Shown: in pieces, positions 1 to 64,000 of the stretch | Layout: each line of letters opens with the position of its first letter | How positions within the stretch are numbered: position 1 is the first letter of the stretch | Assembly (NCBI GenBank): GCA_023246355.1 | Contig: JAHFIQ010000001.1 | Location: 81,887-145,886, forward strand | DNA from: Candidatus Uhrbacteria bacterium | Lineage (GTDB): Bacteria; Patescibacteriota; Patescibacteriia; UBA9934; GWF2-40-263 | Length of the DNA stretch: 64,000 nucleotides | Direction: 5' to 3' | The notes under the pieces: model-generated | Seen by the model: only the letters and a program-made list of their open reading frames with translations | Databases searched by the model: none | What the model was told of the DNA's origin: nothing | Translations under genes and position numbers: made by a program

Positions 1-825
1 AAAAAGGCACAGGAGAGAATTCGCAACGCGGTCACCGGTCTCACGCTTCTGTTATGCGTCTATCTGATTTTGGCGTCTATCAATCCTCAGCTGGTGATCT
101 TCAAACCTCTGCGTGTGTTGAATGTCGAAGGTCTGGAACTGGAAAAAGGAATAAACAGCAACGAGGGATTAAGCAGCTCCTCCTCAAGTGGGGGATCTTC
201 ATCTTCTTCTTCCAGCGCGGCAAAGAGCACGTGTGAAACAATAAGCGAAACAGCAAAAGCAGAAGGAACCTGTGAAATAACTCAAGAGGTTATTTCTCCC
301 ATTGGGGAAGCGCCCGTTTGTGACAGCAACAGTCATTGGACAGATGAAACAGGCACCTTCAAAGACTACTCAGAAATCACGGAACTCGATTTTGCTGCAG
401 GATTCGGCGTGGCCATCATGGCACCGATGGATGGAACGGTTTCCTACATTGTGGGGCAGGACACGAAATGTGGAAACTGGATTACCCTCACAGGTTCAGG
501 CGATGCCGCTGGCGCACAAATCAGCTTCTGTCATGTCGCAGACTTTGTGGACGACGCCGGAGAATACCACGATAATACCGCTGTCTCCCAAGGTGATACC
601 ATTGGTCATACAGGGGGTGTCTGGTGCAAGGGAGAAACGCCTCCCACGGACTGGGATCCGGATGGAAGTGCAACCTATGTTGACGGGACGGCTTGCACAG
701 ATCCGACGACCGCAGAAAACTGCAATTGCCAAACCGTTCTCCAAGCAGGGCTTTCAAAAAAAGCTCACCTGCACATGCAATGGCACCGCGGTGGAGACCT
801 GCTCGCTTGTTTGGAAGACTTCTAA
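1..825 (+). CDS. Membrane-anchored peptidase M23 (LytM-like) domain protein, 5' end outside window
   Basis: The ORF runs in frame from nt 1. A hydrophobic helix ends in the INPQLVIFKPL linker, followed by an S-rich stretch and an M23-like motif set (MAPMDGTVSY ... HTGGVW). It is paralogous to the next gene. Confidence 0.6.
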   Translation, partial: KKAQERIRNAVTGLTLLLCVYLILASINPQLVIFKPLRVLNVEGLELEKGINSNEGLSSSSSSGGSSSSSSSAAKSTCETISETAKAEGTCEITQEVISPIGEAPVCDSNSHWTDETGTFKDYSEITELDFAAGFGVAIMAPMDGTVSYIVGQDTKCGNWITLTGSGDAAGAQISFCHVADFVDDAGEYHDNTAVSQGDTIGHTGGVWCKGETPPTDWDPDGSATYVDGTACTDPTTAENCNCQTVLQAGLSKKAHLHMQWHRGGDLLACLEDF

Positions 826-827
826 CT

Positions 828-1847
828 ATGAGACGTAACACTGTCATCTTTCTGGCTCTCATACCGATGATGCTATTCATCGGACTTTTTGGGCATCCAG
901 TGCATGCAGCGAGCACTTCGTCTTCTTCCCTCATCAAACCCACCCTCGCGATCGATATCCCGACGGTGACGTTTAGTGATGGGGAGATCGACGGCGATAC
1001 GATCAAAATCAATTACCTGGGCGACTACATTGCCGGTGTGTACAAGTGGCTGCTAGGCTCTGCGACCTTGATCGCGATCGTCATGCTCATGATCGGCGGG
1101 CTGCAGTACACCATCTTTCAAGAAGACAAGGCAAAGACCCGGATCAAAAATGCCGTTACGGGACTCGTGCTTCTGCTTTCCACGTACTTGATTCTTGCCA
1201 CGATCAATCCACAACTTGTTATTTTTAAACCACTCAGTATCCAAAACATTCCTGAGGTCCCCTTGGAAAACCTTGAAGTAGAATTCAGTAGCGACACGAC
1301 GACGAGCACCTGTACAGGAAGTGACTGCGTAGGGGTCTCTCACTATCAAGACTGTATGATCGAACAATACGGTGGAAGTCCAGGTGCTGTCCGGGCGCAA
1401 CTCGTGCCAGTTACCGTTGACTACGCCGGGCACACCGGAACCTACTACGTCCATCAAAAAGTACAGGCGAAATTTCAAGCGGTGTTCGATGCTATTGCTG
1501 CTTCAGGGACGACCTATGATATTACAAAAAGTATAGGAATCTTTAATTGGCGCGCCGTAACAGCTAAGCCGAAATACTTAAGCAACCACTCATGGGCAAC
1601 GGGAATCGACATTAACCCTGATACAAATCCCTATTGTTCAGCAGAATGTTTCGATAGTGACGCTAGCACGAAATGTTTCTGCGTTGGTGCAAATTGTCAG
1701 ACAGACTGCCCAGCTGGAAAATACGACCTACCCAAAAAAGAAGTCATCGATATTTTTATCAGTAATGGGTTTGACTGGCTTGGAGATCGTGCGGAGGGAA
1801 AATTCCAGGACTACATGCATTTTGACGCACATACAGGCTGTGAATAA
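828..1847 (+). CDS. Exported two-helix (TrbC/VirB2 pilin-like topology) protein fused to a peptidase M15 (VanY/LAS-type) domain
   Basis: ATG at 828 follows the upstream stop by 3 nt. Signal peptide MRRNTVIFLALIPMMLFIGLFGHPVHAAS, two hydrophobic helices, and the same INPQLVIFKPL linker as the upstream gene. C-terminal SNHSWATGIDINP (SxHxxGxAxD) and DYMHFDAH motifs are typical of LAS metallopeptidases. Confidence 0.55.
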   Translation: MRRNTVIFLALIPMMLFIGLFGHPVHAASTSSSSLIKPTLAIDIPTVTFSDGEIDGDTIKINYLGDYIAGVYKWLLGSATLIAIVMLMIGGLQYTIFQEDKAKTRIKNAVTGLVLLLSTYLILATINPQLVIFKPLSIQNIPEVPLENLEVEFSSDTTTSTCTGSDCVGVSHYQDCMIEQYGGSPGAVRAQLVPVTVDYAGHTGTYYVHQKVQAKFQAVFDAIAASGTTYDITKSIGIFNWRAVTAKPKYLSNHSWATGIDINPDTNPYCSAECFDSDASTKCFCVGANCQTDCPAGKYDLPKKEVIDIFISNGFDWLGDRAEGKFQDYMHFDAHTGCE

Positions 1848-1850
1848 CCT

Positions 1851-3197
1851 ATGTTCATCTGTTCCCATTGCGACTCCCAATCCCTGAAGTGGTCTGGAAA
1901 ATGCGTGACCTGCGAAAAGTGGGGCACGCTTGTTGAGGAGAAGGCCGAGGTAGCCCCAGGCTTTAGCCAGGGTTCGGCCGCAAAAGCAAAGCCTGCAAAG
2001 AGTCAGGCTCTTTCTGATGTGGCGAAGCAAAACGAACATGATCGCTTGAGTACACAGGATCCTGAAGTGGATCGTGTCTTGGGTGGAGGAATTGTCGCGG
2101 GATCGGTTGTCTTGCTTTCGGGTGAACCAGGAATCGGCAAATCAACACTCGTGGCACAAATTGCCGGTAGTGTCCTTTCCACCTCTTCCACCTTATCCAC
2201 CTCATCTCCCTCCTCTGTCCTCTATATTTCTGGCGAAGAATCTGCAATGCAACTTGCTTCAAGATTTAAAAGATTATCTCTCACAGCCGACAGAGTCCGC
2301 GTGCTCGAACCTTTTCCTGTGGAGACACTGGTCGCGACCATCGAAAAGGAGAAGCCTTCCCTTGCTGTGATTGACTCGGTACAGACTCTCACCTCATCTC
2401 TCATCGACAGCACGGCTGGCTCACCGACCTTGGTGCGCTACGCCACTTCCCTGCTGCTTGATCTTGCCAAGCGCACCAACGTGTCAATTCTGCTGGTGGG
2501 ACAGGTCACCAAAGATGGATCGATCGCAGGGCCCAAGACCCTGGAACACTTGGTGGATGTGGTCGTGAATTTGGAAGGCGATCCTGTGCATAGCTATAGG
2601 ATGCTGCGCGCGGCCAAAAATCGATTCGGCGCAACAGACGAAATCGGCGTGTTTGAAATGACTGAGCAAGGACTCAAGGCTGTGACGAATCCTTCTGAAA
2701 GATTCTTAGCTGAGCGGTCAAGAACACCAGGATCTGTCATCGCCGCCACGGTCGAAGGTTCACGGGTGTTTCTCGTGGAAGTCCAGGCCCTGGTCGAACA
2801 AAGTTTCTACGGCACGCCTGTGCGCCGCGCCTCAGGCTTTGATCCCAACCGTTTACAGATGCTCGTGGCAATCCTGTCAAAACGTGCGGGCCTCAAACTC
2901 GGCGAGAAAGACGTGTATGTGAATGTGATCGGTGGAATGGACCTGCGAGAGCCGGCAGCTGACTTGGCGGTTTGTGCGGCGATCGTCAGCGCGTTTAAAA
3001 ATGTCACGGACGCGTCCTCAACGGTCTACCTGGGAGAAGTCGGCTTGGGTGGTGAAGTGCGCTCTGTGGGTCTTGTGGACAAGCGTCTCCAGGAAGCCGC
3101 ACGCCTTGGCATCACGGCCGCGGCAGTGCCGTCCAAGAGTAAAATAAAAATGAATTCCGTTGAGATTCGAAAAATAGAAAACGTAAAAGACCTCTGA
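1851..3197 (+). CDS. radA: DNA repair protein RadA/Sms
   Basis: N-terminal C4 zinc ribbon (CSHCDSQSLKWSGKCVTCEKWG), Walker A GEPGIGKST and a C-terminal Lon-like domain. It contains a 12-aa S/T-rich in-frame insert (STSSTLSTSSPS) encoded by a dispersed mini-repeat. Confidence 0.9.
   Translation: MFICSHCDSQSLKWSGKCVTCEKWGTLVEEKAEVAPGFSQGSAAKAKPAKSQALSDVAKQNEHDRLSTQDPEVDRVLGGGIVAGSVVLLSGEPGIGKSTLVAQIAGSVLSTSSTLSTSSPSSVLYISGEESAMQLASRFKRLSLTADRVRVLEPFPVETLVATIEKEKPSLAVIDSVQTLTSSLIDSTAGSPTLVRYATSLLLDLAKRTNVSILLVGQVTKDGSIAGPKTLEHLVDVVVNLEGDPVHSYRMLRAAKNRFGATDEIGVFEMTEQGLKAVTNPSERFLAERSRTPGSVIAATVEGSRVFLVEVQALVEQSFYGTPVRRASGFDPNRLQMLVAILSKRAGLKLGEKDVYVNVIGGMDLREPAADLAVCAAIVSAFKNVTDASSTVYLGEVGLGGEVRSVGLVDKRLQEAARLGITAAAVPSKSKIKMNSVEIRKIENVKDL
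2176..2212. repeat. GAGGTGGA-type mini-repeat inserted in-frame in radA
   Basis: ccacctcttccaccttatccacctcatctccctcc is the reverse complement of gatgaggtggataaggtggaagaggtgg. It encodes STSSTLSTSSPS. Confidence 0.6.
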
Positions 3198-5242
3198 TCA
3201 TTCCAGATGGACTTTTTCAAACGATGCTTGAATACGACTCTGAATCCGAGGATGACTCTGAAAACCCGGATCCTGTACCAAAAGGCCGCTCGCATAGTCG
3301 CGGGCTTTTTTCATAATCTGTGTGTCAGCAGCTGTGGCAAGCTGAAAATCTGGAAAGCCAGACTGGGCATTGCCAAACACATTGCCTGGACCACGCAGCT
3401 CGAGATCTTTTTCCGCGAGCAGAAATCCGTGATGGATCGTTTCAACAGCACGCAGTCGCGCCTCACTTGAATCAGAAAGTTGTTCAGGGAGAAGATAACA
3501 ATACGACTGGATGTCTGAACGCCCCACGCGACCACGCAACTGATGCAACTGCGCCAACCCAAATCGCTCTGCTCCCATAATCACCATTACGCTTGCATTT
3601 GGAATATCAACTCCCACCTCCACTACCGTCGTCGCGACAAGCACGTCGATCTTGCCATCACGAAATTTTTGGATGGCGTCTTCTTTTTCATGAGACGCTA
3701 AACGACCGTGCAGAATGCCAATCCGTGTATCGGACAAAGGACCCTTTTTGAGATCCCGAGCAACATCTGTCACAGACTTCGCCCCCATCTTGTCAGATGG
3801 GTCGATGAGCGGACACACGACAAACACTTGGCGACCTTCCTGAATTTGTTCACGCACATGACGCCACATGCCCTTTTGATGACTCTCAGGAACAAGCGCG
3901 GTTGCCACGGGTTTTCGACCGTGCGGCATCTCGTTTAGAATCGAAAGCTCGAGATCACCGTAGATCGTGAGCGCAAGAGAACGTGGAATCGGCGTGCGGT
4001 CATCGACAGCAAGTGAGGCGCCACGGCACCTTCTCGCTGCAACAGGGCATGTCGTTGTTCCACACCAAATCGATGCTGTTCATCAACGATCACGAGCGCT
4101 GGCTGGAGTTCAACGTAATCTTCCAAAATGGCATGGGTTCCAATCACACAGCGGATTCTACCAAGACGGATCGCATTTAGGAGTTCGTCTTTTGTCACGG
4201 TCTCTGATCCAATCCTCTGCTGCGTTCGTGTAAGAAGTCCAACCGGCTTTTTCAATAGTCGACAAAACGCTTCGTGCTGCTGAGAAGCCAGTATTTCGGT
4301 TGGTGCCAAGTACACGACCGTGTGACCAGCGTCCAGAACCGATGCACATGCCGCTGCAGCCACAACCGTCTTTCCAGAACCCACGTCTCCTTCCAGTAAT
4401 CGATTCATGGACGAAGTCCCTGCCATATCCTGAACGATTTCCCAGATGGCTTTTCGCTGTGCGTTGGTGAGTTGAAACGGCAATGCACTTACGAAGACAC
4501 GCAGGAATTCTTCGTTGATGGGAATCGAATGTACAGGCCGCTTTGCTCGCTCACTCCTCACGTGAGCAAACAGGAGTTGATGCAAAAAAAGCTCATCAAA
4601 CTTGAGACGCGCGACGCTGGCTTGAAGCACTTGTTGTGAAACAGGAAAGTGCACTCCACGCAAGGCATCACAGAGCGATGGATACGATTCGTGTTCAATC
4701 ACCTCTTCTGGTAACCACTCAGCCATTTCATCGGCACAACAGAGTGCCACGTTGATTGCCTCACGCAGTCGACGCATGGTGAGTGATCCTGTCAGTCCGT
4801 AGATCGGAACGATCCGACCGGTGTGAACCTGGGCACCTGATTTTTCGATGATTGGGTTTACGAGACTCAAACCGAATCGTCCATCCACTCGGCCAGCGAG
4901 AGAAACCGTGCTCCCCACAGGGAGCGTACGCTCAAGATATTCTTGGTTGAACCACACGACTTTCAACTCCCCTGTCGCATCCGCTATCACTCCTTCAACT
5001 AACTTCACCTTACGGTTTTTTGAAGGGCGGCTGGCCAGAGACTGAATCGTCCCAATAACCGTGACCATCTCACCCGACCGAACCTTCCCAGCTCCTGTGA
5101 CTTTGGAAAAGTCATCATAGCGAAACGGCAGGTACCACAAGAGATCTTTCACCGAAGAAACGCCCAGGTTCTTCAGATCTTGAACCGCCTTCCCGCCAAT
5201 TCCAGGAAGTTCAGAAACAGATGAGTTCAAGTGAATGGCCAT
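3198..5242 (-). pseudogene. recG: ATP-dependent DNA helicase RecG, interrupted by a single-nucleotide frameshift near 3994-3997 (two ORFs, 3935..5242 and 3198..3929)
   Basis: The 435-aa ORF carries GDVGSGKT and DEQHRFGV and ends LLSMTA. The RecG continuation TPIPRSLALTIYGDLELSILNEMPHGRKP is read in another frame and runs into the 243-aa ORF, which has the VLVATTVVEVGVDIP and QLRGRVGR helicase C motifs. Confidence 0.6.
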
Positions 5243-5297
5243 ATCAATGGAATCTTAACACAAACAAAAACCGCTCTCGCAAAGAGAACGATTTTTG

Positions 5298-5373
5298 TGG
5301 TGCGGTCGGGGGGACTCGAACCCTCGACCCTCAGCTCCGCAAGCTGATGCTCTATCCAGCTGAGCTACGACCG
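5298..5373 (-). tRNA. tRNA-Arg (anticodon GCG as read)
   Basis: Manual fold: acceptor GCGGTCG/CGACCGC, D arm GCTC..GAGC, anticodon stem TCAGC/GCTGA with loop TTGCGGA, T loop TTCGAGT, CCA encoded. Confidence 0.6.
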
Positions 5374-5380
5374 CCTAACG

Positions 5381-5878
5381 TCAGAGTTTATACAGTCTAC
5401 GAACCATATCTGTCAAACGCTCTTCGCTCTGGTGGATATTCTCTTTGCAGTACGGGAGCAAGCATTCACGAACCTGATTGGGGTCCACGTCCTCCAAAGG
5501 AATGGAAAGCAATGGCTGCCATGGGGACTGGAAATCAAGATACAAAATCTTCACCTCTGGTGGATCGTATGCAAGAGCGAAATCTTTGATCGCCTCAAAG
5601 TCGTAGTACATATCAGCCACAACCACCCCTGTGTTGGTGATGACCACCGGGACCCGTTCGGGTGACACAAACGTAGAAAGCAGCATGATGACCCCGATCA
5701 TAAGCACAATCACGGCAAACAAAAAGTTGGCTGTTGCCACGGCGTAGATGATGAGCGCCACGCCCAGCACCGCAGCGACCAGATACCATCGCTGTGAGCG
5801 TTCATGTGTGGGGTACTCATCGACCTCCCACTGCAGTTGTGGCGCACCGATTTCAATTGGCAGTTCTTGTTCTTCCAT
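5381..5878 (-). CDS. Hypothetical membrane protein (two TM helices)
   Basis: 165-aa ORF with an ATG start and two hydrophobic helices, lying between tRNA genes. No recognisable family. Confidence 0.45.
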   Translation of the reverse strand: MEEQELPIEIGAPQLQWEVDEYPTHERSQRWYLVAAVLGVALIIYAVATANFLFAVIVLMIGVIMLLSTFVSPERVPVVITNTGVVVADMYYDFEAIKDFALAYDPPEVKILYLDFQSPWQPLLSIPLEDVDPNQVRECLLPYCKENIHQSEERLTDMVRRLYKL

Positions 5879-5932
5879 ACCGGTTTATTTTAGCACGGAA
5901 CAAAAAAACCGGAAACGAATTCCGATCCTTTT

Positions 5933-6020
5933 TGGCGGAGGGGGTGGGATTCGAACCCACGGTTCCTTGCGGAACGTCGCATTTCAAGTGCGATGGAATA
6001 AACCACTATCCGACCCCTCC
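5933..6020 (-). tRNA. tRNA-Ser (anticodon TGA), type II with long variable arm
   Basis: Acceptor GGAGGGG/CCCCTCC, anticodon stem TCGCA/TGCGA with loop CTTGAAA, long variable arm, T arm GTGGG TTCGAAT CCCAC, CCA encoded. Confidence 0.7.
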
Positions 6021-6032
6021 AAAAGAGTCGAA

Positions 6033-6127
6033 TGGCGGAGAGAGAGGGATTCGAACCCTCGCGCCGGGTATAAAACCGGCCTAACGGTTTAGCAAACCGT
6101 CCCCTTCAGCCTCTTGGGTACCTCTCC
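6033..6127 (-). tRNA. tRNA-Ser (anticodon GCT), type II, unusually long (~95 nt)
   Basis: Acceptor GGAGAGG/TCTCTCC, D arm CCC..GGG, anticodon stem ACGGT/ACCGT with loop TTGCTAA, long variable arm GGCCGG..CCCGGC, T loop TTCGAAT, CCA encoded. Confidence 0.65.
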
Positions 6128-6154
6128 GTAACGGACGTTAGAGTATCGTATTCA

Positions 6155-6847
6155 TCATCCTTTGGCAATCACGAATCCCCACACGGTTTTGGCGCCGGCT
6201 TCTTTCAAAACTCGAGCCGCAGCGTCCATGGTCGTGCCGCTGGTAAACACGTCATCACAGAGCAAGAGATGATCTGGAATCTGGATGCCGTCCATCATCT
6301 TGAACGCATCGTCCATCTCGCCGACACGCCGCAGCTCATGACTCGTGCGAGCTTGAGGATTGGTTGAACGCACACGCCTGACAAACGTCTCGTGAGGAAT
6401 CCCAAATAACTCCCCTGCCCACTGAGCCACCAGATCTGCTTGGTCAAATCCTCGTTCTCGTCGACGCTTCTCATGCAAAGGAACACTCGTTGCATAAAAA
6501 GGCAAAACCGGTGGGGAGAGTCGCAGAGAGGCTTTCTTCAAACAGCCTTCCAGGATTCTCTCAACGCTCCTGTCCCCGTGGTACTTCCAATGTCCAAGCA
6601 GCTCGCGCACAACCGTATTTCCATACGGGGCAAAGGCCGTGAGTCCATCCAAGTAGACGTCCTCACAACAGGACGTACAGGTCCGATCACTTCCCAGTTC
6701 CCCGCAAAACGCACAAGACGCCAGTGCTGAGACTGGCGTCCACTCCTGTTCACACACCTCGCATAATAGTGAACCCTCGCGCTTACAGGAAACACAAAAT
6801 CGAGGAAACAACGTTTCTATTGCCAGACGGCCGAGTCGACTTTCCAT
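6155..6847 (-). CDS. comFC: ComF-family competence protein / phosphoribosyltransferase (ComFC)
   Basis: N-terminal Cys-rich zinc-finger region (FPRFCVSCKREGSLLCEVCEQ ... CAFCG) and a C-terminal PRTase motif LLCDDVFTSGTT. Its start overlaps the stop of the upstream gene, indicating an operon. Confidence 0.75.
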   Translation of the reverse strand: MESRLGRLAIETLFPRFCVSCKREGSLLCEVCEQEWTPVSALASCAFCGELGSDRTCTSCCEDVYLDGLTAFAPYGNTVVRELLGHWKYHGDRSVERILEGCLKKASLRLSPPVLPFYATSVPLHEKRRRERGFDQADLVAQWAGELFGIPHETFVRRVRSTNPQARTSHELRRVGEMDDAFKMMDGIQIPDHLLLCDDVFTSGTTMDAAARVLKEAGAKTVWGFVIAKG

Positions 6848-7401
6848 ACGCCGTCCTCCGTCACATAACTTAAAATGATGTCTTGATACTTCACGGTTGT
6901 GTTTTGCGGTGAGTCAATGGCTTCTTCCCGTTGCGTGGTCACGGTCACCTGCGCCGTTCCGGCTGTTTCATCTTTCTCATCCACGGTCACGGTCACGATC
7001 GATGTGGAAACGCCATAGTAGCCTTCTGGCATTTCACCTTCGTCAATCATCTTTTGTGTTTTGGCCGCAAACGCCTCACTCATGAGGGGTAAGACATCCA
7101 CCAGGTTGCCAAAATCTGCTTCATTGGAATAACTCCCGTAGCGGGTGACAAATGTTTTTGAAAGAGACGTGACGTCAGACGTTTGTGTCCGTACTTCGCG
7201 TTCTTGTTCTAGTTCAAGCTCTGACACGGTCGGCCGATCTGGCACCACTTGTTCTTCTTGTGTGACCTCTGCCACCTCTTCACCCTGTTTCACCTCGTCC
7301 ACCTTCCCAGAAAACAAGACATACAAAAGCCAGCCAAGCAGCAGCAGTAAAATAAGCAGAATTAAGACAACAATTGAAATACGTTTGCGTCGAGTCATCA
7401 T
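6817..7401 (-). CDS. Bitopic membrane protein, possible VirB8/PrgL-like (NTF2-like) T4SS component
   Basis: N-terminal TM helix (ISIVVLILLILLLLLGWLLYVLF), acidic linker, and a ~110-aa C-terminal domain ending WKVDSAVWQ. Its start overlaps the VirB4 stop (ATGA). The VirB8 assignment rests on position and topology only. Confidence 0.4.
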   Translation of the reverse strand: MMTRRKRISIVVLILLILLLLLGWLLYVLFSGKVDEVKQGEEVAEVTQEEQVVPDRPTVSELELEQEREVRTQTSDVTSLSKTFVTRYGSYSNEADFGNLVDVLPLMSEAFAAKTQKMIDEGEMPEGYYGVSTSIVTVTVDEKDETAGTAQVTVTTQREEAIDSPQNTTVKYQDIILSYVTEDGVWKVDSAVWQ

Positions 7402-9506
7402 ACTTTGAGAGAGTCACGGATTTTATCGGCTTGTTCTTTTCCCGCGTTCTCCGTGGACAGCAAGGCGGCAGCGGCATCCTGTGCAGCCTTCTCCTGCTCA
7501 GCAATCTCCTGAGCCTCCTTGGCATCTTCATCCAAATCCATGACGTCTTCTTTTGCTTGTGCGGCCTGTGCAGCTTGGGATTCTTTCTGCTGTACTTCCT
7601 GAACTTTTTTCTGTTCATCAGCGATGTCTTGCTTTGCCTTTTCTTGTTTGAGCAATTGCTGCGGGTTGGTTGTCACAATCTGGTCCTCAACATAGGAGGC
7701 AACCACTTTGATGGCCGCATGCTTATTTCCTGCAAAGAAAATCCCCTCTCCCACTCCAGACTCAAGCAACAGATATTTTTCTCCATCGGTGAGGTGAAAC
7801 GTTTTTTGAATGTTGTCCACGGCTGAGGCTGCTTGTTTGAGAAGAACTTGCATGGCAGAGTTGGTCACAATCGCCTGGCCATAGGCCGAGCGCAAAAAGT
7901 CGTTCACGTCCTGGGTGATGGTGGTGACGCCAAGGAAATATTTTCTCGCACGCTTCACCAAGGCGAAAATAAACTTCGCCGAGTCCTCATTTTGCATGAG
8001 CCACCACGCTTCATCCACCACCAAAATACGCTTGCGGCGCACTGAGCGCACCACGTTCCAGATGTAATTGACGATGTTGTAAATGGCCACAGGTCGCAGT
8101 TCGTCCTCGAGGTCTCTGACGGAAAAAACGACTAATTGATTTTTCATCTCCACGTTGGTGGTGGAATTGAGCAGTCCCGCAAAGGTGCCTTCCGTATATT
8201 TCTGCAAACGCGCCATGAGATTGGACGAGCCTTCCATGCCGTCAAGCACGTCTTCAAAATCTGTGAGCGTAGGCGGTTCGACCGCGGAGAGATCGGTGAG
8301 ATCAGGCGTGATGTCTTTTTTCGCGTAGGTTTCAATGAGGGCTCGATCAAGCAGAGAGTCTTCCTCCGGGGTAAACCCAAGTTTGCCGCCCTCTCCAATG
8401 GGCTGACCAATCATGATACGCAACAGACCTTTGAGTGTGATCACGGCTGAGCGAATAATATCTTCGACTTTTGTTCCCTCACCGATCGCGCGAGGCAGGT
8501 CAAAGGGATTCACGCGAGCCTCGGAGGCCAGAGACACATTGATAAACGTGCCGCCCACCGCGTCAGACAAATCTTTATATTCGTATTCCGGATCTATCAC
8601 AATCACATCCACGCCCATCATGAGGGAGCGAATAATCTCAAGCTTCACGGTGTAGGACTTTCCTGCACCTGAGGTGGCAAACACGACCGCATTGGCATTT
8701 TGCAAACTAAAACGATCGAACAAAATAAGCGAGTTGTTGTGGCGGTTGATGCCGTAGAGGATGCCGTTATCGCTGGTGAGATCAGAGGAAATGAACGGGA
8801 AAGACGCGGCGATAGGACTGGTGTTCATGTTGTAGCTGATGACCAGCTCGTCGTTGCCAAGAGGAACTGTTGAATTGAACCCTTGTTCTGCCTGATAAAA
8901 ACCAGACTTTGTATAAATGAGTTTGCTTCCAAACAAGGATTCCACCTCCCCGGTAAATTTTTCCAGCTCTTCTGGAGACTTGGCGTAAATCGTCACGTAG
9001 AACGAAAACTGAAAGAAATGTTCAATGCCTTGGGTGAGGGCGTCACGCAGAGATTCAATATCGCGCAGAGCGGTTTCGGCAATCGGATCACGTGGCGCGC
9101 CTTTTTCCGCATCACCCAAAATTTTGGCTTCAAATACTCCTACCTTTTTTTGCAACTGCTTCAAAATAATGTTCGCCTTGAGCGGATAAAAGAACATGGC
9201 CACGTCAAACGTTTTGTTGAGATTGATGAGTGGCGAAGACCATCCCAAACCGATGTGGCGCGGGTAGGTGATGATAAACAATGTTCTGGCGTAGACCCCA
9301 GAGAGCATCAAGTACGTTGGCTTCACTTCAAATGATGCCGGCGCGATGATCTGCCTCACCGTGACCACACCACGCCGATACACCCGCTCTTCTTCCAGAA
9401 CGATCTTTTCCTCTGTGACGCGTTTCACCTCCGCCTTCACCTCCTTCACCTTTTCAGGCGGTGGCGCTGGCATCGCGGCTTTAATTTTTCCAATATCAAT
9501 GGGCAT
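7398..9506 (-). CDS. virB4: VirB4/TraC/PrgJ-like type IV secretion ATPase
   Basis: Walker A FATSGAGKSYT, Walker B/DEAW motif ILVVDEAWWLM and a TTITQDVNDF motif. The N-terminal region resembles Gram-positive-type VirB4 (FIITYPRHIGLGW). Confidence 0.8.
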   Translation of the reverse strand: MPIDIGKIKAAMPAPPPEKVKEVKAEVKRVTEEKIVLEEERVYRRGVVTVRQIIAPASFEVKPTYLMLSGVYARTLFIITYPRHIGLGWSSPLINLNKTFDVAMFFYPLKANIILKQLQKKVGVFEAKILGDAEKGAPRDPIAETALRDIESLRDALTQGIEHFFQFSFYVTIYAKSPEELEKFTGEVESLFGSKLIYTKSGFYQAEQGFNSTVPLGNDELVISYNMNTSPIAASFPFISSDLTSDNGILYGINRHNNSLILFDRFSLQNANAVVFATSGAGKSYTVKLEIIRSLMMGVDVIVIDPEYEYKDLSDAVGGTFINVSLASEARVNPFDLPRAIGEGTKVEDIIRSAVITLKGLLRIMIGQPIGEGGKLGFTPEEDSLLDRALIETYAKKDITPDLTDLSAVEPPTLTDFEDVLDGMEGSSNLMARLQKYTEGTFAGLLNSTTNVEMKNQLVVFSVRDLEDELRPVAIYNIVNYIWNVVRSVRRKRILVVDEAWWLMQNEDSAKFIFALVKRARKYFLGVTTITQDVNDFLRSAYGQAIVTNSAMQVLLKQAASAVDNIQKTFHLTDGEKYLLLESGVGEGIFFAGNKHAAIKVVASYVEDQIVTTNPQQLLKQEKAKQDIADEQKKVQEVQQKESQAAQAAQAKEDVMDLDEDAKEAQEIAEQEKAAQDAAAALLSTENAGKEQADKIRDSLKV

Positions 9507-9588
9507 AGAATAGGTGGATCAGGGAGACAAGGTGGAACAAGTGGTCGGAATCCGGAACCACCTAGTCTCCCTTGTCTACCTTTCTACC

Positions 9589-10293
9589 TTACATTTTTAC
9601 ATCGTCCACGTGCGTCATATCTTCTGATTGAACTTGGGTGATGTCATTCAACTTTTCTGTTTCCTGCAAATCGGGATTGTAGACATTGTAGTAGAGCTCA
9701 ATGAGACTCTGGGTATCCAACCGTGCGGAAGAAAGCCCCATGCTATTCAACTGTCCTTGAAGAATTTCCACGCGTCTCCCGAGCTGTTCCACTCTCTCCG
9801 TCAGTTGTTTCTTGCTCAATTTGGCAGCCGCGGCTGGTGAGAGCGACTCGGACAGTCGTGTCCAAAAATTTTTCTTTTTGTTCGTGAGAGGATCGTAGGG
9901 CAACACGACGTAGAACAGTTTTTGCATGATTTGACCCAGCTCAACCAGTTCAGTGACAAAAGCGCGGTAATCTGCAATCTGGGCACGCAACAGATCGTTC
10001 TCAATCTTGCGTTCCTGCTCACGGAGCCTGGCCATGTACGCATCAATGTTCATGCGACGCGACTGAATCACGATCTGAACTGGATACTCGAGTGAATTCA
10101 AAAACGTCATGTAGGCCTGAATGATCGCCTCCTGCTCTTCCCCAGACTTGAGCGCAAAGTTAATGCTCGACACCAACAACACGGCACGAACCGTCCCATC
10201 TTTGAGCAACACCAAGTCATCTCGAATCTCAGCAATATCGAGATACTTCTCGGTTGCCGGACCTGGTTTTGATTTGGCGAGTTTTGTTGCCAT
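9589..10293 (-). CDS. T4SS-associated hypothetical protein; possibly a separately encoded VirB4 N-terminal-like domain
   Basis: ATG at 10293 (MATKLAKSK...). The motif DIAEIRDDLVLLKDGTVRAVLLVSSINFALKSGEEQEAIIQAYMTFLNSL resembles the start of VirB4/CagE N-domains. The gene sits immediately upstream of virB4. Confidence 0.4.
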   Translation of the reverse strand: MATKLAKSKPGPATEKYLDIAEIRDDLVLLKDGTVRAVLLVSSINFALKSGEEQEAIIQAYMTFLNSLEYPVQIVIQSRRMNIDAYMARLREQERKIENDLLRAQIADYRAFVTELVELGQIMQKLFYVVLPYDPLTNKKKNFWTRLSESLSPAAAAKLSKKQLTERVEQLGRRVEILQGQLNSMGLSSARLDTQSLIELYYNVYNPDLQETEKLNDITQVQSEDMTHVDDVKM

Positions 10294-10401
10294 ACGAGTG
10301 TGAACGGGTGGCACGGTGTCTGACCCTGGCCGGCTAGCGCAGGCCACAGGCCGAGCACCGACAGGGTCTGCACCGTGACAGGACCCGTTCACGGCGATAC
10401 A

Positions 10402-10833
10402 TTATTCTTCAGGCTTATACACTCCCCCCGTATTCACCACTAAGGTTAATTCTTGCAATCGTGAAGTAGCGGTAAATTCTTTGCGCACAAAGTGCACGGG
10501 AGGCGGAGGGGTTTTCTGCGAGATCAATTCTTTGAGTTCTGAATCTTGATAGACCTTCTGCCACACCCGCAGCTTTGGTTTTTTCAGTGTTTGCAACAGG
10601 TTGAGAAAAAAATAATGAAAGGCCTGGCCATTGATTCTCACAAACGCCACAATCCCAGCCAGACAGATAAGCGGAATGCCGAAGATCAGAAACTGAACAA
10701 AACTGAGGAGTTTGAACAGTGCAAAATTTGTAAGACCTGCAACCATGAGGATGATAAATTGCCGAGCCGTGACAGGCCCGAAAATTTTGTCCTCTGCATC
10801 GATAAATTGTGGCACCACGAATTGTTCGGGCAT
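10402..10833 (-). CDS. PrgI/VirB3-like small membrane protein
   Basis: 143 aa. N-terminal EDKIFGPVTARQF motif (PrgI-like) followed by two TM helices. It lies upstream of virB4, as in Gram-positive T4SS loci. Confidence 0.45.
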   Translation of the reverse strand: MPEQFVVPQFIDAEDKIFGPVTARQFIILMVAGLTNFALFKLLSFVQFLIFGIPLICLAGIVAFVRINGQAFHYFFLNLLQTLKKPKLRVWQKVYQDSELKELISQKTPPPPVHFVRKEFTATSRLQELTLVVNTGGVYKPEE

Positions 10834-10856
10834 ACCCTATTCTACCAGAACCTGAG

Positions 10857-12101
10857 TTAAAACCTGAGTTCTGCATTCAATTCCATCATCATCTTGAGCT
10901 CTTCGTCCGTCAGTGTCTCTTCTTTTGCTGCACGACGTTCGGAAAGCAGCTGCACCACCGGCATGCCCTTCAAAACCGCATCTCGCGTGACTCCCATGTA
11001 AAGTTTGTTAAGGGGCGACTCCCGCCAGGCTTTGATGCCTTCAATTTTTTTGTCATACCCCTGTTCTTCCAACAAGCCGACTTTGTCTTTTACTTTTGTG
11101 GCCGCCTGCTTTGGATCAGATGAAAGCCGACGGAAATCTAGAAGACTCAACATCCGCAATTCTTCCACCGGCCCGGTCAGCCGTTTTTCAAAGGCAATCT
11201 CTTGCATGGATGCCTGGGCCTGTACGCGAGGACGTTTGGGAACAGCGGGAACCTTGCTCTGCTCAATGGCGTTGCGAACCTGACCTGTGAGCTGCTCATA
11301 GCGCTTGGCGAGTTGAGCTTCTTCTTGTTTTGCCACGTCTTGTTTTTCAATGACCTTTTTTTGTCGAGCCTCTTTTGCTGCGCCCTTTTCTTGTTCCTGT
11401 TTGACCATGGAGGCTTCCTGATAGCGTGTCACTTCCCCCTCGATCATCGAGAGCATGTCAGCAAGCCGTCGTCCTGTGACCCCCAGTCCTCCGGCATCCA
11501 CGGATCGCTCGAGCTGTGAACGTGTCTGTTCGGCGGTTCTGACCTCGCGCACGCGAGACTCGACGAGCTTGCCACATCTGTCTTTCAAAAGAACATCTGA
11601 AAATTGAAACGCGGGGTTTTCGCAAATCGTTTTCACAATGCTCTCAACATCAACAGGCGCGGCAGAGGTGAGAACAGCAGCGTGTTTTTCTTTGATCGCT
11701 GCAAGATCTTGTTCATCTTGAGCGTGATCGTCTTGTTGTACAACCGCGCCCAAGGGTTTGGTCCCTGAGTCGGATGGGATTAATGGGACGGATGAGGCGG
11801 CCGGTTTTCCAATCTTTCCAGCAAGCAAAATCGAAACGATTTCATCCAACAAGGTCATGGCCTTCATCCGCTCGAGTCCCAAAAGCTTCTTGATGGTCTC
11901 GATCAGTTCTTCTTCTGTCCTGGACCCTTCACACAATTCGATCACATCGGAGTGGAGTTTGGATACTTCATCCTCTCCCCCGCCGGCTTCTGTCACCAAC
12001 CGCTCGAGTCCATCAAAAACCTCCGGGCTCCACAAATACGCGCGAGCTTCTTGAGACAATTCTTTTTTTTGTACGGTCGTAGTGCTTGTCATGAAGTTCA
12101 C
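10857..12101 (-). CDS. Hypothetical coiled-coil protein within the T4SS-like operon
   Basis: 414 aa, no TM, K/E/Q-rich coiled-coil segments. Its start overlaps the stop of the VirB6-like gene. Confidence 0.5.
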   Translation of the reverse strand: MNFMTSTTTVQKKELSQEARAYLWSPEVFDGLERLVTEAGGGEDEVSKLHSDVIELCEGSRTEEELIETIKKLLGLERMKAMTLLDEIVSILLAGKIGKPAASSVPLIPSDSGTKPLGAVVQQDDHAQDEQDLAAIKEKHAAVLTSAAPVDVESIVKTICENPAFQFSDVLLKDRCGKLVESRVREVRTAEQTRSQLERSVDAGGLGVTGRRLADMLSMIEGEVTRYQEASMVKQEQEKGAAKEARQKKVIEKQDVAKQEEAQLAKRYEQLTGQVRNAIEQSKVPAVPKRPRVQAQASMQEIAFEKRLTGPVEELRMLSLLDFRRLSSDPKQAATKVKDKVGLLEEQGYDKKIEGIKAWRESPLNKLYMGVTRDAVLKGMPVVQLLSERRAAKEETLTDEELKMMMELNAELRF

Positions 12102-14830
12102 GTAGTTCTAGCCTTCTTCTCCTCTTCTCTTTTTTTCAAGTACGCCCGCATCGCGTTCAACTGCGCTTCTACTTTTGCAAACTCCTTGCCTTCATCGGTG
12201 GCTGGATCAACCACAGGATTTACTTTTTCTGCTTCCTTCTTCGTGATTCTATTCAAAATGTTCACGACCGTGGAAGCCTTGTCGACATTCTCGGGTTTAG
12301 CCGCTTCCTTGGCTGCATCAGCCTCTGCTCTGGCCGCAGCTTTATCTTGAGGGCGATTCATGGGATCAGCCGCAGCGCGCTGTGCTGTTTGTTCAGCTCG
12401 ATCTGCGGTCGCTTGTAATTGTGCGGCCACCTGTGACCTTGCCGCTGCAAGATCACGAGCAAGCTGATCCAACTCCTGCGTGACCTTTTCACGGGCTGGT
12501 TCCAATCTTGATTTCTGTTCTGTTTCAACCCTGCCGACATCTCGCTGAACGGCCTCATCCACACCGCGAGTAACACGATTCATGTGTTGTGCTGAACTTG
12601 AACCTGGTTTCATGGCACCAACGTTCTGAGCGGTTTCACGCATGACCGTCACAATTTTCATCCGCTCACTGGGATCCGTAGCTCCATGAAACTTGGCTCC
12701 AAGATTGCTCATGAGCGTCCTGGCACGATTTTCGTCGCCGGCTCGCATCGCCGCCTCTATGGCTTTTCTGATTCCATCAGCGGTTCCTTTCTCACCAAGG
12801 GTCGTCACATTCACACGAGCCAACTCTGCATCATTCATGCGCTCATATTTTTCTCCTTCACCGCTGGTAAGCGCATTCTTCTTTGCGTCGCCCGCTCCGC
12901 CCAGACCCTTTGACACAGCATCATAAGCAGAAAGATACTCCCCATCGGCTCCACGCACATCCGACTTCACATTCCTCAACCGTTCCTGAATGGCTTTATC
13001 TTTCAGGGCATCATCATTCAGGCCTTTGACATCATCCCAAGTGCTGATAAGCCCTGCAGATTTCGTAATATCGGCATTGGATTTTTTGAAGTCGTTAATC
13101 TGATCCAACTTGGCCGCATCGTGTTTGTTATCGTTTGTGAACTCGTTGCCTTTCTGCGCCCAAGCTTTTTGCAATGTTCCATCAGCTCGCGCTTCTTTTT
13201 GCATGCGCTTGTCACCCATGGTTTCATCCAAAAGCGCCTTGTACTGCGCGTCTTCTTTTGCAGAAAGCGATCCGCCACGTGCAACTTGATTGGCGTAGGT
13301 TCGCATGAGGTTCAACTTTTCGTCGCGACCCTTGTTCTTCATGCCTTCCTTAGCAAGCTTCATGTCCTCAGTACGCGCAAGCCCAGCCTGCGCTTTGGAA
13401 CGAGCTTGAACCCCAACACCAAGGCGTTCGAGCGTTCTGAGTCCTGTCACCTTTCCCGTCTTTTGTACGATGCTGCCTGCACCTGTCTTCACAGATTCAC
13501 GAGCAGAAGCATACCCTCGAGCAACAGCCGATGAGCCTGGTAAGTAGCTCGCGACTGTCACAGCGGCAGAAGGAGCGCGATAGGCACCCTTGGCTCCCAA
13601 TCGCAATCCTGCGCCACCAGCTTTAAGACCAAGGCCACCGGCTCCGAGACCCAATGCAGCCGCCCCTTTTGCAAGCACACCACCCCTGGCTTTTTGTAGA
13701 GATTTCCCAAGCACGCCGCCGGACAAAGACGAACACAATTGTTGAGCGGCATCAAACCCGGCAAACAACATAGCCATGCCGATGAGAAAGCTCATGAAAT
13801 GTTGAGGTTCGAGTAACTTAGAAGCAAGGTCAGCAGAGTTCGCTGAACTTACATTAAAACCAGTCTCGGCCGCTATATTTCCTGCTCCAGCTACGGCAAG
13901 AGTCAGCCATAAGAAAAAAGTAAGAACAGGGCCTACACCAACCAAACACTTAAAACGATCCCACCATTTTGCATACGCGTCTGATTGAATGATGCCGCTT
14001 GAACCGCCTGCTCCACCAACAAACCAGGCGAGCGGAGAAATCACCACCAAAATCCACAGACCAATAATACGATAGATCAAAATCACTACCAACATGATGA
14101 GCGTTCCTAAGACCCACAGGGTGAGCAAGACAGACATGATGCCACCACCTAAGTAGTCAAAATTATCAATAGTTTTTCCTGCAGCCGTCCCAACGTCGTT
14201 GAGCGCCTGAATGTTTGTGCTCACCTGATACAATTGATTCAGTCCTAAAAGTTGAATAAAGTTTCCGGCCGCAATCTCACGCAGGGCATTGGCAAAGGTG
14301 AGCATGATCACCTGACCAAAATCGATCATGATGCCACAGAGGGTTTTTGAAAAGTTGATCACGATCGCAAAGGTGAGAAGTTTTGGCACCTGCTGTGACC
14401 ATTGAAACTTGGAGTGACCGAAGATGGTTCCAAACGCTATGATGATGAGCACGATCACAAAAAACATGTTGACTGTGTCGCGCATGATGGCCCAACCAGC
14501 ACTCACCACTTTGTTGGTCACAAAACTGTTATACGTCATGATGGGAACCATGAGGTCAATCATGAGTACAATACCTTGGGTCAAAATGCCTGCAATAGAA
14601 TAGGCAATATTGGCGAGCGTACCTGCAATAGTATCCAAGACGCTCAGTCCACCGAGAGCAGCCGCAGAGGCGCCGGGAGCTGCGGCCCGAGTCATCACCG
14701 GAATCAAAAAAGCAAAAAGAGACGAAACAAAAACACCTCCCACACGACCAAAACGATGCGGAGTCTTCCGCTTCGCACGATCGCTGAGCCAGTCTTTGAG
14801 CGCATGCAGACGCAGAAAAAGCTTCAGCAT
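12098..14830 (-). CDS. VirB6/TrbL/PrgH-like polytopic membrane protein with a long hydrophilic C-terminal domain
   Basis: 910 aa: about 8-10 TM helices in the N-terminal 400 aa, then a ~500-aa charged tail. Assignment is by topology and synteny (VirB6, VirB3, VirB4, VirB8 order) only. Confidence 0.5.
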   Translation of the reverse strand: MLKLFLRLHALKDWLSDRAKRKTPHRFGRVGGVFVSSLFAFLIPVMTRAAAPGASAAALGGLSVLDTIAGTLANIAYSIAGILTQGIVLMIDLMVPIMTYNSFVTNKVVSAGWAIMRDTVNMFFVIVLIIIAFGTIFGHSKFQWSQQVPKLLTFAIVINFSKTLCGIMIDFGQVIMLTFANALREIAAGNFIQLLGLNQLYQVSTNIQALNDVGTAAGKTIDNFDYLGGGIMSVLLTLWVLGTLIMLVVILIYRIIGLWILVVISPLAWFVGGAGGSSGIIQSDAYAKWWDRFKCLVGVGPVLTFFLWLTLAVAGAGNIAAETGFNVSSANSADLASKLLEPQHFMSFLIGMAMLFAGFDAAQQLCSSLSGGVLGKSLQKARGGVLAKGAAALGLGAGGLGLKAGGAGLRLGAKGAYRAPSAAVTVASYLPGSSAVARGYASARESVKTGAGSIVQKTGKVTGLRTLERLGVGVQARSKAQAGLARTEDMKLAKEGMKNKGRDEKLNLMRTYANQVARGGSLSAKEDAQYKALLDETMGDKRMQKEARADGTLQKAWAQKGNEFTNDNKHDAAKLDQINDFKKSNADITKSAGLISTWDDVKGLNDDALKDKAIQERLRNVKSDVRGADGEYLSAYDAVSKGLGGAGDAKKNALTSGEGEKYERMNDAELARVNVTTLGEKGTADGIRKAIEAAMRAGDENRARTLMSNLGAKFHGATDPSERMKIVTVMRETAQNVGAMKPGSSSAQHMNRVTRGVDEAVQRDVGRVETEQKSRLEPAREKVTQELDQLARDLAAARSQVAAQLQATADRAEQTAQRAAADPMNRPQDKAAARAEADAAKEAAKPENVDKASTVVNILNRITKKEAEKVNPVVDPATDEGKEFAKVEAQLNAMRAYLKKREEEKKARTT

Positions 14831-14850
14831 AATCTGGGGGAATTATAGCA

Positions 14851-14945
14851 TGGAAGAGGAGGTGGAAGAGGTAGACGAGGTGGATAAGGTGGATTGGAAA
14901 GTCATTCTAAAACCTCATCTCCCTCATCCACCTCGGCCACCTTAA
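14851..14945. repeat. GAGGTGGA-type mini-repeat, intergenic copy with a partial inverted copy
   Basis: gaggtggaagaggtagacgaggtggataaggtgg at 14851-14900, with the partial inverted copy cctcatctccctcatccacctc at 14921-14945. Near-identical to copies inside rsmA, radA and nusA. Confidence 0.6.
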
Positions 14946-14978
14946 ATATAAAACCGGACGGGTCGTACCGTCCGGTAG
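14944..14978 (-). terminator. Rho-independent terminator downstream of the M23 lipoprotein gene
   Basis: Perfect 8-bp stem ccggacgg/ccgtccgg, followed on the minus strand by a T-rich run. Confidence 0.5.
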
Positions 14979-15017
14979 CGAGGGGTTAGCCTCCCATGTG
15001 GTCCTCCTGGTTATGGA

Positions 15018-17018
15018 TCACAATTGAGAATTGTCCGTGTAACCGTTGCCGATGCCCTGAAGTCCATCACTGGGATCCCAGGACACGTAGATGAGCCACT
15101 CCTCCCAGCTGGTGTCGTTGTCCATGAGCTCGCACAGGTCACTCCCACCGGAACAGAACCCATCGTTCTGCCACCAGTACCAGTTGCCCATGCTCGAATC
15201 CGGATCGTCACCGTCCGTGCCTTCAGCGTTGATGAGACTCATCTGCACTTCACAGTCGTAGGCAAACTCCGAGAAGTCGATCTCGTAGTAGCCACCACTG
15301 TTTGCGTAGACAAGGTCACCGCTTGAGAGCGTGCCGTTGTAGCATCCGCCATTGCCGTAGACGTAGGCGTCTTCACCGTCGATCGCGGAAGTGAGCCAGA
15401 GGTCGTCGGCCATGAGCAAGGTTTCGTAGAGTCCGTCTCCATCGCTGTCCACGATGCAGGCGTCTTCCCCATCGCAGTCCGTGTTGGTTTCAGGATCTTC
15501 GACTTCCTCTTCCTCATCGGTGTCTTCCTCATCAGCTTCTTCTTGGTCAGATGCGTCAGATGGGTCGGATGCGTCCGTATCCTCGTTGGATGCGTCCGCG
15601 TCATCACCATCTTCATCCTCGTCTTCATCCGACGTCGAGATCTCCTCGTCCTCGCCGTCCGATGAACCGCCGGTGCTGCCGCCACTGACCAGATCCAGTC
15701 CGCCGCCACAGGTCGCGACTGCATCCTCGTCCAAGCACCACTGATCTGCCGCGCAACTCCCGACCGTATCGAGTTCGCCCACGGTGCCGTCTGCCACCGT
15801 GATGATGTTGCGACTCAGATACCCCATCATGAGGTACATGTCCCAACTCACGATGGGCAGTGCGACTCCGCCGGAAACTTCCCACACGTCCGAGGCATCC
15901 TCTTCTTTGACGAGCGTCCCGTCGCGCAGCCCAACGTAGGAACTGCTCGGCGGCCAGGTTTCCATGTAGTCGCTGGAATCCGAGTACGTATCCGGATAGT
16001 TGTCCGTCCCGTAATCGAGTCCCCAGGACTCCATCACCGCCTCCCAGCCGATCTCGCGCACGCGGGCGCGATAGCGATTGGGGTCCGTGCTGGTTCCCAC
16101 GAACAGCCAGAGCTGCTCTTCGGTATCAAACGCGGCCTGCACCCAGCCAGTCTGCGTGATGTCGTCGCCCTCGCCCAGGCAGTCGAGTTCCTCGTCGGAG
16201 ATGATGACGACTTCCTCAAAGTCCCAGTTGTGACCCCAGAAGACGTCCTCGTTCTCGATCCACCTGGCCGCACCATCTTCCAGGACGTAGACGCGGGCAT
16301 TGTCACCGGTCTTCACGAGCGTCCCATCCGGATGCCAGAGCGGTACCGAAAGCTGGCTCTCGTAGAAGTCCCCGTCATGCGGATCACCTTCACTGGCGAT
16401 CCCGCAGACGAAGTCCTCCGAGTCGATCATCTGGGCCTCCCCGCGATCGCTCGCATTGGCTGCCCAGTACAGCGTGGGAATCGACACGCCGTTTCCGGCA
16501 TCCTCGCTGGCATCACCTTCATGAAGCCCGATGTGGATGTGGTCGCCGCTTGAGGCGCCCGTGTTTCCCTCGTACCCGATCAGCTCTCCCTGTCCGACCT
16601 CGTCCCCATCGCCGACAAAGATGTCGGAGAAGTGGCCCAGCACGATGTAGGTGCCATCACCCAGATCGATGTTGACGTGGTAGCCGAAGCCAGAGGTGGC
16701 ATCGAGATGCACGTAGGCCGTGCCCGAGATGGGCGCGTAGACTTCCTCGTCTGCGTAGTTGTTCGTATCCAGATCGATGTCGTACTCGGTGGACGTCTTC
16801 GAGTGGCTGTGAGAGCCGTGGGCTCCCTGCGTACACATGGTCTCGTGACCAGATTCCAGAGGAAGCTGGAGCGCTCCCTCACCTCCCCCTTGATCGGAGG
16901 AACCATTCGTCTCACGGGACACATCGAAGGGCTCGCAGCCCGACATGACGATGATCGTCAAAGCGCTCACAATGAGCGTGCTCACAAACAGGTAGCTTGG
17001 CAAACGATGGAAAAACAT
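15018..17018 (-). CDS. Lipoprotein with peptidase M23 domain, long D/E/S-rich acidic linker and C-terminal domain
   Basis: Likely start MFFHRLPSYLFVSTLIVSALTIIVMSGC (lipobox). M23 motifs GYHVNIDLGDGTYIVLGHF and GNTGASSGDHIHIGLHEG. Acidic low-complexity stretch of about 80 aa. GC about 63%. Confidence 0.65.
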   Translation of the reverse strand: MFFHRLPSYLFVSTLIVSALTIIVMSGCEPFDVSRETNGSSDQGGGEGALQLPLESGHETMCTQGAHGSHSHSKTSTEYDIDLDTNNYADEEVYAPISGTAYVHLDATSGFGYHVNIDLGDGTYIVLGHFSDIFVGDGDEVGQGELIGYEGNTGASSGDHIHIGLHEGDASEDAGNGVSIPTLYWAANASDRGEAQMIDSEDFVCGIASEGDPHDGDFYESQLSVPLWHPDGTLVKTGDNARVYVLEDGAARWIENEDVFWGHNWDFEEVVIISDEELDCLGEGDDITQTGWVQAAFDTEEQLWLFVGTSTDPNRYRARVREIGWEAVMESWGLDYGTDNYPDTYSDSSDYMETWPPSSSYVGLRDGTLVKEEDASDVWEVSGGVALPIVSWDMYLMMGYLSRNIITVADGTVGELDTVGSCAADQWCLDEDAVATCGGGLDLVSGGSTGGSSDGEDEEISTSDEDEDEDGDDADASNEDTDASDPSDASDQEEADEEDTDEEEEVEDPETNTDCDGEDACIVDSDGDGLYETLLMADDLWLTSAIDGEDAYVYGNGGCYNGTLSSGDLVYANSGGYYEIDFSEFAYDCEVQMSLINAEGTDGDDPDSSMGNWYWWQNDGFCSGGSDLCELMDNDTSWEEWLIYVSWDPSDGLQGIGNGYTDNSQL

Positions 17019-17445
17019 GGCATCACACGGTCTTTTGAACGTACGTAACTGGGTCAAGATGAACCGGAATGGATCAACTTCCCCGGGCGGCGCAATAAGC
17101 CTCTTGCACCGACCCATGGACGTCGACCACACTCTCCAAAGTCACGGGTCCAGAAGTCTCTTGTCCTCCCCACCAACAGACTTCCGTTAAGCTTGGACCT
17201 GTTCTCTGGCACCGCAGCACCGCCGCTTGGAATCATTGAGGGAACCTTCGATTCCCTGAACGCAACCGTTCTTGTTCCGTTGCATGCAAGTGATGCAGAT
17301 GTGTGTGCGATCTACAATCATCAAATCAAAAAACCGCTCATGGGTCAAGCAGTTTTTCGCTAAATTTAGATATTTTTTGTTAATGCTCTTTTTACACGTG
17401 TCGATGCCTTTCAACAAAATATCAAACATTGCTTTTCTTTTTTGT

Positions 17446-18735
17446 TCACTTTTTCTTTGCAACCTCTTTGTGAATAACTTCTTTGCCCATCCATGGACGC
17501 AGCACTTCAGGAACCACAACAGATCCATCTTGCTGCTGATAATTTTCCAAAATGGCAATGATCGGACGACACATAGAAAAGGCTGTTCCATTGAGCGCGT
17601 GGGAAAGCACGTTTTTATTTCCCACCTTCACCCGCGTGTTCAAACGACGTGTCTGAAAGTCTGTGGTGTTGGAAGTGGAAGATGTTTCCCGATAGGTTTT
17701 CTGACTGGGGATCCAGGTTTCGATGTCATAGGTACGAGCAGAAGGAGCGCCGGTGTCGCCTGAGCAGAGCTTCATCACGCGATGTGGAAGATTCAATCCT
17801 TGCATGAGCCGCTCTTGGATCGACAGAAGGAGTTCGTGCTCCTCGTCTGATCCCTCAGGAGTCGTGAAGGAAAACATCTCGACTTTATCAAATTGGTGAA
17901 CACGCAAAATGCCGCGTGTATCTTTCCCATACGACCCTGCTTCACGGCGATAGCACGGAGAAAAACCAACATACCGCAGCGGCAGATGATCTGCATCTAA
18001 AATTTCATCCATGTGCATGGGCCCGATGGATTGCTCTGAGGTGCCGATGAGCACCATTTCGTCATGCTTCAAGTGGTAGATTTCCTCCTCGCCGCCGTGC
18101 TCGAGATATCCCATGGCGCTCATGGCCTTGGTCGAGATGAGATGCGGAGGAAGGACAGGGATGAACCCCGCCTTCATGGTTTCTTGCAGGGCATACTGAA
18201 GCAGAGCCATCTCAAGAAGCACTCCATCGCCTTTCAAATAAGCAAAGCGCGCACCAGAAACCTTGGCCGCACGATCCATGTCGATGATTCCCAAATCCAC
18301 ACCAAGATCAAGATGGTCTTTTGGCTCAAACGAAAAGGCTGTGGGTTCGCCGAAGGTACGCATCACCTGATTGGCTGTTTCATCACGACCAATCGGCACG
18401 TCGTCGCGCAAGAGATTTGGATATCGACGCAACTCGCATTCAAGATCCCCTTCTGTTTGCACGAGTGTGGCTTCAAGATGTTTGACTTGATCCTTGAGCG
18501 CCTTGCCTTCCTGTACAAGTGCCTCACGGTTCTCAGCTTTGGGAATGAGTTCAGCCACCTCGTTGGCACGGGTACGCACAACCTGAATTTCCTCCAACGT
18601 GGTAAGACGCTTTTGTTGCAAAGCTTGGGCAACAGACACATCAATGTCTTTCCCACGATTTACATTGTTTTTGGCAATACGCTCAGGCTCCTCCATGAGC
18701 TGTTTGATGTCGATCATACGACCACTATGATGCAC
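17446..18735 (-). CDS. serS: Seryl-tRNA synthetase
   Basis: N-terminal coiled-coil arm and class II motifs (FSPCYRREAGSYGKDTRGILRVHQFDKVE). 429 aa. Confidence 0.9.
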   Translation of the reverse strand: MHHSGRMIDIKQLMEEPERIAKNNVNRGKDIDVSVAQALQQKRLTTLEEIQVVRTRANEVAELIPKAENREALVQEGKALKDQVKHLEATLVQTEGDLECELRRYPNLLRDDVPIGRDETANQVMRTFGEPTAFSFEPKDHLDLGVDLGIIDMDRAAKVSGARFAYLKGDGVLLEMALLQYALQETMKAGFIPVLPPHLISTKAMSAMGYLEHGGEEEIYHLKHDEMVLIGTSEQSIGPMHMDEILDADHLPLRYVGFSPCYRREAGSYGKDTRGILRVHQFDKVEMFSFTTPEGSDEEHELLLSIQERLMQGLNLPHRVMKLCSGDTGAPSARTYDIETWIPSQKTYRETSSTSNTTDFQTRRLNTRVKVGNKNVLSHALNGTAFSMCRPIIAILENYQQQDGSVVVPEVLRPWMGKEVIHKEVAKKK

Positions 18736-18780
18736 GAACTTGGAATAAATGAAAAGACGAGAGGCGGGCTCTCGTCTGCG

Positions 18781-20511
18781 TTACTTGATCCCCGTGCACT
18801 TTTGGAAGCGTGCCGTGCAGGTGATCGTCGTGATCCCGGGAGTCACGTTGAGCGTCCCGGTTTGGGGCGCTCCGTTGCGGCCGTCCATTTGGACCGTGAC
18901 CTGGTAGGTCCCCTCTGGCAGCTTCACTGTGGTATCGGCAGGCGAGACACTGAATGTGCCACCTGCACCAACCAGCTTGATCGTTGCGACCGTGTCTTCC
19001 TTCAAGATGAGCCGCACCATGGCCGGCTCCGTCTGCAGCGCGACTTCAGCAGGAGCCTTCACGACCGCAGCTGTTTTTTGCGTCTTCTTTTCGATCTTGG
19101 TGGGCGCGGGAGGCGCGACTTGGACTGGAGCAGACACGGGCACAACCGTCTCGACCTTGGGAGTCACAGAGGGCACAGACACCGGCTCCTCCTGCACGGT
19201 CGGAGCAACAATCGCAACCGGCGTGCTGCTGTTCGTGAGATACCAGACGGACATCACAGCGATCACGAGAACCGCTGCAATGACACCCAGACTCAGGAAG
19301 AACTTCCGCTTGGCCGCTCTGCGGGTTGAATCAAGCTCGCGCTCAAACTGCGTTCCGCTCTGGGTCCCTGCTCCATGGAGCGTTCCTCCTGCTGGCTCAG
19401 CGCGCCCTCCCCATGGATTGGCAACCTCCGCTTGCGAGGACGTCGCCACCTTTGGAGCGGAGACAACTCGTCCTTCTTCTTCGACACTGGCCAGTCCTCC
19501 CGAGGAGGCATGAACTCCTCCCCTGGGCGGCAAAATCGTCACATGCGGATCGCCAGGCTTCGGGGATTCCAGTCGAACACGCTGTGCCTCACGGCGGGCA
19601 CGCTCGACCTCAGGAGCTGTTCCCAGTGCATGGGTGATTTCTCCCTCGGGAAGCGCCTCGAGCGCATCCCTCAGAACCTGCGCCATCACCTCGGCCGTAG
19701 AATAGCGATCATCTCGTTGTTCTGATGTGGCCTTGCGGATCACCTCAGCAAGCACGGGAGGAACCCCATCCATCATGTCTGGATTGCGAGCAAGGGTGAC
19801 GTGAAAGGCATCATTCCACATTCGCTCAGGATTCATGAGCATGATGTAGAGCGTCACAGCCACGGCGTAGAGGTCTGCTCGACCATCCACGTTTCGGGCA
19901 TCCCGCTGTTCAGGCGCCATGTAGGCAAGCGTGCCAAGCGTGGTCACATCAGCCGTGAGCTGCCTGGTTCCACTTTCGATGTGGGCGATCCCGAAGTCGC
20001 CAAGCTTTGGCGTGCCGCCTTTGGTAAGGAGCAGATTCTCGGCCTTTACATCCCGGTGGATGATCGGCGAAGGCTTTCCTTCTTCGTCAGTGTGCGTGTG
20101 CGCGGACGAAAGCGCGGTGAGAATCGCGATCGCGACTTGGGTAGCCTGACGAGGCGGCATGCACCCGAACTCGACCAGATGGTCGAAGAGCGTTCCACCT
20201 TCCAGGTATTCCATGATGATGAAGGGATACCCATTCACATCATCCACTTCGTACACTTCGACGAGATGTGGACCCCGAAGCCTTGCCATCACGCGTGCTT
20301 CGTTGAAGAAGCGACGACGCAATGTCTCAGACCTGAGATAGGTTGGGTTGATGAGCTTCAAGGCTCGCCGTCCCAGCACGTCATGGCGCACCAAGACGAC
20401 CGAGCCCATGGCCCCACTTCCCAAAACCCTCTCGACCGTGTAACGCTTGAGCGGAGTAAGGAGCCCCCGCACTTCCGCAAGAACTGCTGCGTGTGGATCA
20501 GGGGGCATGGT
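18781..20511 (-). CDS. Hanks-type Ser/Thr protein kinase with TM segment and C-terminal PEGA domain
   Basis: LGSGAMGSV glycine loop, HRDVKAENLLL, DFGIA and APE motifs. TM helix SLGVIAAVLVIAVMSVWYL. C-terminal KLPEGTYQVTV PEGA-like motif. Likely start MPPDPH at 20511. GC about 63%. Confidence 0.8.
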   Translation of the reverse strand, partial: TMPPDPHAAVLAEVRGLLTPLKRYTVERVLGSGAMGSVVLVRHDVLGRRALKLINPTYLRSETLRRRFFNEARVMARLRGPHLVEVYEVDDVNGYPFIIMEYLEGGTLFDHLVEFGCMPPRQATQVAIAILTALSSAHTHTDEEGKPSPIIHRDVKAENLLLTKGGTPKLGDFGIAHIESGTRQLTADVTTLGTLAYMAPEQRDARNVDGRADLYAVAVTLYIMLMNPERMWNDAFHVTLARNPDMMDGVPPVLAEVIRKATSEQRDDRYSTAEVMAQVLRDALEALPEGEITHALGTAPEVERARREAQRVRLESPKPGDPHVTILPPRGGVHASSGGLASVEEEGRVVSAPKVATSSQAEVANPWGGRAEPAGGTLHGAGTQSGTQFERELDSTRRAAKRKFFLSLGVIAAVLVIAVMSVWYLTNSSTPVAIVAPTVQEEPVSVPSVTPKVETVVPVSAPVQVAPPAPTKIEKKTQKTAAVVKAPAEVALQTEPAMVRLILKEDTVATIKLVGAGGTFSVSPADTTVKLPEGTYQVTVQMDGRNGAPQTGTLNVTPGITTITCTARFQKCTGIK

Positions 20512-21427
20512 ATGCCTCCGTGGAAAGAGTGGGTGGCTGCTTGGCACCGAAATGCACTTGGAACCCAACGCCCAATCCTGTGAACACGAGCGTGGTACCA
20601 GCTGCGACGATCGAGGCCGCGCCAAGGGTGTTGGCGCTGCTCTGATGGCCGAGCAGTTCCCCATCTGGGGTTCCTGGATCCTCAAACAGTGATCGCTCGT
20701 TCATGGCAACCGCGTAGAGGACACCGCCAGTCAGGGCCGAAACCCCAGCCGCGATGTACCACGGACGCGGGTCCTTGAGCGGCGAGCGCTTGATTCCCAA
20801 GTCCGCGGCCGTCAGCCCCAAAGGATTGTCGCTCCACTTGGGGATCGCCTCACCTGGTTGGATGTAGCGCGTCTCCATGAGCACGTCGCCAGGTCCAAAC
20901 ACTTGGATCACCACCGGCGTTGCCTTGTAGCGCGCGGCATTGCGGACTCCCGAGACCATGATGTAGCCACCGATGGGCGGATAGACCGGCTCGGCTTCGC
21001 CGTCTGCAACAGAGGCTGCTGTCTCGTACAGAGCACGCAACGGGTGATCCGCATCCACGACCTCGGTTGAAAACGCGTAGCCTGGCTCGAGCTTGCGCGC
21101 GGCATGGAACTCCGCGATCGCCCTGGGTTCATCGTTGTTGATGAACGCCTCCATGGCCATCAGTCGATGAAAACCGGCTGCGGCGTTCACGGACAGTGGC
21201 TGTGCAAGGCACGGGAGGATCCTGGTCCGCGCGAGCGTCGAGGCAGTGAGAAGCCCTTCGGCATTCATCTGCGCGAACGCCTCCTCAGCGACGACTTCCG
21301 ATCGCGTCAAATCGGCGAGCACCGTGGGCACTTCGCACCCAGCCAGGGCCGAACGCGGCATCACAATCGACAGCGCCAACATGGCACTCAACAGAATCTT
21401 GGACATCTTCCCTCCGATAGATTTCAT
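20498..21427 (-). CDS. Hypothetical lipoprotein/exported protein with C-terminal TM
   Basis: Signal peptide with lipobox LAGC. 309 aa. Overlaps the kinase start by 14 nt. GC-rich. Confidence 0.45.
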   Translation of the reverse strand: MKSIGGKMSKILLSAMLALSIVMPRSALAGCEVPTVLADLTRSEVVAEEAFAQMNAEGLLTASTLARTRILPCLAQPLSVNAAAGFHRLMAMEAFINNDEPRAIAEFHAARKLEPGYAFSTEVVDADHPLRALYETAASVADGEAEPVYPPIGGYIMVSGVRNAARYKATPVVIQVFGPGDVLMETRYIQPGEAIPKWSDNPLGLTAADLGIKRSPLKDPRPWYIAAGVSALTGGVLYAVAMNERSLFEDPGTPDGELLGHQSSANTLGAASIVAAGTTLVFTGLGVGFQVHFGAKQPPTLSTEAYHAP

Positions 21428-21490
21428 CGTCCTTTGACCTCAAAGAACGAGGCGATTTTTTATCATAAATCGCCCTCAACGTCAATATAG

Positions 21491-21629
21491 CATGGAGACC
21501 TCTGCAAAACTCGATGAGATTGCGTTGAACGGGCTGTCGAGCCCCACGAGACGTAGGTTATCTACGTAGAGTGGGGTCGACGGGTGCCCGTGAAACGCAA
21601 GATCGCGAGTTTTGCAGAGGTCTCCATGG
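21491..21629. repeat. Long-hairpin intergenic repeat element, copy 1 (inverted orientation)
   Basis: Perfect 23-bp terminal inverted repeat catggagacctctgcaaaactcg / cgagttttgcagaggtctccatg. Conserved core ctcgatgagattgcg ... cgcaagatcgcgag. Confidence 0.75.
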
Positions 21630-21637
21630 TTTAAAAG

Positions 21638-22081
21638 CTACCTAGTGTCCTCAACAGTCCATTCAGAAACGCGAGTTGCAGCTTCGATCTGTTCTGTCGT
21701 TGGTGAAACAACAATGGAGTCAGAAATGGAAGTGGTGAGGTCTGAGTTCAGATCAGACGCGGTCGTGACTTCGCCCGCGAGATCAACCTTGATGGTCATT
21801 TGAAACTCACTTGATTTGGTCTCGCGGATGGTCACAATGCTGACGGATCCTGCATCAGCCTGACGCACAAACCAACCCGTTGGTGCTTCAAAAAGCACAG
21901 AAACCTTGCTGGACATGACATACGTGGTCATGTCGATTTCCTCCTCAACGATCTGCACCCGCTCTTGTGCATTTGAATCCTCCGCGAAAAATTCCTGGTT
22001 GACGGAAGATTGCGCACATCCAGCACCGAGAAGAACAAGGCCGAGTAAAAGCATTGATGATCGCATAGAGAATTTATTCAC
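21638..22081 (-). CDS. Hypothetical lipoprotein
   Basis: Signal peptide with lipobox LLGAGCAQS. 147 aa. Confidence 0.5.
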   Translation of the reverse strand: MNKFSMRSSMLLLGLVLLGAGCAQSSVNQEFFAEDSNAQERVQIVEEEIDMTTYVMSSKVSVLFEAPTGWFVRQADAGSVSIVTIRETKSSEFQMTIKVDLAGEVTTASDLNSDLTTSISDSIVVSPTTEQIEAATRVSEWTVEDTR

Positions 22082-22195
22082 ACCTTACCCACTTTTTGTT
22101 AGAAAAAGCTGATTTTACGGCCTGAGTTGGGAGCCTGGCTCCCAACTTGGTGCTGGCGGGGTTGACAAAATCACCAAAAAGGCGCTAAATGGAAG

Positions 22196-22228
22196 TAGAG
22201 ACTAGCTCTTTTCCGGCCGAAAGGCCAC
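22196..22228 (+). promoter_or_regulatory. Sigma70-like promoter for the 22239 lipoprotein gene, with upstream hairpin
   Basis: TTGACA, 17-nt spacer, CTAAAT; the preceding hairpin gttgggag/ctcccaac lies at 22127-22147. Confidence 0.35.
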
Positions 22229-22238
22229 GGAGTGCATC

Positions 22239-22853
22239 ATGACCAGTTCCCTGCGCTTTGCGCTTCTTCCCCTGGCCCTCGGGCTGGGATGCAATGGCCT
22301 TCCGGGAACGGATGGCCAGGACTGCGAAGGTTCGGCCTGCACGCAGGACTCCGGGGACGGCAACGACCCCGAGACCTACGTCACCGCGGCCCACATGGTG
22401 GCGCCGTACGGATGGATGGGCGACTTCAGCGCCGACAACGACACGGTGTGCGAGAACGCGGCCGAATGCCTGTTCGAGCCCGACGACCCGGACACCTACG
22501 AGCTCGAGCTCCAGGGAGATCTCTTCCTGTGCGTGAGCCAGGAGACGCCGCTCACCGAAGCCGACGCTGCCGCGACCACGGATCTCACCTGGGAAGGCGA
22601 AGGCCAGTGTGGTCTCGCGCCGGATGGTCAGTACAGCCAGTTCGACGTCAAGACCGATACGCACGACTGGATCGGTTACGACCAAGTGCGGATCCAGATC
22701 GACTCCTGGGGAGCTCCGGTCACGAAGGACGCCTTCTCCTGGGAAGACTCCGACTACCTGCTCGAAGGTACGATCGCCAGCGACCTCTCCTCGATCACCT
22801 ACCACCTGGCAGCTGGATCGAACGAAGAGACCGCGACCATCACGCTGCAGTAG
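22239..22853 (+). CDS. Hypothetical lipoprotein (acidic, GC-rich gene)
   Basis: Signal peptide with lipobox ALGLGCNG. 204 aa. GC about 68%. The overlapping ORFs on both strands are high-GC artefacts. Confidence 0.55.
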   Translation: MTSSLRFALLPLALGLGCNGLPGTDGQDCEGSACTQDSGDGNDPETYVTAAHMVAPYGWMGDFSADNDTVCENAAECLFEPDDPDTYELELQGDLFLCVSQETPLTEADAAATTDLTWEGEGQCGLAPDGQYSQFDVKTDTHDWIGYDQVRIQIDSWGAPVTKDAFSWEDSDYLLEGTIASDLSSITYHLAAGSNEETATITLQ

Positions 22854-22871
22854 ACACCGGTCGCTGCATAT

Positions 22872-22900
22872 CCCCGACTACGACAGTCGGGTTTTATTAT
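22872..22900 (+). terminator. Rho-independent terminator
   Basis: Stem cccgact/agtcggg followed by ttttattatt, directly after the lipoprotein stop. Confidence 0.5.
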
Positions 22901-22901
22901 T

Positions 22902-23029
22902 GAGACCTCTGCAAAAGCCGCGATCTTTGCTTTCACGGGCACCCAGGCACCTCCTCAACGTAGTTTTCACTACGTTTCGGAGGCTGCCAGCCCGTTCAAG
23001 CAAATCTCATCGACTTTTGCAAAGGTCTG
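22902..23029. repeat. Long-hairpin intergenic repeat element, copy 2
   Basis: gagacctctgcaaaagccgcgatc ... core acgggcacc ... caagcaaatctcatcgacttttgcaaaggtctg. Lies between convergent gene ends. Confidence 0.7.
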
Positions 23030-23074
23030 TATTGTCTATATTATCCCGAACCAAGTGAGGGATGACGCAGAGCG

Positions 23075-26000
23075 TCAATCCGGCGTAACAGCAATCGTGC
23101 CGTCAAAGTTGATCCAAGGATTCGCTGTTCCTGCTCCGCCATAGTCCACACACGAACTTGAATCTCCTTCAGAGGGACAGCTCTCAATATTACACTCTCT
23201 AACACTCGTCCCATCCTCCGTCTCCCCTGAAAAACAATTATCCGTACCATCCGCACCCGCGTCACAAAACCCAGTGCACCAGCCCCAGTTGTCAGTCACA
23301 CTCACGCGAGGCTGGAAGACACAGGCACCGCTTGAATCCAAGCACGGCGAGTTGAGTAAACGGGTTGTGTCTGTATCGTCATACTCACAGGTTCGAGAGG
23401 TGAGCAGCGCCGTATCGCCGTCTGTGCAAATGTAGTCGTGAGCGAAGTTGATGTAGGACGTGGAGCAGGCTGTGCTCGATGTTCCAAATTCAACTGGATC
23501 GCTACCACAAATTTCTTGCTCTGACGTCGCATTCAACCCGCGATGGTTTTGATAGAAGTTGTCTTCTGCTGTGGAGCCACTTTGAGAACCCGTCGGCCAG
23601 TGCGCGCCAAGACCCGTAGGTTGGACCCCACCAAAATCATCTCCCCAGTCGATCACAATCCGACGAATCGGCATCTGGTTAGAATTCGCGTAGGTAAAGA
23701 AGCTCACGTTGGCATGATACGTCCCCTCTCCTTCCAAATCTCCCCCGTCGACCTCTCCGATATTGAACTTCCCTTCCGTGTCCTCGATACATTCAGTACC
23801 CACACAATCTCCCACCGACACCACCGTCGGCGGCTCAGGTTCATTATCATCGTCGCCCACGGAACGCGTGTCCCAGAGCCAAGGTTCGTCTGCCGCTAGA
23901 TCTTCATATGCAACAGGGGTCCAACTCCCAAATTGCTCTCCTGTATTAAATCCAGTTGTCAACGCGCCATCAGGAACTTCTTGAGCTGCCACACCTTCAT
24001 ACCCGTCTTCAAATTGAATCATGCCATAGATGCGACCAAACAATTGTGATAGTCGGCTAATCGCATCATCAATTGTGTCGTTCTCTGTAAAAGTCGTGTA
24101 TCCACTCGTTGGAACAACGGAATCAAACGTCATCGAAAAATCACGGAAACTGCGAGCGTCCTCACCAGCCGTACTGGTAAAACTGCTAGCAGAGGCATCG
24201 CAGGCCGTTGTTGTTTCAACAGGTGGAATCTGGTAGTCGTCGTTTCCTTCTGAACACATCACAGGAGTGTGAGCCCAAGGGTCAGGATTGTCATCAGTTG
24301 TAAATTCCACTGCCAATTCTTCAGGATCAGTCGCCACACCATATGGAGAAAGAAGCGTGTCATAGGTATACCCAAAGTGGGCATCATCTCCACCTGGATC
24401 AGCAATAGAAAACGCTGCTGAAGAACTCTCCCACAGTCGATCGGTCCAAGCCGCATTGTAGGAATCGAACGGGTAGTCATCTTCATTTGGTTCTGTGGCA
24501 GAAACTTGAACAAGGGTCGAACAAGCTGGATATCGGGTAAACACCCATGCTGCCAGAGAGTCGACTCCAGTAATTCCATCAGCATAAGAATAGTAATATC
24601 CACAGCTCACCAAATTATTTCCATAACAGGTCGTTGGATCTTCTGTGGTTGGAATACCGTCCTCCAACAAATCATAAGGTGACGTAAACTCGTCAAGACT
24701 ATCACCTAAGACACCTCGTGCTGCACAATCGTCATACAATTCAAATGCATTATCAAATCTCCATGGCGCCAACACATATACTTCTACATTGAGACCAGGG
24801 TACCAGTGGTCACCTACATCACTTGTGTTAACCGAATAATCTACCGTGTAATAATTCCCAGGAGACAAGCAGCGATCTCCATCATCACCCTCTGCGTCAG
24901 TTGCTGTCTTGTAAGAAAATTTCGGTACACAGAAATAGGGACAATCATCAGTCGTAATAGACGCTCCACAATACTGACCGCTTGCTCCACCATTTAGATC
25001 ATGATACGTGGAGTTATCTTGACCTCCACACCCTGTCATCACGGCAAAATAACCTTCTGGACAAAACACAGAGGAAATACAGTCATCGTTTGTAGAATTT
25101 GAGGATGGATCATTCGCCGTTGCCAACCAAACATCCCATGTCGTCTCTGCATCATCTTGCTCAGCTTCTGTTCCTTCGTGATCGTAATACAATCCACCAT
25201 CACAATAGTCATCGACTTCCTCTGCACATAAAATGTTCGATGTCCAAACACTATACGCCGCCTCAATATCCGCACAGTAATACGTCTCCTGTGGCGTGTA
25301 GCCGGCGGAGGTGTATTTGCCGTACAAATCGGTCGAGCCGGCGAGTTGGTCCACCGGGAGCCAGCTGAGACAGGCTTGGTCTTCTGTGTCAGAAGAACCG
25401 AGCGTCTGGATCGAGGTATCTTTTTCAATGCAGTAGCCTTCCCAGCCGTACATCGTGGAAACACCGCTCAACGCCGAGCAGGTGCCCACTTGCGTAGTAC
25501 CAATGGAACAATCATCGTCATCAAGACACGGAAGTCCTGGAACAGGTCCACCTGTACAAATGCCATCTGGAACCTCGCCACTCTGGCTGAACGTATCTGC
25601 CCCTGTGCCTGCCTCATAGTAACGGTATCCGGAACCTTCTCCGTATTCCACTTTATCGTAGCTACAATCACAGTCCACTGGCTCGCCGTATAAATCTAAT
25701 CCACACACCGCAGAATCTTGGAACCCTCCCACATAGGCATAGGGCAGAGAGTACCAAGAAGCTGGCAGACCTCCTGATCCGGAAGCGCTAAACGTCGCAT
25801 CCGTTGGAGACGTGCCATCAGCCGTGCTGTATCTGAAGGTCTTCCAGTCATCAACGACCGACGTTGGATACGGCGAATCGATCTCTGGATACCCTCGGCA
25901 GCCCATCTCACGGCCAGAGGTCACTTCGCCGCCAGAAATCGCCAAAGTATCGGCATACCCATCGCCGTTGTCGTCCTTGATGTCGGACAGACATCGGTTG

Positions 26001-29000
26001 TTGAAGCACTCACCGGTGGTTGAGGTGGAAGCTGGAACACAGGTGGCACCATACGCATACGCGCTACAACTTGTATCTGCATCGCAAGCTTCAGTGGCAA
26101 CAAAATCATTTTCAGACGTGAACTTATCTACACAGACAAACTGCACAGGATCGCAGAAATACGTATGAAGCCCAATGTCGGTCGTGTTTGTTGTGCAATC
26201 GGAATTGGTACCATCACTGGAATTATCATTATCGGGATTACACGAACAGTCGGAATTAACACAATTCGTTGTTCCACTCGCCTGACAATATCCCACCACG
26301 CAGGCCTCAGAACCTGAACAGTCATCATCGGATGCACACGCGCTGCCAGAGTCCTCGCACATTCCAATAGAACACGATCCTCCATTGCCATCACCAGACT
26401 CTGTCGCATCACATGGTCCGGCGTTATAGACGAGACGATAGTCCGTGTCGGAATTATTTGCGCAAGAGTAGTAGCAATATCCAGAATCGGAACAGATACC
26501 AGAGTACGAGGCACAGTCAGCATTCGTCGTACACGCTGTCGTGCTAACTCCGCAATCTTCGTACGTATTACAGTACGTAGGAAGTCCAGCATCGTTGGTA
26601 AGTTCGGTCGACGTCGTTTCCATGCACACCGTCGTTGGCTCCAAATTAAACTGCGTATACAAATCCGTCGGGAGCTGATTGGGGATGGTGCCGCCTGACC
26701 ACTCCTCGCCAAACCAATTCACGTCACGTGCTGAATACTGATAGGCACCCAAAATTTCTGGATCGCTCGAATCCCACTGTGTACATGTTGAGGTATCACC
26801 CTGGTTGGTTCCCTCCACGCACAGATTGATGGAATCACAAATGGTGTCGTAGGTTGAAGACGTTGTGTTCCAACTGGTCTTGGATGATTCACATGCCAGC
26901 CACGCTGAACACGAGCGATCACGATTCACTTTGATGACTTCGTTCGCATCGTCATCAAGAGCATATGTCGCGGACACGTCCTCACAGGTTGCGGTCACGT
27001 CTTCTCCCAAATTGGTTGTAAGCACAGGGCAGTCGTCATCCACCAAACAAGAACGTTCATAAACTTGTGTGGAAGAAACTTCTGTGGCAGAAGGCGTGTC
27101 AATCGAATCTCCATCTTCGACTTCATACGAACAGCGTCGTGCGCACAAATCTACGGTCTCGCTTGTGAGTCCCAGCGCATCTGCATCTGAGGAGGAAACC
27201 GTAAACTCACCACCCTCGTCCAACTCACAGTCGATCGGATCCTGAAGGGAATTTTGCTCTTCGCCAAAGAAGACATCCGCATGCATGGACACCACATACG
27301 AGGCCCCGGCGTTATAGCTCAACTCCGAGTCGGTTGTGTTATTGAATACGGCGCAGCCAAACTTCTGGCTCACTTGACCATCACAGCGCTGGGTATCGGT
27401 AAGCGTGTCTTCGCTGAGCAAATCATCATTGGTGAAGTAGTACGACTCTCCGTCCTCACCCCCGCCGCCAGCCGTGTCCACCACATCCACAAACTCGGTA
27501 CACAGATCATACGCGTCTTCACAGGCCGCCACCCAACCGTCATAGTCATCGTCACCATTGGCCCACACACCAAATTCATTGCCATTGATGAGGTAGGAAT
27601 CATCCTCGTCTGGATCAAAGTCGCCGCTTGCATCACTGTCAGTCCAATCGCACGGCTCCGTTGTGCCAGATCTAAACCAGCCTGAGTACTCCTGATTGCC
27701 GATCGTAACCGAGTCTTGATACTCACAGGTCTTGTCCAGTGGATCCTTAAAATAGAAATTCCCGTCTTGGGTGGAATCCCATTCTTCACAGAATAATTCT
27801 TCGTCACTGCACAGCAGCGTGTCGTAATCTTCAGGCAGATTCAGGTAATACACGGACTCAAAACTATCGACCTCTGACTGATCTTGATTGAACGTTGGCA
27901 AACCGAGCTCCTCACAACCCATGGCTTCCTCATCACATTCATAGGTGTCGTCGGCAACGAGATACACAGGAGCATCCGTGGGAACAATCACTGTTTCGGG
28001 CCCAAAGACAACCGCGTAGTGAACTGTTGAGCTCACAGCTTCAGAGGGCAATGGTTCCTCCAAAACCGTATCCGCATCAAATGTACAGTACGAAGAACCC
28101 GAAGTAATCGTGCAGTACTCAACTCCGTCGATCTCGCAGGTCGTGTTCGCGCCGACGGTTTCTGGCTCATCAGAAAAGTCCGTGTCAGAGGAATACATGC
28201 ACCTGGCGTTGTAGACCTGCTGGTAACTCGAATCAGAATTCCCTGTATCAAAGAATCCTTCACATCCAACGACATCCTCGGAACACAAATCTGAGAACTG
28301 ATACAGATCCGCGTCCACGCCGTTCTGATCCGTGTACGCTTCACAGCCAAGATAATACTGATCAGACTCTACTCCGTCAGCCGTCGCATCACAGGTTGAT
28401 GGCACCACCCACGAGTCTTTGATGAGCGTGATGTCTTCTTCGACCTGTTTGAGCGAGATGTTGTCCACGTAGGCTTCCGCAGCTGAGGCCACTCTAAATC
28501 GCAGGACCGCGTTCTCGTCAAAATCTGCGTAATCACTTGTGTCCAGTGGACCCAGGCTGAATAGCTGCCAGGAGCCCGTGAGTTCCACAGGTGTTAAATC
28601 TGAGGCAGAAGAAATGGTCGCACTTGGGTTTGACAGATCATGCGTGTCGCCCGATCCGCCCTCCTCCTCAAACGTGACATACATGTTCCCGGATCCCTTC
28701 GCCCAGAAGTCCACGACAAACGTTTTGCCACCCACAAGATCAGACGTGAGCGCTCCACAACTTTCCTCACTATCCTCAATCGTACAGTCTTCATCGGCTG
28801 AACCATCGGCATCTACATCATTTTCAACGTCACAGCCAGAGTCGCCTATCGTTCCTCCATTTCCTGTACAGGTTGTTGATGTTCCTGCTGCATCTCCTGC
28901 CTCATCATACGTTTCTGTTGTAGTTGCACTGTCCAAATAAATCTGGATCGTCTCAAACCCAGCCAAGCCACCGGTTGCAGAAACATAGAGTGAATGACCG

Positions 29001-32000
29001 TCCGTCGCGATGGATTCATTACTCACAGACAAACTTGAAGTCGAGCTGCTTGTTTCTGAAATCACAAAATCATCGTACGTTCCATCTTCAAACGTCTCGT
29101 CCAAAATGGTCGTAGCATTTCGTCCTGTGCCGCCGGTATATTCTCGACACCCGCTTTGTTCAGCCGGACACTCGGTGCTTTCATCGGCCAACACGTAGTA
29201 GCGGCAGAAGCCTTGGTCCGTCCAATAGCCACCCGAGTCTTCACAGTCGGTTTCTGTTGACTCGTCTTTGCGATACGGCGCGCAGTCGTTGGAAATCGAA
29301 ATCGTGTCTGGATATTCCCGGTAATGAATGTTGCCTTCGGTATCGAAAAACTCTCGGCAGTCGGGATTATCAAAGATGTCATCGTGCTCGTCACAGTCTG
29401 CGTTGTCCCAGACGTCCGCTGACATATTCCCTGCAAACGAATCGTTACAGGAGACGTCGTTTTCTGATGTCATGGTGACATGCGTACAAGGCGCCAAGTC
29501 TGGCGAGTCTTCCACATAGCCAGAGCCCGAGAATGTTCCGGAGCTGGTCACGACATTTGATTCAAGCAAATACCACGTCTGCAACTGATAGCCTTCGTTG
29601 TCAGAACCTTCCCAGGTGAAAAACGTCGCTGGCGTGGTAAATTTGTCACTGCTATCTGCAATATCCTCACTCAAACAAAATCGCAGTGAAGAATAATTCT
29701 CAGTCCCTTCTCCACCTGCATCCACGGCATCAAGGTTGGTGTAGGAATCGCACCCAATGTATTGCGATGAACACGACGTGGCGCGATCAGCAATAAAGTA
29801 GAGCGGAAATTCCTCCGAGTCATAATCCGTGGCTTCCTGTTTGTACGTGGTGTAGCCCACACATTCCTCAGGACACTCGTCCAGTTCCGAGATAATCGCT
29901 GGGACATCTGGATCTCCATCTTCAGGTGTGTAGAGATTGCACCCAACTTCTTGGGCGCTGCAGACCTGAGCGTAATCATCACACTCAGAAGGATCCGTAT
30001 CAGCATCTCCTGTGCATCCAAGGTAATCTGGCGCGACTTGATAATAGACTTCGGTAGCGCTGGTGTTGTAATCCTCAGTAAAGTTGCTCACGTCTTCTCC
30101 AAGCTCCAGTTGCACGGCATCAAGCAAAATTTCATCTGAGTCAAATTTCAACAGTCCTTGCGCTACGTCTTCTGGCGTCGTAAATGTACAATCAAACTGC
30201 GTCCACTCTCCAGAAGTAAATTGTGAACTATCAGTTGGATCAGCTGTGATGACATACGATGAGGTTCCTTGCACACAGTCACCTCCATACGAAGTTCCTG
30301 CGACGGAGACGGCTTCACCAAATTCATCGTACAAATACAAGTAGGCATACGTTTCAGCCGCCGCAGTGTTGTCCGCACGAGCGGAAAAACTCAATGTGTA
30401 AAAGTTGTTCGGTGAGAGCGAAACGTATTGCTCAAGAATGCTCGCGTCTGTGCTGAAACTGAAACTTCCAGATACAGGACCATCATCTTCCTGCATCGTC
30501 TGAGCAGACGTTGCTGCGGATCCGTTGGTCCAGTTGTCTGGAACATCGTCCTCGTCTTCGTCAGATTCAAAACTCGGGTTCTGGATTTGGTTAAACACCA
30601 AATCATCGTTAAATTCATTCAACCGTGTACAGCCTATATCATCCTCGGAACATTCCTCTGCTTCGTTAGTGAAATAGATCCGATCGTTGTAGGCGTAGGA
30701 CGTGTTTGAATAAATCTCTCCTGAGTCAGACGTATAGCTGTAGCTCACAGGCTCCTCAGAATCTCCTGTGCTCAGTTGATACTTCCAAGCTGAATCGTGA
30801 GTGGCTGTGGTGTACGTTTCCCCGTCAGGAAGAAACTCATAGGTATCGTCACTGTCGTCATCAGCGGTGCCTGCATCTTCATAATGCTTCTGCGTGGCAT
30901 ACCACCGGCAACCGGCATTGTTGGAATCGCATACTGAATAATCCACACTGCTTACGCGATAAGCTGCCTTGTCTCCGGTAAACGTATTTTCAAACGAAAG
31001 ACATGTTGAATATTCCTCAGGACATTCATCCCCGCGAAAGCGCCAAGTATTTTTTTCCCTCACGCAATACCCGTAACCGTCGGAACAATTGCCGTCGTTG
31101 TCCTCCCCGATACAGCTTGGTGCATCAACGCATGAACTGGCACGGCCTGGCGTCTGAGCCCCGATGCGAATTTCTCCGTTGGCAATCGCACGACATTGAG
31201 TCTCAGGATATTTCAAAACCCAGTTTGGATCGATCAGATGGCACCACTCATCCGCACCAGAGCTTGAATTGGCCGGACCGATTGTCCCGTCTTCCGTACA
31301 ATCATCAAATCCATCGACAATATCTTGCAAGGTCGCTGGAGATCCACTGTCATTGCGAAGTGCGGCCAGCTCCCACCCAACAGGAATCACACGAGCTTTC
31401 CTGAGCTTCACCAAGTTTCCATAGCAATACCCATACGTATAGCAGTAAGGATCTTGGTTGGCTGAGGTGTCTTCAGGAGAAATGAGCGGCCAGTCGCCGT
31501 TCAATAACCCCTCATCAATCGCCTCCTGCACAGTCAGTGCGGCAACAGCGCCACTGGACCCACGACTGACGGCTGCCATAAAATTGGTGTCCATGACACA
31601 ATTATTGAGACCTCGGTTACTCACATTCCCTGACACACAGACGACAAATTCTCCTAATGCATTGTATTGTGTGGTGGCAATCGGGGAGGACGAAAAAATA
31701 CTCGCAAACCGCGCTTGAGCGGTTTCTTTACTTCCCTCAGCGGTAGCTTCAACATCAAATGGATCGATGTCCAAAGAAACATCAAATAATCCAGTATAAA
31801 TTCGGGAAAACAAAGTTGAGAGCAGCGTGTTGGTAAACGTCGAGGCTGTTGTCAGCGCTAAGCCTCCGATAAGATCGCCCGCACCAACCAGGTCTCCAAC
31901 CTTTACTTTCTCTTGATCAGAAGCCGATAATTTTTTGTGAAAATCTTCAGTCACCGTCGCAGAAGGTGTTTTTACATCCCCCGTAATAAAATCTGTCACC

Positions 32001-32803
32001 GGCTTATATTCATCCTTGGTGATGCCCATGAGCTCAAGCAATTTGGCTTCCCGCACCTTTCCATCAATGGCAATGTTGGTTCGAAGTGCTGCACTGATTT
32101 CGTTTTGACCTGGTTTCAAGGACTCGGCGAATTTGCTCAACACAGCTTCTTGAATAGCCTCTGGATCGGTCACGGTTTGATAGATGTTCGTAAAAAATGA
32201 CCCCCAGGCTTTTCCGACTTCCAAAATATCACATCGAGGCGCTGAAGGTTGATATTTTTGTTTGATCCCAATCGCCAGAGCAAGCTGAAGAATCCCGTCT
32301 GGGGAACAGAGATTGAATTTGTATCCAAGGTCTCCTGTAAGATCCGACATCGTTGCCACAGCCTCGCCCGCGGCCTCAAGTCCCAATTGACCAAAGGCTT
32401 CTGCCGGGGTCTTGTTGTAAAAAAGCGAACCCTCGCCAGGACCTCCTGAGGCAACGGCCACGGCCGCTTCATAAGCGAGACGATCAAGGACAAAACGAGA
32501 AAGATTCATGAGCGATTGGACAAGCGCCACACGAAAAGCCGGCGAGGCAATTTTTTTTCCGATGGTATCCAACACCTCGCCGATCGCATCCGGAGGACAG
32601 GTACTGGGAACAGCAGCTGTTTTTAAACAGACGGCTCGTGAACCCTTCACCACAACCTCGGCAGTTGTTTGGGCAGGGTTGTCTTGGGCTTGCACTCCGC
32701 GAGCCACAAAAATGCCCAAACTCACAAAACTAAACACAAACACCATTAAGAATCCTGCTGTGATCAATCGTTTTGTGTGATGGGATGCGTTGGTCATACG
32801 CAA
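23075..32803 (-). CDS. Giant (3242 aa) secreted/surface protein, Cys-, D/E-, S/T- and G-rich
   Basis: Single uninterrupted ORF with an N-terminal signal/TM (LITAGFLMVFVFSFVSLGIFVARG). Many Cys-rich segments. NPSFESD-type motifs suggest carbohydrate-binding-like modules. The antisense ORFs are artefacts. Confidence 0.8.
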   Translation of the reverse strand: MRMTNASHHTKRLITAGFLMVFVFSFVSLGIFVARGVQAQDNPAQTTAEVVVKGSRAVCLKTAAVPSTCPPDAIGEVLDTIGKKIASPAFRVALVQSLMNLSRFVLDRLAYEAAVAVASGGPGEGSLFYNKTPAEAFGQLGLEAAGEAVATMSDLTGDLGYKFNLCSPDGILQLALAIGIKQKYQPSAPRCDILEVGKAWGSFFTNIYQTVTDPEAIQEAVLSKFAESLKPGQNEISAALRTNIAIDGKVREAKLLELMGITKDEYKPVTDFITGDVKTPSATVTEDFHKKLSASDQEKVKVGDLVGAGDLIGGLALTTASTFTNTLLSTLFSRIYTGLFDVSLDIDPFDVEATAEGSKETAQARFASIFSSSPIATTQYNALGEFVVCVSGNVSNRGLNNCVMDTNFMAAVSRGSSGAVAALTVQEAIDEGLLNGDWPLISPEDTSANQDPYCYTYGYCYGNLVKLRKARVIPVGWELAALRNDSGSPATLQDIVDGFDDCTEDGTIGPANSSSGADEWCHLIDPNWVLKYPETQCRAIANGEIRIGAQTPGRASSCVDAPSCIGEDNDGNCSDGYGYCVREKNTWRFRGDECPEEYSTCLSFENTFTGDKAAYRVSSVDYSVCDSNNAGCRWYATQKHYEDAGTADDDSDDTYEFLPDGETYTTATHDSAWKYQLSTGDSEEPVSYSYTSDSGEIYSNTSYAYNDRIYFTNEAEECSEDDIGCTRLNEFNDDLVFNQIQNPSFESDEDEDDVPDNWTNGSAATSAQTMQEDDGPVSGSFSFSTDASILEQYVSLSPNNFYTLSFSARADNTAAAETYAYLYLYDEFGEAVSVAGTSYGGDCVQGTSSYVITADPTDSSQFTSGEWTQFDCTFTTPEDVAQGLLKFDSDEILLDAVQLELGEDVSNFTEDYNTSATEVYYQVAPDYLGCTGDADTDPSECDDYAQVCSAQEVGCNLYTPEDGDPDVPAIISELDECPEECVGYTTYKQEATDYDSEEFPLYFIADRATSCSSQYIGCDSYTNLDAVDAGGEGTENYSSLRFCLSEDIADSSDKFTTPATFFTWEGSDNEGYQLQTWYLLESNVVTSSGTFSGSGYVEDSPDLAPCTHVTMTSENDVSCNDSFAGNMSADVWDNADCDEHDDIFDNPDCREFFDTEGNIHYREYPDTISISNDCAPYRKDESTETDCEDSGGYWTDQGFCRYYVLADESTECPAEQSGCREYTGGTGRNATTILDETFEDGTYDDFVISETSSSTSSLSVSNESIATDGHSLYVSATGGLAGFETIQIYLDSATTTETYDEAGDAAGTSTTCTGNGGTIGDSGCDVENDVDADGSADEDCTIEDSEESCGALTSDLVGGKTFVVDFWAKGSGNMYVTFEEEGGSGDTHDLSNPSATISSASDLTPVELTGSWQLFSLGPLDTSDYADFDENAVLRFRVASAAEAYVDNISLKQVEEDITLIKDSWVVPSTCDATADGVESDQYYLGCEAYTDQNGVDADLYQFSDLCSEDVVGCEGFFDTGNSDSSYQQVYNARCMYSSDTDFSDEPETVGANTTCEIDGVEYCTITSGSSYCTFDADTVLEEPLPSEAVSSTVHYAVVFGPETVIVPTDAPVYLVADDTYECDEEAMGCEELGLPTFNQDQSEVDSFESVYYLNLPEDYDTLLCSDEELFCEEWDSTQDGNFYFKDPLDKTCEYQDSVTIGNQEYSGWFRSGTTEPCDWTDSDASGDFDPDEDDSYLINGNEFGVWANGDDDYDGWVAACEDAYDLCTEFVDVVDTAGGGGEDGESYYFTNDDLLSEDTLTDTQRCDGQVSQKFGCAVFNNTTDSELSYNAGASYVVSMHADVFFGEEQNSLQDPIDCELDEGGEFTVSSSDADALGLTSETVDLCARRCSYEVEDGDSIDTPSATEVSSTQVYERSCLVDDDCPVLTTNLGEDVTATCEDVSATYALDDDANEVIKVNRDRSCSAWLACESSKTSWNTTSSTYDTICDSINLCVEGTNQGDTSTCTQWDSSDPEILGAYQYSARDVNWFGEEWSGGTIPNQLPTDLYTQFNLEPTTVCMETTSTELTNDAGLPTYCNTYEDCGVSTTACTTNADCASYSGICSDSGYCYYSCANNSDTDYRLVYNAGPCDATESGDGNGGSCSIGMCEDSGSACASDDDCSGSEACVVGYCQASGTTNCVNSDCSCNPDNDNSSDGTNSDCTTNTTDIGLHTYFCDPVQFVCVDKFTSENDFVATEACDADTSCSAYAYGATCVPASTSTTGECFNNRCLSDIKDDNGDGYADTLAISGGEVTSGREMGCRGYPEIDSPYPTSVVDDWKTFRYSTADGTSPTDATFSASGSGGLPASWYSLPYAYVGGFQDSAVCGLDLYGEPVDCDCSYDKVEYGEGSGYRYYEAGTGADTFSQSGEVPDGICTGGPVPGLPCLDDDDCSIGTTQVGTCSALSGVSTMYGWEGYCIEKDTSIQTLGSSDTEDQACLSWLPVDQLAGSTDLYGKYTSAGYTPQETYYCADIEAAYSVWTSNILCAEEVDDYCDGGLYYDHEGTEAEQDDAETTWDVWLATANDPSSNSTNDDCISSVFCPEGYFAVMTGCGGQDNSTYHDLNGGASGQYCGASITTDDCPYFCVPKFSYKTATDAEGDDGDRCLSPGNYYTVDYSVNTSDVGDHWYPGLNVEVYVLAPWRFDNAFELYDDCAARGVLGDSLDEFTSPYDLLEDGIPTTEDPTTCYGNNLVSCGYYYSYADGITGVDSLAAWVFTRYPACSTLVQVSATEPNEDDYPFDSYNAAWTDRLWESSSAAFSIADPGGDDAHFGYTYDTLLSPYGVATDPEELAVEFTTDDNPDPWAHTPVMCSEGNDDYQIPPVETTTACDASASSFTSTAGEDARSFRDFSMTFDSVVPTSGYTTFTENDTIDDAISRLSQLFGRIYGMIQFEDGYEGVAAQEVPDGALTTGFNTGEQFGSWTPVAYEDLAADEPWLWDTRSVGDDDNEPEPPTVVSVGDCVGTECIEDTEGKFNIGEVDGGDLEGEGTYHANVSFFTYANSNQMPIRRIVIDWGDDFGGVQPTGLGAHWPTGSQSGSTAEDNFYQNHRGLNATSEQEICGSDPVEFGTSSTACSTSYINFAHDYICTDGDTALLTSRTCEYDDTDTTRLLNSPCLDSSGACVFQPRVSVTDNWGWCTGFCDAGADGTDNCFSGETEDGTSVRECNIESCPSEGDSSSCVDYGGAGTANPWINFDGTIAVTPD

Positions 32804-33499
32804 CTATTCCGAAGGAGTTTGTACAAGCGCATCGAGCTCGCCTAAGGCAGCAGCCTCTTCAAGCGCGCCGTTCAAATAATCTTGAAGGGTCTGGTCGTCG
32901 ATCGAATCGAGTTCTTCCTGGCTCATGCCAGCTTCCAAAAGCGCGGCACGAATTTGTTCGACCGTTGCGGACTTAAAAAAGGCTTCGACATCTTCAGGAG
33001 AATCAAACTGTACAGAACCGGCTTGAAGCAATTGATCTTCGCCAAGTCCTTGGATGAGACCTTCCACAGAGGCGCCGTTTTCTCCCACTTCCTCAGACCC
33101 TGTCACAAAAGAGCCGCAGTCTTTTCCCTCTGGACAATTTGGATTGTTTCCTGAAAAAACTTCTTGCTTGTCGTCATAGCCGTCTGAATCTGAGTCGCTT
33201 ACGTAGGGTGAGGTCTTGTACACATACAACTCGTCGTAATCGACCAAGCCGTCGCTGTCCGTATCTTTTGTTTTGGATTCTTCCAGAGCCTGTGCCTCGC
33301 GCTGTTCTGAGGTGAGATAGGGTTGGCCTGTTGCCAATGCCGCGATCTGTTCTTGGATCGGACGAGCAAGATTGGCGCCAAAAGATTTAAACCCAAAAAA
33401 GAAACCGCCAAAACCTAAAAACATTAAAAGCACGAACGCGAATTTCTGCTCCGCGCTCAAGGCTCGAGGTGGCCTTGTTCCTAATCGTCGTGTGGCCAT
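32804..33499 (-). CDS. Membrane-anchored protein with thrombospondin-type-3-like calcium-binding D-rich repeats
   Basis: Likely start MATRRLG at 33499. TM FAFVLLMFLGFGGFFFGF. DTDSDGLVDYDELYVYK and SDSDSDGYDDKQE (DxDxDG) motifs. Its stop abuts the giant gene start, indicating an operon. Confidence 0.55.
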   Translation of the reverse strand: MATRRLGTRPPRALSAEQKFAFVLLMFLGFGGFFFGFKSFGANLARPIQEQIAALATGQPYLTSEQREAQALEESKTKDTDSDGLVDYDELYVYKTSPYVSDSDSDGYDDKQEVFSGNNPNCPEGKDCGSFVTGSEEVGENGASVEGLIQGLGEDQLLQAGSVQFDSPEDVEAFFKSATVEQIRAALLEAGMSQEELDSIDDQTLQDYLNGALEEAAALGELDALVQTPSE

Positions 33500-33503
33500 A
33501 ATC

Positions 33504-33632
33504 GAGACCTCAGCAAAAGTCGCGATCTTGCAACTTACGGGGCCCCGCCACCACCTCAACGTAGGATTTACCTACGTCTCGGCGGCTGGCTTCCCCGTGC
33601 GTTGCAATCTCATCGACTTTTTCAGAGGTCTC
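33504..33632. repeat. Long-hairpin intergenic repeat element, copy 3
   Basis: gagacctcagcaaaagtcgcgatc ... cacggggccccgccaccacctcaacgtag ... ctcggcggctggcttccccgt ... gcaatctcatcgactttttcagaggtctc. Confidence 0.75.
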
Positions 33633-33664
33633 TAGTAGAGAGATTATAACAAAACACCCAGGGT

Positions 33665-34492
33665 TTACCTAGGCGTTTTATCTTCCACAGGAGCCAAGAT
33701 GTGGGTAAGTGTCCTCCAGTTTTCTACCGTGAGGGATTCGGCGCGAATTTTGGGATCTAATTTCAGTGACTCAAGCGCGACTTTGACCTGTAGCGATGAC
33801 AAATGCAGATGCGCTGAGAGATTATGATGGAGCTGCTTGCGGCGTGAGGAAAAGCCGGCTTTGGCGATGGAGATGATTGATTCAAGAGGTGGTGAGGTGG
33901 AAAAGGTAGATGAGGTGGATGAGGTAGAACATGAAAGGTCGAGACGAACAATTGCGGAATCAATCTTTGGAATAGGCCGAAACGCGCCAGCAGGAACATT
34001 CGCGATTTTTTCACAGTGAGCGTAGAGCTGGCAGACAACGGAGAGCAGACTCATGTGTGGTGGCAGTGCCGTGATTCTGTCGGCTACTTCTTTCTGAACC
34101 ATCAGAACCATGCGGGATGGTTTTGGATCGGTTGTCAGGAATTTTTTCAAGAGATCAGAAGTGATGTTGTAGGGAATATTTGCAATGAGTTTGTAGCCGC
34201 AGGCTTCAGCCTGTGTTCCGTGAAGTGAAAAAGACAAAGCATCACCGTGGATCAGAGTAATCTTGGTGCCAAAACGGTCGTGTAAAGCATCAACGAGATC
34301 TTGATCAGCCTCGATCGCCGTCACTCTGGCACCTGCATCGACCAGTGCTTGAGTCAGAACCCCCGTTCCTGGACCAATCTCAAGCACGTGCTCGCCAGGG
34401 TGAATCTCAGCGGCCACGATTATTTTGGCAACGACTGTCTCATCCACCAGCCAATTTTGCCCAAAAGATTTTTTCGCACGCGGCAATCTCAT
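33665..34492 (-). CDS. rsmA: 16S rRNA (adenine1518/1519-N6)-dimethyltransferase RsmA/KsgA
   Basis: FGQNWLVDETVV, SAM-binding motif LEIGPGTGVLT, NIPYNITS. Contains the in-frame insert CSTSSTSSTFSTS encoded by the GAGGTGGA mini-repeat. Confidence 0.85.
   Translation of the reverse strand: MRLPRAKKSFGQNWLVDETVVAKIIVAAEIHPGEHVLEIGPGTGVLTQALVDAGARVTAIEADQDLVDALHDRFGTKITLIHGDALSFSLHGTQAEACGYKLIANIPYNITSDLLKKFLTTDPKPSRMVLMVQKEVADRITALPPHMSLLSVVCQLYAHCEKIANVPAGAFRPIPKIDSAIVRLDLSCSTSSTSSTFSTSPPLESIISIAKAGFSSRRKQLHHNLSAHLHLSSLQVKVALESLKLDPKIRAESLTVENWRTLTHILAPVEDKTPR
33886..33940. repeat. GAGGTGGA-type mini-repeat inserted in-frame in rsmA
   Basis: gaggtggtgaggtggaaaaggtagatgaggtggatgaggtagaacatgaaagg, near-identical to the intergenic copy at 14851-14900. 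Confidence 0.65.
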
Positions 34493-35088
34493 AGTTCGAT
34501 CACCCCTTGTCTCAAAATTTCTGGATACCCATAATCGTCCACACTCACGATCGTTGATGGAAGACCAGGCGTGAGCTCTCCCCCATCGAGATAGACATCA
34601 GGGCGTACGTCCTGATGCTGAAACTGATCCTGAACCTCCTTCAGGGAATAGCATGGCTTCTCGCCACTTCGATTCGCAGAGGTGGACACAATGGGCGCAC
34701 CGAGTCCATGTGAAAGAGCGGTCGCAACCGGATGAGACGAAACACGAATGGCAATCTCGCCATGTTTCATGACTCCAGGAGCTAGGGCATCCCCAACAAC
34801 AGGAAGAACAAGGGTCAAGGGGCCTGGCCAATGCTCATCTGCAAAACGGACAAGCCCGCTGGGAATCCCCGCGACTCTCTCAATCATGCCACGATCTGCC
34901 GCAATGAGCGGCAATGATTTGTCTCCCTGGCGACCCTTGATCTGAAACACACGCTCGACGGCTTCTGTGTTTCTCGCGTCTGCCGCAAGTCCATAGGCTG
35001 TCTCGGTTGGGAACACAACAACGCCGCCGCGTTTCAGAACCGCGACGGCCTCCTGTATCTGTTCTTCTGTTAGAGCTTTGAAAACCAT
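34489..35088 (-). CDS. tsaC: L-threonylcarbamoyladenylate synthase (TsaC/YrdC/Sua5 family)
   Basis: VVVFPTETAYGLAADA motif, 199 aa. Overlaps rsmA by 4 nt. Confidence 0.8.
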   Translation of the reverse strand: MVFKALTEEQIQEAVAVLKRGGVVVFPTETAYGLAADARNTEAVERVFQIKGRQGDKSLPLIAADRGMIERVAGIPSGLVRFADEHWPGPLTLVLPVVGDALAPGVMKHGEIAIRVSSHPVATALSHGLGAPIVSTSANRSGEKPCYSLKEVQDQFQHQDVRPDVYLDGGELTPGLPSTIVSVDDYGYPEILRQGVIEL

Positions 35089-36002
35089 GTGACTGTTTTT
35101 TTGAGACCCTCATCGAGTTTTACCTTCGGCATCCATCCAAGTTCACGTCGGGCTTTTCTGGCATCGAGCGCGGAGCGCATCACCTCCCCTTTGCAAGCTG
35201 GGCCATGGACCTCTTTTTGCTTTGAACCTGTGAGCTTGTTGATGGCACGAAAGAGGGTGTTTACGTCGGTCTGAATGCCAGACCCAATATTAAACGTCCC
35301 TGTGACTGGCTTTTCCATGGCCAGCATATGTGCCTGAACAATGTCGGAAACGTAGACGTAATCTCGCGTCTGCTTTCCGTTTCCATTGATCACGGCTTTT
35401 TCTTTCTTGATCAGCTGGCGCGCAAACACAGAAATCACTCCTGCATAGCCTCCTCGCAGCGCTTGGCGTGGACCATAGGCGTTGGCCAGACGCAGCACCA
35501 CCGTCTTCATTCCATGAATGCGATGCTCAAAACTTAAGTACATCTCAGCAGAACGTTTGGCGATCGCGTAGGGCGACAGTGGATCATCGAGTGTTTTCTC
35601 TGAATACGGAGGTCGCAGCGTGTCGGGATACATGGCGCCACCACTGGATGTAAAAATAAACTTCTTGACTCCGGCCTTCGCAGAAGCATGGGCGATATTC
35701 AGTGTTCCCATGATGTTGACGCGCGCATCGCTTGGTGGATCTTCTACAGAACAGCGCACATCAATTTGCGCTGCCAGATGAAACACCACGTCTGGTTTGA
35801 GCTTTGCCACAAGTTGTGCCGCCGCCGGATCCACCACGGACAATTTGTGAAAGGCCACGTTTGGGTTCAAATTTTTGCGCGAGCCAGTGGAGAGATCGTC
35901 AATGACGTGCACTTTAATATGACGACGAACAAGCGCATCGACGATATGCGAGCCGATGAATCCCGCGCCTCCTGTGACCAAGGCTGTTTTATATTTAGGC
36001 AT
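35070..36002 (-). CDS. NAD-dependent epimerase/dehydratase (UDP-glucose 4-epimerase-like)
   Basis: Rossmann motif TGGAGFIGSH and a YxxxK SDR-type catalytic region. Likely start MPKYKTALV at 36002. Confidence 0.75.
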   Translation of the reverse strand: MPKYKTALVTGGAGFIGSHIVDALVRRHIKVHVIDDLSTGSRKNLNPNVAFHKLSVVDPAAAQLVAKLKPDVVFHLAAQIDVRCSVEDPPSDARVNIMGTLNIAHASAKAGVKKFIFTSSGGAMYPDTLRPPYSEKTLDDPLSPYAIAKRSAEMYLSFEHRIHGMKTVVLRLANAYGPRQALRGGYAGVISVFARQLIKKEKAVINGNGKQTRDYVYVSDIVQAHMLAMEKPVTGTFNIGSGIQTDVNTLFRAINKLTGSKQKEVHGPACKGEVMRSALDARKARRELGWMPKVKLDEGLKKTVTWFSKL

Positions 36003-36010
36003 AGAATGAA

Positions 36011-36082
36011 GTAGCAAGTATCTAGTAGCAAGAAGCAAGTATGGGATCCACGAATTTACTTGCTACATGCTACTTGCTACTG
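36011..36082. repeat. Intergenic inverted repeat (gtagcaag x3 / cttgctac x3) between prfB and the epimerase gene
   Basis: Arms agtagcaagtatctagtagcaagaagcaagtat and acttgctacatgctacttgctact around the loop tgggatccacgaattt. Likely a prfB terminator hairpin. Confidence 0.45.
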
Positions 36083-37165
36083 AGTAAATTCCGCAAATAC
36101 GCTTCCATAAATGGCTCAAGATCCCCATCGAGCACAGCCTCAGCGTCTGAGGTCTCCTGCTCTGTTCGATGATCTTTTACCATTTTATACGGATGCAGCA
36201 CATAGGAACGAATCTGGTTTCCCCATTCAGCCGATTGATAATCGCCTCGCAACTCCCCTTTTTTCTTTTCTTGCGCTTTCAAATTCAACTGATGCAACTT
36301 GGACTTCAAAATCTTCATGGCTGTTTCTTTGTTCTGTACCTGAGAGCGTTCATTCTGGCAGGACACGACGGTATTGGTTGGAATATGAACGATGCGCACA
36401 GCCGAGTACGTCGTGTTCACACTTTGCCCACCCTTGCCGCCGCTCATGAACGTATCAATGCGCAAATCCTTTGGATCGATTTCCATTTCCACGACCTCAT
36501 CAAGCTCTGGGATCACTTCGACGAGTGCAAACGTTGTATGTCGCATCTTCTCCGCATCAAAGGGTGAAATGCGCACCAGCCGATGCACGCCTGCCTCGCT
36601 TTTCAAATACCCATACGCCCATCGTCCGTTGACTCGCAGGGTGATGCTTTTGAGTCCCACATCCTCACCTCGAGACTCAGACAGCACGGTCACTTCCCAT
36701 TTTCTCGCCTCAGCAAATCGCATGTACATTCGCGTAAGCATCGCGGTCCAGTCTTGAGCTTCCGTGCCACCGGAACCTGCATGAATCGCGACAATGGCTG
36801 GATCCTTGTCATAGTCTCCAGAAAACAACGTGGCAAACTCGAGCTTGGTGAATTGCCCTTCAAGATCGGCAAGTTTGTTTGTGATGTCATCTTGCAAACT
36901 TTGATCATCACCCGAAAGCTCCACAAGATCTTTGAGCTCAGTCACATTTGATCGCAAACTCTCCCAGGTTGAAAGCTCTTCTCGCAAATCAGATGCTTCT
37001 TGACTTACACGCCTGGCTTTCTGCGCATCCTGCCAAAAATCGGCTCCAGACATTTCTGTCTCTAGACGTTTGATCTGCGCGGCAACGGCATCCAAGTCAA
37101 AGTAACCTCCAGGTGCTCTGCAGTCTCTCCTGGAGGATTTGAATTTTTTTGAGGAGGTCTTTCAT
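36070..37165 (-). CDS. prfB: Peptide chain release factor 2 with programmed +1 frameshift (join 37165..37100, 37098..36070)
   Basis: SPF and GGQ motifs in the main ORF. The upstream short frame ATG AAA ... TGG AGG TTA CTT TGA C matches the canonical SD-like GGAGG, 3 nt, CUU UGA C slippery site. The +1 frame continues DLDAVAAQ. Confidence 0.85.
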
Positions 37166-37222
37166 ACACGAGCGTTCAGTGACAACGTGTCGAGAAGCAA
37201 CACGTTGTCACTAAATACGTTA

Positions 37223-37349
37223 GAGGCCTCTGCAAAACTCGATGAGATTGCGATGCGCGGGGAAGCCAGCCTCCGAGACGTAGTGAAAACTACGTTGAGG
37301 AGGTGGCGGGGCCCCGCAAGTCGCAAGATCGCGAGTTTTGCAGAGGTCC
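37223..37349. repeat. Long-hairpin intergenic repeat element, copy 4 (inverted orientation)
   Basis: gaggcctctgcaaaactcgatgagattgcg ... gaggtggcggggccccgcaagtcgcaagatcgcgagttttgcagaggtcc. Confidence 0.75.
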
Positions 37350-37351
37350 CG

Positions 37352-37687
37352 TTACAATTTTATCTGTTTAGCAAACACTCCCAGCACCGGCATGTTCCAC
37401 AGACGCCCTTGCAGGGCGTTGATCATCCCCAAGATCATGAGGATGATGAGCACAATAGAACCAAGCATCCAGACAATCTGTCCGAGCACGGGAATGACAT
37501 TGCCCACCCACAGGATGATCCAGGCAACGAGCAGCACGAGTCCTTGCTTGCCATGATGCTGGGCAAACGCAGAGTCTTTTTTTAGAAGCAATGGAACCAA
37601 ACACAGGATTCCCAGGTACCCGATCGCGGCAAGGAAACGATCGTCTGGGAGATGGACCTGTGGAGGAACGTGATCTCGTTGAGTCAT
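37352..37687 (-). CDS. Small membrane protein (DUF4870-like topology)
   Basis: Likely start MTQRDHVPP. Three or four TM helices. The N-terminal extension in the ORF track is a read-through of the repeat element. Confidence 0.45.
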   Translation of the reverse strand: MTQRDHVPPQVHLPDDRFLAAIGYLGILCLVPLLLKKDSAFAQHHGKQGLVLLVAWIILWVGNVIPVLGQIVWMLGSIVLIILMILGMINALQGRLWNMPVLGVFAKQIKL

Positions 37688-37841
37688 ACTCACATGATGA
37701 TAACAGAAAATGAAAGACGAGGGCAGACCCTCGTCTTTCTGTAACAAACCTTGAGTGGCACGGCGTCTGACCTTGATCGGCAGCGCAGCGTAAGCGAGCA
37801 CCGGCAAGGTCTGCGCCGTGACGAGGCTCAAGGTTTGTGAA

Positions 37842-39506
<1,665 letters not shown>

Positions 39507-39797
39507 CTACTCAACAATAGCCATCACGTCCTCGATGCGGATGACAAGATATTCAACGCCATCGATCTTCACCTCATCTGGCGCATATTTTTTAAACAGG
39601 ACAACTTGGCCAACCGCGACTTCCATGTTGACGCGCTTCCCTCCATCCAGTTCGCGTCCTGGGCCAACCGCGATCACCTCGCCTCGCTCCGCGCGTTCTT
39701 TTTGAGCCGTGTCAGGGATGATGATTCCGGCTTTTGATGTTTCCTCCTTTGGGGCGGCTTTCACAATGATGTGATCGCCAACGGGTGTGAGCTTCAT
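39507..39797 (-). CDS. groS: Co-chaperonin GroES
   Basis: 96 aa with a typical GroES sequence (LKPLGDRV-like N-terminus, mobile loop). Confidence 0.9.
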   Translation of the reverse strand: MKLTPVGDHIIVKAAPKEETSKAGIIIPDTAQKERAERGEVIAVGPGRELDGGKRVNMEVAVGQVVLFKKYAPDEVKIDGVEYLVIRIEDVMAIVE

Positions 39798-39863
39798 AGA
39801 AAAAGGGATTAGGGGGTAGGTATTAGGTAGTAGAGGAAGGGCAAAAAAATTACGCTAGCAGTC

Positions 39864-39890
39864 TTCATCAAAGAGTGCTAACGGTGGCAT
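39864..39890. promoter_or_regulatory. CIRCE-like HrcA operator upstream of groES
   Basis: ctagcagtc-N9-gagtgctaa. The second half-site matches the consensus perfectly; the first matches 7 of 9. Confidence 0.5.
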
Positions 39891-39913
39891 TTTTGCTCAG
39901 ACGACCAAGCCTG

Positions 39914-41179
39914 TCAAGGGGTTTTGGAAAAACGAACCAGGATCCCCAGTACAAAGGCACTTAAAGCCAAACCAGGCCACAGGGACCAAAGATAGTGATC
40001 GAAAAGAGCGATCGTAGTCAGGCTCACCCCAAGCGCCACAGCAAACAACCCATTTGGATTTTTGATGGCCATGAGACTTCGACCAATGCGACCTATCCAG
40101 AAAACAAACAGCACAAACCCAACCACACCAAGCTCTGCCAAGATGAGCAAGAAGACATTATGAATCGGCTGATAGACCCAAACCGGTTGTCCAGGATCCT
40201 GATCGGCAAGCGTGAATGTGTAGGCATTTGGGCCGACGCCAAAAATCGGCGAAGAAAAAAACACCTCATCAAACATCTGATACTGCGACGCACGTTCTTC
40301 AATCGATATCGCTTCTAGACGGAGGGTGGGGTTGAAACGCGAAAAGACTTCCTGACGAAAAACAAAGATTGTCAGCAGCACAGACACGATCCCAACACTG
40401 AGAACCGTAATCAGATGATGTGCAAGGTTCTTTTTTTGTTTGAGCATGAGCGCCATCGACACCACAACTCCGATCAAGAGCCCCAGCCACGCTGATCGTG
40501 AGAAGGTGATGACGAGTGCTGATCCAAGCACGGCAGCAAGCATTGACAGAACCACCACATCGCGTTGGCTTTTCATGCTTTTGGCAAGCCAACCGAGAAT
40601 CACCACCCCGATCGCCAGATACCCCCCGAAAACATTTGGGTGTGGAAATGTTCCATAGGCTCGCAGGGTTCTTCCGCTGACTGTCTCGACCACGGCTGTG
40701 CCTAACGTCTGTGCGTCTTTCGCACTCATCCCAAGCAGTGTTGAATCAGGTGTGGCTCCTGTGAGCGTTTGAAACCAACCGACGGTCACAGGGACGAGCA
40801 GTCCGAATAAAAATGCAATGAGAACAGGTTTGAGTTTCGTTCGTTCATCTGTAAGCAGAAAAAAAAGCATGGCAGCTGAGACAACATGAATGAGGTGAAA
40901 CCAGCCAACGGAACTGAACGCACTGAGGGAAAGAGAGAAGAAGGCGCTCGCTAAAAAAAGATACAGGGCTTTGTCCATCTGACGCACATCTCTGTCGTTT
41001 GGTCTGTGCATGCGAAGCAGAAAGACAAACAGAAGCATCACCTCCACCACATAGATCCCAAGCACCGCATAGGGCGATGGCTCACCTGAAACCATCCCCT
41101 GACTCAGCAGGACTTCCGTCTGCCAAGGCAAGAGAAACACGGCAAGGAAAAAAAGTCTGTTGGAAAATTTTTCTAGCAT
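39914..41179 (-). CDS. O-antigen ligase (Wzy_C)-like polytopic membrane protein
   Basis: About 12 TM helices. VITFSRSAWLGLLIG matches the O-antigen ligase signature. Confidence 0.55.
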   Translation of the reverse strand: MLEKFSNRLFFLAVFLLPWQTEVLLSQGMVSGEPSPYAVLGIYVVEVMLLFVFLLRMHRPNDRDVRQMDKALYLFLASAFFSLSLSAFSSVGWFHLIHVVSAAMLFFLLTDERTKLKPVLIAFLFGLLVPVTVGWFQTLTGATPDSTLLGMSAKDAQTLGTAVVETVSGRTLRAYGTFPHPNVFGGYLAIGVVILGWLAKSMKSQRDVVVLSMLAAVLGSALVITFSRSAWLGLLIGVVVSMALMLKQKKNLAHHLITVLSVGIVSVLLTIFVFRQEVFSRFNPTLRLEAISIEERASQYQMFDEVFFSSPIFGVGPNAYTFTLADQDPGQPVWVYQPIHNVFLLILAELGVVGFVLFVFWIGRIGRSLMAIKNPNGLFAVALGVSLTTIALFDHYLWSLWPGLALSAFVLGILVRFSKTP

Positions 41180-42099
41180 AGGTGTTGTGCCGTGAGCGCC
41201 TCAAACCGATCGCGAAACTCGACCCGTCGATCTTGGTCGTGAAACTTGAGCATCTCGTCATTCACCACAACACGGGAATCTTGATTGGCAAGATCGCGGA
41301 GATGCACAGGCAGCCGACGTCGCTGGAATGATCGAAACACCGATTCCACGAGCCGTGACTGAACAGGAACACGTGGACAGAAGCGTGGAATGTGTCGGTG
41401 ATCCGGTATGCGTCCCCTGGCATTTGGCAGGAGCTGAGATGCCCAACGATTCACACGATGAAACTCGGAAAAACTGCTATCGCGATCCAACAGAGGGACT
41501 AACGACTTCACCCAAAACGCCAAGTAATAATCTCGCGGAAAACAAAGCTCCTCCAGTTGCAACGATGCTTGCGTAGAAAAAAAACTGAAACAAAATGGAT
41601 CGCGCCCTGTTTGTTCTTGTCCTGGCCGAGCTTTGAAGAGCGCAAACGGAAGAACGAGCCAAAATCGCGATGACCAAATCAACCCAGGTTTGGTGACCAC
41701 ATACAGATCAATATCGCTGTTTTCGGTCGTCCCCCACCATGCCAGGCTATTCACCGCAGCCACGGCCCGCACGCCAGGCAACAGTTGAAAATATCGCGCC
41801 GCGCGACGAAGGCGTTTGAACTTACGCTCGGCGTCCAAGAATCGCTCTTGTCTGGTTTGAACAAGCGATGAAATAGAGGCTTCCCTTTTCACGCTCCAAA
41901 ATCCATCAAACGATTGAAGTTTCTCCTTGAGCCAGGCGCTCCGCTCAAGAATCGACTGAACCTCACACAGATCATGCGGACGCGCTGGTTGCATGAGCCA
42001 TTTCCAGATCTCAAAAACAGTCAAAGGATGAGAGAAAAGAGAAAACCACAGAACCGTCTTCAGGATAGATCGTTCAAGGTCTGTGGTTTGACTGCCCAT
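41173..42099 (-). CDS. Hypothetical protein (possible nucleotidyltransferase-like)
   Basis: 308 aa, basic, no clear family. The SDIDLYVV segment is reminiscent of nucleotidyltransferases. Overlaps neighbouring genes by a few nt. Confidence 0.35.
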   Translation of the reverse strand: MGSQTTDLERSILKTVLWFSLFSHPLTVFEIWKWLMQPARPHDLCEVQSILERSAWLKEKLQSFDGFWSVKREASISSLVQTRQERFLDAERKFKRLRRAARYFQLLPGVRAVAAVNSLAWWGTTENSDIDLYVVTKPGLIWSSRFWLVLPFALFKARPGQEQTGRDPFCFSFFSTQASLQLEELCFPRDYYLAFWVKSLVPLLDRDSSFSEFHRVNRWASQLLPNARGRIPDHRHIPRFCPRVPVQSRLVESVFRSFQRRRLPVHLRDLANQDSRVVVNDEMLKFHDQDRRVEFRDRFEALTAQHLC

Positions 42100-42110
42100 A
42101 TGAGGGCATC

Positions 42111-42839
42111 TTACTTCGGATTCCGAATCTTTGAAAAGACGAACTGTTGCTGGAGAATGGAAACGATGTTCACCGTCACCCAGTAGAGGGTCAACCCTCC
42201 AGGGAGATTGGTTCCAATGACGACCGTCATGACAGGCATGAACATGAGCATGGACTTGTTCATGGAGGCCAGCATGGTTTCATCGAGCGCCCCTTTTTTG
42301 CCAGCCACTTGCTTCGGAGGACGGCGGGAGATCAACATCCGTGTCTGCATGAACTGGAAATATCCAGCGAGGATAGCCAAGTACGTACTCTTGTGTGACA
42401 AATCGATCGTATGCAAAAAAACCGTGTTGATCATCTCGGGGTTGTGAATAAACGGATAGAGCTGGTTGAGCGTTTCGGTTCCAAAACCGCCAAGGAGCAC
42501 GCGATACAGCGCGATCAGAATGGGGAGCTGAATGATGATCGGCAAACACGAGGCAAGAGGATTGACCTTTTCGGTCTGATACAACTCCATCATGGCCTTG
42601 GCGAGCGCTTCTTTGTTATCGGCATGCTTCTCCTTCAGGGCATCAATTTTGGGTTGCAATTCCTGAAGCGCTTTCTGTGAACGCAACGAAGATGACATGA
42701 AGGGCCACAACATCATTTTTATAAGAACCGTAAGCGCGATGATCGCAAATCCAACATCAGCTCCTGGCAAGATGTCATAGAGAAACACCAAGAGGTTGAA
42801 AATCGGCAGGTAAAGAACCGTGTGAAAAAGATTTCCCAT
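42111..42839 (-). CDS. yidC: Membrane protein insertase YidC/Oxa1 (short form)
   Basis: Five TM helices and the conserved motif VNPLASCLPIIIQLPILIALY. Confidence 0.8.
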   Translation of the reverse strand: MGNLFHTVLYLPIFNLLVFLYDILPGADVGFAIIALTVLIKMMLWPFMSSSLRSQKALQELQPKIDALKEKHADNKEALAKAMMELYQTEKVNPLASCLPIIIQLPILIALYRVLLGGFGTETLNQLYPFIHNPEMINTVFLHTIDLSHKSTYLAILAGYFQFMQTRMLISRRPPKQVAGKKGALDETMLASMNKSMLMFMPVMTVVIGTNLPGGLTLYWVTVNIVSILQQQFVFSKIRNPK

Positions 42840-42841
42840 AC

Positions 42842-44083
42842 TTAGGCTTGTTCGGTAGTATCCGGTGCCACCTCTTTCACCTCGTCTACCTTCTCCACCT
42901 CTGCCACCTGTTCCACCTTCTCTTCACCTGATATATTAATTTTCCATCCTGTGAGCCGCGCGGCAAGGCGAACGTTTTGGCCACCTTTGCCAATCGCCAG
43001 AGACAGCTGATCGTCTTTGACTTTTGCAAACGCGCTCATGTCTTCTTTTTTAAGCTCAAGACTCGTGACCTTGGCTGGGGAAAGTGCGTTGGTGATAAAC
43101 GTCTCTGGGGATTCACTCCACTCGACAATATCAATCTTCTCACCACCCAGCTCAGCAATAATGGTCTGAATACGCGACCCGCGCTGACCAATGCACGCCC
43201 CGATTGGATCGATCGTGTTCTCGCTGGTTGTGACCGCGACTTTTGATCTGGATCCGGCTTCTCTGGCAATGCCTTTGATTTCCACCAGCCCCTCGCCGAC
43301 CTCTGGCACTTCAAACTCAAACAGCTTGCGCACCATTTCCTCAGACGTGCGGGATACCAAAATTTCTGGACCCTTGGTTGTGAGTCCAACTTGGCGGACA
43401 AAGACTTTAATCCGGTCGCCCGTGTTGTAGCGCTCCGTTGAAATTTGATCTTCAGGACGCATCACACCAGTCGTGCGGCCAAGATCCACGAGCACAATGC
43501 GACCTTCACGACGTTGGACCGTGCCGTTCATGATGGTGCCTTCGTGTTCCTTGAACTCACTAAAAATCACTTCACGTTCAGCCTCGCGCAATTTTTGCGT
43601 GATGACTTGCTTGGCCGTCATGGCTGCCATGCGACCAAATTCTCCCGCCTGAGGAAGTTCTGTACGCAAGACCTCCCCAATTTCTGCATCATGTTTCAAA
43701 ACCCGTGCATCAGAAAACATGAGATCTGTTTTTGGATTGAACCGTGGACCCAACTCTTCTTCAAAGGAAATAGCTGGAACCTCCTCGCCTTTTCTGCGCG
43801 CCTCTTCCACCTGAAGGGCAAGCGCTTCGGCTTTGGCTTTGCGTTCTGTTTCAAGACGTTCAAGTTCGAGAAGATCGACATCTTCGACAACCGTCTTCAC
43901 GTCATACACATGTGACTCAGCCGTGGCGGGATCAAACTCCACTTCAATATTTTGATTTTTGTCACCAAAATCTTTTCGATACGCTGCCGCCAGGGCGGAT
44001 TGAATCGCGTCAATCACAGACTCGTACGCCAGTCCTTTTTCCTCACAGATTTGTCTAATCGCTTGTTCGATCGCTGAAGCCAT
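42842..44083 (-). CDS. nusA: Transcription termination/antitermination factor NusA
   Basis: N-terminal domain, S1 and KH domains. The C-terminal tail QVAEVEKVDEVKEV is encoded by a GAGGTGGA mini-repeat copy. Confidence 0.9.
   Translation of the reverse strand: MASAIEQAIRQICEEKGLAYESVIDAIQSALAAAYRKDFGDKNQNIEVEFDPATAESHVYDVKTVVEDVDLLELERLETERKAKAEALALQVEEARRKGEEVPAISFEEELGPRFNPKTDLMFSDARVLKHDAEIGEVLRTELPQAGEFGRMAAMTAKQVITQKLREAEREVIFSEFKEHEGTIMNGTVQRREGRIVLVDLGRTTGVMRPEDQISTERYNTGDRIKVFVRQVGLTTKGPEILVSRTSEEMVRKLFEFEVPEVGEGLVEIKGIAREAGSRSKVAVTTSENTIDPIGACIGQRGSRIQTIIAELGGEKIDIVEWSESPETFITNALSPAKVTSLELKKEDMSAFAKVKDDQLSLAIGKGGQNVRLAARLTGWKINISGEEKVEQVAEVEKVDEVKEVAPDTTEQA
42867..42930. repeat. GAGGTGGA-type mini-repeat forming the 3' end of nusA
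   Basis: The reverse complement reads gaggtggagaaggtagacgaggtgaaagaggtgg, which matches the other copies. Confidence 0.6.
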
Positions 44084-44260
44084 AAAATATTCTTAGGAAA
44101 GGATTTAAAACGATGAGATGCGAAGGGCTGGAGGAAGCAACAGCCGAGGCGTACTGAAACGTACGGTGAGGCTGTTGTGAACCGAAGCCCGAGCAGATCG
44201 CGTTTTAAATCCTTTCAATAAAGAAACCCGTCTAGCGACAGGTTTCAGGATGTCCATAAT

Positions 44261-44629
44261 CTACCAAAACCGCTCAGGGATGTCAATGTCTTCGATGTGA
44301 GTAAACTGAGGCTCTCCTTGATCATACTCAATGGCAACCACATCAATGCGCCAAGGCACCTCACCTGCTTTTGATTGATCAAGGTATTCCTGTGCCGTTC
44401 TCACCAAGTGCCCGATCTTGGTGACGGTCACGGAATCTTCCGGATCGGCTAAATCACTGTGTCGACTTTTCACCTCAACAAAAACGATCTCTTCGCCATC
44501 CGCACAAATGAGATCGATTTCTCCGTAGGAATTTTTGTACTGCCGCTGACTCACTTTGTACCCTTTGTCTACCAAAAACTTCGCAGCAGCTTCCTCTCCC
44601 TGATTCCCAAATATCCTCCGAGCATCCAT
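44261..44629 (-). CDS. yraN: YraN-family (UPF0102) putative endonuclease
   Basis: Motif GEIDLICADGEEIVFVEVKSR. Likely start MDARRIFG. The ORF track extends to 44692. Confidence 0.7.
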   Translation of the reverse strand: MDARRIFGNQGEEAAAKFLVDKGYKVSQRQYKNSYGEIDLICADGEEIVFVEVKSRHSDLADPEDSVTVTKIGHLVRTAQEYLDQSKAGEVPWRIDVVAIEYDQGEPQFTHIEDIDIPERFW

Positions 44630-44630
44630 A

Positions 44631-45041
44631 CTATTTTTTTCTGCGACCTGGGAGGTATTTTTGATTGGCATGACGCTGCGCTTCACGCTCACGCATTCCT
44701 GGCACGGTCCATTTCACATAACGAAAAATCAGAAAGCTCCAAAAAAGAAATCCAGCAATCCACACCAAGTACCAGAAGCGCGCGCCAAACAGTCGAATCT
44801 CTTCAAAGCTGAAAAAGAACAGGAGCACGCCCAAAATTCCCATCACCACGAGCAAGGTAGAAATGTTGTGGCCCACTTCACGCATGAATCGATCTGAGCC
44901 GCGTCTGTCAGCGACGAGATGACCAACAATACCCAGTACAAAAACGACGACAAAAATGACGAAGGTAATCGTGCCAAGAAGTCCTCCAACCTCGGGTGGA
45001 TTCATGGTGAGCCAGTAGGTGGGCTGTAAAAATTCAGACAT
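44631..45041 (-). CDS. Hypothetical membrane protein
   Basis: 136 aa with 3-4 TM helices and an ATG start. Confidence 0.4.
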   Translation of the reverse strand: MSEFLQPTYWLTMNPPEVGGLLGTITFVIFVVVFVLGIVGHLVADRRGSDRFMREVGHNISTLLVVMGILGVLLFFFSFEEIRLFGARFWYLVWIAGFLFWSFLIFRYVKWTVPGMREREAQRHANQKYLPGRRKK

Positions 45042-45044
45042 AGG

Positions 45045-45299
45045 TTATTTGCAGTGAGTGAGGGTGCAGGCAAGCGACCCTAGGATATCAGATATCACAT
45101 TTGTGGCAACAAAGATGCCGATGAAGGTTGTGAGGATCCCGATCAACTTGTAGAAGAATCTCGAGCCGCCAGAACCAAACGTCTTCTCGGCAAATGGAAT
45201 CTCCCCAAACCAACTAAAAAAAACCTCTGTTTTTTTGACGATCAAAAAGCCAATGAGCATGATGAGGAGGCCAAGGGGAATGCGAAAGAGTGGGGACAT
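45045..45299 (-). CDS. Hypothetical small membrane protein
   Basis: 84 aa with two TM helices. Its start is immediately downstream of tRNA-Val. Confidence 0.4.
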   Translation of the reverse strand: MSPLFRIPLGLLIMLIGFLIVKKTEVFFSWFGEIPFAEKTFGSGGSRFFYKLIGILTTFIGIFVATNVISDILGSLACTLTHCK

Positions 45300-45302
45300 A
45301 CA

Positions 45303-45379
45303 TGGTGGGCGCTGAGGGGATCGAACCCCCGACCTTCTCGGTGTAAACGAGACGCTCTAACCAGCTGAGCTAAGCGCCC
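45303..45379 (-). tRNA. tRNA-Val (anticodon TAC)
   Basis: GGGCGCTTAGCTCAGCTGGTTAGAGC D arm, anticodon stem TCTCG/CGAGA with loop TTTACAC, T loop TTCGATC, CCA encoded. Confidence 0.7.
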
Positions 45380-45383
45380 TCTT

Positions 45384-45511
45384 GAGACTGTTGCAAAACT
45401 CGCGATCTTGCGTTTCACGGGGCCCCGCCACCACCTCATCGTAGCTTTCGCTACGCCTCGGCGGCTGGCTTCCCCGTTCAACGCAATCTCATCGAGTTTT
45501 GCAACAGTCTC
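45384..45511. repeat. Long-hairpin intergenic repeat element, copy 5 (abuts tRNA-Val)
   Basis: Terminal stems gagactgttgcaaaactcg / cgagttttgcaacagtctc are perfect and carry compensatory changes relative to copy 1. Core cgcgatcttgcgtttcacggggccccgccaccacctcatcgtag. Confidence 0.75.
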
Positions 45512-45587
45512 CTACTACGACCATTGGAGCTTACAGGATTTGCGTCTTCAAATCAAAATTTAAAAGCGCCAGTCGTTGGCGCTTGCG

Positions 45588-46052
45588 TTACGTGTCGAGA
45601 TGATGGGCGTTGGGACAGCGGAACTCGAAACGCAATCCGTATGGGCCATCCATGAAGGCACTCCAGTCCCCGGTTCCCCAACGGACACGACCGTCGTCAC
45701 CAAGCGATCGATCGACTCGCGGATGATCGAGCAGGTCATCGAAATCCCGAGGGGCGACCAGAAAGGCCACGTGGGAGCGGTACCGGTACAGATGCCTGCA
45801 CACCATGGCCGGCCACAGAGAGCGACGTTTTCCAGGGGCGAAGGTGATCGTGGTTTCCCCAACACGGAAATCGTAGCGGATCCCAGGAAGGAAATCGTCG
45901 ATACGACGGGGTTCATCACGACGAGCAACGCCGACTCCCAGCGATGTGAAGAAGGCGATGACCGACTTGGGTTCCCGCTGACGTGGATACCCAAACGTGA
46001 CGTGATCGATCCCTCTCACAGATCCAGGGGAAAGGGCAGGATCAATATCCAT
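45588..46052 (-). CDS. VOC-family (glyoxalase/bleomycin-resistance/dioxygenase-like) protein, GC-rich
   Basis: IDHVTFGY ... HVAFLV ... GPYGLRFEF segments. 154 aa. Flanked by tRNA-Val and tRNA-Leu. Confidence 0.5.
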   Translation of the reverse strand: MDIDPALSPGSVRGIDHVTFGYPRQREPKSVIAFFTSLGVGVARRDEPRRIDDFLPGIRYDFRVGETTITFAPGKRRSLWPAMVCRHLYRYRSHVAFLVAPRDFDDLLDHPRVDRSLGDDGRVRWGTGDWSAFMDGPYGLRFEFRCPNAHHLDT

Positions 46053-46144
46053 GGAAGACCTCTCTGAGCGCTGACAACATAGATTGAATAACCTTGCACG
46101 TCAAGAACCAAACAAAAAACGCTCTCATGAGAGAACATTTTTTG

Positions 46145-46230
46145 TGGTGCGCGGGAGAGGACTCGAACCTCCACGCCCTTGCGAGCGCTACCACCTCAAG
46201 GTAGTGCGTCTACCATTTCGCCACCCGCGC
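46145..46230 (-). tRNA. tRNA-Leu (anticodon GAG), type II
   Basis: GCGCGGGTGGCGAAATGGTAGACGC, anticodon stem CTACC/GGTAG with loop TTGAGGT, long variable arm, T loop TTCGAGT, CCA encoded. Confidence 0.7.
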
Positions 46231-46274
46231 AAATTCCGCGCCGATCTTACCTGACTCAAAAAAAAAGAGCAACC

Positions 46275-47012
46275 CTAGAAGACGCGTGCTTTCCCCGTAA
46301 TCACTCTGAGAAACATCGGCTCGATACCGATGTCAAAACGGGTGGAGGTCATTTCCTCACCGTCCACAAATAAGGAAATAGGATCGTCGCTGCGAATCGC
46401 GAGCGACTTCATGGGAAACACAGACTCTTTAAAAACCTTCCTGCCAAAAATTCCCCAACCTGTTTTGACCGCGGCTCGAATCACGGCTTCAAATTTTCCG
46501 TCGCAGGGATCCGCCACATCCGCGAGGTTCCGAATCTCAAGGGCAGCACGACGAGAGGTAGAGGTAATTCGAAACTGGTCTTCGCAGGTCAGCTCTGCAT
46601 GAAAATCTGGAACCGAGAGCCCTGTCACAAACCGACGACCGTTCACGGTTCCCACATCAATCGTTTCAATCCGCCGAGCGGAGAGAATATCGCAGGCGGC
46701 CACTCCCTCAGGAATGCCCATCATGCGTGCCAACTCGTTCCCTGGTCCAATGGGGATGATTCCAAGAACGACTTCGCAATCTGCCACGACATCGATCACC
46801 TTGCGTACGGTCTCATCGTTCCCGAGCACCACGACCGTCTGCACGCCACGCTGAATTTCATCGCGGATCATTTCCTCGGCATTACGGAACAGGGCAAGAC
46901 GAGAAATTTTCCCGGCGATCCCCAAGTCGGTCAACCGATTTTCAATTTTCAAAAGCTCGCGCTCATAGCGCTTATTTTGCTGAATGTATTCATCGTATAA
47001 ATAACAGTACAT
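46275..47012 (-). CDS. Diacylglycerol/lipid kinase catalytic-domain protein (YegS/BmrU family)
   Basis: VVVLGNDETVRKVIDVV and GIIPIGPGNELAR motifs. 245 aa. Confidence 0.7.
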   Translation of the reverse strand: MYCYLYDEYIQQNKRYERELLKIENRLTDLGIAGKISRLALFRNAEEMIRDEIQRGVQTVVVLGNDETVRKVIDVVADCEVVLGIIPIGPGNELARMMGIPEGVAACDILSARRIETIDVGTVNGRRFVTGLSVPDFHAELTCEDQFRITSTSRRAALEIRNLADVADPCDGKFEAVIRAAVKTGWGIFGRKVFKESVFPMKSLAIRSDDPISLFVDGEEMTSTRFDIGIEPMFLRVITGKARVF

Positions 47013-47203
47013 GTGCTTGATGACGAACGAAAGGACATGCTTTGGACAAAAACCGTCACGGAAGGCCGGACTCTCCCTCCGACAGGCTCAGAGCATAATC
47101 ACTTGCGGCCTGAGTGACGAGGGGCGCCGAGACGACCGTCGGGTATCACTCAGGGTGGGCGACCCCGTGTTTTTGGACAAGGCTTGTCCTTTCGTTCGTT
47201 GTT
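47013..47203. repeat. ~190-bp element with ~37-bp terminal inverted repeats (structured ncRNA or MITE-like)
   Basis: gacgaacgaaaggacatgctttggacaaaaaccgtcacgg pairs with ccccgtgtttttggacaaggcttgtcctttcgttcgt. The GC-rich interior has an internal hairpin cctgagtga/tcactcagg. Confidence 0.5.
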
Positions 47204-47576
47204 ATTCTTCTTCACTGTTGGCAGATCCATCCATGCTCAGTCGCCCATTAACTTGAGCTCCAGCGGCGACCGAAATACGCGCTGTGGCCACATCCCCCTT
47301 CACCCGAGAGGTAGCCAAGAGCTCGAGCATCTCGTGAACCGTGACATTCCCCTGTACCTCCCCGGCAATCACCGCGCTCTTCGCTTTCACGTCTGCCTTG
47401 ATACGTGCGGTTTCTCCGATGCGTAAAAACTTTTCCGTCTCCACTGTGCCGGAAACCTCCCCATCGATCACCACATCGCCATCTGAACGGAAATCTCCCT
47501 CCACCTTGACCCCCTGTGCAATAATCGTCTCCTGCGTATTCGTGCTTGGCATAGCGCTGTGTTTTTTATCCCTAAA
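47202..47576 (-). CDS. Bactofilin
   Basis: Repetitive beta-helix motifs (VEGDFRSDGDVVIDGEVSGTV ... IAGEVQGNVTV ... VKGDV). Likely start MFRDKK, with GGAGGA upstream. Confidence 0.7.
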   Translation of the reverse strand, partial: FRDKKHSAMPSTNTQETIIAQGVKVEGDFRSDGDVVIDGEVSGTVETEKFLRIGETARIKADVKAKSAVIAGEVQGNVTVHEMLELLATSRVKGDVATARISVAAGAQVNGRLSMDGSANSEEE

Positions 47577-47628
47577 CATAGAGTGATTCTTAGTCCTCCG
47601 GATCTTAACAGTCTGAGCTTCCGTCTGT

Positions 47629-49335
47629 CTACATCTCTTCCACGGTCTCAATCCCAAGCAGTGCTAAGCCATTTCTGAGCACCTGGGACACGGCTCTGAG
47701 CAACGCCACCCTTTCCTGTATTTGATCCTCACGTGCTTGAAGCACGGGAACGTGTTCGTAAAAATGTGAGAACGACTTGGCAAGGTTAAAGAGGTACTGA
47801 GCCAAAATGGCTGGCTGGAGTTCCTGTGACGATCGGAAAAGGACTTCAGGAAATTGTGCGATCGCAAACACAAGCGCGTGACTGTGACGATCGTCAAGGG
47901 TTTTGGCACTCGGCTTCCCTTTCATCTTGGGGGCTTTCTTCAGAATACTTTGGATGCGAGCAACGGTGTAGAGAAGATACGGACCGGTACACCCATCAAA
48001 CGACAACGACTCGTCTAGATCAAATACAATTTTTTTCCCAACGTCTTGTTTCAACATGGAAAAACGCATGCCAGCAAACGCAATCGCACGAACGACCTCT
48101 TTGGTGTGTTCCTTGGTCCAATCCGTATGGCGGCTCTGAGTTTCTTGACGCGCTTTCTCGATCATCTCGTCTCGCAGTGTTTCGTAGCGCACCACGTTCC
48201 CCTTTCGGGCGGCCATCGCTCCGTCTGAAAGCGTGACAAATTCGTAGGAAAGATGGGTCAGCTCACGCTCAAATTTCATCCGTTTGAGCGTCGCAAACAA
48301 TTGTTGAAGTGCGTGACTTTGACGGGCATCAACCACGTAAATCGATCGAGCTGAGTGATAATCTTTTTCTTTTTCAAGAGCAAGGGCGAGATCTTTGGCG
48401 TTGTACAACAAGGTCCCATCGCTTTTGATGAGCAGGTTCACGCCCAGTTTCTCATTTTCTAAATCTACAATCCATGCACCTTGCGACTGCACCACCACAC
48501 CGTCCTTAATAAGCCCATCAATAATTTTTTTGGTTTTCTTGATGAGCTGGCTTTCAAAGTACCAATGATCAAGCGTGAGCCCGAGTTCATCGTACACCTG
48601 TTTCAAATAGTCGAGTGACCACTTGCGTGTGACTTTCCACACCGCGACTTCACTTCCTTTTTGATTTTCCAAATGCTTGAAGACTTCCGTGACCTGTTCT
48701 TTCAACGAAGGATTTACTTCGAGCGCCTGGTTCGCTTCCACATACACCTCGCGCAAAAAATCGATGCGCTTGTCTTTGGGTGTTTTGTCCCAATCTTCCT
48801 TCGCCGCGATCGCCCAAACCGACTGTGCGACATGCAGTCCCAAGTCGTTGATGTAGGCCACAGGAATGACGTCGTACCCACAGGCTTTGAGCAGATTCAC
48901 GGCCGCCTGTCCGACAAACAAATTCCGCAAGTGACCAACATGGACATCTTTATGAGAGTTGAGGTTGGCGAACTCAACCATCACCCGTTTCTCTTTTCCC
49001 ACATCCGATGTCCCAAAGGTGTCTCTCATCTCTGAAACTTCCTCAAGAATCGCCTTGCCAAATTCAGCATCGGCCAACACAAAATTCACATACGGCCCAT
49101 GAGCTTTCGCGCTGGCAATATGCCCTTTGGGACCAATCTTTACAGCGATTTCTGTGGCGATTTCTGCTGGGTTGCGTTTAAGCTTTTTCCCTAATTCAAA
49201 ACACGGAAACGCCACGTCTCCCATCGCGGGGTCTGGAGGCGATTGAAGTTCTTCAATCACTGGAACAAAACCGTGACCCACAGCCTTCTTGATCGCCTGA
49301 AGAATATCTTGCTTGGCTTGTTGGATTACGTACAT
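47629..49335 (-). CDS. argS: Arginyl-tRNA synthetase
   Basis: Class I HIGH-like motif SHKDVHVGHLRN and anticodon-binding domain. 568 aa. Overlaps the valS stop by 10 nt. Confidence 0.9.
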   Translation of the reverse strand: MYVIQQAKQDILQAIKKAVGHGFVPVIEELQSPPDPAMGDVAFPCFELGKKLKRNPAEIATEIAVKIGPKGHIASAKAHGPYVNFVLADAEFGKAILEEVSEMRDTFGTSDVGKEKRVMVEFANLNSHKDVHVGHLRNLFVGQAAVNLLKACGYDVIPVAYINDLGLHVAQSVWAIAAKEDWDKTPKDKRIDFLREVYVEANQALEVNPSLKEQVTEVFKHLENQKGSEVAVWKVTRKWSLDYLKQVYDELGLTLDHWYFESQLIKKTKKIIDGLIKDGVVVQSQGAWIVDLENEKLGVNLLIKSDGTLLYNAKDLALALEKEKDYHSARSIYVVDARQSHALQQLFATLKRMKFERELTHLSYEFVTLSDGAMAARKGNVVRYETLRDEMIEKARQETQSRHTDWTKEHTKEVVRAIAFAGMRFSMLKQDVGKKIVFDLDESLSFDGCTGPYLLYTVARIQSILKKAPKMKGKPSAKTLDDRHSHALVFAIAQFPEVLFRSSQELQPAILAQYLFNLAKSFSHFYEHVPVLQAREDQIQERVALLRAVSQVLRNGLALLGIETVEEM

Positions 49336-51962
49336 AGTTTTTCTAATTTCCCTTTGGCCTCTGCAAGGTTGTGCTCCATGGTTGCGACGACTTGCTCTGG
49401 AGCCTTCGAAGTAAACTCTTCGTTTTCTAGTTTGCTTGTGAGACTCCGGATGTATTTCTCCAACTCCTTTGCTTGGGCCTTCGACTTTGCTAATTCTTTT
49501 TCGTGATCGACCAAACCTCCCAGAGAGACAAAAATCTGTGTCTGACCAACAACGACAGAAGCATTCTCATCTTTTGGAGATTGTGTTTCAAATGTGAGCG
49601 ACTCCACACCTGCGAGCGACTCAATCACGGCACGATGAGACTCCACTTCGTTTCCACCAACCAAGACCACAGAAATCTTTTGTTTTGGTGCCACAGAATA
49701 CTGTGATCGAATGTTGCGCATTGCCCCAATCACTTCTTGCAATCGCGCCATTTCGGCTTCTGCATCCAGATCAAGGTCGATCAGACGCATGACAGGCCAG
49801 GCATGAGCGATCAACAATTCTTGATCGTCCAGATACTTCCAAATTTGCTCAGTCACAAATGGCATAATGGGATGCCAGTAGGTGAGCAGATGCTCAAGGA
49901 CATACACGAGAATGGCATCGGTCGATGCTTTGATCTTTGGGTCCACGCGCTGAGCTTTGGAAATCTCCAAATACCAATCGGCAAAATCATTCCATGTAAA
50001 CTCCCGCAATTTCTCACTGGCTTGGGAAAACTCAGCAGCCCCCATGTGTGCGGCAACGTCTTCTTCAAGTCGCGTGAGCCGTGACAATATCCACCGATCG
50101 GCAAGTGTGGACGGCTTCAATTCTTTGAACGCACGCCCATGACTCACGGTTTCAACGCTCGTTAAAATGAAGCGTGAGATATTCCAAAGTTTATTCACGA
50201 GCCGCTGTGCGGCTTCGACTTTCTCTTCATAGAAACGCGAATCATTTCCAGGAGACACGCCCGTCACGACACTGAACCGTAAGGCATCAGCACTATATTT
50301 TTCAATGATGTCGATCGGATCGATCCCATTGTTGAGCGATTTGGAAAACTTCCGTCCGTTCTTATCTTGCACCATGCCATGGATGTACACCTCATGAAAG
50401 GGAATCTCGTCAAGGGCATAGGCACTCATGAGCACCATCCGCATGAGCCACAAATACAAAATCTCATAGCCCATTTGCATCCAACTTGTGGGATGAAACG
50501 TCTGCAGGTCATCGGTTTGCTCGGGCCAGCCAAGAGTCGAAAACGTCCAAGAACCAGAGCTAAACCAGGTATCAAGCGTATCTTCATCCTGAACCCAACC
50601 ATCGCCTTCTGGGATCTGTCCCACAACCATCTCCTCACCTTTGTACCAAACCGGAACACGATGCCCCCACCAAATCTGACGAGACAGGCACCAATCACGA
50701 AGATGCTCAACGCGATCGAGATAGAGTTTCACAAAACGTTCTGGGTTGATGGTGACCCTTTGCTTCTCGTCGCCGGAGAGTCCAGTGGTCAGCGCATCGC
50801 GCATCAAGTCACGCAAGCTTTTGCCACGACCAGGAATGGGTTTTTGCACATCGAGCCACCATTGGGTCATGGGGATCGCTTCCACCACATCACCAAACCG
50901 ATCAGAGGTCCCGACGTTTTGTTCGATCTCTTCCTCTTGCACCAGCAACCCGGCTGCACGCAACTGTGCAACAACGTTCTCTCGTGCTTCTTCGCTTGTC
51001 AGTCCTGCAAAATCTTTTCCAGCTTGAGCGGTCATTTTTCCATCCGCCCCAATGACGGGAATGATTCCGATGTCGTTCCCCATGGCTTTCTGTTTTTCAT
51101 ACATGGCAAAATCAACCGCAGAGTGAGCCGGCGTCACACCCAAGGCGCCTGTCCCAAAGGCGGGATCAACATGCTCGTCGGCAATCACGTGTAACCGCAG
51201 TGGTACCCCGCAAAAATTTACCTCGAATGTTTTCCCGACAAAATCTTTGTAACGTTCATCCGTGGGATGAACGGCAACAGCGGTATCTCCCAACTTGGTT
51301 TCAGGACGAGTCGAAGCAATCGTAAATGGAACGTCTGCAGAATACTTGAATGTGTAGAGCTTGGCCTTTCGGTCAACGTACTCCAATTCATCATCGCTAC
51401 ACGTGCACTGCCCCTTCACCGACCAATTCACCACGCGGTATCCACGATAAATAAGACCATCGTGATACATCCGTGTGAACAACTCGTTCACGGCCTTGTT
51501 CCGGGCCTCATCAAACGTGTACGCAAGACGTGACCAATCGCAGCTCGTTCCCATTTTTTTAATCTGACTCAAAATCGTTTCGCGTGATGCATCAGCAAAT
51601 GCCCGAATACGTTCAACGAGTTTCTCCCGACCAAGTTCCTGACGCGGGAACCGCATTCCTTCTTCCATGAGCATTTTTTCCACACGAGCCTGTGTCGGCA
51701 CCGCGGCATGATCTGTGCCTGGAACCAACAGAGCCTTTCGTCCACGCATTCGCTGGTAGCGGATCATGCTGTCCATGAGGGTATTTTCCAGAGCATGTCC
51801 CAAGTGCAAAATACCGGTCACGTTTGGTGGTGGCATCATGATCGTGAACGGTTCGCCTTTCAGCTTGTCTGGATTAAAAAATCCGCTCTTTTCCCAAGCC
51901 TCGTAAATAGCGTCTTCGTAGAGTTTGGCTTCGTACGCCTTCGGCATTTCTGGTTTGCCCAT
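49326..51962 (-). CDS. valS: Valyl-tRNA synthetase
   Basis: PPPNVTGILHLGHAL (HIGH), KFSKS (KMSKS), and a C-terminal coiled coil. Likely start MGKPEMPKAYE. Confidence 0.9.
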   Translation of the reverse strand: MGKPEMPKAYEAKLYEDAIYEAWEKSGFFNPDKLKGEPFTIMMPPPNVTGILHLGHALENTLMDSMIRYQRMRGRKALLVPGTDHAAVPTQARVEKMLMEEGMRFPRQELGREKLVERIRAFADASRETILSQIKKMGTSCDWSRLAYTFDEARNKAVNELFTRMYHDGLIYRGYRVVNWSVKGQCTCSDDELEYVDRKAKLYTFKYSADVPFTIASTRPETKLGDTAVAVHPTDERYKDFVGKTFEVNFCGVPLRLHVIADEHVDPAFGTGALGVTPAHSAVDFAMYEKQKAMGNDIGIIPVIGADGKMTAQAGKDFAGLTSEEARENVVAQLRAAGLLVQEEEIEQNVGTSDRFGDVVEAIPMTQWWLDVQKPIPGRGKSLRDLMRDALTTGLSGDEKQRVTINPERFVKLYLDRVEHLRDWCLSRQIWWGHRVPVWYKGEEMVVGQIPEGDGWVQDEDTLDTWFSSGSWTFSTLGWPEQTDDLQTFHPTSWMQMGYEILYLWLMRMVLMSAYALDEIPFHEVYIHGMVQDKNGRKFSKSLNNGIDPIDIIEKYSADALRFSVVTGVSPGNDSRFYEEKVEAAQRLVNKLWNISRFILTSVETVSHGRAFKELKPSTLADRWILSRLTRLEEDVAAHMGAAEFSQASEKLREFTWNDFADWYLEISKAQRVDPKIKASTDAILVYVLEHLLTYWHPIMPFVTEQIWKYLDDQELLIAHAWPVMRLIDLDLDAEAEMARLQEVIGAMRNIRSQYSVAPKQKISVVLVGGNEVESHRAVIESLAGVESLTFETQSPKDENASVVVGQTQIFVSLGGLVDHEKELAKSKAQAKELEKYIRSLTSKLENEEFTSKAPEQVVATMEHNLAEAKGKLEKLCT

Positions 51963-52073
51963 AATGTTCAACAGTTTAGGGAAATATCCCCAAGTTGGCA
52001 ACCGACAGAGTTGACAAAAAGCCCATTTTTGATGAGGATGGGGTGTCGTTCATTACAACGACCGGAGGAATCT

Positions 52074-54407
52074 ATGAGTCAGCTCCTGACCGCGACTGCG
52101 GTACTGCTGATGCTCTCTGGCTGCGACACGATCTCCCCGTTCGTTGGGGAGGAGCTCAAGGCCTCTGTCTGCGATCGAGATCACGATGGTCTTTCTCGCT
52201 CAAGCGAGTTCTGCGGTGGCGAGGACTGCGACGATGGGGACCAGGAAGTGGGATCGCCCACGGGTTGGTACCGCGATGTGGACCTCGACACCTACGGCGC
52301 GGGTGAGGAAGAATTTTCTTGCTCGCAACCCGAAGGATTCGTGATCGTCACCGGTGACTGCGATGATACAGATGAACTCGTGTCCCCTGGCGGCATCGAA
52401 ACCTGCAACGAAATCGATGACGACTGCGACGGAGACATCGACGAGGAAAACATCACGACTTGGTACCTGGACGCAGATGAGGATACCTACGGCAACGTGG
52501 ATATCTATCTCGTCCAGTGTGACGAGCCTATGGGCTACGTCGACAACGCCGATGACTGTGATGACCTTGTCTCCACGGTGAGTCCTGATGGCACGGAACT
52601 GTGCGACGATGACATCGATCAGGATTGCAACGGCCTCATCGACGATGCAGAGGGCTCGCAAGCTTGGTACGCAGATGCGGATCAGGACAGCTACGGCGAC
52701 CCACAGACGGCTTTGTATTCGTGCAACGAGTCTGTTGAAGGCTATGTGCTGGATGCGACCGACTGCGACGATGCCAACCTGGACGTGAACCCGAGCGCCA
52801 ACGAGGCCTGCCTCGATCACGTCGACAATGACTGTGATGGCGAGATAGACACGGACGCCGTGGATGTTGCCTGGTACGCAGATGTGGATGAGGACGGCTA
52901 CGGCGACGTGAACGTCACCACCACCGACTGCGCCCCGCCAGAAGGGTACGTCGGAAACAGTGAAGACTGTGACGATGCATCAAACGAAGTGAATCCTGGT
53001 GTCGACGAGGTCTGCAACAACGGCATCGACGACAACTGTGACGACTCACCGGGTGCGTGTGTGCATGCAGGGGCTTCGACCCTCGCAAGCGTCGATGTCA
53101 CTTTGACTGGTGACAGCGACTCCACGGGCTGGGCCATTGTCGGTCCCTGCGACCTAGACGGCTCTGGTGAACTCGATCTCGTTGCCTCGGCTCCTGATGG
53201 TGACCAGAACGCACAAAACACCGGCTCAATCTTCATCTTCTTCAATGGGTCCCTCACGACCTCCTCGCTCACGACCAGCGCGGCAGATGTGGTGATTGTG
53301 GGAGACGAAGAGTATGACTACGCTGGTTCAGCGGTCGCGTGTGGTGATGTGGATCGAGATGGAGTCGACGACTTACTCTTTGGCGCATTCGGAGACGACG
53401 AGGGAGGCTCTGATGTCGGAGCTGTGGCCTTCTTTCCTGGCACAACCCTTTCAGGCTCGCTGAGCGCCTCAGACGCCTCCAGCTCCTGGGTGGGAACCGA
53501 GGGGGCAACCTCTCTTGGAGAACGAGCTCTCGCTATTGGAGACGTGGACGGAAATGGATCCGGAGACTTGGTCGTTGGTTGGTCAAACAACTCCGACTAT
53601 GACAGCAATGCCGGAGCCCTGTACTTCATCTCTGGTGACGCGATTCCGGAAGAAACTGTTCGCATCGATGATGCGGATGCTCAGTGGCTGGGAGAAGCCA
53701 CGGGAGACCGAGCTGGCCTGAGCATTGGGCTGTGCGATCTCAACAGCGACGGCGCACAGGACATCCTCACTGGGTCCTACGGCCTTGATGATGGAGGCAG
53801 TGACGCTGGAGGGATGTACCTCATCTGGGGTGACGCGTACGCTGGGATCATGAGTTTCTCAGAGAGCGATGCCCTATGGACGGGAGAGTCAGCAGGTGAC
53901 CTCTCAGGATCTTCGATCGCTTGCAATGGCGACGTTGACGACGATGGGGTGAATGACATCCTCGTGAGCGCTCCGTATCAGGATGAGGCAGCGGACAACG
54001 CAGGAGCTGTATATCTCATCTACGGTGCTGACACCTTCGCAGGAGAAATGAGTCTCACAAGCGCTGACGCCAAGTGGATCGGAGAGACCAGCGACGATCA
54101 AGTTGGGAATGCCGCTGCGATGTGCGACATCGATGACAACGGCATGGACGACATCTTCGTTTCATCGATCAACTACGACGGAGGATCTAGCAACCTGGGC
54201 ATCGTCTACATGGTGTCGGGTGGCGTGCACTCTGGAACCTCAAACCTCTCGAGCGCGGAAGCCTCCTGGACCGGAACGAGTGGTGGATCACAGGCCGGCT
54301 CTGCCCTGAGCTGTCCTACGGATCTCAACAACGACAACGTCGACGATTTGGCCGTAGGCGCTCCTACAAAGAGCGAGGCTTACCTCATCTTCGGCCTGGG
54401 CTACTAG
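52074..54407 (+). CDS. Lipoprotein with tandem Cys-rich MopE-like putative metal-binding repeats and FG-GAP/integrin-alpha-like repeats
   Basis: ATG at 52074 with RBS GGAGGAA. Lipobox LMLSGC. About six repeats of the form D.D.DGYG....C..P.GY....DCDD....V.P...E.C....D.DCDG. C-terminal repeats VGDVDGNGSGDLVVG / DVDDDGVNDILVSAP. GC about 63%. Confidence 0.7.
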   Translation: MSQLLTATAVLLMLSGCDTISPFVGEELKASVCDRDHDGLSRSSEFCGGEDCDDGDQEVGSPTGWYRDVDLDTYGAGEEEFSCSQPEGFVIVTGDCDDTDELVSPGGIETCNEIDDDCDGDIDEENITTWYLDADEDTYGNVDIYLVQCDEPMGYVDNADDCDDLVSTVSPDGTELCDDDIDQDCNGLIDDAEGSQAWYADADQDSYGDPQTALYSCNESVEGYVLDATDCDDANLDVNPSANEACLDHVDNDCDGEIDTDAVDVAWYADVDEDGYGDVNVTTTDCAPPEGYVGNSEDCDDASNEVNPGVDEVCNNGIDDNCDDSPGACVHAGASTLASVDVTLTGDSDSTGWAIVGPCDLDGSGELDLVASAPDGDQNAQNTGSIFIFFNGSLTTSSLTTSAADVVIVGDEEYDYAGSAVACGDVDRDGVDDLLFGAFGDDEGGSDVGAVAFFPGTTLSGSLSASDASSSWVGTEGATSLGERALAIGDVDGNGSGDLVVGWSNNSDYDSNAGALYFISGDAIPEETVRIDDADAQWLGEATGDRAGLSIGLCDLNSDGAQDILTGSYGLDDGGSDAGGMYLIWGDAYAGIMSFSESDALWTGESAGDLSGSSIACNGDVDDDGVNDILVSAPYQDEAADNAGAVYLIYGADTFAGEMSLTSADAKWIGETSDDQVGNAAAMCDIDDNGMDDIFVSSINYDGGSSNLGIVYMVSGGVHSGTSNLSSAEASWTGTSGGSQAGSALSCPTDLNNDNVDDLAVGAPTKSEAYLIFGLGY

Positions 54408-54412
54408 AAACG

Positions 54413-54445
54413 CGCCTCCTTTTCAGGAGGCTTTTCATTTTCCTA
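54413..54445 (+). terminator. Rho-independent terminator
   Basis: Stem gcctcct/aggaggc followed by ttttcatttt, directly after the stop at 54407. Confidence 0.5.
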
Positions 54446-54454
54446 CGGTTCCTT

Positions 54455-54509
54455 GACACGTCGGTCGCGACCGACGTGTCTTGACCTTCAATCAAACCCC
54501 TTGTAAACT
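54455..54509 (+). promoter_or_regulatory. Perfect 26-bp palindrome (candidate operator) abutting a sigma70-like promoter
   Basis: GACACGTCGGTCG/CGACCGACGTGTC at 54455-54480, then TTGACC (54481-54486), a 17-nt spacer and TAAACT (54504-54509), about 35 nt upstream of the 54544 start. Confidence 0.45.
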
Positions 54510-54543
54510 GCCCTATCCCCTGCTTGTTGAAGATACCTAACAC

Positions 54544-55680
54544 ATGGCCCTCAAAGAATCACAACAAGTCCTTGAAGCCATTAAGCGCTCTTCGCGCCCA
54601 CTTCTTTGTGTTCCCTCAGGTGGTGGAGCTGATGCCTATGCCACAGCCCTGGGACTCTCAAGGGTCTTAACTAAACTCGACAAAAAGCCGCTCATCGTTG
54701 CGGCTGATGGCAAAGCGCCAAAAAATGTCGAGTTTCTCAAAGGTCATGAACAGATCCAGCCGCGACTGGAAAATATGCGGCAATTCGTCATCGAGTTGGA
54801 CGCGAGTAAAACAAAAGTAGATGAGCTCAGTTACGAAATGAAAAACGATAAACTGTTCGTTTATCTCTCTCCCAAAAAAGGCTTCTGGGACCAGAAGGAC
54901 GTACGGACAAGTTCCAGTGGCTACAAGTTTGATCTCATCATCTGTATCGGCTCCCCGGACTTTGAATCTTGTGCGCATCTCTACTCTGAAAATCCTGATT
55001 TCTTTTTCCGCACGCCAGTTATCAACATCGACCACACGCCTGAAAACGAACACTACGGCCAAATGAACATCGTGGACATGACGGCCTCTGCGTGCGGCGA
55101 AGTCTGTCATGATCTCATCGACGCGATCGAACCTGGACTCATCGATGAAGAAGTTGCGACCGCGTTTTTGACCGGCATGATCGCCAAGACAAAAAGTTTC
55201 AGATCAAAAGCAGTGACGCCCAAAACACTACAGACAGCGAGCAAGCTGATTGCCAAAGGTGCCAAACGGGACGAGATCGTGCAGCGGCTCTATCGAACCA
55301 GAAGCGTAGAAACGCTCAGACTCTGGGGTCGCGCCCTAGCTCGCCTGAAGGCGGACGAGGAGGCGAAAATGGTCTGGACCATGCTCAGCCAGCAAGATTT
55401 CATGCATGCGGGAAGTGAAGAACACGATCTCCCGGATGTGATCGACGAGCTGATCGCGTCCTCTCCACAAGCCAAAGTCGTTGTGCTGTTGTATGAGATG
55501 CGGGACCGAAACATCTGTGCCATCGTCCGAGCGGAACGCCCGCTGGATGCCATCGCTCTGTGCCAAGGTTACAATGCCGCTGGAACCCGCGAAGAGATCC
55601 GACTCTGCCTCTTAAACAAGACGATCATCCAGGTTGAGAAAGAACTGATCGGATCGATCAAAGCACAGATCAAAAAATAG
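54544..55680 (+). CDS. DHH-family phosphoesterase (NrnA-like)
   Basis: NIDHTPENEHYG (DHH motif variant) and a DHHA1-like C-terminal region. 378 aa. Confidence 0.6.
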   Translation: MALKESQQVLEAIKRSSRPLLCVPSGGGADAYATALGLSRVLTKLDKKPLIVAADGKAPKNVEFLKGHEQIQPRLENMRQFVIELDASKTKVDELSYEMKNDKLFVYLSPKKGFWDQKDVRTSSSGYKFDLIICIGSPDFESCAHLYSENPDFFFRTPVINIDHTPENEHYGQMNIVDMTASACGEVCHDLIDAIEPGLIDEEVATAFLTGMIAKTKSFRSKAVTPKTLQTASKLIAKGAKRDEIVQRLYRTRSVETLRLWGRALARLKADEEAKMVWTMLSQQDFMHAGSEEHDLPDVIDELIASSPQAKVVVLLYEMRDRNICAIVRAERPLDAIALCQGYNAAGTREEIRLCLLNKTIIQVEKELIGSIKAQIKK

Positions 55681-55711
55681 CTCCGACGTGACGTCGGAGC
55701 TATTTTTTGAT

Positions 55712-58183
55712 TTACTCTTCTGAAGCTTCTCCTTCATCTGTGGTTGCTTCTTCTTCCACGACTTCGCCTTCATCCACTTCGGTCACGCCCTCTTGCCCTG
55801 GCTGAATAGGCTCTGGCAACACCGTGGTGATCTCCCCTGCACGCATGCGCGCAAGACGATTTTTTGCCAGTTCATTCTCTGGATTAATCTGAACTACGCG
55901 TTCAATCAAATCAATCGCCTCTCCCTGTCGATCGGAAATTTCATACATGGAAGCCAAGTACCACAAAGCATTAGAGTAGTCCGGATTCAACTCAAGGATG
56001 CGTTCAAGTTCCTGAGTGGCTGTATCGTATTGTTCCAAACGAATGAGGAGCTGCGAAAGCTGGAACGCGATTCCGACGTCGGCAAGATTATTATTTCGAA
56101 GCGCGAGCAATCTGGCTGCGGCTTGATCTAACTTTCCTTGTCGTTCATACACAGCGGCCAAGTAGTAATGCGCTGGTAAATAATCACGCTTCTGTTCGAT
56201 CGCCTTCAGGAAGGCCTGCTCGGCCGTTGAAAGTAAACTGACTTCTTGATCAGCAGCCTGCTTTGCGGCTTCAGGATCTTTGGATGTTTTTAGAGCACGA
56301 GCACGTTCAGCCACGACCAAGTACACACGACCGAGGTTTGTGTAGTGCACCGGGTTGGTTGGCTCAAGCTGAATGGTATTCAAGAACATGGTTGCAGCAA
56401 GGTCTTCTGCGCCTTGAGCAAAACTCATCACATCTCGATACACCGAACCGCGAACGACCCAGTTGGAAACAGAGTTCGGCTCAATTTCTGTGGCACGAGT
56501 GGCCGCATTGATCGCGAGGGTCACAGAGTTGGCAATATCCTGCGTCTGCTCACCGGTGAGTTCCTGACCTCCGGCGGAGGCGGCGACAATTTTGTCACGG
56601 GCCTCAACGAGATAGGCTGAACTCAAATTGCGATAGTATTGATCGCTCAGGCCGTTGAAACGAACAGCGCGGTTGAGCTGATCAATCACCTCGGCGAGGG
56701 TTCCGTCTTCGGATTGATCAATCGCGACGGCCTTGGCAAAGGCGACTTCTGCGGCGTAGCGAGAACCGGTCACGAACAACGAAGCAATCACACCAACCGC
56801 TACAACCACAAAGGCAAACGAGGTTGCCAGACCGAGCTTAGGCGATCGTGAAAAGTCTGTACTCCACACCTTCAAGACCACTTGAGACGCAAGAAGACCT
56901 GTGAAGCCCCAGAGCAGAAACTCCATGGTCATGTTGGAGGAGTAGAAAAGATGTGAGAGGAAGAGCACGGCCCATCCGACGAACAAGACGTAGGTCATTT
57001 TCCATTCTTCATGATCGCGCTCAAATACCAGACGTTGAACCGCCTTGGCTGCCACCCAGATCATAAGCACAAGCCAGAGCAAACCTCCCAATACCCCAAG
57101 ATGCGTAAGCGTGGTGACGAAATCACTCTTGGCTCGGTCAAAATGGATGGACCAAAACTGGGACGCATTGATTGTTACAGGCTTGTACGCCAGAAAATCA
57201 TACAGAAACGTTCCAGGACCTGATCCAACGAGCAACTGCTTGGTGCTCACCCCCAGAGTCGTTTTGGCAATCTGCCAACTGGTTCCATAGCTTGGAGAAA
57301 CGGTGAGCGGCAGAGACAGTTTGAGCGGCGTAGGAAGGAAGAGAAGTAAAATGCTAACAAAGAGAACTACCAAAGGCAGAGCAAAGCGACGAGGATTTGG
57401 AAATTCTTGCGATTGGATGAAGACAAATCCGCCCAAGAGCAGCACACCGATGATGTTGATGATCCAGAACACGGAAAAATCAATCGCGATCAAGGTGATG
57501 AGATTGATTACGGTTACGATTACAATCAGCGCTCGCGTAAACATCCCAATGCCCCCCAACGGGATAATGCGATCTCGTCCACTTTGGGAAACCAACCAAA
57601 GAGCCAGTCCCACAAACATCATGAGCGTCAGCAACGAGGCCAAACCATTCATGGTGCCGACCGTATTGAATCCATTGGACTGCGAAAAGACAAACGGCAA
57701 GTGAAAAAGATTAAACATGCCAAGCAAACCCAAGAGTCCAGCAAGCGTTGAGGAAAGCAACAGCGCAAACAAAACATTGCGCTGAACCGCTGTATCACTT
57801 GCGCCGTTCATGAGCAGGTAAAAAATCACGAGAAACATCGTGGTGGAAAGGAAACTCGCATATTCCTGTGAGGCCTGTCCGACCCAGGTCTGATAGCCAG
57901 CGATCGATGTAAGTGACGAGATCAACAGCACGACAAAAAACAATCCAGGCACGAGATTCAACCACCCAGCTTTGAAGGAAAGCTGTTTGCTCATGACCAT
58001 CTGGCCGAGCCATGCCAAGAGGCCCACCACCGTCAATACGACCAACAAGATTTGCTTGTTGTCTTCAAGGACGCTGGTCGTCCATGGAAGAAAGAAGATG
58101 GGAACGAGAAAAAAGAGTAAATAGGTGGCCCAATGAGTCACCATGACGAACAGTTTGTTGGCCTCCTCAACTCGACTTGGCAT
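55712..58183 (-). CDS. Polytopic membrane protein (O-antigen ligase-like N-terminal domain) with C-terminal TPR repeats
   Basis: At least 12 TM helices, a GSRYAAE motif, TPR-like repeats (AHYYLAAVYERQGKLDQAA) and an acidic C-terminal tail. Confidence 0.6.
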   Translation of the reverse strand: MPSRVEEANKLFVMVTHWATYLLFFLVPIFFLPWTTSVLEDNKQILLVVLTVVGLLAWLGQMVMSKQLSFKAGWLNLVPGLFFVVLLISSLTSIAGYQTWVGQASQEYASFLSTTMFLVIFYLLMNGASDTAVQRNVLFALLLSSTLAGLLGLLGMFNLFHLPFVFSQSNGFNTVGTMNGLASLLTLMMFVGLALWLVSQSGRDRIIPLGGIGMFTRALIVIVTVINLITLIAIDFSVFWIINIIGVLLLGGFVFIQSQEFPNPRRFALPLVVLFVSILLLFLPTPLKLSLPLTVSPSYGTSWQIAKTTLGVSTKQLLVGSGPGTFLYDFLAYKPVTINASQFWSIHFDRAKSDFVTTLTHLGVLGGLLWLVLMIWVAAKAVQRLVFERDHEEWKMTYVLFVGWAVLFLSHLFYSSNMTMEFLLWGFTGLLASQVVLKVWSTDFSRSPKLGLATSFAFVVVAVGVIASLFVTGSRYAAEVAFAKAVAIDQSEDGTLAEVIDQLNRAVRFNGLSDQYYRNLSSAYLVEARDKIVAASAGGQELTGEQTQDIANSVTLAINAATRATEIEPNSVSNWVVRGSVYRDVMSFAQGAEDLAATMFLNTIQLEPTNPVHYTNLGRVYLVVAERARALKTSKDPEAAKQAADQEVSLLSTAEQAFLKAIEQKRDYLPAHYYLAAVYERQGKLDQAAARLLALRNNNLADVGIAFQLSQLLIRLEQYDTATQELERILELNPDYSNALWYLASMYEISDRQGEAIDLIERVVQINPENELAKNRLARMRAGEITTVLPEPIQPGQEGVTEVDEGEVVEEEATTDEGEASEE

Positions 58184-58206
58184 AGCAATGACACGGTTAG
58201 GGTAAA

Positions 58207-58662
58207 TTACTTTGATTTGTAAGCTTGGATGGCTTGAACGACTTTGGAATCACTCTTCATGTCTTCGACAAATAAGACGTGCTCAACATTGATCTCCATC
58301 CGGTCCTCTGGGCCATGCGCTTCAGCACCAAGTTTTGTGAGTGCCAAGTTCGCATTTTCCGTAACAGAGACCCCTGTTTGAAGATAGAACACATCGGTGA
58401 GTGTGAAGAAGTCATCGTCTGACTCATCGAGCTTGCCGAAGTAGACCTGACCGTTGTCCAAAAAAACGGCCTGGTACTCACCTGAGGTGATCGGCGTGCT
58501 TGTTTCTCCCTCTCCTTTGCCCCAAAAATACCACGCACCAAAACCGATGGCCAACAGGACAAGGACGATTACCCACACCCAGCCACTGCTCTTCTTCCCT
58601 TCTGTGGAAGAAGGCGGTCTGGCACCAATCGGACCACGAGTCATTTTCGATTCAATCGCCAT
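58207..58662 (-). CDS. Hypothetical membrane-anchored protein
   Basis: 151 aa. N-terminal TM (WVWVIVLVLLAIGFGAWYFW) and a C-terminal soluble domain. Confidence 0.45.
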   Translation of the reverse strand: MAIESKMTRGPIGARPPSSTEGKKSSGWVWVIVLVLLAIGFGAWYFWGKGEGETSTPITSGEYQAVFLDNGQVYFGKLDESDDDFFTLTDVFYLQTGVSVTENANLALTKLGAEAHGPEDRMEINVEHVLFVEDMKSDSKVVQAIQAYKSK

Positions 58663-58748
58663 AGTGAAAATAGCTAAATACGCTGCTCATCTTACCTGAA
58701 AGTAAGAAAAAGCAACAAGGCTTAGGTTGTGGGTAACATGGGGCTAAT

Positions 58749-58878
58749 CGGGACTGTTCCCAAATGAGCGATCTTGGCTTTCACGGGGCCCCGCGACCAC
58801 CTCAATGTAGGATTTACCTACATCTCGGCGGCTCGCTTCCCCGTTCAAGCCAATCTCATCTCATTTGGGAACAGTCCC
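58749..58878. repeat. Long-hairpin intergenic repeat element, copy 6
   Basis: Perfect terminal stems gggactgttcccaaatgag / ctcatttgggaacagtccc, with compensatory changes relative to the other copies. Core cacggggccccgcgaccacctcaatgtag. Confidence 0.75.
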
Positions 58879-58885
58879 AATCAAA

Positions 58886-58918
58886 AGACGGGACTCCTTT
58901 GAATCCCGTCTTTTTTTG
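58886..58918. terminator. Bidirectional rho-independent terminator downstream of the giant repeat gene
   Basis: Stem agacggga/tcccgtct followed by T7 on the plus strand, and by TTTTGATT on the minus strand. Confidence 0.5.
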
Positions 58919-58924
58919 CTTGCT

Positions 58925-61900
58925 TTACAGAGCGGCCTCAGCGGCTGGCTCCTCAGCAGGAGCTTCCTCAGAAGAGGTTGCCTCTTCCTCGGTTGCCTCA
59001 GGAGCTGGAGCCGACACCCCGTTCACGTCCGTCACTGATACGGCTGTGCCTTCTGAGTTGTCGTCCGAAACGGTCACTTGCGCATCTTCCACACCGATCG
59101 CAATCCAGTTGAACTCGACTTGAGCCTCTGAATTTGGTCGGTTGATGGTGAAGCCTGTTGTGTCCTCGTCTGAGATCCACGCGCCGTCAGCAGAATCTGA
59201 GTTGGAGCGTGAGGAGAAGGTCACAATTGGCAAGAAGTCGTATTCGGTTTCAAACGTCACACGCACCGAGCTCTTTCCAGAGGCGAGTCTCACGCGTCCG
59301 GCCATATCCTGAGATCCATAGAGATGCTCGGCGATGGTGACAGAACCGGAGAAGTTGCCATCAGACACTGAGACGCTCGAGCTGTCGGAAGAAGAGTCAG
59401 AGATGCTGACACCAGAGTCTGGTTGGTACCAAGTATTCACGACCTGGACCATAACTTGACCTTCACTGCCACTAAAGCTTGAGAGGGCCATACCGATCAC
59501 GCGTCCAGCCTCCGTGGCCTTCATACCTTTTCCTGCAGTCGATGATGTCGTGATGAAGTCGCCTACAGCAATCGATCCGTTTTCGTCTGTCACGTTCACT
59601 GGGACACGTCCCACAAGGGCAATTGGCATTGGATTGTCACTGTCAGCGATGTTGTACCCAGCGGATGTTCCGTCTTCATAGTTATCAGACACGATACCGG
59701 ATACCGGACCCTGATAGGTCTCAGATGACTTAACGAGCTGTACGATCGAGTCTCCTTGTTTTGTGGTAACCGATTGCGATCCAGGAACCACGATGTCTCC
59801 ATACGTGACCCCTTCGGCAACCGGGTACATTTCAGCAAAGTCAGCTTGACCGGCGTTAGAACAGTCCACAACGGTGGAGTTATTCAGAGCAATTCCATCT
59901 CCACCACCTGTATTTGCACACAGACGCTGCGTACTTGTGTTCGCTGGTGCGTCAATGATGAGAAAATCATTAATTTGCACTGTTGCGTGTGTAACCGAGT
60001 CAATGACAGGTCCAGCAGCACCGTCTAGGTCAAAGCGTACATCCGTTGTTGTTCCGCCAGTACCCTGGAATGAAAGCTCTGCGTTGATAGAATTTGAGAT
60101 GTATTCAGCGTTTTGGAACTCAATGTCCTCGTCCCAAACGTCTCCATTGTCAATCTTGATGGCCTTTGTGGTGTCAGTGTCATCTGTTCCAGTAAGAGTC
60201 AGGTAAAGCCCTGTGGCGACGTCTCCTGAGCCCGTTCCATTTGTGGCTAAGCTTATAGAGATTCCAGAGTTCGTCACGTTTGCACCGTCTCCAATCGTGT
60301 AGGACAGGTTCAGAGCATCTACTCCACGCGTGATCGAGCTTCCTGTGACACTTAAGTTTATGGCGTCTGTGGTGATGGTACCTGTTGAGCTAACATCGAG
60401 GACCTTCGATCCAGTGGCGTTCGTCTTGATGTCGAAGATGTCACCAGTAGAATTTGCATTGCTTACGTTCAAGTCAATCATGTTGGCTGTGAAGACACCA
60501 GTACCAGTTGCAGCCAGGAGCCAACCTGTGTTGGGAGCGTCAGCGGCTGAGAGACCAGCATCAAGAGCTCCAGCAGCATTCACGACAATGGCTTGGACGT
60601 CATCGTTGGCAGAGTCACCGATGTTGAGGTCGATGATGTTGGTGGTGGAGTTACCTGTTCCTGTATCGACATCGAAGAGGTTACCTGTGAAGGCAGAGTT
60701 GTTGGAAGACTTCACAGAGAAGGCCTCACCAGTGGAAGCACCAGAGAAGTCGACATCGATAATGTTTCCAGAACCTGTGCTAGAAGAGTTCAAGTCAATC
60801 ATGTTGGCGGTGAAGACACCAGTACCAGTTGCAGCCAGAAGCCAACCAGTGTTGGCAGCGTCAGCGGCTGAGAGACCAGCGTCCAGAGCACCATCCGCGT
60901 TAATCACAATCGCTTGAACATCATCGTTGGCGGAATCTTCAATGAACAGGTCCACGAGGTTTGCTGTGGCATTTCCTGTACCAGTATCCATGTCAATGAT
61001 ATTGCCTGTGTAGGCATTGTTGGTAGAGGAGTCAAAGCTGAAGCCCTTACCAGTTACGCTTGCAGTGAAGTCGATATCAATGACGTCACCCGAGGCAGCG
61101 CTATTGACATTCAAGTCAATCATGTTTGCCGTGAAGGAACCAGTACCTGTGGCAGCAATGAGCCAACCAGTGTTAGCAGCGTTTGCAGCAGAGAGACCAG
61201 CGTCCAGAGCTCCAGCAGCATTCACGACAATGGCTTGGACGTCATCGTTGGCAGAGTCACCGATGTTCAGATCGATGATGTTGGTGGTGGAGTTTCCTGT
61301 TCCTGTATCGACATCGAAGAGGTTACCTGTGAAGGCAGAGTTGTTGGAAGACTTCACAGAGAAGGCCTCACCAGTGGAAGCACCAGAGAAGTCGACATCG
61401 ATAATGTTTCCAGAACCTGTGCTAGAAGAGTTCAAGTCAATCATGTTGGCGGTGAAGACACCAGTACCAGTTGCAGCCAGGAGCCAACCCGTGTTGGCAG
61501 CGTCAGCAGCTGAGAGACCAGCGTCCAGAGCTCCAGCAGCGTTTATCACAATCGCTTGAACGTCATCGTTAGCGGAATCCTCGATGTTGAGGTCGATGAG
61601 GTTTGAGGTAGAGTTCCCCGTTCCTGTATCAACGTCGATGATGTTGCCTGTGTAGGCAGAGTCTAGCGTGGAGTCAACCTTGATGGCGTTACCAACGACT
61701 GCAGCAGCAAGATCGATATCAAAGACGTTTTCATCGGTGATGTTTTGAACGTTGATATCCATCATTGGAGCAGAAGCCGTCGCGTCAGCCTGGTCATCCA
61801 ATCGGAACAGGGACGTGGAAGAACGGTCAGCATCAGAATCGATGTAGAAGAGATGGCCGGTAGCAGCCTGAGCATCGTTATCAATGAAGATCCCATGACC

Positions 61901-64000
61901 GGTAGAAGTACCTGTAAGGGCAATGTCGATGATGTTTCCAGAAGAAGTCGAAGAAGAATTGAGATCAATCATGTCAGCAGTAAAGGCACCAGAACCTGTA
62001 GCAGCAATGAGCCAACCGGTTCCACTTGCAGGAGCCGCAGCGTCCAGAGCTCCAGCAGCATTCACGACAATGGCTTGGACGTCATCGTTACCAGAGTCAC
62101 CGATGTTGAGGTCGATGATGTTGGTGGTGGAGTTACCTGTTCCTGTATCGACATCGAAGAGGTTACCTGTGAAGGCAGAGTTGTTGGATGACTTCACAGA
62201 GAAGGCCTCACCAGTGGAAGCACCAGAGAAGTCGACATCGATAATGTTTCCAGAACCTGTGCTAGAAGAGTTCAAGTCAATCATGTTGGCGGTGAAGACA
62301 CCAGTACCAGTTGCAGCCAGGAGCCAACCCGTGTTGGCAGCGTCAGCAGCTGAGAGACCAGCGTCCAGAGCTCCAGCAGCGTTTATCACAATCGCTTGAA
62401 CGTCATCGTTAGCGGAATCCTCGATGTTGAGGTCGATGAGGTTTGAGGTAGAGTTCCCCGTTCCTGTATCAACGTCGATGATGTTGCCTGTGTAGGCAGA
62501 GTCATTGGTGGAGTCAAAGGTGAAGGCTTCACCAGATGAGGCACCTGTGACGTTTACGTCAATGATGTTTCCAGCACCGGTTGAGGTGTTGTTGAGATCA
62601 AGAAGGTTGCTTGAGAAGGCGGCAGAGACGGTGAGGTCAATCAAGTTCTCTGTTCCAAGAGCGCCTGTGATGTTCGCATCAAGAAGTCCACCACGAGTCT
62701 CAGCGGAATCCCACTGAATAGATGGGACAGTACCTGTGGTGTTGTTCTCCGTGATCTGGATAGCAGCGGCCGTGCGTACACCAGCTGAGGTGGTGGTCAC
62801 GAAGGCCTGTGTCCCAACAGAGGTTGCACCCAAGGCAATGTTGATGACGTCCCCAGTGGCAGCACCACTTGTGTTCAGATCAAGCATGTTGGTTGTGAAG
62901 GCACCGGTACCTGTGGCAGCCAGGAGCCAACCCGTGTTGGCAGCGTCAGCAGCTGAGAGACCAGCGTCCAGAGCTCCAGCAGCGTTTATCACAATCGCTT
63001 GAACGTCATCGTTAGCGGAATCCTCGATGTTGAGGTCGATGAGGTTTGAGGTAGAGTTCCCCGTTCCTGTATCAACGTCGATGATGTTGCCTGTGTAGGC
63101 AGAGTCATTGGTGGAGTCAAAGGTGAAGGCTTCACCAGATGAGGCACCTGTGACGTTTACGTCAATGATGTTTCCAGCACCGGTTGAGGTGTTGTTGAGA
63201 TCAAGAAGGTTGCTTGAGAAGGCGGCAGAGACGGTGAGGTCAATCAAGTTCTCTGTTCCAAGAGCGCCTGTGATGTTCGCATCAAGAAGTCCACCACGAG
63301 TCTCAGCGGAATCCCACTGAATAGATGGGACAGTACCTGTGGTGTTGTTCTCCGTGATCTGGATAGCAGCGGCCGTGCGTACACCAGCTGAGGTGGTGGT
63401 CACGAAGGCCTGAGCGCCAACGGCTGCAGCACCCATAGAGACGTTCACCGCATCACCTGTGTCAGCAATGTTGCCGAAGTTGAGATCAATCAGGTTTCCA
63501 GAAGAAGCAGCCGTAGCGGTGGTCACGTCAATCACGTTGCCTGTGAAGGCAGCGGTGGTATCAACGTCAATGCCTGTTCCTGTGAAGGCACCCGTTGCAT
63601 TGATCTCAGCGATCCATCCATCTACCGTCGAAGCGGCAGCGTTATCGATCACTAACGATTGTGTGGCAACCGCAAGAGCAGGGTTGTTGATGTTGATGAC
63701 GTCCCCTGTTGCAGCAGCGTTACCAAAGTTGAAGTCCATGACGTTCCCCGTCCAGGCCTGAGCGCCGGTTGTAAAATCAATGGCGTTCGATGTCCATGCG
63801 GCGGACGTGTCTACATCCATGAGCCAGCCGGCTTGGTCGCTCTGTGAGGCGTTAGCGATCACAAAGGCTTGCACGTCATCATTGGTCGAGTCTTCGATGT
63901 TCAAATCGTAGACGTTTCCAGATGCGTTTCCTGTTCCTGTGTCAATGTCGTAAATGTTACCTGTCCATGCGGCATTGCCCGTGTCATCAAAATCATAAAT
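58925..64000 (-). CDS. Giant repetitive surface protein (more than 1690 aa; N-terminus beyond the window end) with near-identical tandem intragenic repeats
   Basis: The ORF is open to the window edge. Repeated 85-190-aa blocks (NIIDVDTGTGNSTSNLIDLNIEDSANDDVQAIVINAAGALDAGLSAADAANTGWLLAATGTG ...) recur three or more times at essentially 100% nucleotide identity. Acidic C-terminal tail. Confidence 0.75.
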   Translation of the reverse strand: MYDFDDTGNAAWTGNIYDIDTGTGNASGNVYDLNIEDSTNDDVQAFVIANASQSDQAGWLMDVDTSAAWTSNAIDFTTGAQAWTGNVMDFNFGNAAATGDVININNPALAVATQSLVIDNAAASTVDGWIAEINATGAFTGTGIDVDTTAAFTGNVIDVTTATAASSGNLIDLNFGNIADTGDAVNVSMGAAAVGAQAFVTTTSAGVRTAAAIQITENNTTGTVPSIQWDSAETRGGLLDANITGALGTENLIDLTVSAAFSSNLLDLNNTSTGAGNIIDVNVTGASSGEAFTFDSTNDSAYTGNIIDVDTGTGNSTSNLIDLNIEDSANDDVQAIVINAAGALDAGLSAADAANTGWLLAATGTGAFTTNMLDLNTSGAATGDVINIALGATSVGTQAFVTTTSAGVRTAAAIQITENNTTGTVPSIQWDSAETRGGLLDANITGALGTENLIDLTVSAAFSSNLLDLNNTSTGAGNIIDVNVTGASSGEAFTFDSTNDSAYTGNIIDVDTGTGNSTSNLIDLNIEDSANDDVQAIVINAAGALDAGLSAADAANTGWLLAATGTGVFTANMIDLNSSSTGSGNIIDVDFSGASTGEAFSVKSSNNSAFTGNLFDVDTGTGNSTTNIIDLNIGDSGNDDVQAIVVNAAGALDAAAPASGTGWLIAATGSGAFTADMIDLNSSSTSSGNIIDIALTGTSTGHGIFIDNDAQAATGHLFYIDSDADRSSTSLFRLDDQADATASAPMMDINVQNITDENVFDIDLAAAVVGNAIKVDSTLDSAYTGNIIDVDTGTGNSTSNLIDLNIEDSANDDVQAIVINAAGALDAGLSAADAANTGWLLAATGTGVFTANMIDLNSSSTGSGNIIDVDFSGASTGEAFSVKSSNNSAFTGNLFDVDTGTGNSTTNIIDLNIGDSANDDVQAIVVNAAGALDAGLSAANAANTGWLIAATGTGSFTANMIDLNVNSAASGDVIDIDFTASVTGKGFSFDSSTNNAYTGNIIDMDTGTGNATANLVDLFIEDSANDDVQAIVINADGALDAGLSAADAANTGWLLAATGTGVFTANMIDLNSSSTGSGNIIDVDFSGASTGEAFSVKSSNNSAFTGNLFDVDTGTGNSTTNIIDLNIGDSANDDVQAIVVNAAGALDAGLSAADAPNTGWLLAATGTGVFTANMIDLNVSNANSTGDIFDIKTNATGSKVLDVSSTGTITTDAINLSVTGSSITRGVDALNLSYTIGDGANVTNSGISISLATNGTGSGDVATGLYLTLTGTDDTDTTKAIKIDNGDVWDEDIEFQNAEYISNSINAELSFQGTGGTTTDVRFDLDGAAGPVIDSVTHATVQINDFLIIDAPANTSTQRLCANTGGGDGIALNNSTVVDCSNAGQADFAEMYPVAEGVTYGDIVVPGSQSVTTKQGDSIVQLVKSSETYQGPVSGIVSDNYEDGTSAGYNIADSDNPMPIALVGRVPVNVTDENGSIAVGDFITTSSTAGKGMKATEAGRVIGMALSSFSGSEGQVMVQVVNTWYQPDSGVSISDSSSDSSSVSVSDGNFSGSVTIAEHLYGSQDMAGRVRLASGKSSVRVTFETEYDFLPIVTFSSRSNSDSADGAWISDEDTTGFTINRPNSEAQVEFNWIAIGVEDAQVTVSDDNSEGTAVSVTDVNGVSAPAPEATEEEATSSEEAPAEEPAAEAAL

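What the first reader, a model, noticed from the sequence alone, without database searches (positions are those of the whole stretch)
1..1847. Tandem paralogous cell-wall hydrolases with pilin-like (TrbC/VirB2-type) N-termini
Two adjacent genes share a near-identical module: a hydrophobic helix plus the INPQLVIFKPL linker. The complete gene has a signal peptide and two helices separated by a short basic loop, which is VirB2/TrbC-like topology. The C-terminal domains differ: M23/LytM in gene 1, LAS/M15 (SNHSWATGID ... DYMHFDAH) in gene 2. They may be the peptidoglycan hydrolases (VirB1 analogues) of the nearby T4SS-like system, or pilin-hydrolase fusions.
Basis: partly seen in the sequence, partly recalled or inferred. 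Interest (0 to 1): 0.55.

Follow-up and report, generated by a model that had tools for sequence, protein, structure and literature searches.

The report
Pilin-anchored swappable cell-wall cutting enzymes
Two neighbouring genes of an ultra-small (Patescibacteria/CPR) bacterium attach two different cell-wall-cutting enzymes to the same secretion-pilin-like membrane hairpin, and in sister genomes the second enzyme has been replaced like a cassette, which points to an undescribed way these host-dependent bacteria deploy wall-degrading enzymes.

Summary
Gene 1 (1-825, cut by the window edge; full length 376 aa) and gene 2 (828-1847, 339 aa) share a 47-residue module (68% identical, INPQLVIFKPL identical). 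Gene 2 has a signal peptide and a two-helix hairpin with a basic loop.

The module belongs to Pfam T4SS_pilin (PF18895), the VirB2-like pilin family of Patescibacteria. The C-terminal domains are an M23/LytM fold with all catalytic residues conserved (gene 1) and an M15_4 LAS peptidase (gene 2).

New findings:
- The module defines a very large family (50,129 clusters). The part after an NPxL junction is exchangeable: M15_4, VanY, M23, NlpC/P60, C39-like, amidase, glucosaminidase, SLT, lipase or unknown.
- In five sister genomes, DNA homology to gene 2 stops at the INPQL codons and resumes at the radA start.
- The conserved partner is a membrane DsbA directly upstream, not the T4SS. The enzyme domains are cysteine-rich.
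- The T4SS cluster 5.5 kb away has its own M23 protein. A third paralogue and distant relatives have no T4SS genes nearby.

The "pilin-hydrolase fusion" reading is supported; "VirB1 analogue" is not. Whether the hairpin still enters a pilus is open. I found no paper describing this architecture.

The parts
1..825 (+). Gene 1, truncated at the 5' end by the window edge. It corresponds to the last 274 of the 376 residues of its full-length form (P0021, 273/274 identical): pilin-like hairpin fused to an M23/LytM peptidase.
   Evidence: Translation. 273/274 identity to P0021 residues 103-376. Pfam on P0021: T4SS_pilin 29.6 bits (above the cut-off of 26.6) and M23 25.4 bits.
25..78 (+). Gene 1: second hydrophobic helix of the hairpin (window residues 9-26, NAVTGLTLLLCVYLILAS).
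   Evidence: Hydropathy. Aligns to helix 2 of gene 2. Helix 102-129 in the P0021 model.
79..111 (+). Gene 1: junction motif INPQLVIFKPL.
   Evidence: Identical peptide in gene 2; 25/33 nt identical and all differences synonymous. N and P are invariant across the family.
226..822 (+). Gene 1: cysteine-rich M23/LytM domain. Catalytic residues (P0021 numbering): H214 at nt 334-336, D232 at nt 388-390, H280 at nt 532-534, H358 at nt 766-768, H360 at nt 772-774.
   Evidence: H214, D232, H358, H360 and 8 Cys are invariant, and H280 nearly so, in 12 homologues. Model pLDDT is 80-93 in this domain. Foldseek against the PDB: DipM LytM 8.7e-7, ShyA, LytM, lysostaphin.
828..1847 (+). Gene 2, complete (339 aa): signal peptide, pilin-like hairpin, NPxL junction, linker, M15_4 (LAS) peptidase.
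   Evidence: Translation. Identical to P0001. Pfam M15_4 44.5 bits and T4SS_pilin 23.8 bits.
828..908 (+). Gene 2: Sec-type signal peptide (residues 1-27, predicted cleavage VHA|A).
   Evidence: Hydrophobic stretch 2-28. The AxA site is read from the sequence. Helix 5-20 in the model.
930..1013 (+). Gene 2: conserved extracellular lead-in to the hairpin (LIKPTLAIDIPTVTFSD...IKINYLGDY).
   Evidence: P38, L40, I44, P45, L64 and Y67 are invariant in orthologues. Short strands 53-55 and 58-61 in the model.
1014..1205 (+). Gene 2: two-helix membrane hairpin (helix 63-95, basic loop QEDKAKTRIKN, helix 99-126). This is the T4SS_pilin (PF18895) core.
   Evidence: AF2 pLDDT about 87-94. Pfam match at residues 68-122. 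Family HMM 127 bits.
1203..1235 (+). Gene 2: junction motif INPQLVIFKPL, the end of the constant region.
   Evidence: DNA homology to five sister genomes ends at nt 1210-1218. Across 11,403 protein pairs the homology break is most often 15-19 residues after the Asn.
1219..1847 (+). Gene 2: exchangeable cassette (linker plus M15_4 domain). Zn triad: H254 at nt 1587-1589, D261 at nt 1608-1610, H331 at nt 1818-1820. A cysteine-rich insert lies between D261 and H331.
   Evidence: L002, L003, L004, L006 and L007 show no DNA homology here, but homology resumes at nt 1849-1850. H254, D261, H331 and 8 Cys are invariant in the 5 M15_4 orthologues.
1851..3197 (+). radA, the conserved right-hand flank of the variable slot (context only, not part of the system).
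   Evidence: Pfam AAA_25, Zn ribbon and Lon_C. Syntenic in 23 of the 38 related loci L002-L039.
7398..17132 (-). Nearby monoderm-type T4SS cluster (context): VirB4-like 7398-9506, TraC-like N-part 9589-10392, PrgI/VirB3 10402-10833, 414-aa protein 10857-12101, polytopic VirB6-like 910-aa protein 12098-14830, membrane-anchored M23 protein 15018-17132.
   Evidence: Pfam. Hydropathy. The family HMM finds no other pilin-like ORF anywhere in the 64-kb window.

Best explanation
What the genes encode. The two genes encode exported, disulfide-rich peptidoglycan peptidases. Gene 1 is an M23/LytM-type endopeptidase. Gene 2 is a LAS-type M15_4 peptide-stem peptidase. Both are built on the same N-terminal carrier: a Sec signal peptide, then the two-helix membrane hairpin of the Patescibacteria 'T4SS_pilin' family (VirB2-like), ending in a conserved NPxL(V/I) junction.

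How the protein is placed (partly shown, partly inferred). The topology is shown by hydropathy, charge distribution and the structure model; the order of events below is inferred.
1. Sec export and signal-peptide cleavage leave the N-terminus outside.
2. Helix 1 crosses inwards, and the K/R-rich loop stays in the cytoplasm.
3. Helix 2 crosses back out.
4. The enzyme domain hangs outside on a flexible linker of about 35-45 residues.
5. A membrane-anchored DsbA, encoded directly upstream in the same orientation, presumably oxidises its eight or more conserved cysteines.

Family pattern (shown by comparison). The carrier is constant and whatever follows the junction is exchangeable. Gene 1 occupies a vertically inherited M23 slot. 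Gene 2 occupies a hypervariable slot next to radA that holds unrelated enzymes in sister genomes.

Function (inferred). These are surface-deployed wall-cutting enzymes. The variable member is matched to a target wall, most likely that of a host or neighbouring cell at the contact site. They are not dedicated VirB1-type assembly factors of the neighbouring T4SS. Whether the carrier only tethers the enzyme or still feeds it into a T4SS pilus is unresolved.
For: Architecture and topology.

Enzyme identity:
- M15_4 scores above the Pfam cut-off, and H254/D261/H331 are invariant.
- The M23 fold is matched in the PDB, and H214/D232/H280/H358/H360 are conserved.

Family size and modularity:
- 50,129 representative clusters at E<=1e-3 and 16,672 at E<=1e-10.
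- Among 92 close single-module relatives, 89 match T4SS_pilin. Their C-terminal hits are C39_2 (11), NlpC/P60 (7), VanY (6), M23 (6), M15_4 (4), Amidase_2 (2), SLT (2), glucosaminidase (1) and GDSL lipase (1).
- 94% of 11,403 protein pairs share only the N-terminal part, and the homology break clusters 0-35 residues after the NP motif.

Cassette exchange at one locus:
- The slot between DsbA and RadA holds M23+M15_4 here, M23+C39-like in L002, and NlpC/P60, C39-like, VanY, glucosaminidase or VanY+amidase in other genomes.
- DNA homology ends at nt 1210-1218 and resumes at nt 1849-1850 in five genomes.
- Gene 2 against its positional counterpart P0005: residues 1-133 are highly similar, then unrelated.

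DsbA coupling:
- DsbA is directly upstream on the same strand (gap <=105 nt) in 21 of 38 loci (L001-L038), and within 3.4 kb in 9 more.
- DsbA is also directly upstream of the third paralogue P0063.
- Cysteine content is 4.2% in C-terminal domains and 5.7% in N-terminal extensions, against 1.5% in 13 other window proteins.

Against a dedicated T4SS role.
Against: - There is no experimental evidence of any kind, and no enzyme assay.
- The hairpin's homology to genuine VirB2/TrbC is not statistically demonstrable, so 'pilin' rests on the name of a Pfam family whose members have not been shown to form pili.
- Gene 2 scores below the PF18895 cut-off, and its C-terminal domain model is mediocre, with no significant PDB match.
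- A tether of about 40 residues reaches the cell's own wall more easily than another cell's. That favours an own-wall (autolysin) role unless the protein is released or carried on a pilus.
- Gene 1's slot is inherited vertically, like a housekeeping gene.
- These two genes are the only pilin-like genes in the 64-kb window, which contains the whole T4SS cluster. They could therefore be that system's pilins after all.
- C39-like domains, and the more than half of C-terminal domains with no Pfam match, are not proven wall hydrolases.
Confidence: 0.55

Rival explanations
1. True modular T4SS pilins. The hairpin is extracted from the membrane by the VirB4 machinery and polymerises. The fusions would be minor or tip subunits that display a wall-cutting enzyme on the pilus, letting it bore through the cell's own wall and the host's wall.
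For: - PF18895 membership and VirB2-like topology, with both termini outside, so a C-terminal domain would sit on the filament surface.
- No other pilin-like ORF exists in the window, which holds the complete T4SS cluster.
- The fusion locus and virB4 are conserved within 10 kb of each other in Uhrbacteria-type genomes.
- VirB2-like pilins are described as essential T4SS parts in Patescibacteria (PMC10633639, PMC12102498).
- Rapid cassette turnover fits a host-interaction role.
- Modular pilins carrying grafted functional domains exist in type IV pili (PMC8179133).
Against: - Linkage to virB4 disappears outside the syntenic lineage and for paralogue P0063.
- Similarity to genuine VirB2 is not significant.
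- By my own reasoning, untested, a 200-residue globular domain on every subunit would be hard to pack, so only a tip or minor role seems feasible.
- Relatives with 3-16 hairpins in one polypeptide do not look like classical pilin monomers.
Confidence: 0.25
2. Housekeeping autolysins. The hairpin is only a membrane anchor of pilin ancestry. The enzymes remodel the cell's own wall for growth and division, and domain swapping is neutral turnover among redundant hydrolases.
For: - The genes sit in a core, syntenic chromosomal block (DsbA ... radA, recG).
- Gene 1's M23 slot is vertically inherited.
- The short tether reaches the cell's own wall.
- M23 and LAS enzymes are classical autolysins, and the PDB matches include ShyA, DipM and LytM.
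Against: - Non-homologous replacement of the catalytic domain between genomes whose RadA is 83-85% identical is unusual for housekeeping autolysins.
- The C-terminal repertoire includes a lipase and many unknown domains.
- There are up to four copies per locus and tens of thousands of clusters.
- A signal peptide plus two helices is a needlessly complex anchor if only tethering is needed.
Confidence: 0.2
3. VirB1 analogues. These would be dedicated wall hydrolases that open the cell's own peptidoglycan for assembly of the neighbouring T4SS.
For: - The genes lie 5.5 kb from virB4 in the same conserved block.
- Gram-positive T4SS hydrolases can contain LytM domains; PrgK is cited in PMC12102498.
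Against: - The genes lie outside the cluster, separated from it by radA, recG, tRNAs and a comF-like gene.
- The cluster has its own anchored M23 protein at 15018-17132.
- P0063 and the non-syntenic relatives lack T4SS neighbours.
- The conserved partner is DsbA, not a T4SS gene.
Confidence: 0.1

Closest known systems
VirB2-like T4SS pilins of Patescibacteria (Pfam PF18895; pilin arrays in Ca. Southlakia epibionticum and N. lyticus; PMC10633639, PMC12102498, PMC12857230)
   Same: Same Pfam family for the hairpin. Both have a signal peptide plus two hydrophobic helices with a short cytoplasmic loop. Both occur as tandem, divergent paralogues. Both are restricted to the CPR lineage.
   Different: The described pilins are small stand-alone proteins inside T4SS clusters. 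Here the hairpin carries a 200-300-residue enzyme after a conserved NPxL junction, lies outside the cluster, and is paired with DsbA. The papers I read do not mention hydrolase fusions.
Polymorphic toxin systems (CdiA-CT after the VENN motif, Rhs, LXG; from my own knowledge of Zhang/Aravind-type analyses)
   Same: A constant N-terminal trafficking part, a short conserved junction motif, and unrelated C-terminal enzymatic domains exchanged at the same locus, with recombination breakpoints at the junction.
   Different: No immunity gene follows, since radA starts 4 nt after the stop. The variable domains are wall hydrolases rather than nucleases or deaminases. The N-terminal part is a membrane hairpin and not a known toxin-export domain.
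Cell-wall hydrolases of monoderm T4SSs (VirB1 family; PrgK, TraG of pIP501, TcpG; as reviewed in PMC12102498)
   Same: Membrane-anchored peptidoglycan hydrolases found in genomes with an MPF_FATA-like T4SS. PrgK also has a LytM-type domain.
   Different: Those are encoded inside the T4SS operon, usually have a single N-terminal anchor, and carry SLT/CHAP domains. The window's cluster already has such a candidate at 15018-17132.
Modular type IV pilins (PilB and PilC of Streptococcus sanguinis; PMC8179133, PMC9934059)
   Same: The concept of a pilin moiety with a functional module grafted onto its C-terminus and displayed by the filament.
   Different: That is a different, unrelated pilin superfamily (type IV pili, not T4SS pili). 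The modules are adhesive rather than enzymatic. Filament incorporation is demonstrated there and untested here.
Secreted M23 and LAS peptidases (LytM, lysostaphin, ShyA, DipM; ChiX and phage L-Ala-D-Glu peptidases)
   Same: Same catalytic folds and metal ligands.
   Different: The window enzymes carry cysteine-rich inserts: about 40 residues before the HxH motif in gene 1, and between Asp261 and His331 in gene 2. They also carry the pilin-like carrier. Sequence identity to solved structures is only 13-18%.

Membership tests
Pfam PF18895 T4SS_pilin (CPR VirB2-like pilins) | Profile HMM score at or above the curated cut-off (26.6 bits) | tested here: met
   Full-length gene 1 (P0021) scores 29.6 bits. 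Gene 2 alone scores 23.8 bits, below the cut-off, but it scores 127 bits against the HMM of its own subfamily, and 89/92 members of that subfamily hit PF18895 at E<=1e-3.
Pfam PF18895 T4SS_pilin (CPR VirB2-like pilins) | Signal peptide plus two hydrophobic helices joined by a short basic cytoplasmic loop | tested here: met
   Hydropathy. AF2 helices 63-95 and 99-126 at pLDDT about 90. The loop QEDKAKTRIKN is read from the sequence.
Pfam PF18895 T4SS_pilin (CPR VirB2-like pilins) | Small stand-alone subunit encoded within a T4SS gene cluster | tested here: not met
   The proteins are 339 and 376 aa with enzyme domains. They lie 5.5 kb outside the cluster. Paralogue P0063 has no T4SS neighbours.
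Pfam PF18895 T4SS_pilin (CPR VirB2-like pilins) | Polymerises into an extracellular filament | not testable with these tools
   This needs filament purification or cryo-EM. No multimer modelling was available.
TrbC/VirB2 (Pfam PF04956) | Detectable sequence homology to genuine VirB2/TrbC | tested here: not met
   No PF04956 hit for either protein at E<=0.01. hhalign of the module profile against 7 plasmid VirB2/TrbC proteins gives probability 0.4%, E 0.15. A PDB profile search finds no pilin. Only 2 of 92 relatives hit TrbC, at best E 4.9e-4.
Peptidase M23 (LytM) | Pfam score at or above the cut-off (28.7 bits) | tested here: not met
   26.5 bits for the window fragment and 25.4 bits for P0021. 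An insert of about 40 cysteine-rich residues before the HxH motif interrupts the match.
Peptidase M23 (LytM) | M23 fold and metal/catalytic residues (H...D, catalytic H, HxH) | tested here: met
   Foldseek gives 23 PDB hits at E<=1e-3, all but one of them M23/LytM domains (the exception is a cyanophage pre-ejectosome chain). H214, D232, H358 and H360 are invariant, and H280 is conserved at 90% or more. The H-to-D spacing is long (17 residues) rather than HxxxD.
Peptidase_M15_4 / LAS metallopeptidases | Pfam score at or above the cut-off (25 bits) and the His-Asp-His zinc triad | tested here: met
   44.5 bits, E 2.3e-11. H254, D261 and H331 are invariant in 5 orthologues.
Peptidase_M15_4 / LAS metallopeptidases | LAS fold confirmed by structure comparison | tested here: inconclusive
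   The model is mediocre in this domain. The best PDB match is the LAS enzyme ChiX, but at E 1.9.
VirB1-type T4SS wall hydrolases | Encoded in, and co-inherited with, the T4SS cluster | tested here: not met
Polymorphic toxin systems | Constant N-terminal region, conserved junction motif, unrelated C-terminal domains at one locus | tested here: met
Polymorphic toxin systems | Cognate immunity gene immediately downstream, or orphan cassettes | tested here: not met
   The radA ATG lies 4 nt after the gene 2 stop. I saw no small downstream ORF in the syntenic loci. I did not search systematically for orphan cassettes.

The most novel reading that the evidence does not exclude
The fusions are genuine modular T4SS pilins. 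The VirB2-like hairpin is loaded by the CPR T4SS, and the enzyme ends up at the tip or along the shaft of a conjugative-type pilus, giving an enzyme-armed pilus. Its exchangeable 'warhead' (M15, M23, NlpC/P60, amidase, glucosaminidase, lytic transglycosylase, lipase) would be matched to the wall chemistry of the host that the episymbiont must breach. This would be a new delivery principle for a type IV secretion system, and a molecular handle on CPR host range.
Probability: 0.2. Interest if true: 0.85.

Novelty: new variant of a known kind. Interest (0 to 1): 0.62.

Why it matters
Patescibacteria make up a large share of bacterial diversity and live attached to other microbes. How they get through cell walls, their own and the host's, is not known. 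Their T4SS and its VirB2-like pilins are essential in the one system tested (PMC10633639), but the function is unknown.

A family of tens of thousands of clusters couples that pilin-like hairpin to swappable wall-degrading enzymes and to a dedicated DsbA. This gives concrete, testable candidates for the wall-breaching step and for host specificity. It also suggests that part of what genome surveys count as 'T4SS pilins' near virB4 may in fact be enzyme carriers.

The conserved NPxL junction is a natural site for domain-swap experiments.

Tried and rejected
- Word-indexed homologue search with gene 2's C-terminal domain alone found only the protein itself.
- Foldseek of the gene 2 model against the PDB gave nothing significant (best ChiX, E 1.9). 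The two-helix hairpin is too simple for fold search to discriminate.
- phmmer of both proteins and an hmmsearch of the module profile against PDB sequences found no pilin or peptidase hits. The only hits were chance matches to transmembrane helices.
- hhalign of the module against seven genuine VirB2/TrbC proteins fetched from plasmids was not significant. I therefore do not claim VirB2 homology.
- NCBIfam gave only a sub-threshold hit to the Mycoplasma ICE pilin-like family NF045849 (E 0.029).
- PHROGs showed no convincing link to phage endolysins.
A narrower alignment worked.
- A recent duplication or gene conversion between the two modules is rejected: 22 of 32 conserved codons differ synonymously.
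- A mobile-element or prophage origin was considered and set aside, because the flanks are syntenic housekeeping genes.
- Four literature searches for pilin-hydrolase fusions in CPR found no description. Absence from this library is not proof of absence.
Full report
**1. What is in the sequence**

Frame 1 is open from the window edge to a stop at 823-825. This fragment is 273/274 identical to residues 103-376 of database protein P0021 (376 aa), so P0021 is effectively the complete gene 1.

Gene 2 runs from ATG 828 to a stop at 1845-1847. It is 339 aa and identical to P0001. I prefer ATG 828 to the upstream TTG at 693 for two reasons. It gives a canonical signal peptide, and Met1 is invariant in the orthologues.

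The two proteins share one significant segment of 47 residues, 32 of them identical (E 6e-18). It includes the identical peptide INPQLVIFKPL at nt 79-111 and 1203-1235. At DNA level the segment is only 59% identical. Twenty-two of the 32 conserved codons differ synonymously. The paralogues are therefore old and held by selection; this is not a recent duplication.

Gene 2 has three hydrophobic stretches, at about 2-28, 67-99 and 106-133. It has a VHA|A cleavage site, and a loop QEDKAKTRIKN with four K/R between acidic outer flanks. AlphaFold2 models a confident helical hairpin, 63-95 and 99-126, at pLDDT about 90. The predicted topology is N-terminus out, loop in, C-terminus out.

**2. Domain identities**

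- *Gene 2, enzyme domain.* It matches Peptidase_M15_4 at 44.5 bits against a cut-off of 25. His254, Asp261 and His331, together with eight cysteines, are invariant in the five M15_4 orthologues. The structure model of this domain is mediocre, and the PDB fold search is not significant (top hit the LAS enzyme ChiX, E 1.9).
- *Gene 1, enzyme domain.* The M23 match falls just under the Pfam cut-off (26.5 and 25.4 bits against 28.7), because a cysteine-rich insert precedes the HxH motif. Across 12 homologues His214, Asp232, His358, His360 and eight cysteines are invariant, and His280 is nearly so. The model (pLDDT 80-93 in this domain) matches DipM, ShyA, LytM, lysostaphin and other M23 structures, with 23 hits at E<=1e-3. 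Both enzymes look catalytically competent.
- *The hairpin.* It is Pfam PF18895 'T4SS_pilin'. Full-length gene 1 scores 29.6 bits, above the 26.6 cut-off, and gene 2 scores 23.8 bits.
- *Link to classical VirB2/TrbC.* A direct link could not be shown. There is no PF04956 hit. hhalign against seven genuine plasmid VirB2/TrbC proteins gives probability 0.4%. No pilin appears in PDB sequence searches.

**3. The family**

A profile of the module finds 50,129 representative clusters at E<=1e-3 and 16,672 at E<=1e-10. Named sources are Ca. Uhrbacteria, Falkowbacteria, Parcubacteria and 'Patescibacteria group'.

The closest relatives are nearly all 300-550 aa, with the module followed by 200-300 more residues. 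Of 92 such proteins, 89 hit T4SS_pilin. Their C-terminal Pfam hits were:

| C-terminal domain | Members |
|---|---|
| C39-like (Peptidase_C39_2) | 11 |
| NlpC/P60 | 7 |
| VanY | 6 |
| M23 | 6 |
| M15_4 | 4 |
| Amidase_2 | 2 |
| SLT | 2 |
| Glucosaminidase | 1 |
| GDSL lipase | 1 |

More than half have no Pfam match after the module.

Among 11,403 pairs of single-module proteins, 94% are homologous only in the N-terminal part. The break falls mostly 0-35 residues after the invariant Asn-Pro, with the mode at 15-19.

**4. Cassette exchange at this locus**

One genome per species was scanned. In Uhrbacteria-type genomes the order is: PT-TG protein, a 405-aa anchored beta-propeller, DsbA, one to four fusion genes, radA, recG.

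The first slot is usually an M23 enzyme orthologous to gene 1 (35-82% identity in the catalytic domain). The slot next to radA varies:

| Genome(s) | Content of the slot next to radA |
|---|---|
| Window genome | M15_4 |
| L002, L004, L006, L011 | C39-like |
| L003, L007 | NlpC/P60 |
| L008, L014, L015 | VanY |
| L005 | Glucosaminidase plus an unknown domain |
| L013 | VanY plus Amidase_2 |

DNA homology between the window genome and L002, L003, L004, L006 and L007 ends at nt 1210-1218, inside the INPQL codons. It resumes at nt 1849-1850, two bases before the radA ATG. At protein level, gene 2 and its positional counterpart P0005 are highly similar through residue about 133 and unrelated afterwards.

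Gene 2's nearest M15_4 relatives (P0002-P0004) have less similar hairpins (54-65% identical) than P0005 and P0007 do (84-88%). The two halves of the protein therefore have different histories.

**5. The conserved partner is DsbA, not the T4SS**

A membrane-anchored DsbA (CxxC motif = CDAC) lies directly upstream on the same strand, with a gap of 105 nt or less, in 21 of 38 loci (L001-L038). It lies within 3.4 kb in nine more. Five of the eight loci without one have under 800 nt of upstream sequence.

The third paralogue in this genome, P0063, also follows a DsbA by one base. It has SecG, an ABC-transporter solute-binding protein and UvrA as neighbours, and no T4SS gene within 10 kb.

Cysteine content is 4.2% in C-terminal domains and 5.7% in N-terminal extensions, against 1.5% in 13 other window proteins.

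**6. Relation to the T4SS**

The window holds a monoderm-type cluster on the minus strand:

| Coordinates | Protein |
|---|---|
| 7398-9506 | VirB4-like |
| 9589-10392 | TraC-like N-terminal part |
| 10402-10833 | PrgI (VirB3) |
| 10857-12101 | 414-aa protein |
| 12098-14830 | 910-aa polytopic, VirB6-like protein |
| 15018-17132 | Membrane-anchored M23 protein |

The fusions are 5.5 kb away from this cluster, across radA, recG, three tRNAs and three other genes.

VirB4 appears within the flanks only in loci that share the whole syntenic block, and in none of about 17 non-syntenic loci. Proximity here is therefore lineage synteny rather than a conserved functional linkage, and the cluster has its own candidate VirB1.

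On the other side, the family HMM finds no other pilin-like ORF in the 64-kb window. It does detect a short Saccharibacteria pilin at 37.6 bits, so it has some reach. If this T4SS needs a VirB2-like subunit, these genes are the nearest candidates.

**7. Mechanism**

*Shown:* the architecture, the topology prediction, conserved catalytic residues, cassette exchange, DsbA pairing and cysteine richness.

*Inferred:*
1. Sec export and signal-peptide cleavage.
2. Hairpin insertion with the basic loop in the cytoplasm.
3. The enzyme held outside on a linker of about 35-45 residues (Ser/Thr-rich in both genes).
4. Oxidative folding by the adjacent DsbA.
5. Cleavage of peptidoglycan peptide stems or cross-bridges.

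I read the fast, non-homologous turnover of the radA-proximal enzyme as adaptation to a target wall, as in inter-organism conflict loci. The short tether, however, argues for action on the cell's own wall unless the protein is released or carried out on a filament.

My probabilities are as follows. They overlap and need not sum to one.

| Reading | Probability |
|---|---|
| Carrier-tethered, DsbA-dependent, cassette-polymorphic surface wall hydrolases (target unresolved, host or neighbour favoured) | 0.55 |
| Genuine modular pilins on a T4SS pilus | 0.25 |
| Purely housekeeping autolysins | 0.20 |
| Dedicated VirB1 analogues | 0.10 |

**8. What is known and what is new**

VirB2-like pilins and pilin arrays in Patescibacteria T4SSs are described (PMC10633639, PMC12102498, PMC12857230), and PF18895 is noted as abundant in freshwater CPR (10.1101/2025.04.23.650224). 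Automatic annotation already labels some members 'C40 family peptidase', 'C39 family peptidase' or 'pilin'.

I found no paper describing the fusion architecture, the NPxL junction, the cassette exchange or the DsbA pairing. The library is incomplete, so this is not proof of novelty.

The nearest concepts are polymorphic toxins (constant N-terminus, junction motif, variable C-terminus, but with immunity genes) and modular type IV pilins (PMC8179133). I class the finding as a new variant of known kinds.

Noticed in passing
L001:4747-6885 (same genome, about 2.3-4.4 kb upstream of window position 1): A 712-aa protein with two internal repeats of about 290 residues. Pfam reports two matched stretches of the PT-TG 'pre-toxin' domain (PF14449, 41.7 bits). 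The C-terminal region has several transmembrane helices. It is conserved at the head of the syntenic block (23-68% identity in 14 loci).
   Followed up: partly
L001:6882-8099 (just upstream of the DsbA gene): A 405-aa protein with an N-terminal membrane anchor and a probable beta-propeller (weak PD40 hit). It lies between the PT-TG protein and DsbA in 22 loci, down to 38% identity, so it may belong to the same envelope module.
   Followed up: partly
Window 3198-3929 and 3935-5242, minus strand: recG is split into two adjacent ORFs: the wedge and DEAD part (435 aa) and the Helicase_C and C-terminal part (243 aa). The public assembly's gene calls show the same split. It could be a real split, a frameshift or a pseudogene.
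   Followed up: no
Window 7398-9506 and 9589-10392, minus strand: The VirB4-like ATPase seems to be encoded in two genes: a TraC-like N-terminal part (about 241-267 aa) and a 702-aa P-loop part. The same arrangement is seen in L006, L007 and L014.
   Followed up: partly
Window 15018-17132, minus strand: A 704-aa protein at the end of the T4SS cluster with an N-terminal membrane anchor and a clear M23 domain (54.7 bits). It is the more likely VirB1-type hydrolase of this T4SS.
   Followed up: partly
Proteins P0072-P0103 from the exhaustive search (e.g. P0075, P0083, P0103): Some relatives string 2-16 pilin-like hairpins in one polypeptide. P0075 has three hairpins, each with its own NPxL junction, then an SLT-like tail. 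P0083 has 11 hairpins and P0103 has 16 (1775 aa). These could be poly-pilin polyproteins, or gene-calling read-through of tandem arrays.
   Followed up: partly
L003:8498-10825: In this sister genome the gene 1-like and gene 2-like genes form a single 776-aa ORF with two hairpins (an M23-type part, then NlpC/P60). This implies a lost stop codon or an assembly error.
   Followed up: no
Family members P0002, P0004, P0006, P0007 and the consensus of alignment A4: Many relatives have an extra cysteine-rich extension (median about 110 residues, median 6 Cys, CxC...C...C pattern) between the signal peptide and the hairpin. The two window genes lack it.
   Followed up: no
Window 23075-32803 (minus), 58925-63904 (minus) and 51708-54407 (plus): Very large ORFs of 3242 and 1659 aa with almost no Pfam matches, and an 899-aa MopE/FG-GAP repeat protein. 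The start of the 899-aa ORF as listed overlaps the valyl-tRNA synthetase ORF on the other strand. These look like typical CPR giant surface proteins.
   Followed up: no

Follow-up and report, generated by a model that had tools for sequence, protein, structure and literature searches.

A chromosomal T4SS operon with comFC as its last cistron in Candidatus Uhrbacteria

A survey of the Patescibacteria (Quinonero-Coronel et al., 2025, PMC12102498), which places Uhrbacteria in class ABY1, has already described the T4SS that we analyze here. It reported that comF, recG and radA are common near the T4SS in class ABY1, the only class for which linkage to comF has been published, and it proposed that the system imports DNA; both the arrangement of the locus and the DNA-import idea are therefore prior work. 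Experimental data come only from another class, Saccharimonadia, in the saccharibacterium Southlakia epibionticum, in which the T4SS genes (SEML1_0006-0019; Wang et al., 2023, PMC10633639) are essential while ComEC, ComF and DprA are dispensable, and in which deletion of comEC abolishes transformation. The Southlakia T4SS thus neither needs the Com system nor replaces ComEC in transformation, which argues against Com as an obligatory partner of the T4SS. We analyzed a 64,000-nucleotide stretch of the Candidatus Uhrbacteria chromosome (hereafter the window), in which such a locus occupies positions 6155 to 14830.

The operon and its gene products

A preliminary description of this DNA had listed seven genes in this interval, and every one of the seven ORFs was found at the position and in the order given there, all on the minus strand and with spacing compatible with a single operon.

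12098..14830, minus strand: putative extended VirB6-like protein, 910 aa; first gene of the operon
10857..12101, minus strand: soluble protein of 414 aa with no TM segment; second gene
10402..10833, minus strand: PrgI/VirB3-like protein, 143 aa, with two TM helices (36 bits for PF12666 PrgI, whose gathering score is 27)
9589..10296, minus strand: TrsD-like protein, corresponding to the N-terminal domain of VirB4 as a separate chain; 235 aa if counted from the ATG, with the frame open to 10392
7398..9506, minus strand: VirB4 ATPase (702 aa; no N-terminal domain) with both Walker motifs intact (A, SGAGKS; B, ILVVDEAWW)
6817..7401, minus strand: bitopic VirB8-like protein of 194 aa, in which a linker connects the N-terminal TM helix to a predicted extracytoplasmic NTF2-like domain at the C-terminus
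6155..6847, minus strand: last cistron, for a 230-aa member of the ComFC/ComF family; overlaps the end of the VirB8-like gene by 31 nt
14842..14850, minus strand: extended -10 box (TGcTATAAT), 11 nt 5′ of the ATG of the first gene
14953..14976, minus strand: G+C-rich terminator-like hairpin (9-bp stem with 7 G-C pairs, T-rich tail), 3′ of the upstream M23 gene

Overlaps of 4 nt join the 910-aa gene to the 414-aa gene and the VirB4 gene to the 194-aa gene, and the 31-nt overlap joins the latter to comF; gaps of 23 nt and 82 nt separate the 414-aa gene from the 143-aa gene and TrsD from VirB4, respectively. The hairpin (14976-14953) delimits the T4SS transcription unit at its 5′ end. A TGnTAnAnT motif lay at the same distance from the first gene in 12 of the 15 relatives with a placeable start, and the position of the -10 box so close to the ATG would imply a leaderless or near-leaderless mRNA. 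Because the hairpin and this conserved extended -10 box precede the first gene and stop and start codons overlap within the set, a single promoter very probably drives all seven genes, from the VirB6-like protein through the 414-aa protein, PrgI/VirB3, TrsD, the VirB4 ATPase body and the VirB8-like protein to ComFC.

The VirB4 of this locus is split. The 702-aa protein exceeded the cut-off of the CD1110-family VirB4 profile NF045971 (332.4 bits, cut-off 325, profile positions 172-730) and matched both P-loop_TraG (E 2.9e-28) and the VirB4 structure 4ag5 in the PDB (E 3e-43), and by these profile matches it is a VirB4 of the monoderm MPF_FATA/CD1110 type. The gene upstream had been recorded simply as encoding a 235-aa protein; the ORF stands, but its product had not been recognized as TrsD, the N-terminal domain of VirB4 in detached form. 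This protein matched the TrsD/TraD profile NF041427 (E 1.4e-6, under the curated cut-off) and TraC_F_IV (E 1.9e-4), carries a precomputed TraC-like domain (PF26593), and aligned to positions 102-233 of the VirB4_plasma profile and 17-97 of the CD1110 VirB4 profile. Its orthologs are mostly 225-245 aa long, and the split agrees with the published prevalence of TrsD in Patescibacteria.

The 910-aa protein combines an N-terminal domain of about residues 60-370, which is conserved and polytopic (six separate hydrophobic stretches), with a hydrophilic, A/K/E-rich, weakly conserved C-terminal half. Its assignment as VirB6-like comes from a medium-confidence structural model, and sequence-profile searches gave no support for VirB6. 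In the 414-aa protein only the C-terminal ~110 aa are conserved, its relatives ranging from 361 to 774 aa, and it had no family or PDB match even when queried with an alignment of 31 orthologs.

Structure prediction, which the preliminary description had proposed for the 194-aa protein (TM segment at residues 8-26), returned a VirB8-type fold: the AF2 model (pLDDT 86) had as its best Foldseek matches CagV (6iqt, E 7.6e-6), R388 VirB8 (TrwG, 8rtd_Y) and PrgL (7aed), and it also matched TcpC (3ub1) and TraH (5aiw). One cluster of homologs carries PF04335 (VirB8). At the sequence level the protein scored 21 bits against NTF2_YvbJ, under threshold, and a sequence-profile search against the PDB gave no match.

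The 230-aa protein has DZR_2 and Pribosyltran domain matches. Four cysteines (C18, C21, C29 and C32) and the DDVxTxGxT motif of the PRPP loop (D198-D199-V-x-T-x-G-x-T) are invariant across its 31 orthologs, and the predicted arrangement, an N-terminal four-cysteine zinc ribbon followed by a type I PRT fold, is that of ComFC. Scores fell below the curated cut-offs both for comF (TIGR00201; E 1.2e-20, 74.3 bits against 233.6) and for GntX (PRK11595; E 2.2e-19, 69.9 bits against 304), but since the E-values are about 1e-20 the protein is probably a divergent ComF member rather than a non-member. Taken together, profile and structure searches back the VirB4, PrgI, VirB8-like and ComF assignments and, through the model, the VirB6-like one.

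Chromosomal setting and linkage to comF

Housekeeping genes flank the operon (serS, groEL, yidC, nusA, argS, valS, prfA and ksgA), its G+C content of 0.50-0.51 resembles that of the adjoining sequence, and Pfam scans found no integrase domain among the window proteins. The closest genomes are those of Ca. Uhrbacteria, and the 80 nearest genomic relatives were all Uhrbacteria/Patescibacteria MAGs (69-92% identity). The T4SS gene order recurs in 80 of the 80 related species-level genomes retrieved and is thus far from chance, and the flanks from serS to recG/radA recur across the same number of species. These flanks, their recurrence and the uniform G+C speak for a chromosomal, vertically inherited locus. 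We regard it as the Patescibacteria-clade T4SS of a class ABY1 host, derived from monoderm MPF_FATA conjugation machinery, and not as a conjugative element (probability about 0.9, the single operon included).

No relaxase, VirD4/T4CP or VirB11 gene was found in the interval that begins 9.2 kb ahead of the window and reaches 49 kb beyond the operon, as judged by Pfam scans of 39 translated ORFs (nearly all gene-like ORFs of at least 120 aa in the window) and by the gene table for the 9.2 kb beyond the start. The gene assignments, spacing and scans thereby bear out the earlier picture of a T4SS without relaxase, VirD4 or VirB11 that is co-transcribed with comFC; the preliminary description had named a relaxase, oriT and coupling protein just outside the window, or failed gene assignments, as findings that would overturn it, and neither turned up.

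Both sides of the operon hold further genes of interest:

1..825, plus strand: C-terminal part of a 376-aa protein that starts before the window; weak T4SS_pilin match and M23 domain
828..1847, plus strand: 339-aa membrane protein with a VirB2/T4SS_pilin-like TM region and an M15_4 peptidase; directly upstream of radA
1851..3197, plus strand: radA/sms, 3 nt past the pilin-like/M15 gene; AAA_25, Lon_C and ChlI domains; kept in relatives
3198..5242, minus strand: recG, split by a frameshift into ORFs of 435 and 243 aa; 0.9 kb downstream of comF
5933..6127, minus strand: two tRNA-Ser genes, beginning 27 nt past the comF stop on the same strand
15018..17018, minus strand: M23 peptidase with a membrane anchor, called at 666 aa (the ORF itself is open to 17132); PF01551 at 54.7 bits, TM segment

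The M23 peptidase at 15018..17018, transcribed as a separate unit, may be a wall hydrolase of the VirB1 type; among the 52 relatives with at least 4 kb of upstream DNA, 47 have its gene ahead of the one for the VirB6-like protein. On the other side, the two genes for pilin-like hydrolases (the M23 and M15 fusions) form an operon with radA. The 339-aa product has TM segments, a PF13539 match of 44 bits and a T4SS_pilin match (PF18895) of 23.5 bits, short of the gathering score of 26.6; such sub-threshold PF18895 matches, in the two peptidase fusion proteins 5.5-8 kb away, were the only pilin matches near virB4. The preliminary description, whose core genes held up, had not linked the M23 gene, the two fusions co-operonic with radA, or recG to the operon. 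With comF, recG and radA all in the neighborhood of virB4, the locus is of the published ABY1 type.

That comFC is the last cistron was borne out by comparison of synteny. In a test that took in Uhrbacteria only, comF directly followed the VirB8-like gene in all 74 related species with enough DNA, at spacings of -91 to +150 nt and with the two genes overlapping in 51. The junction is thus better conserved than the synteny around it: the adjacency is universal despite ComF identities that drop to 26-35% among relatives, whereas the distance from comF to recG varies from 1.0 to 7.6 kb.

Possible functions of the T4SS

From the gene linkage and the analogy with ComB we hypothesize that the T4SS takes up DNA. 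In the mechanism that we favor, tentatively and at somewhat under even odds, the T4SS imports nucleic acid that is handed to ComFC. The VirB6-like, VirB3 and VirB8-like proteins would form a translocon in the cytoplasmic membrane, with VirB4 as its sole energy source, an arrangement also found in ComB and Ced, two systems without a T4CP. The apparatus would act where the cell touches its host cell, and at least one of its substrates in this lineage would be nucleic acid that enters the cell. At the cytoplasmic face the DNA would be taken over, as single strands, by ComFC, whose synthesis from the shared mRNA would keep it in constant ratio to the T4SS proteins. From ComFC the DNA would go on to the neighboring RadA (and to RecG, if intact) to be recombined, or else be broken down to nucleotides. 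We infer the direction of transport, the substrate and any contact between ComFC and the T4SS. Operon membership can come from co-regulation alone, and the neighborhood also keeps housekeeping genes (serS, tRNAs) in order. Searches of the window for comEC, comEA, dprA, comFA and type IV pilus genes found none, which counts against import, as do the frameshift in recG and the sub-cut-off ComF scores.

The apparatus might instead be a device for host contact, either a pilus for adhesion like Bartonella Trw or a conduit for protein or other macromolecules, that has no link to DNA and with which comFC rides along for expression when the cell is host-attached. The chances are against this reading, but it is a real possibility: the essential T4SS and dispensable Com proteins of Southlakia, for which the authors propose protein export or another role, fit it, as do the pilin-like genes nearby and the fact that synteny in the clade preserves unrelated housekeeping neighbors too. 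It accounts less readily for the lack of a T4CP within -9 to +49 kb, which outward export normally requires, for a comF junction that all 74 species keep, most of them with overlapping codons, although the spacing next to it varies, or for the tie between a second recombination gene, radA, and pilin-like envelope genes.

Both ComFC and RadA act on the recipient side in transformation, which makes it very unlikely that the T4SS donates or secretes chromosomal DNA, like the T4SS of the gonococcal GGI, instead of importing it; the descent of the machinery from conjugation systems and the DNA-processing genes beside it would suit such export, but neither a relaxase nor a T4CP lies nearby (-9.2 to +49 kb). 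It is also unlikely that the 230-aa protein serves the T4SS in some capacity other than competence, for example as an assembly factor or in chemistry that involves nucleotides or PRPP. Many PRTase families match its C-terminal motif, the bit scores for TIGR00201 and GntX are far under the curated cut-offs, and Patescibacteria lack de novo synthesis of nucleotides, but ComF and GntX are by far its best families, and the ribbon-plus-PRT architecture is conserved down to the invariant cysteines and PRPP-loop motif. An ordinary conjugative element, such as an ICE or plasmid remnant with its relaxase, oriT and coupling protein elsewhere, is highly improbable. The CD1110/MPF_FATA family of the VirB4 and a gene order mirroring prgH-prgI-prgJ...prgL of pCF10 recall such elements, but the identical housekeeping flanks in 80 species, the uniform G+C and the lack of an integrase, relaxase or T4CP within -9 to +49 kb largely refute this reading, and relaxases occur in only 103 of 3,035 Patescibacteria genomes (Quinonero-Coronel et al., 2025).

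Comparison with known systems

The core order had been said to mirror that of Gram-positive conjugative T4SSs, and it matches the MPF_FATA prototype, the Prg/Pcf system of Enterococcus faecalis pCF10: VirB6-like PrgH, PrgI, the CD1110-family VirB4 PrgJ and VirB8-like PrgL, with the wall hydrolase PrgK nearby. Alignments by hhalign of family profiles with the single PrgH and PrgL sequences were not significant. pCF10 also encodes a T4CP (PcfC), a relaxase (PcfG) and adhesins, none of which is present in the Uhrbacteria locus; its VirB4 is a single chain where ours is split, and our locus ends in comFC. The split is shared with the staphylococcal Trs systems of pGO1 and pSK41; no other MPF_FATA subclass has a TrsD that is encoded separately and is homologous to the N-terminus of VirB4. 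Unlike our locus, the Trs systems belong to conjugative plasmids with a relaxase and T4CP, with no recognizable VirB6 according to the literature and no comF.

The ComB system of Helicobacter pylori, like the present locus, is a T4SS without VirD4 in which VirB4 is the sole ATPase. ComB carries the outer-membrane core subunits VirB7, VirB9 and VirB10, whereas profile scans found no homologs of these in any window protein. In the diderm envelope ComB transports dsDNA through the outer membrane, a role not needed in a monoderm, as our organism is presumed to be, and comB is not operonic with comFC. Functionally ComB is linked to Com proteins, in that it acts in two steps with ComEC (PMC12857230). 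The Ced system of Sulfolobales works in a monoderm-type envelope, importing DNA from another cell after contact through type IV pili, with the VirB4/HerA-like CedB as its sole motor. Ced is archaeal, and its likeness to this locus is one of generic P-loop similarity only (39.9 bits for the CedB profile against a cut-off of 700, and 21 bits for CedD), with no match to CedA, CedA1 or CedA2 in profile searches of the locus.

From the Patescibacteria-clade T4SS, as surveyed (PMC12102498) and as found in Southlakia (PMC10633639), nothing essential differs. Common to both are a VirB4 of MPF_FATA ancestry with TrsD beside it, PrgI/VirB3, a VirB6-like protein (here by the structural model), pilin-like genes (here candidates, from the sub-threshold PF18895 matches), a chromosomal location and the lack of a relaxase or T4CP beside virB4. 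Saccharimonadia have a tandem array of VirB2 pilin genes next to virB4, and none was seen near virB4 here; the VirB8 homologs and the comF, recG and radA neighbors reported for class ABY1 are exactly those of our locus. To this published picture our analysis adds that comF is the terminal cistron directly behind the VirB8-like gene, usually with an overlap, throughout the 74 Uhrbacteria species, that the presumptive VirB6 is extended by a 500-aa hydrophilic tail, that a lineage-specific 414-aa protein is encoded beside it, and that radA shares an operon with pilin-like hydrolases.

Architecture of the operon

All seven minus-strand ORFs named in the preliminary description are present at window positions 6155-14830, and they encode, in order, a 910-aa VirB6-like protein, a 414-aa protein, a 143-aa PrgI, a 235-aa TrsD, a 702-aa VirB4, a 194-aa VirB8-like protein and a 230-aa ComFC. 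Overlaps of 4 nt join the 910-aa gene to the 414-aa gene and VirB4 to the 194-aa gene; the 194-aa gene overlaps comF by 31 nt, and the remaining gaps measure 23 to about 105 nt. Immediately upstream, a separate transcription unit encodes a membrane-anchored M23 peptidase. The features that bear on the operon are:

14976-14953, minus strand: strong terminator-like hairpin that ends the upstream M23 peptidase gene
14850-14842, minus strand: extended -10 box (TGcTATAAT), 11 nt ahead of the start codon (ATG) that opens the first T4SS gene
10857-12101, minus strand: gene for the soluble 414-aa protein, flanked by the VirB6-like and PrgI genes

The first T4SS gene, which encodes the 910-aa protein, lacks a Shine-Dalgarno sequence, and a TGnTAnAnT box occurs at an equal distance from the ATG in 12 of the 15 relatives with a placeable start. 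An extended -10 element conserved at a fixed distance suggests that the promoter is conserved and that the mRNA would be leaderless or nearly so. From this promoter, the overlaps and short gaps, and the upstream hairpin, we therefore predict that the seven genes form a single transcription unit with comF as its terminal cistron.

Identities of the components

The T4SS components and the comFC in last position had been correctly annotated. The 143-aa protein, which has two TM helices, scored above the Pfam threshold for PrgI (36 vs 27 bits), and the 702-aa protein scored above the NCBIfam cut-off for CD1110-family VirB4 (332 vs 325 bits), matched the solved VirB4 domain 4ag5 (E 3e-43) and has intact Walker A and Walker B motifs. 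Because the 702-aa protein spans profile positions 172-730 only, and the gene preceding it has hits to TrsD/TraD and TraC_F_IV as well as to N-terminal positions in several VirB4 models, we conclude that VirB4 is split and that its missing N-terminal domain is the product of this preceding gene, which had been left unassigned. The staphylococcal Trs system likewise has a split VirB4.

The 194-aa protein has a single N-terminal TM helix, and its structural model (pLDDT 86) runs from a long helix into an NTF2-like domain. The best Foldseek matches of this model in the PDB were the VirB8 homologs CagV, R388 TrwG and PrgL, with further matches to TcpC and TraH, and Pfam VirB8 is present in one cluster of its homologs. 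A sequence-profile search of the family alignment against the PDB yielded no meaningful match, and an hhalign comparison of the profile with PrgL was not significant, which says little, the template being a single sequence.

Scans against Pfam, NCBIfam and PHROG gave zero matches for the 910-aa protein. The protein is conserved and polytopic over its N-terminal 370 residues, and its designation as VirB6-like rests on modelled fold, topology and position. Exhaustive HMMER searching with a profile of this TM domain retrieved 15,010 representatives of 50%-identity clusters (E <= 0.001), a very large family that goes unrecognised by Pfam. The Pfam TrbL/VirB6 domain was present in 0/10 of the lowest-scoring listed matches to this profile, and the search thus gave no transitive link by sequence to VirB6. 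The family alignment found no meaningful match in a sequence-profile search of the PDB, and hhalign against pCF10 PrgH was not significant, again a comparison with a single-sequence template that says little. The C-terminal half (12098-13570, minus strand) is a poorly conserved, hydrophilic tail of ~500 aa rich in Ala, Lys and Glu.

Conservation of the 414-aa protein is confined to its C-terminal ~110 residues, and its relatives range from 361 to 774 aa in length. It belongs to no family in the Pfam, NCBIfam and PHROG scans, its family alignment had no meaningful match in a sequence-profile search of the PDB, and Pfam scans of 31 orthologs one by one returned scattered noise only; it is a lineage-specific member of the operon. 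The 230-aa protein matched TIGR00201 and GntX with E about 1e-20, under the curated cut-offs, and its four cysteines and PRPP-loop motif are fully conserved across 31 orthologs. On these sequence features it is a divergent ComF/ComFC. Searched as a single sequence, ComF found nothing in the PDB but designed-repeat artefacts, and a profile built from its orthologs reached H. pylori ComF via the PRT motif only (E 0.0068).

Chromosomal setting and the comF junction

The window, which carries serS, groEL, yidC, nusA, argS, valS, prfA, ksgA and tsaC and has even G+C along its length, is housekeeping chromosome. It matches a groundwater-type metagenome contig (175 kb), and its closest species-level genomes are Candidatus Uhrbacteria (VirB4 identity 69-92%), a lineage placed in the Patescibacteria class ABY1 by a 2025 T4SS survey (PMC12102498). 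Many species-representative MAGs titled 'uncultured Gammaproteobacteria bacterium' (the related loci L007, L015, L021, L027 and others) carry the Uhrbacteria-type operon with 70-92% VirB4 identity and are evidently mislabelled.

The window also encodes giant surface proteins. A 3,242-aa ORF (23075-32803, minus strand) has a weak CBM_4_9 match and is otherwise essentially without domain annotation, as is a 1,659-aa ORF (58925-63904, minus strand); such giant proteins are typical of Patescibacteria. An 899-aa protein with MopE-type metal-binding motifs and FG-GAP repeats is encoded at 51708-54407 (plus strand), where G+C reaches a local maximum (0.578) and GC skew is reversed; its gene is on the strand opposite most genes.

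The order serS, M23, VirB6-like, 414-aa homolog, PrgI, TrsD, VirB4, VirB8-like, ComF recurs at 80/80 of the closest related loci, all from Uhrbacteria, and a chance arrangement of ORFs was rejected. Six of these loci stop at a contig edge after the VirB8-like gene; at all 74 with DNA beyond it, comF follows directly, with a gap of -91 to +150 nt (median -17.5) and an overlap in 51 loci. The junction is kept although ComF identity drops to 26-35%. Because this gap is narrow whereas comF and recG lie anywhere from 1.0 to 7.6 kb apart, the comF junction is tighter than the surrounding synteny, which suggests selection rather than inertia. Two metagenome contigs with identical VirB4 diverge from the window right after comF, L004 with a cupin/AraC-binding gene (13501-13872) and L005 with a 396-aa reverse-strand gene (9042-10232), which could reflect strain-level rearrangement or assembly breaks at tRNA-Ser genes.

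Downstream of comF lie two tRNA-Ser genes, a gene for a small membrane protein, and recG. T4SS-related genes reach past the coordinates of the preliminary description, into an operon on the strand converging with T4SS-comF:

1-3197, plus strand (8215-12370 in L088, a locus reaching past the window start): operon of dsbA, the genes for a 376-aa and a 339-aa protein, and radA, 2-4 nt apart
3198-5242, minus strand: recG, split by a frameshift (junction near 3929-3960) inside a conserved helicase motif

The 376-aa protein has a weak T4SS_pilin match and an M23 domain, and the 339-aa protein a sub-threshold T4SS_pilin match and an M15_4 peptidase domain. Pilin-like TM domains are thus fused to peptidoglycan peptidases and predicted to be co-transcribed with the recombination helicase RadA. 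In transformation, pneumococcal RadA is a D-loop-extending helicase. A gene 3 kb from the pilin-like/hydrolase genes (4747-6885 in L088, past the window start) encodes a protein of 712 aa that weakly matches a PT-TG (polymorphic-toxin-associated) domain. One recG frame reads '...HLLSMTA' before going out of frame, and a second frame continues; the identical split occurs in three independent metagenome assemblies, and relatives L009 and L011 have a single 712-740-aa ORF. The split may mark a pseudogene or a recoding site, or may stem from a shared assembly error.

Neither the 64-kb window nor the 9.2 kb past its start yielded a gene for a relaxase, coupling protein, VirB11, integrase, comEC, comEA or a pilus. 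A relaxase, oriT and coupling protein just outside the window had been named as the mark of an ordinary conjugative element; with no relaxase or coupling protein in the 9.2 kb past the window start, the earlier proposal stands on this point. We rejected a conjugative element or ICE because the chromosomal flanks are kept in 80 species and relaxase, T4CP and integrase are missing from the window and these 9.2 kb, and membership of the ComB and Ced families because their defining subunits are absent from the window. Our results establish a non-conjugative, vertically inherited inner-membrane core, made up of VirB6-like, VirB3 and VirB8-like proteins and a split VirB4 as sole ATPase, with wall hydrolase genes nearby and with ComFC predicted from the same mRNA.

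Proposed import and its alternatives

A survey of 3,035 Patescibacteria genomes (Quinonero-Coronel et al., 2025; PMC12102498) described a monophyletic VirB4 clade nested in MPF_FATA, the monoderm conjugation-system class, with TrsD, PrgI/VirB3, VirB6 and VirB2-like proteins widespread, VirB8 homologs almost confined to ABY1, and relaxases rare. It also reported the T4SS-comF-recG-radA neighbourhood in ABY1 and proposed DNA import. Among cultivated species, T4SS essentiality has been tested in Southlakia epibionticum alone; its T4SS genes are essential, whereas ComEC, ComF and DprA are dispensable, and transformation is lost when comEC is deleted (Wang et al., 2023; PMC10633639). Both the observation and the hypothesis of the preliminary description therefore restate published work. 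The substrate question for this near-universal T4SS predates the window, which contributes sharper evidence: the comF junction at 74/74 Uhrbacteria loci (51 overlapping), a leaderless-type promoter that is conserved, an operon joining radA to pilin-like hydrolases and, from structural models, fold-level support for the VirB8-like and VirB6-like proteins in Uhrbacteria.

A T4SS without a coupling protein may serve DNA uptake (ComB, Ced), pilus formation or adhesion (Trw), or two-step export, and a route from cytoplasm to outside normally requires a T4CP (PMC12102498; PMC12857230). Because comFC and radA, both recipient-side genes for DNA processing, each stand last in an envelope operon in the Uhrbacteria lineage, we rank ComFC-coupled import of nucleic acid first among the possible functions, with a probability of roughly 0.4. 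The Southlakia data and the restriction of the linkage to ABY1 leave import well short of established. Close behind, and a serious possibility, comes a device for host contact or protein transfer with which comF would be no more than co-regulated. T4SS essentiality alongside a dispensable ComEC indicates that the essential role is not attributable to interaction with ComEC, as a 2025 review argued (PMC12857230). The link to comFC goes beyond mere proximity, comFC being the terminal cistron in all 74 sampled Uhrbacteria species as nearby spacing drifts, which makes a ComFC-T4SS interaction a concrete target.

If host DNA is imported, the system would explain both feeding and gene acquisition in nucleotide-auxotrophic epibionts, and would be the first bacterial monoderm T4SS acting as an importer. 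We regard it as unlikely, but worth stating, that the Uhrbacteria/ABY1 translocon is itself a ComEC-independent import route. Such a T4SS would draw DNA out of an attached host cell and hand single strands directly to co-translated ComFC and then to RadA, supplying nucleotides and genes to a cell unable to make nucleotides; it would then be a bacterial analogue of the archaeal Ced system and its 'reverse conjugation'.

Follow-up and report, generated by a model that had tools for sequence, protein, structure and literature searches.

A conserved membrane kinase operon of Candidatus Uhrbacteria with a persistent GC excess and a likely ancient link to a high-GC lineage

Several genes between positions 18781 and 22853 of a 64,000-nucleotide stretch of DNA from a Candidatus Uhrbacteria bacterium (the window) are richer in GC than their surroundings, which raises the question of whether they were imported recently or belong to the resident chromosome. 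A sequence-only reading had described them as a GC-rich island with a local GC of 63-68%, acquired horizontally from a high-GC donor such as Myxococcota or Actinomycetota. We found 58.8% GC over this span and 50.5% for the remaining window (where 600-nt windows have a standard deviation of 2.3% and peak at 57.3%); the higher range was reached by single 300-nt windows (the highest, 67%, lies inside p204) rather than held by the sub-blocks as a whole. The kinase and p303 together have 60.4% GC and p204 has 64.1%, the highest of any gene in the window, but the stretch between them (21428-22238, comprising hairpin 1, the p139 gene and a spacer) has 49.4%. Measured against the window background for GC at third codon positions (GC3, 0.532 ± 0.056, n=34 genes), the deviation was confirmed for p204 (z 5.3), p303 (z 3.4) and the kinase (z 2.1), while p139 was normal (z = -0.3). 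The anomaly recurs outside the span, beyond serS, in the M23 peptidase gene (z 3.7), and the gene at 51708-54407 shows a milder rise in GC3 (0.631). The excess is confined to genes and ends at gene borders. The compositional anomaly is thus partly confirmed: it is real, yet weaker and patchier than first claimed, and the supposed island is not continuous.

Table 1. Positions of genes and sequence elements in and near 18781-22853 of the window
Feature	Coordinates	Strand	Details
M23 peptidase gene	15018..17021	-	~667 aa; Peptidase_M23 54.7 bits; 59% GC, GC3 0.738
serS, seryl-tRNA synthetase, 423 aa	17446..18717	-	Seryl_tRNA_N + tRNA-synt_2b; GC3 0.528
Terminator-like hairpin and T-run immediately past the kinase stop codon, 3' end of p303-kinase operon	18755..18777	-	9-bp stem, 5 GC pairs; tail TTTCATTTAT
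Hanks-type Ser/Thr kinase, 575 aa	18781..20508	-	Pkinase 125 bits, E 4e-36; 59.7% GC, GC3 0.648
Kinase C-terminal extracytoplasmic domain, 85 aa	18784..19038	-	predicted 7-stranded beta sandwich (AF2, Foldseek)
p303 gene, 302 aa	20498..21406	-	alternative ATG 21427 gives 309 aa; 62% GC, GC3 0.719
Terminator-like hairpin between hairpin element 1 and p303 start	21450..21475	-	hairpin scan of sequence
Long-hairpin repeat element copy 1, 148 nt, near-perfect palindrome	21486..21633	.	between p303 and p139
p139, 138 aa from ATG 22054 (147 aa from GTG 22081)	21638..22054	-	lipobox LLGAGC; 49.9% GC, GC3 0.518
p204, 204 aa, acidic Cys-rich lipobox protein	22239..22853	+	64% GC, GC3 0.824; strand opposite to p139, p303 and kinase
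Terminator-like hairpin 3' of p204	22873..22891	+	hairpin scan of sequence
Long-hairpin repeat element copy 2, 141 nt	22899..23039	.	copy of element at 21486..21633

The kinase was correctly recognized as a Hanks-type enzyme with one transmembrane (TM) segment (19237-19302), which is accompanied by an N-terminal kinase domain (~19639-20442), a Pro/Ala/Val-rich linker and a C-terminal domain. We placed its start at ATG 20508, from which a 100% identical protein (P0001) is also called; a start at TTG 20685 was rejected. Seven further proteins (P0002-P0008) align with it over the full length, with 40-60% identity; those that carry a name come from Uhrbacteria or Patescibacteria. GxGxxG, K51, HRDVKAEN, DFG and APE are invariant across 8 kinase orthologues, and we count the invariance of all catalytic motifs in favor of the kinase being active.

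Pfam did not confirm the claim that the C-terminal domain is a PEGA domain, as the PEGA profile aligned with only 18 residues at 13 bits (gathering cut-off 20.8) and the domain was under every threshold in Pfam. It carries a PxGTY motif and two invariant cysteines, and its AF2 model (pLDDT 84) had transthyretin-like domains as the top Foldseek matches (E 0.01-0.1, TM 0.5-0.6). From this model, the domain is predicted to be a divergent transthyretin/PEGA-like beta sandwich. It resembles PEGA (PF08308, transthyretin clan) in its PxGxY-type motif (LPEGTYQV), its length of ~70-85 residues, its all-beta sandwich and its Foldseek neighbors, which are transthyretin-like or carboxypeptidase-regulatory-like domains; a Myxococcota kinase of the same clade (P0057) also has a weak PEGA match. 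However, related high-GC kinases match CarboxypepD_reg instead, also under threshold, and PEGA domains are not known to have the two invariant cysteines at the C-terminus.

PknB/Stk1 receptor kinases consist of a kinase, a TM segment and extracellular PASTA repeats, and many Myxococcota kinases have PEGA or other beta-sandwich ectodomains. The Uhrbacteria kinase shares the PknB/Stk1 architecture of an N-terminal cytoplasmic Pkinase domain, a juxtamembrane linker, a single TM helix and an extracytoplasmic sensor domain, and its top NCBIfam similarity is to the PknB_PASTA model, over the kinase part only (200 bits, cut-off 450). It differs in having an 85-aa transthyretin-like sandwich with a C-x6-C tail and no PASTA repeats, in always being co-encoded with a dedicated membrane partner, p303, from an undescribed family, and in its host, a reduced-genome candidate-phyla bacterium.

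The p303 family comprises 52 proteins, and a genome search gave 61 loci. The protein is predicted to begin with a signal peptide and to end in a TM hairpin, with a TPR-like helical domain outside the cytoplasm and a small beta domain between them (AF2 model, pLDDT 85); it had no match in Pfam or NCBIfam, and a fold search with the model found no match in the PDB. While p303, p139/147 and p204 had all been called lipoproteins, a PS51257-type lipobox pattern is found only in the latter two. The pattern is absent from p303 and present in only 4/52 members of its family, so p303 is not a lipoprotein. The last 11 nt of the p303 gene overlap the start of the kinase gene, with GGAGG 5' of the kinase ATG, and both overlap and GGAGG are identical in five relatives. 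Judged from the sequence, p303 and the kinase form a putative bicistronic, translationally coupled operon with terminator-like hairpins on both sides, and the hairpin 5' of p303 would separate the p139 transcript from it. C24, C66, F44, H80, R81, G147 and Q168 of p303 are invariant in Uhrbacteria and in a high-GC group described below; a Thr of the p303 cytoplasmic loop, a candidate phospho-acceptor, is not kept in that group. p303 would be a membrane protein whose signal peptide is cleaved and whose TPR-like helical domain may be stabilized by the two invariant cysteines; the kinase would be of the receptor type, with its catalytic domain in the cytoplasm, one TM helix and a transthyretin/PEGA-like ectodomain outside. 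Together, the extracytoplasmic modules of both proteins may form an envelope sensor that controls the cytoplasmic kinase and thereby the phosphorylation of target proteins.

The order and orientation of p303, the kinase, serS and the M23 peptidase gene are kept in 24 other Uhrbacteria species genomes (loci L003, L005, L006, L008, L009, L013, L014, L016-L038 and L075). SerS is 41-86% identical to that of the window across the other Uhrbacteria genomes (most loci fall at 67-86%, a second deep clade at 41-45%), and an M23 orthologue lies downstream of serS at every Uhrbacteria locus reaching that far. The sequence-only reading had itself set nearest homologues from the same lineage against its proposal, and this is what we found: the top full-length matches of the kinase, p303 and p204 are all from Uhrbacteria or Patescibacteria. 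The region belongs to the conserved core chromosome of a Candidatus Uhrbacteria bacterium.

We expressed the excess of each gene as its GC3 minus the GC3 of serS from the same genome, with local backgrounds (20 kb or less). The offset was positive for p303 in 21/21 genomes (~+0.17, Wilcoxon p 1e-6), for the kinase in 21/21 (~+0.15), for M23 in 15/17 (~+0.18) and for p204 homologues in 6/6 (+0.35), the genomes in each comparison being phylogenetically non-independent. A giant neighboring gene had an offset of -0.06. The offset was positive whether the background GC3 of the genome was 0.25 or 0.69, and even in comparisons with the nearest relatives, divergence at four-fold sites is already about one substitution per site. 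Four genes (p303, the kinase, M23 and p204) therefore have a conserved GC excess, which stays roughly constant above host GC. Because the offset tracks host GC after saturating divergence, it is not simply left over from an ancient transfer, and we infer that an ongoing gene-specific force keeps it, rather than a recent import having escaped amelioration.

Candidates for such a force are selection on mRNA and, in envelope genes that often recombine, GC-biased gene conversion. GC-biased gene conversion and recombination-associated GC3 heterogeneity in bacterial genomes were reportedly described by Lassalle and co-workers in 2015. The likeness is that certain genes of a genome have raised GC across every class of synonymous site, and some of these genes encode fast-evolving surface proteins (44-60% identity for the kinase and 31-62% for p204, compared with 67-86% for SerS). 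However, the offset here (+0.15 to +0.35) holds steady over a whole class-level clade and is much larger and more gene-specific than such effects are known to be.

It is also conceivable, if unlikely, that the composition is a relic of high-GC donor genes in the Uhrbacteria ancestor, incompletely ameliorated and maintained by no present-day force. The locus resembles genomic islands under the amelioration model of Lawrence and Ochman in that a few adjacent genes are atypical and their nearest outside relatives belong to a compositionally matching phylum; the only outside relatives have a GC3 of 0.8-0.99, and all synonymous classes are affected, as a mutational legacy would give. In contrast to classical islands, these genes occupy the same locus in every relative and have no mobility genes nearby. 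With four-fold sites saturated even between the closest relatives and SerS identity at 41-49% between deep clades, a legacy offset should by now be near zero and have decayed unequally among lineages, but here it has moved in parallel with host GC, contrary to the model. The offsets of M23 and p204 are also the same or larger without any detected high-GC relative.

Outside Patescibacteria, p303 relatives occurred only in contigs of 63-77% GC, whose informative labels are Myxococcota or Deltaproteobacteria, a taxonomy that is label-based with many labels plainly wrong (an Uhrbacteria contig is labelled Gammaproteobacteria and a 66% GC MAG Klebsiella). There were 37 such contigs, with p303 homologues 33-47% identical to ours; a related kinase was present on the fetched stretch in 29/37, directly adjacent to p303 in most and in either order. 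These kinases are the closest to those of Uhrbacteria and carry the same C-terminal domain (PxGTY...C..F..C). Both trees that we built are distance trees. That of p303 split Uhrbacteria from the high-GC group in 50/50 neighbor-joining (NJ) bootstraps. In the kinase-domain tree (142 sequences), the 23 Uhrbacteria kinases were enclosed first by 26/27 p303-linked and 5/92 unlinked kinases, a neighborhood of Uhrbacteria and p303-linked kinases recovered in 40/40 bootstraps. This placement partly agrees with the guess of a high-GC donor. The Uhrbacteria kinases branch as the sister group of the p303-linked high-GC clade and not within it (their monophyly was found in only 24/40 NJ bootstraps). These data suggest that a single ancient exchange likely carried the p303-kinase operon between the stem lineage of Uhrbacteria and a high-GC lineage resembling Myxococcota, most probably into Uhrbacteria, and that the operon would since have been inherited vertically beside serS. 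Horizontal acquisition thus survives as an ancient event but not as a recent one. We regard as probable the combined explanation of a conserved membrane kinase operon with an ancient cross-phylum exchange, vertical descent, an ongoing gene-specific GC force and a sensor role.

The sister relationship of the kinases and the reciprocal monophyly of the two groups in the p303 tree would also suit transfer from Patescibacteria to Myxococcota, or an ancestral bacterial operon patchily retained. We consider this quite improbable: within Patescibacteria the p303 family is found only in Uhrbacteria-type genomes and in single copy, whereas high-GC genomes have it at as many as three paralogous loci (L041, L055 and L073 of CAZCVP01) and in two gene orders; Myxococcota kinases (P0042 and P0057) are among the next outgroups of the kinase tree; and a search of 185,579 species genomes turned up just two phyla.

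It is very doubtful that the GC excess stems from translational selection in highly expressed envelope genes for codons that end in C or G. Secreted hydrolases and lipoproteins can be abundant, and the C-ending fraction of NNY codons is strongly enriched in M23 (0.67) and p204 (0.85) over the background of 0.44. However, GroEL, the sole clearly highly expressed gene of the window, shows no excess (NNY C = 0.36, GC3 0.574), the synonymous excess of the GC-rich genes is equally strong at NNR and four-fold sites, G included, and high expression is unexpected for a signaling kinase. The amino acids with GC-rich codons are also elevated in the kinase and p303 (A+G+P+R 33-36%; the remaining genes of the window have 16-32%, most of them 22-29%).

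A recent import of 18781-22853 from a high-GC donor, its composition retained and its ends marked by hairpins, is hardly credible. In its favor are the higher GC and GC3, the fact that Myxococcota typically have Hanks kinases with PEGA-type domains, and unlinked kinase-domain matches that include Myxococcota and Actinomycetota. However, a strain-variable, repeat-bounded island is ruled out by the ordered orthologues of all four GC-rich genes in the 24 other Uhrbacteria genomes with the same relative GC excess, and the best matches within the same lineage, the normal-GC stretch breaking the block, the anomaly extending past serS, the strain-specific hairpins and borders with no integrase, tRNA or direct repeats all tell against it.

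The long hairpins, which had been taken as boundaries, bracket p139 and p204 only, and an ordinary terminator-like hairpin marks the end at 18781. They occur only in contigs of the same strain and belong to no Rfam family; copy 1 has folding energies of -101 kcal/mol on one strand and -91 kcal/mol on the other, with z about -15. p139, with no family match in Pfam or NCBIfam, has orthologues at L003 and L016 (77%) and a weak one at L020. The M23 peptidase has a signal peptide with a lipobox-like VMSGC (a lipobox pattern match) and an acidic C-terminal half. Homologues of p204 number only 4 among 5.8 billion proteins, plus 2 metagenome loci, and the lipobox is kept in 3/4 family members; weak syntenic homologues lie at 7 Uhrbacteria loci, with a GC3 of 0.56-0.93.

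The stretch from 18781 to 22853 had been read as a single, horizontally acquired island of 63-68% GC. A GC excess is indeed present, but it is smaller, patchier and wider than that reading stated: the span has 58.8% GC vs 50.5% for the remainder of the window. The window mean is 51.6% (50.5% after the GC-rich genes are taken out), and with those genes excluded 600-nt windows have a standard deviation of 2.3% and a maximum of 57.3% GC. Three of the four genes in the span (kinase, p303 and p204) have atypical third-position GC (GC3; z 2.1-5.3). The anomaly is nevertheless discontinuous, being interrupted by a normal stretch that holds p139, and it reaches beyond the span to the M23 peptidase gene on the far side of serS. 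The GC3 of serS is 0.528, though it is flanked by GC-rich genes. The excess stops at gene borders and is present in every synonymous-site class: in the GC-rich genes C is used at NNY codons at 0.54-0.85 (vs 0.44 in the background), G at NNR codons at 0.63-0.73 (vs 0.46) and G+C at four-fold sites at 0.65-0.83 (vs 0.55). When the same classes were compared within the window, GroEL did not have the excess. The anomaly is weaker in a more distant gene, whose acidic, 899-aa product contains FG-GAP repeats and four 'putative metal-binding' motifs of the Cu-binding_MopE type; in composition this gene may group with those for the kinase, p303, M23 and p204.

Features of the region and its surroundings. 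Identity is that of Uhrbacteria homologues to the window's protein; offset is the GC3 of a gene minus the serS GC3 of the same genome, with the number of genomes in which it is positive.
Feature	Position	Strand	GC (%)	GC3 (z)	Identity (%)	Offset	Remarks
TraG/VirB4-like P-loop ATPase	7398-9506	-					cluster downstream of M23
TraC-like protein, weak	9589-10392	-					cluster downstream of M23
M23 peptidase	15018-17021	-		0.738 (3.7)	40-85	15/17, mean +0.18	across serS, outside 18781-22853
serS	17446-18717	-			67-86; 41-45 in second deep clade
Terminator-like hairpin	18755-18777						after kinase
Kinase	18781-20508	-		0.648 (2.1)	29-60	21/21, mean +0.15	575 aa, start ATG 20508; TM helix residues 403-424; Pro/Ala/Val-rich linker; 85-aa C-terminal domain
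Kinase + p303	18781-21427		60.4
p303	20498-21406	-		0.719 (3.4)	42-81	21/21, mean +0.17; Wilcoxon p 1e-6	no Pfam/NCBIfam family; modelled domains
Hairpin element + p139 gene + spacer	21428-22238		49.4				normal composition
Terminator-like hairpin	21450-21475						before p303
Long hairpin, copy 1	21486-21633						four-copy family, ~140 nt
p139	21638-22054	-		0.518 (-0.3)
p204	22239-22853	+	64.1	0.824 (5.3)		6/6, mean +0.35 (homologues)
Long hairpin, copy 2	22899-23039
Giant protein	23075-32803	-				1/7, mean -0.06	3242 aa
Long hairpin, copy 3	about 33500-33635
Long hairpin, copy 4	about 37220-37352
MopE/FG-GAP protein	51708-54407	+	56.6	0.631
Background, 34 genes				0.532 +/- 0.056

The interpretation of the region as a recent island is refuted. 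Apart from one protein that is 100% identical, the top matches to the kinase are full-length proteins at 60-40% identity, and further matches cover the kinase domain alone. All of the named full-length matches are from Candidatus Uhrbacteria or Patescibacteria, and a best-hit taxonomy confined to the same lineage is the outcome that had been set beforehand as refuting acquisition. The p303 family search returned 52 proteins, the named ones again all from Uhrbacteria or Patescibacteria. All related contigs share the order p303 -> kinase -> serS -> M23 peptidase, and longer contigs continue like the window, with a ~950-aa protein, a ~430-aa protein and a PrgI-like protein, and with a giant protein of >3000 aa upstream. 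A p303 profile scan of 185,579 species genomes identified 24 Uhrbacteria-type loci, 24/24 in this order. Rather than varying in presence among close relatives, p303, kinase, serS and M23 were thus found in synteny at each of the 24 other Uhrbacteria loci, as far as the contigs extend; in seven of the 24, a weak homologue of p204 additionally lies upstream of p303, on the opposite strand. Signatures of mobility were likewise absent: we found no tRNA within 10 kb of the region, no significant direct repeats flanking its borders, and no integrase or transposase domains in the ORFs of 15-23 kb. Because the gene order is the same throughout the relatives, the block is ancestral to the clade and no island.

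Two of the Uhrbacteria loci, L005 (6156-6809) and L006 (2965-3633), have an IS200/IS605-type Y1 transposase gene (~42% GC) between kinase and serS, and upstream of p303 L005 additionally carries a mutator-type transposase and a fragment of a Tox-REase-5 toxin, so the neighbourhood tolerates insertions without loss of the core order. Uhrbacteria serS genes are of two deep types, 41-49% identical between types and 55-86% within them. Both types occupy the same place, the kinase-M23 interval (relevant loci L025, L026, L030 and L033), and they reflect either very deep divergence or replacement of serS in place.

The long-hairpin repeats had been taken as the bounds of the island. Copies 1 and 2, however, bracket p139 and p204 alone. 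The hairpins are real, with folding energies of -65 to -101 kcal/mol (z -10 to -15). All four copies end in a conserved motif, GAGACCTCTGCAAAA and its complement, and share the central tip ACGTAG...CTACGT. An Rfam scan of the whole window retrieved five tRNAs only and no family for the hairpins. Among 77 loci they are confined to contigs of the same strain, and because related Uhrbacteria lack them at the equivalent intergenic sites, the family appears to be a mobile palindromic element restricted to the strain or species.

The kinase gene is predicted to encode a Hanks-type Ser/Thr protein kinase with one TM helix, in agreement with the sequence-only reading. It matches Pfam Pkinase (PF00069) with 125.2 bits (cut-off 31.7, E 4e-36, profile positions 1-248 of 263) and carries the motifs LGSGAMGSV, ALK (K51), HRDVKAEN (H151, R152, D153, K155, N158), DFG (171-173) and APE (198-200); its catalytic motifs are invariant in 8/8 orthologues. 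The PEGA domain proposed for its C-terminus fell below the Pfam gathering score, as the isolated domain reached 13.0 bits against PF08308 (cut-off 20.8, E 0.097, 18 residues aligned) and the whole kinase gave no PEGA match in Pfam at E < 0.01. An AlphaFold (AF2) model of this domain is a seven-stranded sandwich (pLDDT 84). Among PDB structures it comes nearest to a rhamnogalacturonan lyase domain, CBM41, carboxypeptidase D domain II and HIU hydrolase (TM 0.5-0.6, E only 0.01-0.1), the closest folds being transthyretin-like or carboxypeptidase-regulatory-like. Because of the modelled sandwich and these neighbours, 'PEGA-like fold' seems a reasonable description, short of a PEGA domain assignment.

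The stop codon of p303 overlaps the kinase ATG by 11 nt, a GGAGG lies upstream of this ATG, and terminator-like hairpins flank the pair; p303 and the kinase therefore constitute a bicistronic operon. In the p303 model (pLDDT 85) a signal peptide is followed by a TPR-like helical domain (30-132) and a small beta domain (148-182), and the C-terminus forms a TM hairpin. A fold search of the PDB with this model gave no match beyond weak TPR-like ones at E > 0.4. Residues C24, F44, C66, H80, R81, G147 and Q168 are invariant in the p303 homologues of both Uhrbacteria and the high-GC group (contigs of 63-77% GC, Myxococcota type). A receptor Ser/Thr kinase would be encoded together with a dedicated membrane partner that has a strictly conserved ectodomain, and the two probably form an envelope sensor. 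The conserved T246 of p303 (in 'DPxTPD', cytoplasmic loop) was considered as a family-wide target of the kinase and rejected, as V, A or L stands there in the high-GC homologues.

Three lipobox proteins had been claimed for the region. We tested for [LIVMFWSTAG]2-[LIVMFYSTAGCQ]-[AGS]-C near the N-terminus with no charged residue in the six preceding positions (PROSITE PS51257-type). Two of the three match, p139/147 (LLGAGC) and p204 (LGLGC), as does the M23 peptidase. The third, p303 (claimed at 20498-21427), fails. Cys24 of p303 sits in a lipobox-looking LAGC in this strain, but there is an R at -6, the pattern is matched by 4/52 family members, 1/25 Uhrbacteria loci and 2/37 high-GC loci, and in high-GC homologues the invariant Cys lies 2-6 residues past an AxA signal-peptidase I site. 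These features rule out p303 as a lipoprotein, and Cys24, with the invariant Cys66, is more likely structural. Neither Lgt nor LspA is encoded within the 64-kb window. None of p303, p139 and p204 has a family in Pfam or NCBIfam. Among 5.8 billion proteins p204 has three homologues besides itself, the named one from Patescibacteria, and three of the four family members have the lipobox; in metagenome contigs p204 was found at 2 loci, and none of these proteins or loci comes from a high-GC contig.

Affinity to a distant lineage was found for p303 and the kinase alone, and it goes back as far as the Uhrbacteria clade itself; the outside relatives lie without exception in high-GC contigs of Myxococcota type. 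The 185,579-genome scan also retrieved 37 loci whose contigs have 63-77% GC and encode p303 homologues (33-47% identity). Where their record titles are informative, these name Myxococcota, Myxococcales or Deltaproteobacteria, and most major branches of the p303 tree contain titles of this kind. Titles proved unreliable, with TPA contigs of 65-73% GC labelled 'Enterobacterales' or 'Klebsiella pneumoniae' and Uhrbacteria contigs labelled 'Gammaproteobacteria' (doubtful ones include L016, L020, L025, L028, L029, L031, L033 and L037-L043), and they need checking before they can serve as taxonomy. A Hanks kinase lies on the same stretch in 29/37 high-GC loci, mostly directly adjacent; p303 precedes it in 14 loci and follows it in ~10, with small gaps or overlaps. 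These linked kinases share their layout with that of Uhrbacteria, as well as the motif of the C-terminal domain, PxGTY ... C..F..C.

In an NJ tree of p303, Uhrbacteria and the high-GC group were split in 50/50 bootstraps. An NJ tree of kinase domains (n=142) placed the 23 Uhrbacteria kinases in one group (monophyletic in 24/40 bootstraps), and the next enclosing group added 26/27 p303-linked kinases and 5/92 unlinked ones, a linked neighbourhood recovered in 40/40. One unlinked Myxococcota kinase of this clade, database match P0057, had no p303 neighbour by tblastn, contrary to prediction. Because the two trees agree, we infer that the two phyla exchanged the operon once, long ago. The proposed Myxococcota-type donor is thus supported for the p303-kinase operon at great depth, and contradicted as a recent source. 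The trees leave the direction unsettled. We lean modestly towards transfer into Uhrbacteria because the operon is single-copy there and the family is found nowhere else in Patescibacteria, because high-GC genomes hold up to three paralogous loci in two arrangements, and because the outgroup kinases include Myxococcota.

Three high-GC loci of one lineage (85-87% identity) have serS divergent beside kinase -> p303 (L048 6132-10762, L052 400-5064, L054 390-5356). Joint transfer of serS and the operon was rejected, as these serS genes are 30-40% identical to any from Uhrbacteria; for this reason the adjacency in both phyla is probably a coincidence, albeit one of low probability. Uhrbacteria and high-GC loci were recovered from one co-assembly in ERP119705_co14 (L016 and L070, respectively), from co8 (L037) and co7 (L041, L055, L057, L065 and L073) of SRP077602, and from co2 (L029) and co1 (L043 and L052) of SRP167671. 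As the same projects yield Uhrbacteria and operon-carrying high-GC MAGs, the two share habitats, and operon-carrying Myxococcota might be hosts or neighbours of Uhrbacteria, which are presumed episymbionts.

The most interesting remainder is a conserved GC offset limited to certain genes. With tblastn frames and the serS of each genome as internal reference, the positive offsets tabulated here are maintained at background GC3 from 0.25 to 0.69, the genes tracking genome GC yet staying higher (in L037 the p204 homologue has a GC3 of 0.89 vs 0.25). At conserved codons the window and its nearest relatives agree at 36-62% of four-fold sites, where saturation would give 26-38%. Even the shortest distances thus amount to about one substitution per site, and over the clade as a whole these sites must be saturated. 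Had foreign composition simply been left behind as a relic, it should have faded, and by uneven amounts; because the offset persists, it looks like a gene-specific equilibrium. GC-biased gene conversion in surface genes prone to recombination could keep such an equilibrium, as could selection on mRNA properties. In the window compared with L003, L005, L006 and L009, four-fold identity is 0.50-0.62 for M23 vs 0.38-0.43 for serS, which hints at synonymous-site constraint in the GC-rich genes.

At rather less than even confidence, we propose that Uhrbacteria have kept a fixed set of envelope genes 0.15-0.35 above the synonymous GC of the genome throughout the history of the clade, in genomes of 42%-60% GC, as a gene-specific equilibrium and no scar of transfer, with at least the sensor operon captured originally from Myxococcota. 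The set would comprise the p303-kinase operon, the M23 peptidoglycan hydrolase and the p204 lipoprotein, and possibly the MopE/FG-GAP protein. A GC-rich 'island' can accordingly be a vertically inherited core locus whose composition is held apart from that of its genome by a gene-specific force, a caution for composition-based detection of HGT. A constant GC3 offset over varied genome GC would offer a clean natural test of amelioration, biased gene conversion and synonymous-site selection.

Our search of the literature on Uhrbacteria kinases and HGT, PEGA-domain kinases and Patescibacteria GC3 found nothing relevant. The p303 family, which lacks a Pfam or NCBIfam model, is conserved across Uhrbacteria and otherwise common to Myxococcota only. 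With its kinase it would be one of few CPR signalling systems, pairing a receptor Ser/Thr kinase with a membrane partner that is obligatory and undescribed, and the operon would document a specific gene exchange, open to dating, between one lineage of the CPR and a phylum with a free-living, predatory or social way of life.

The giant protein adjoining the region is acidic, Cys-rich and secreted, and has homologues at the same position in L014, L018, L019, L024, L026, L036 and L037; unlike its neighbours, its gene has a GC3 slightly under that of serS. A conserved type IV secretion/conjugation-like cluster lies downstream of M23 (7398-14830, minus strand); in L013, a PrgI-like protein is among the counterparts of 10415-10876 and 12098-14830. 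M23 may provide this apparatus with its cell-wall hydrolase.
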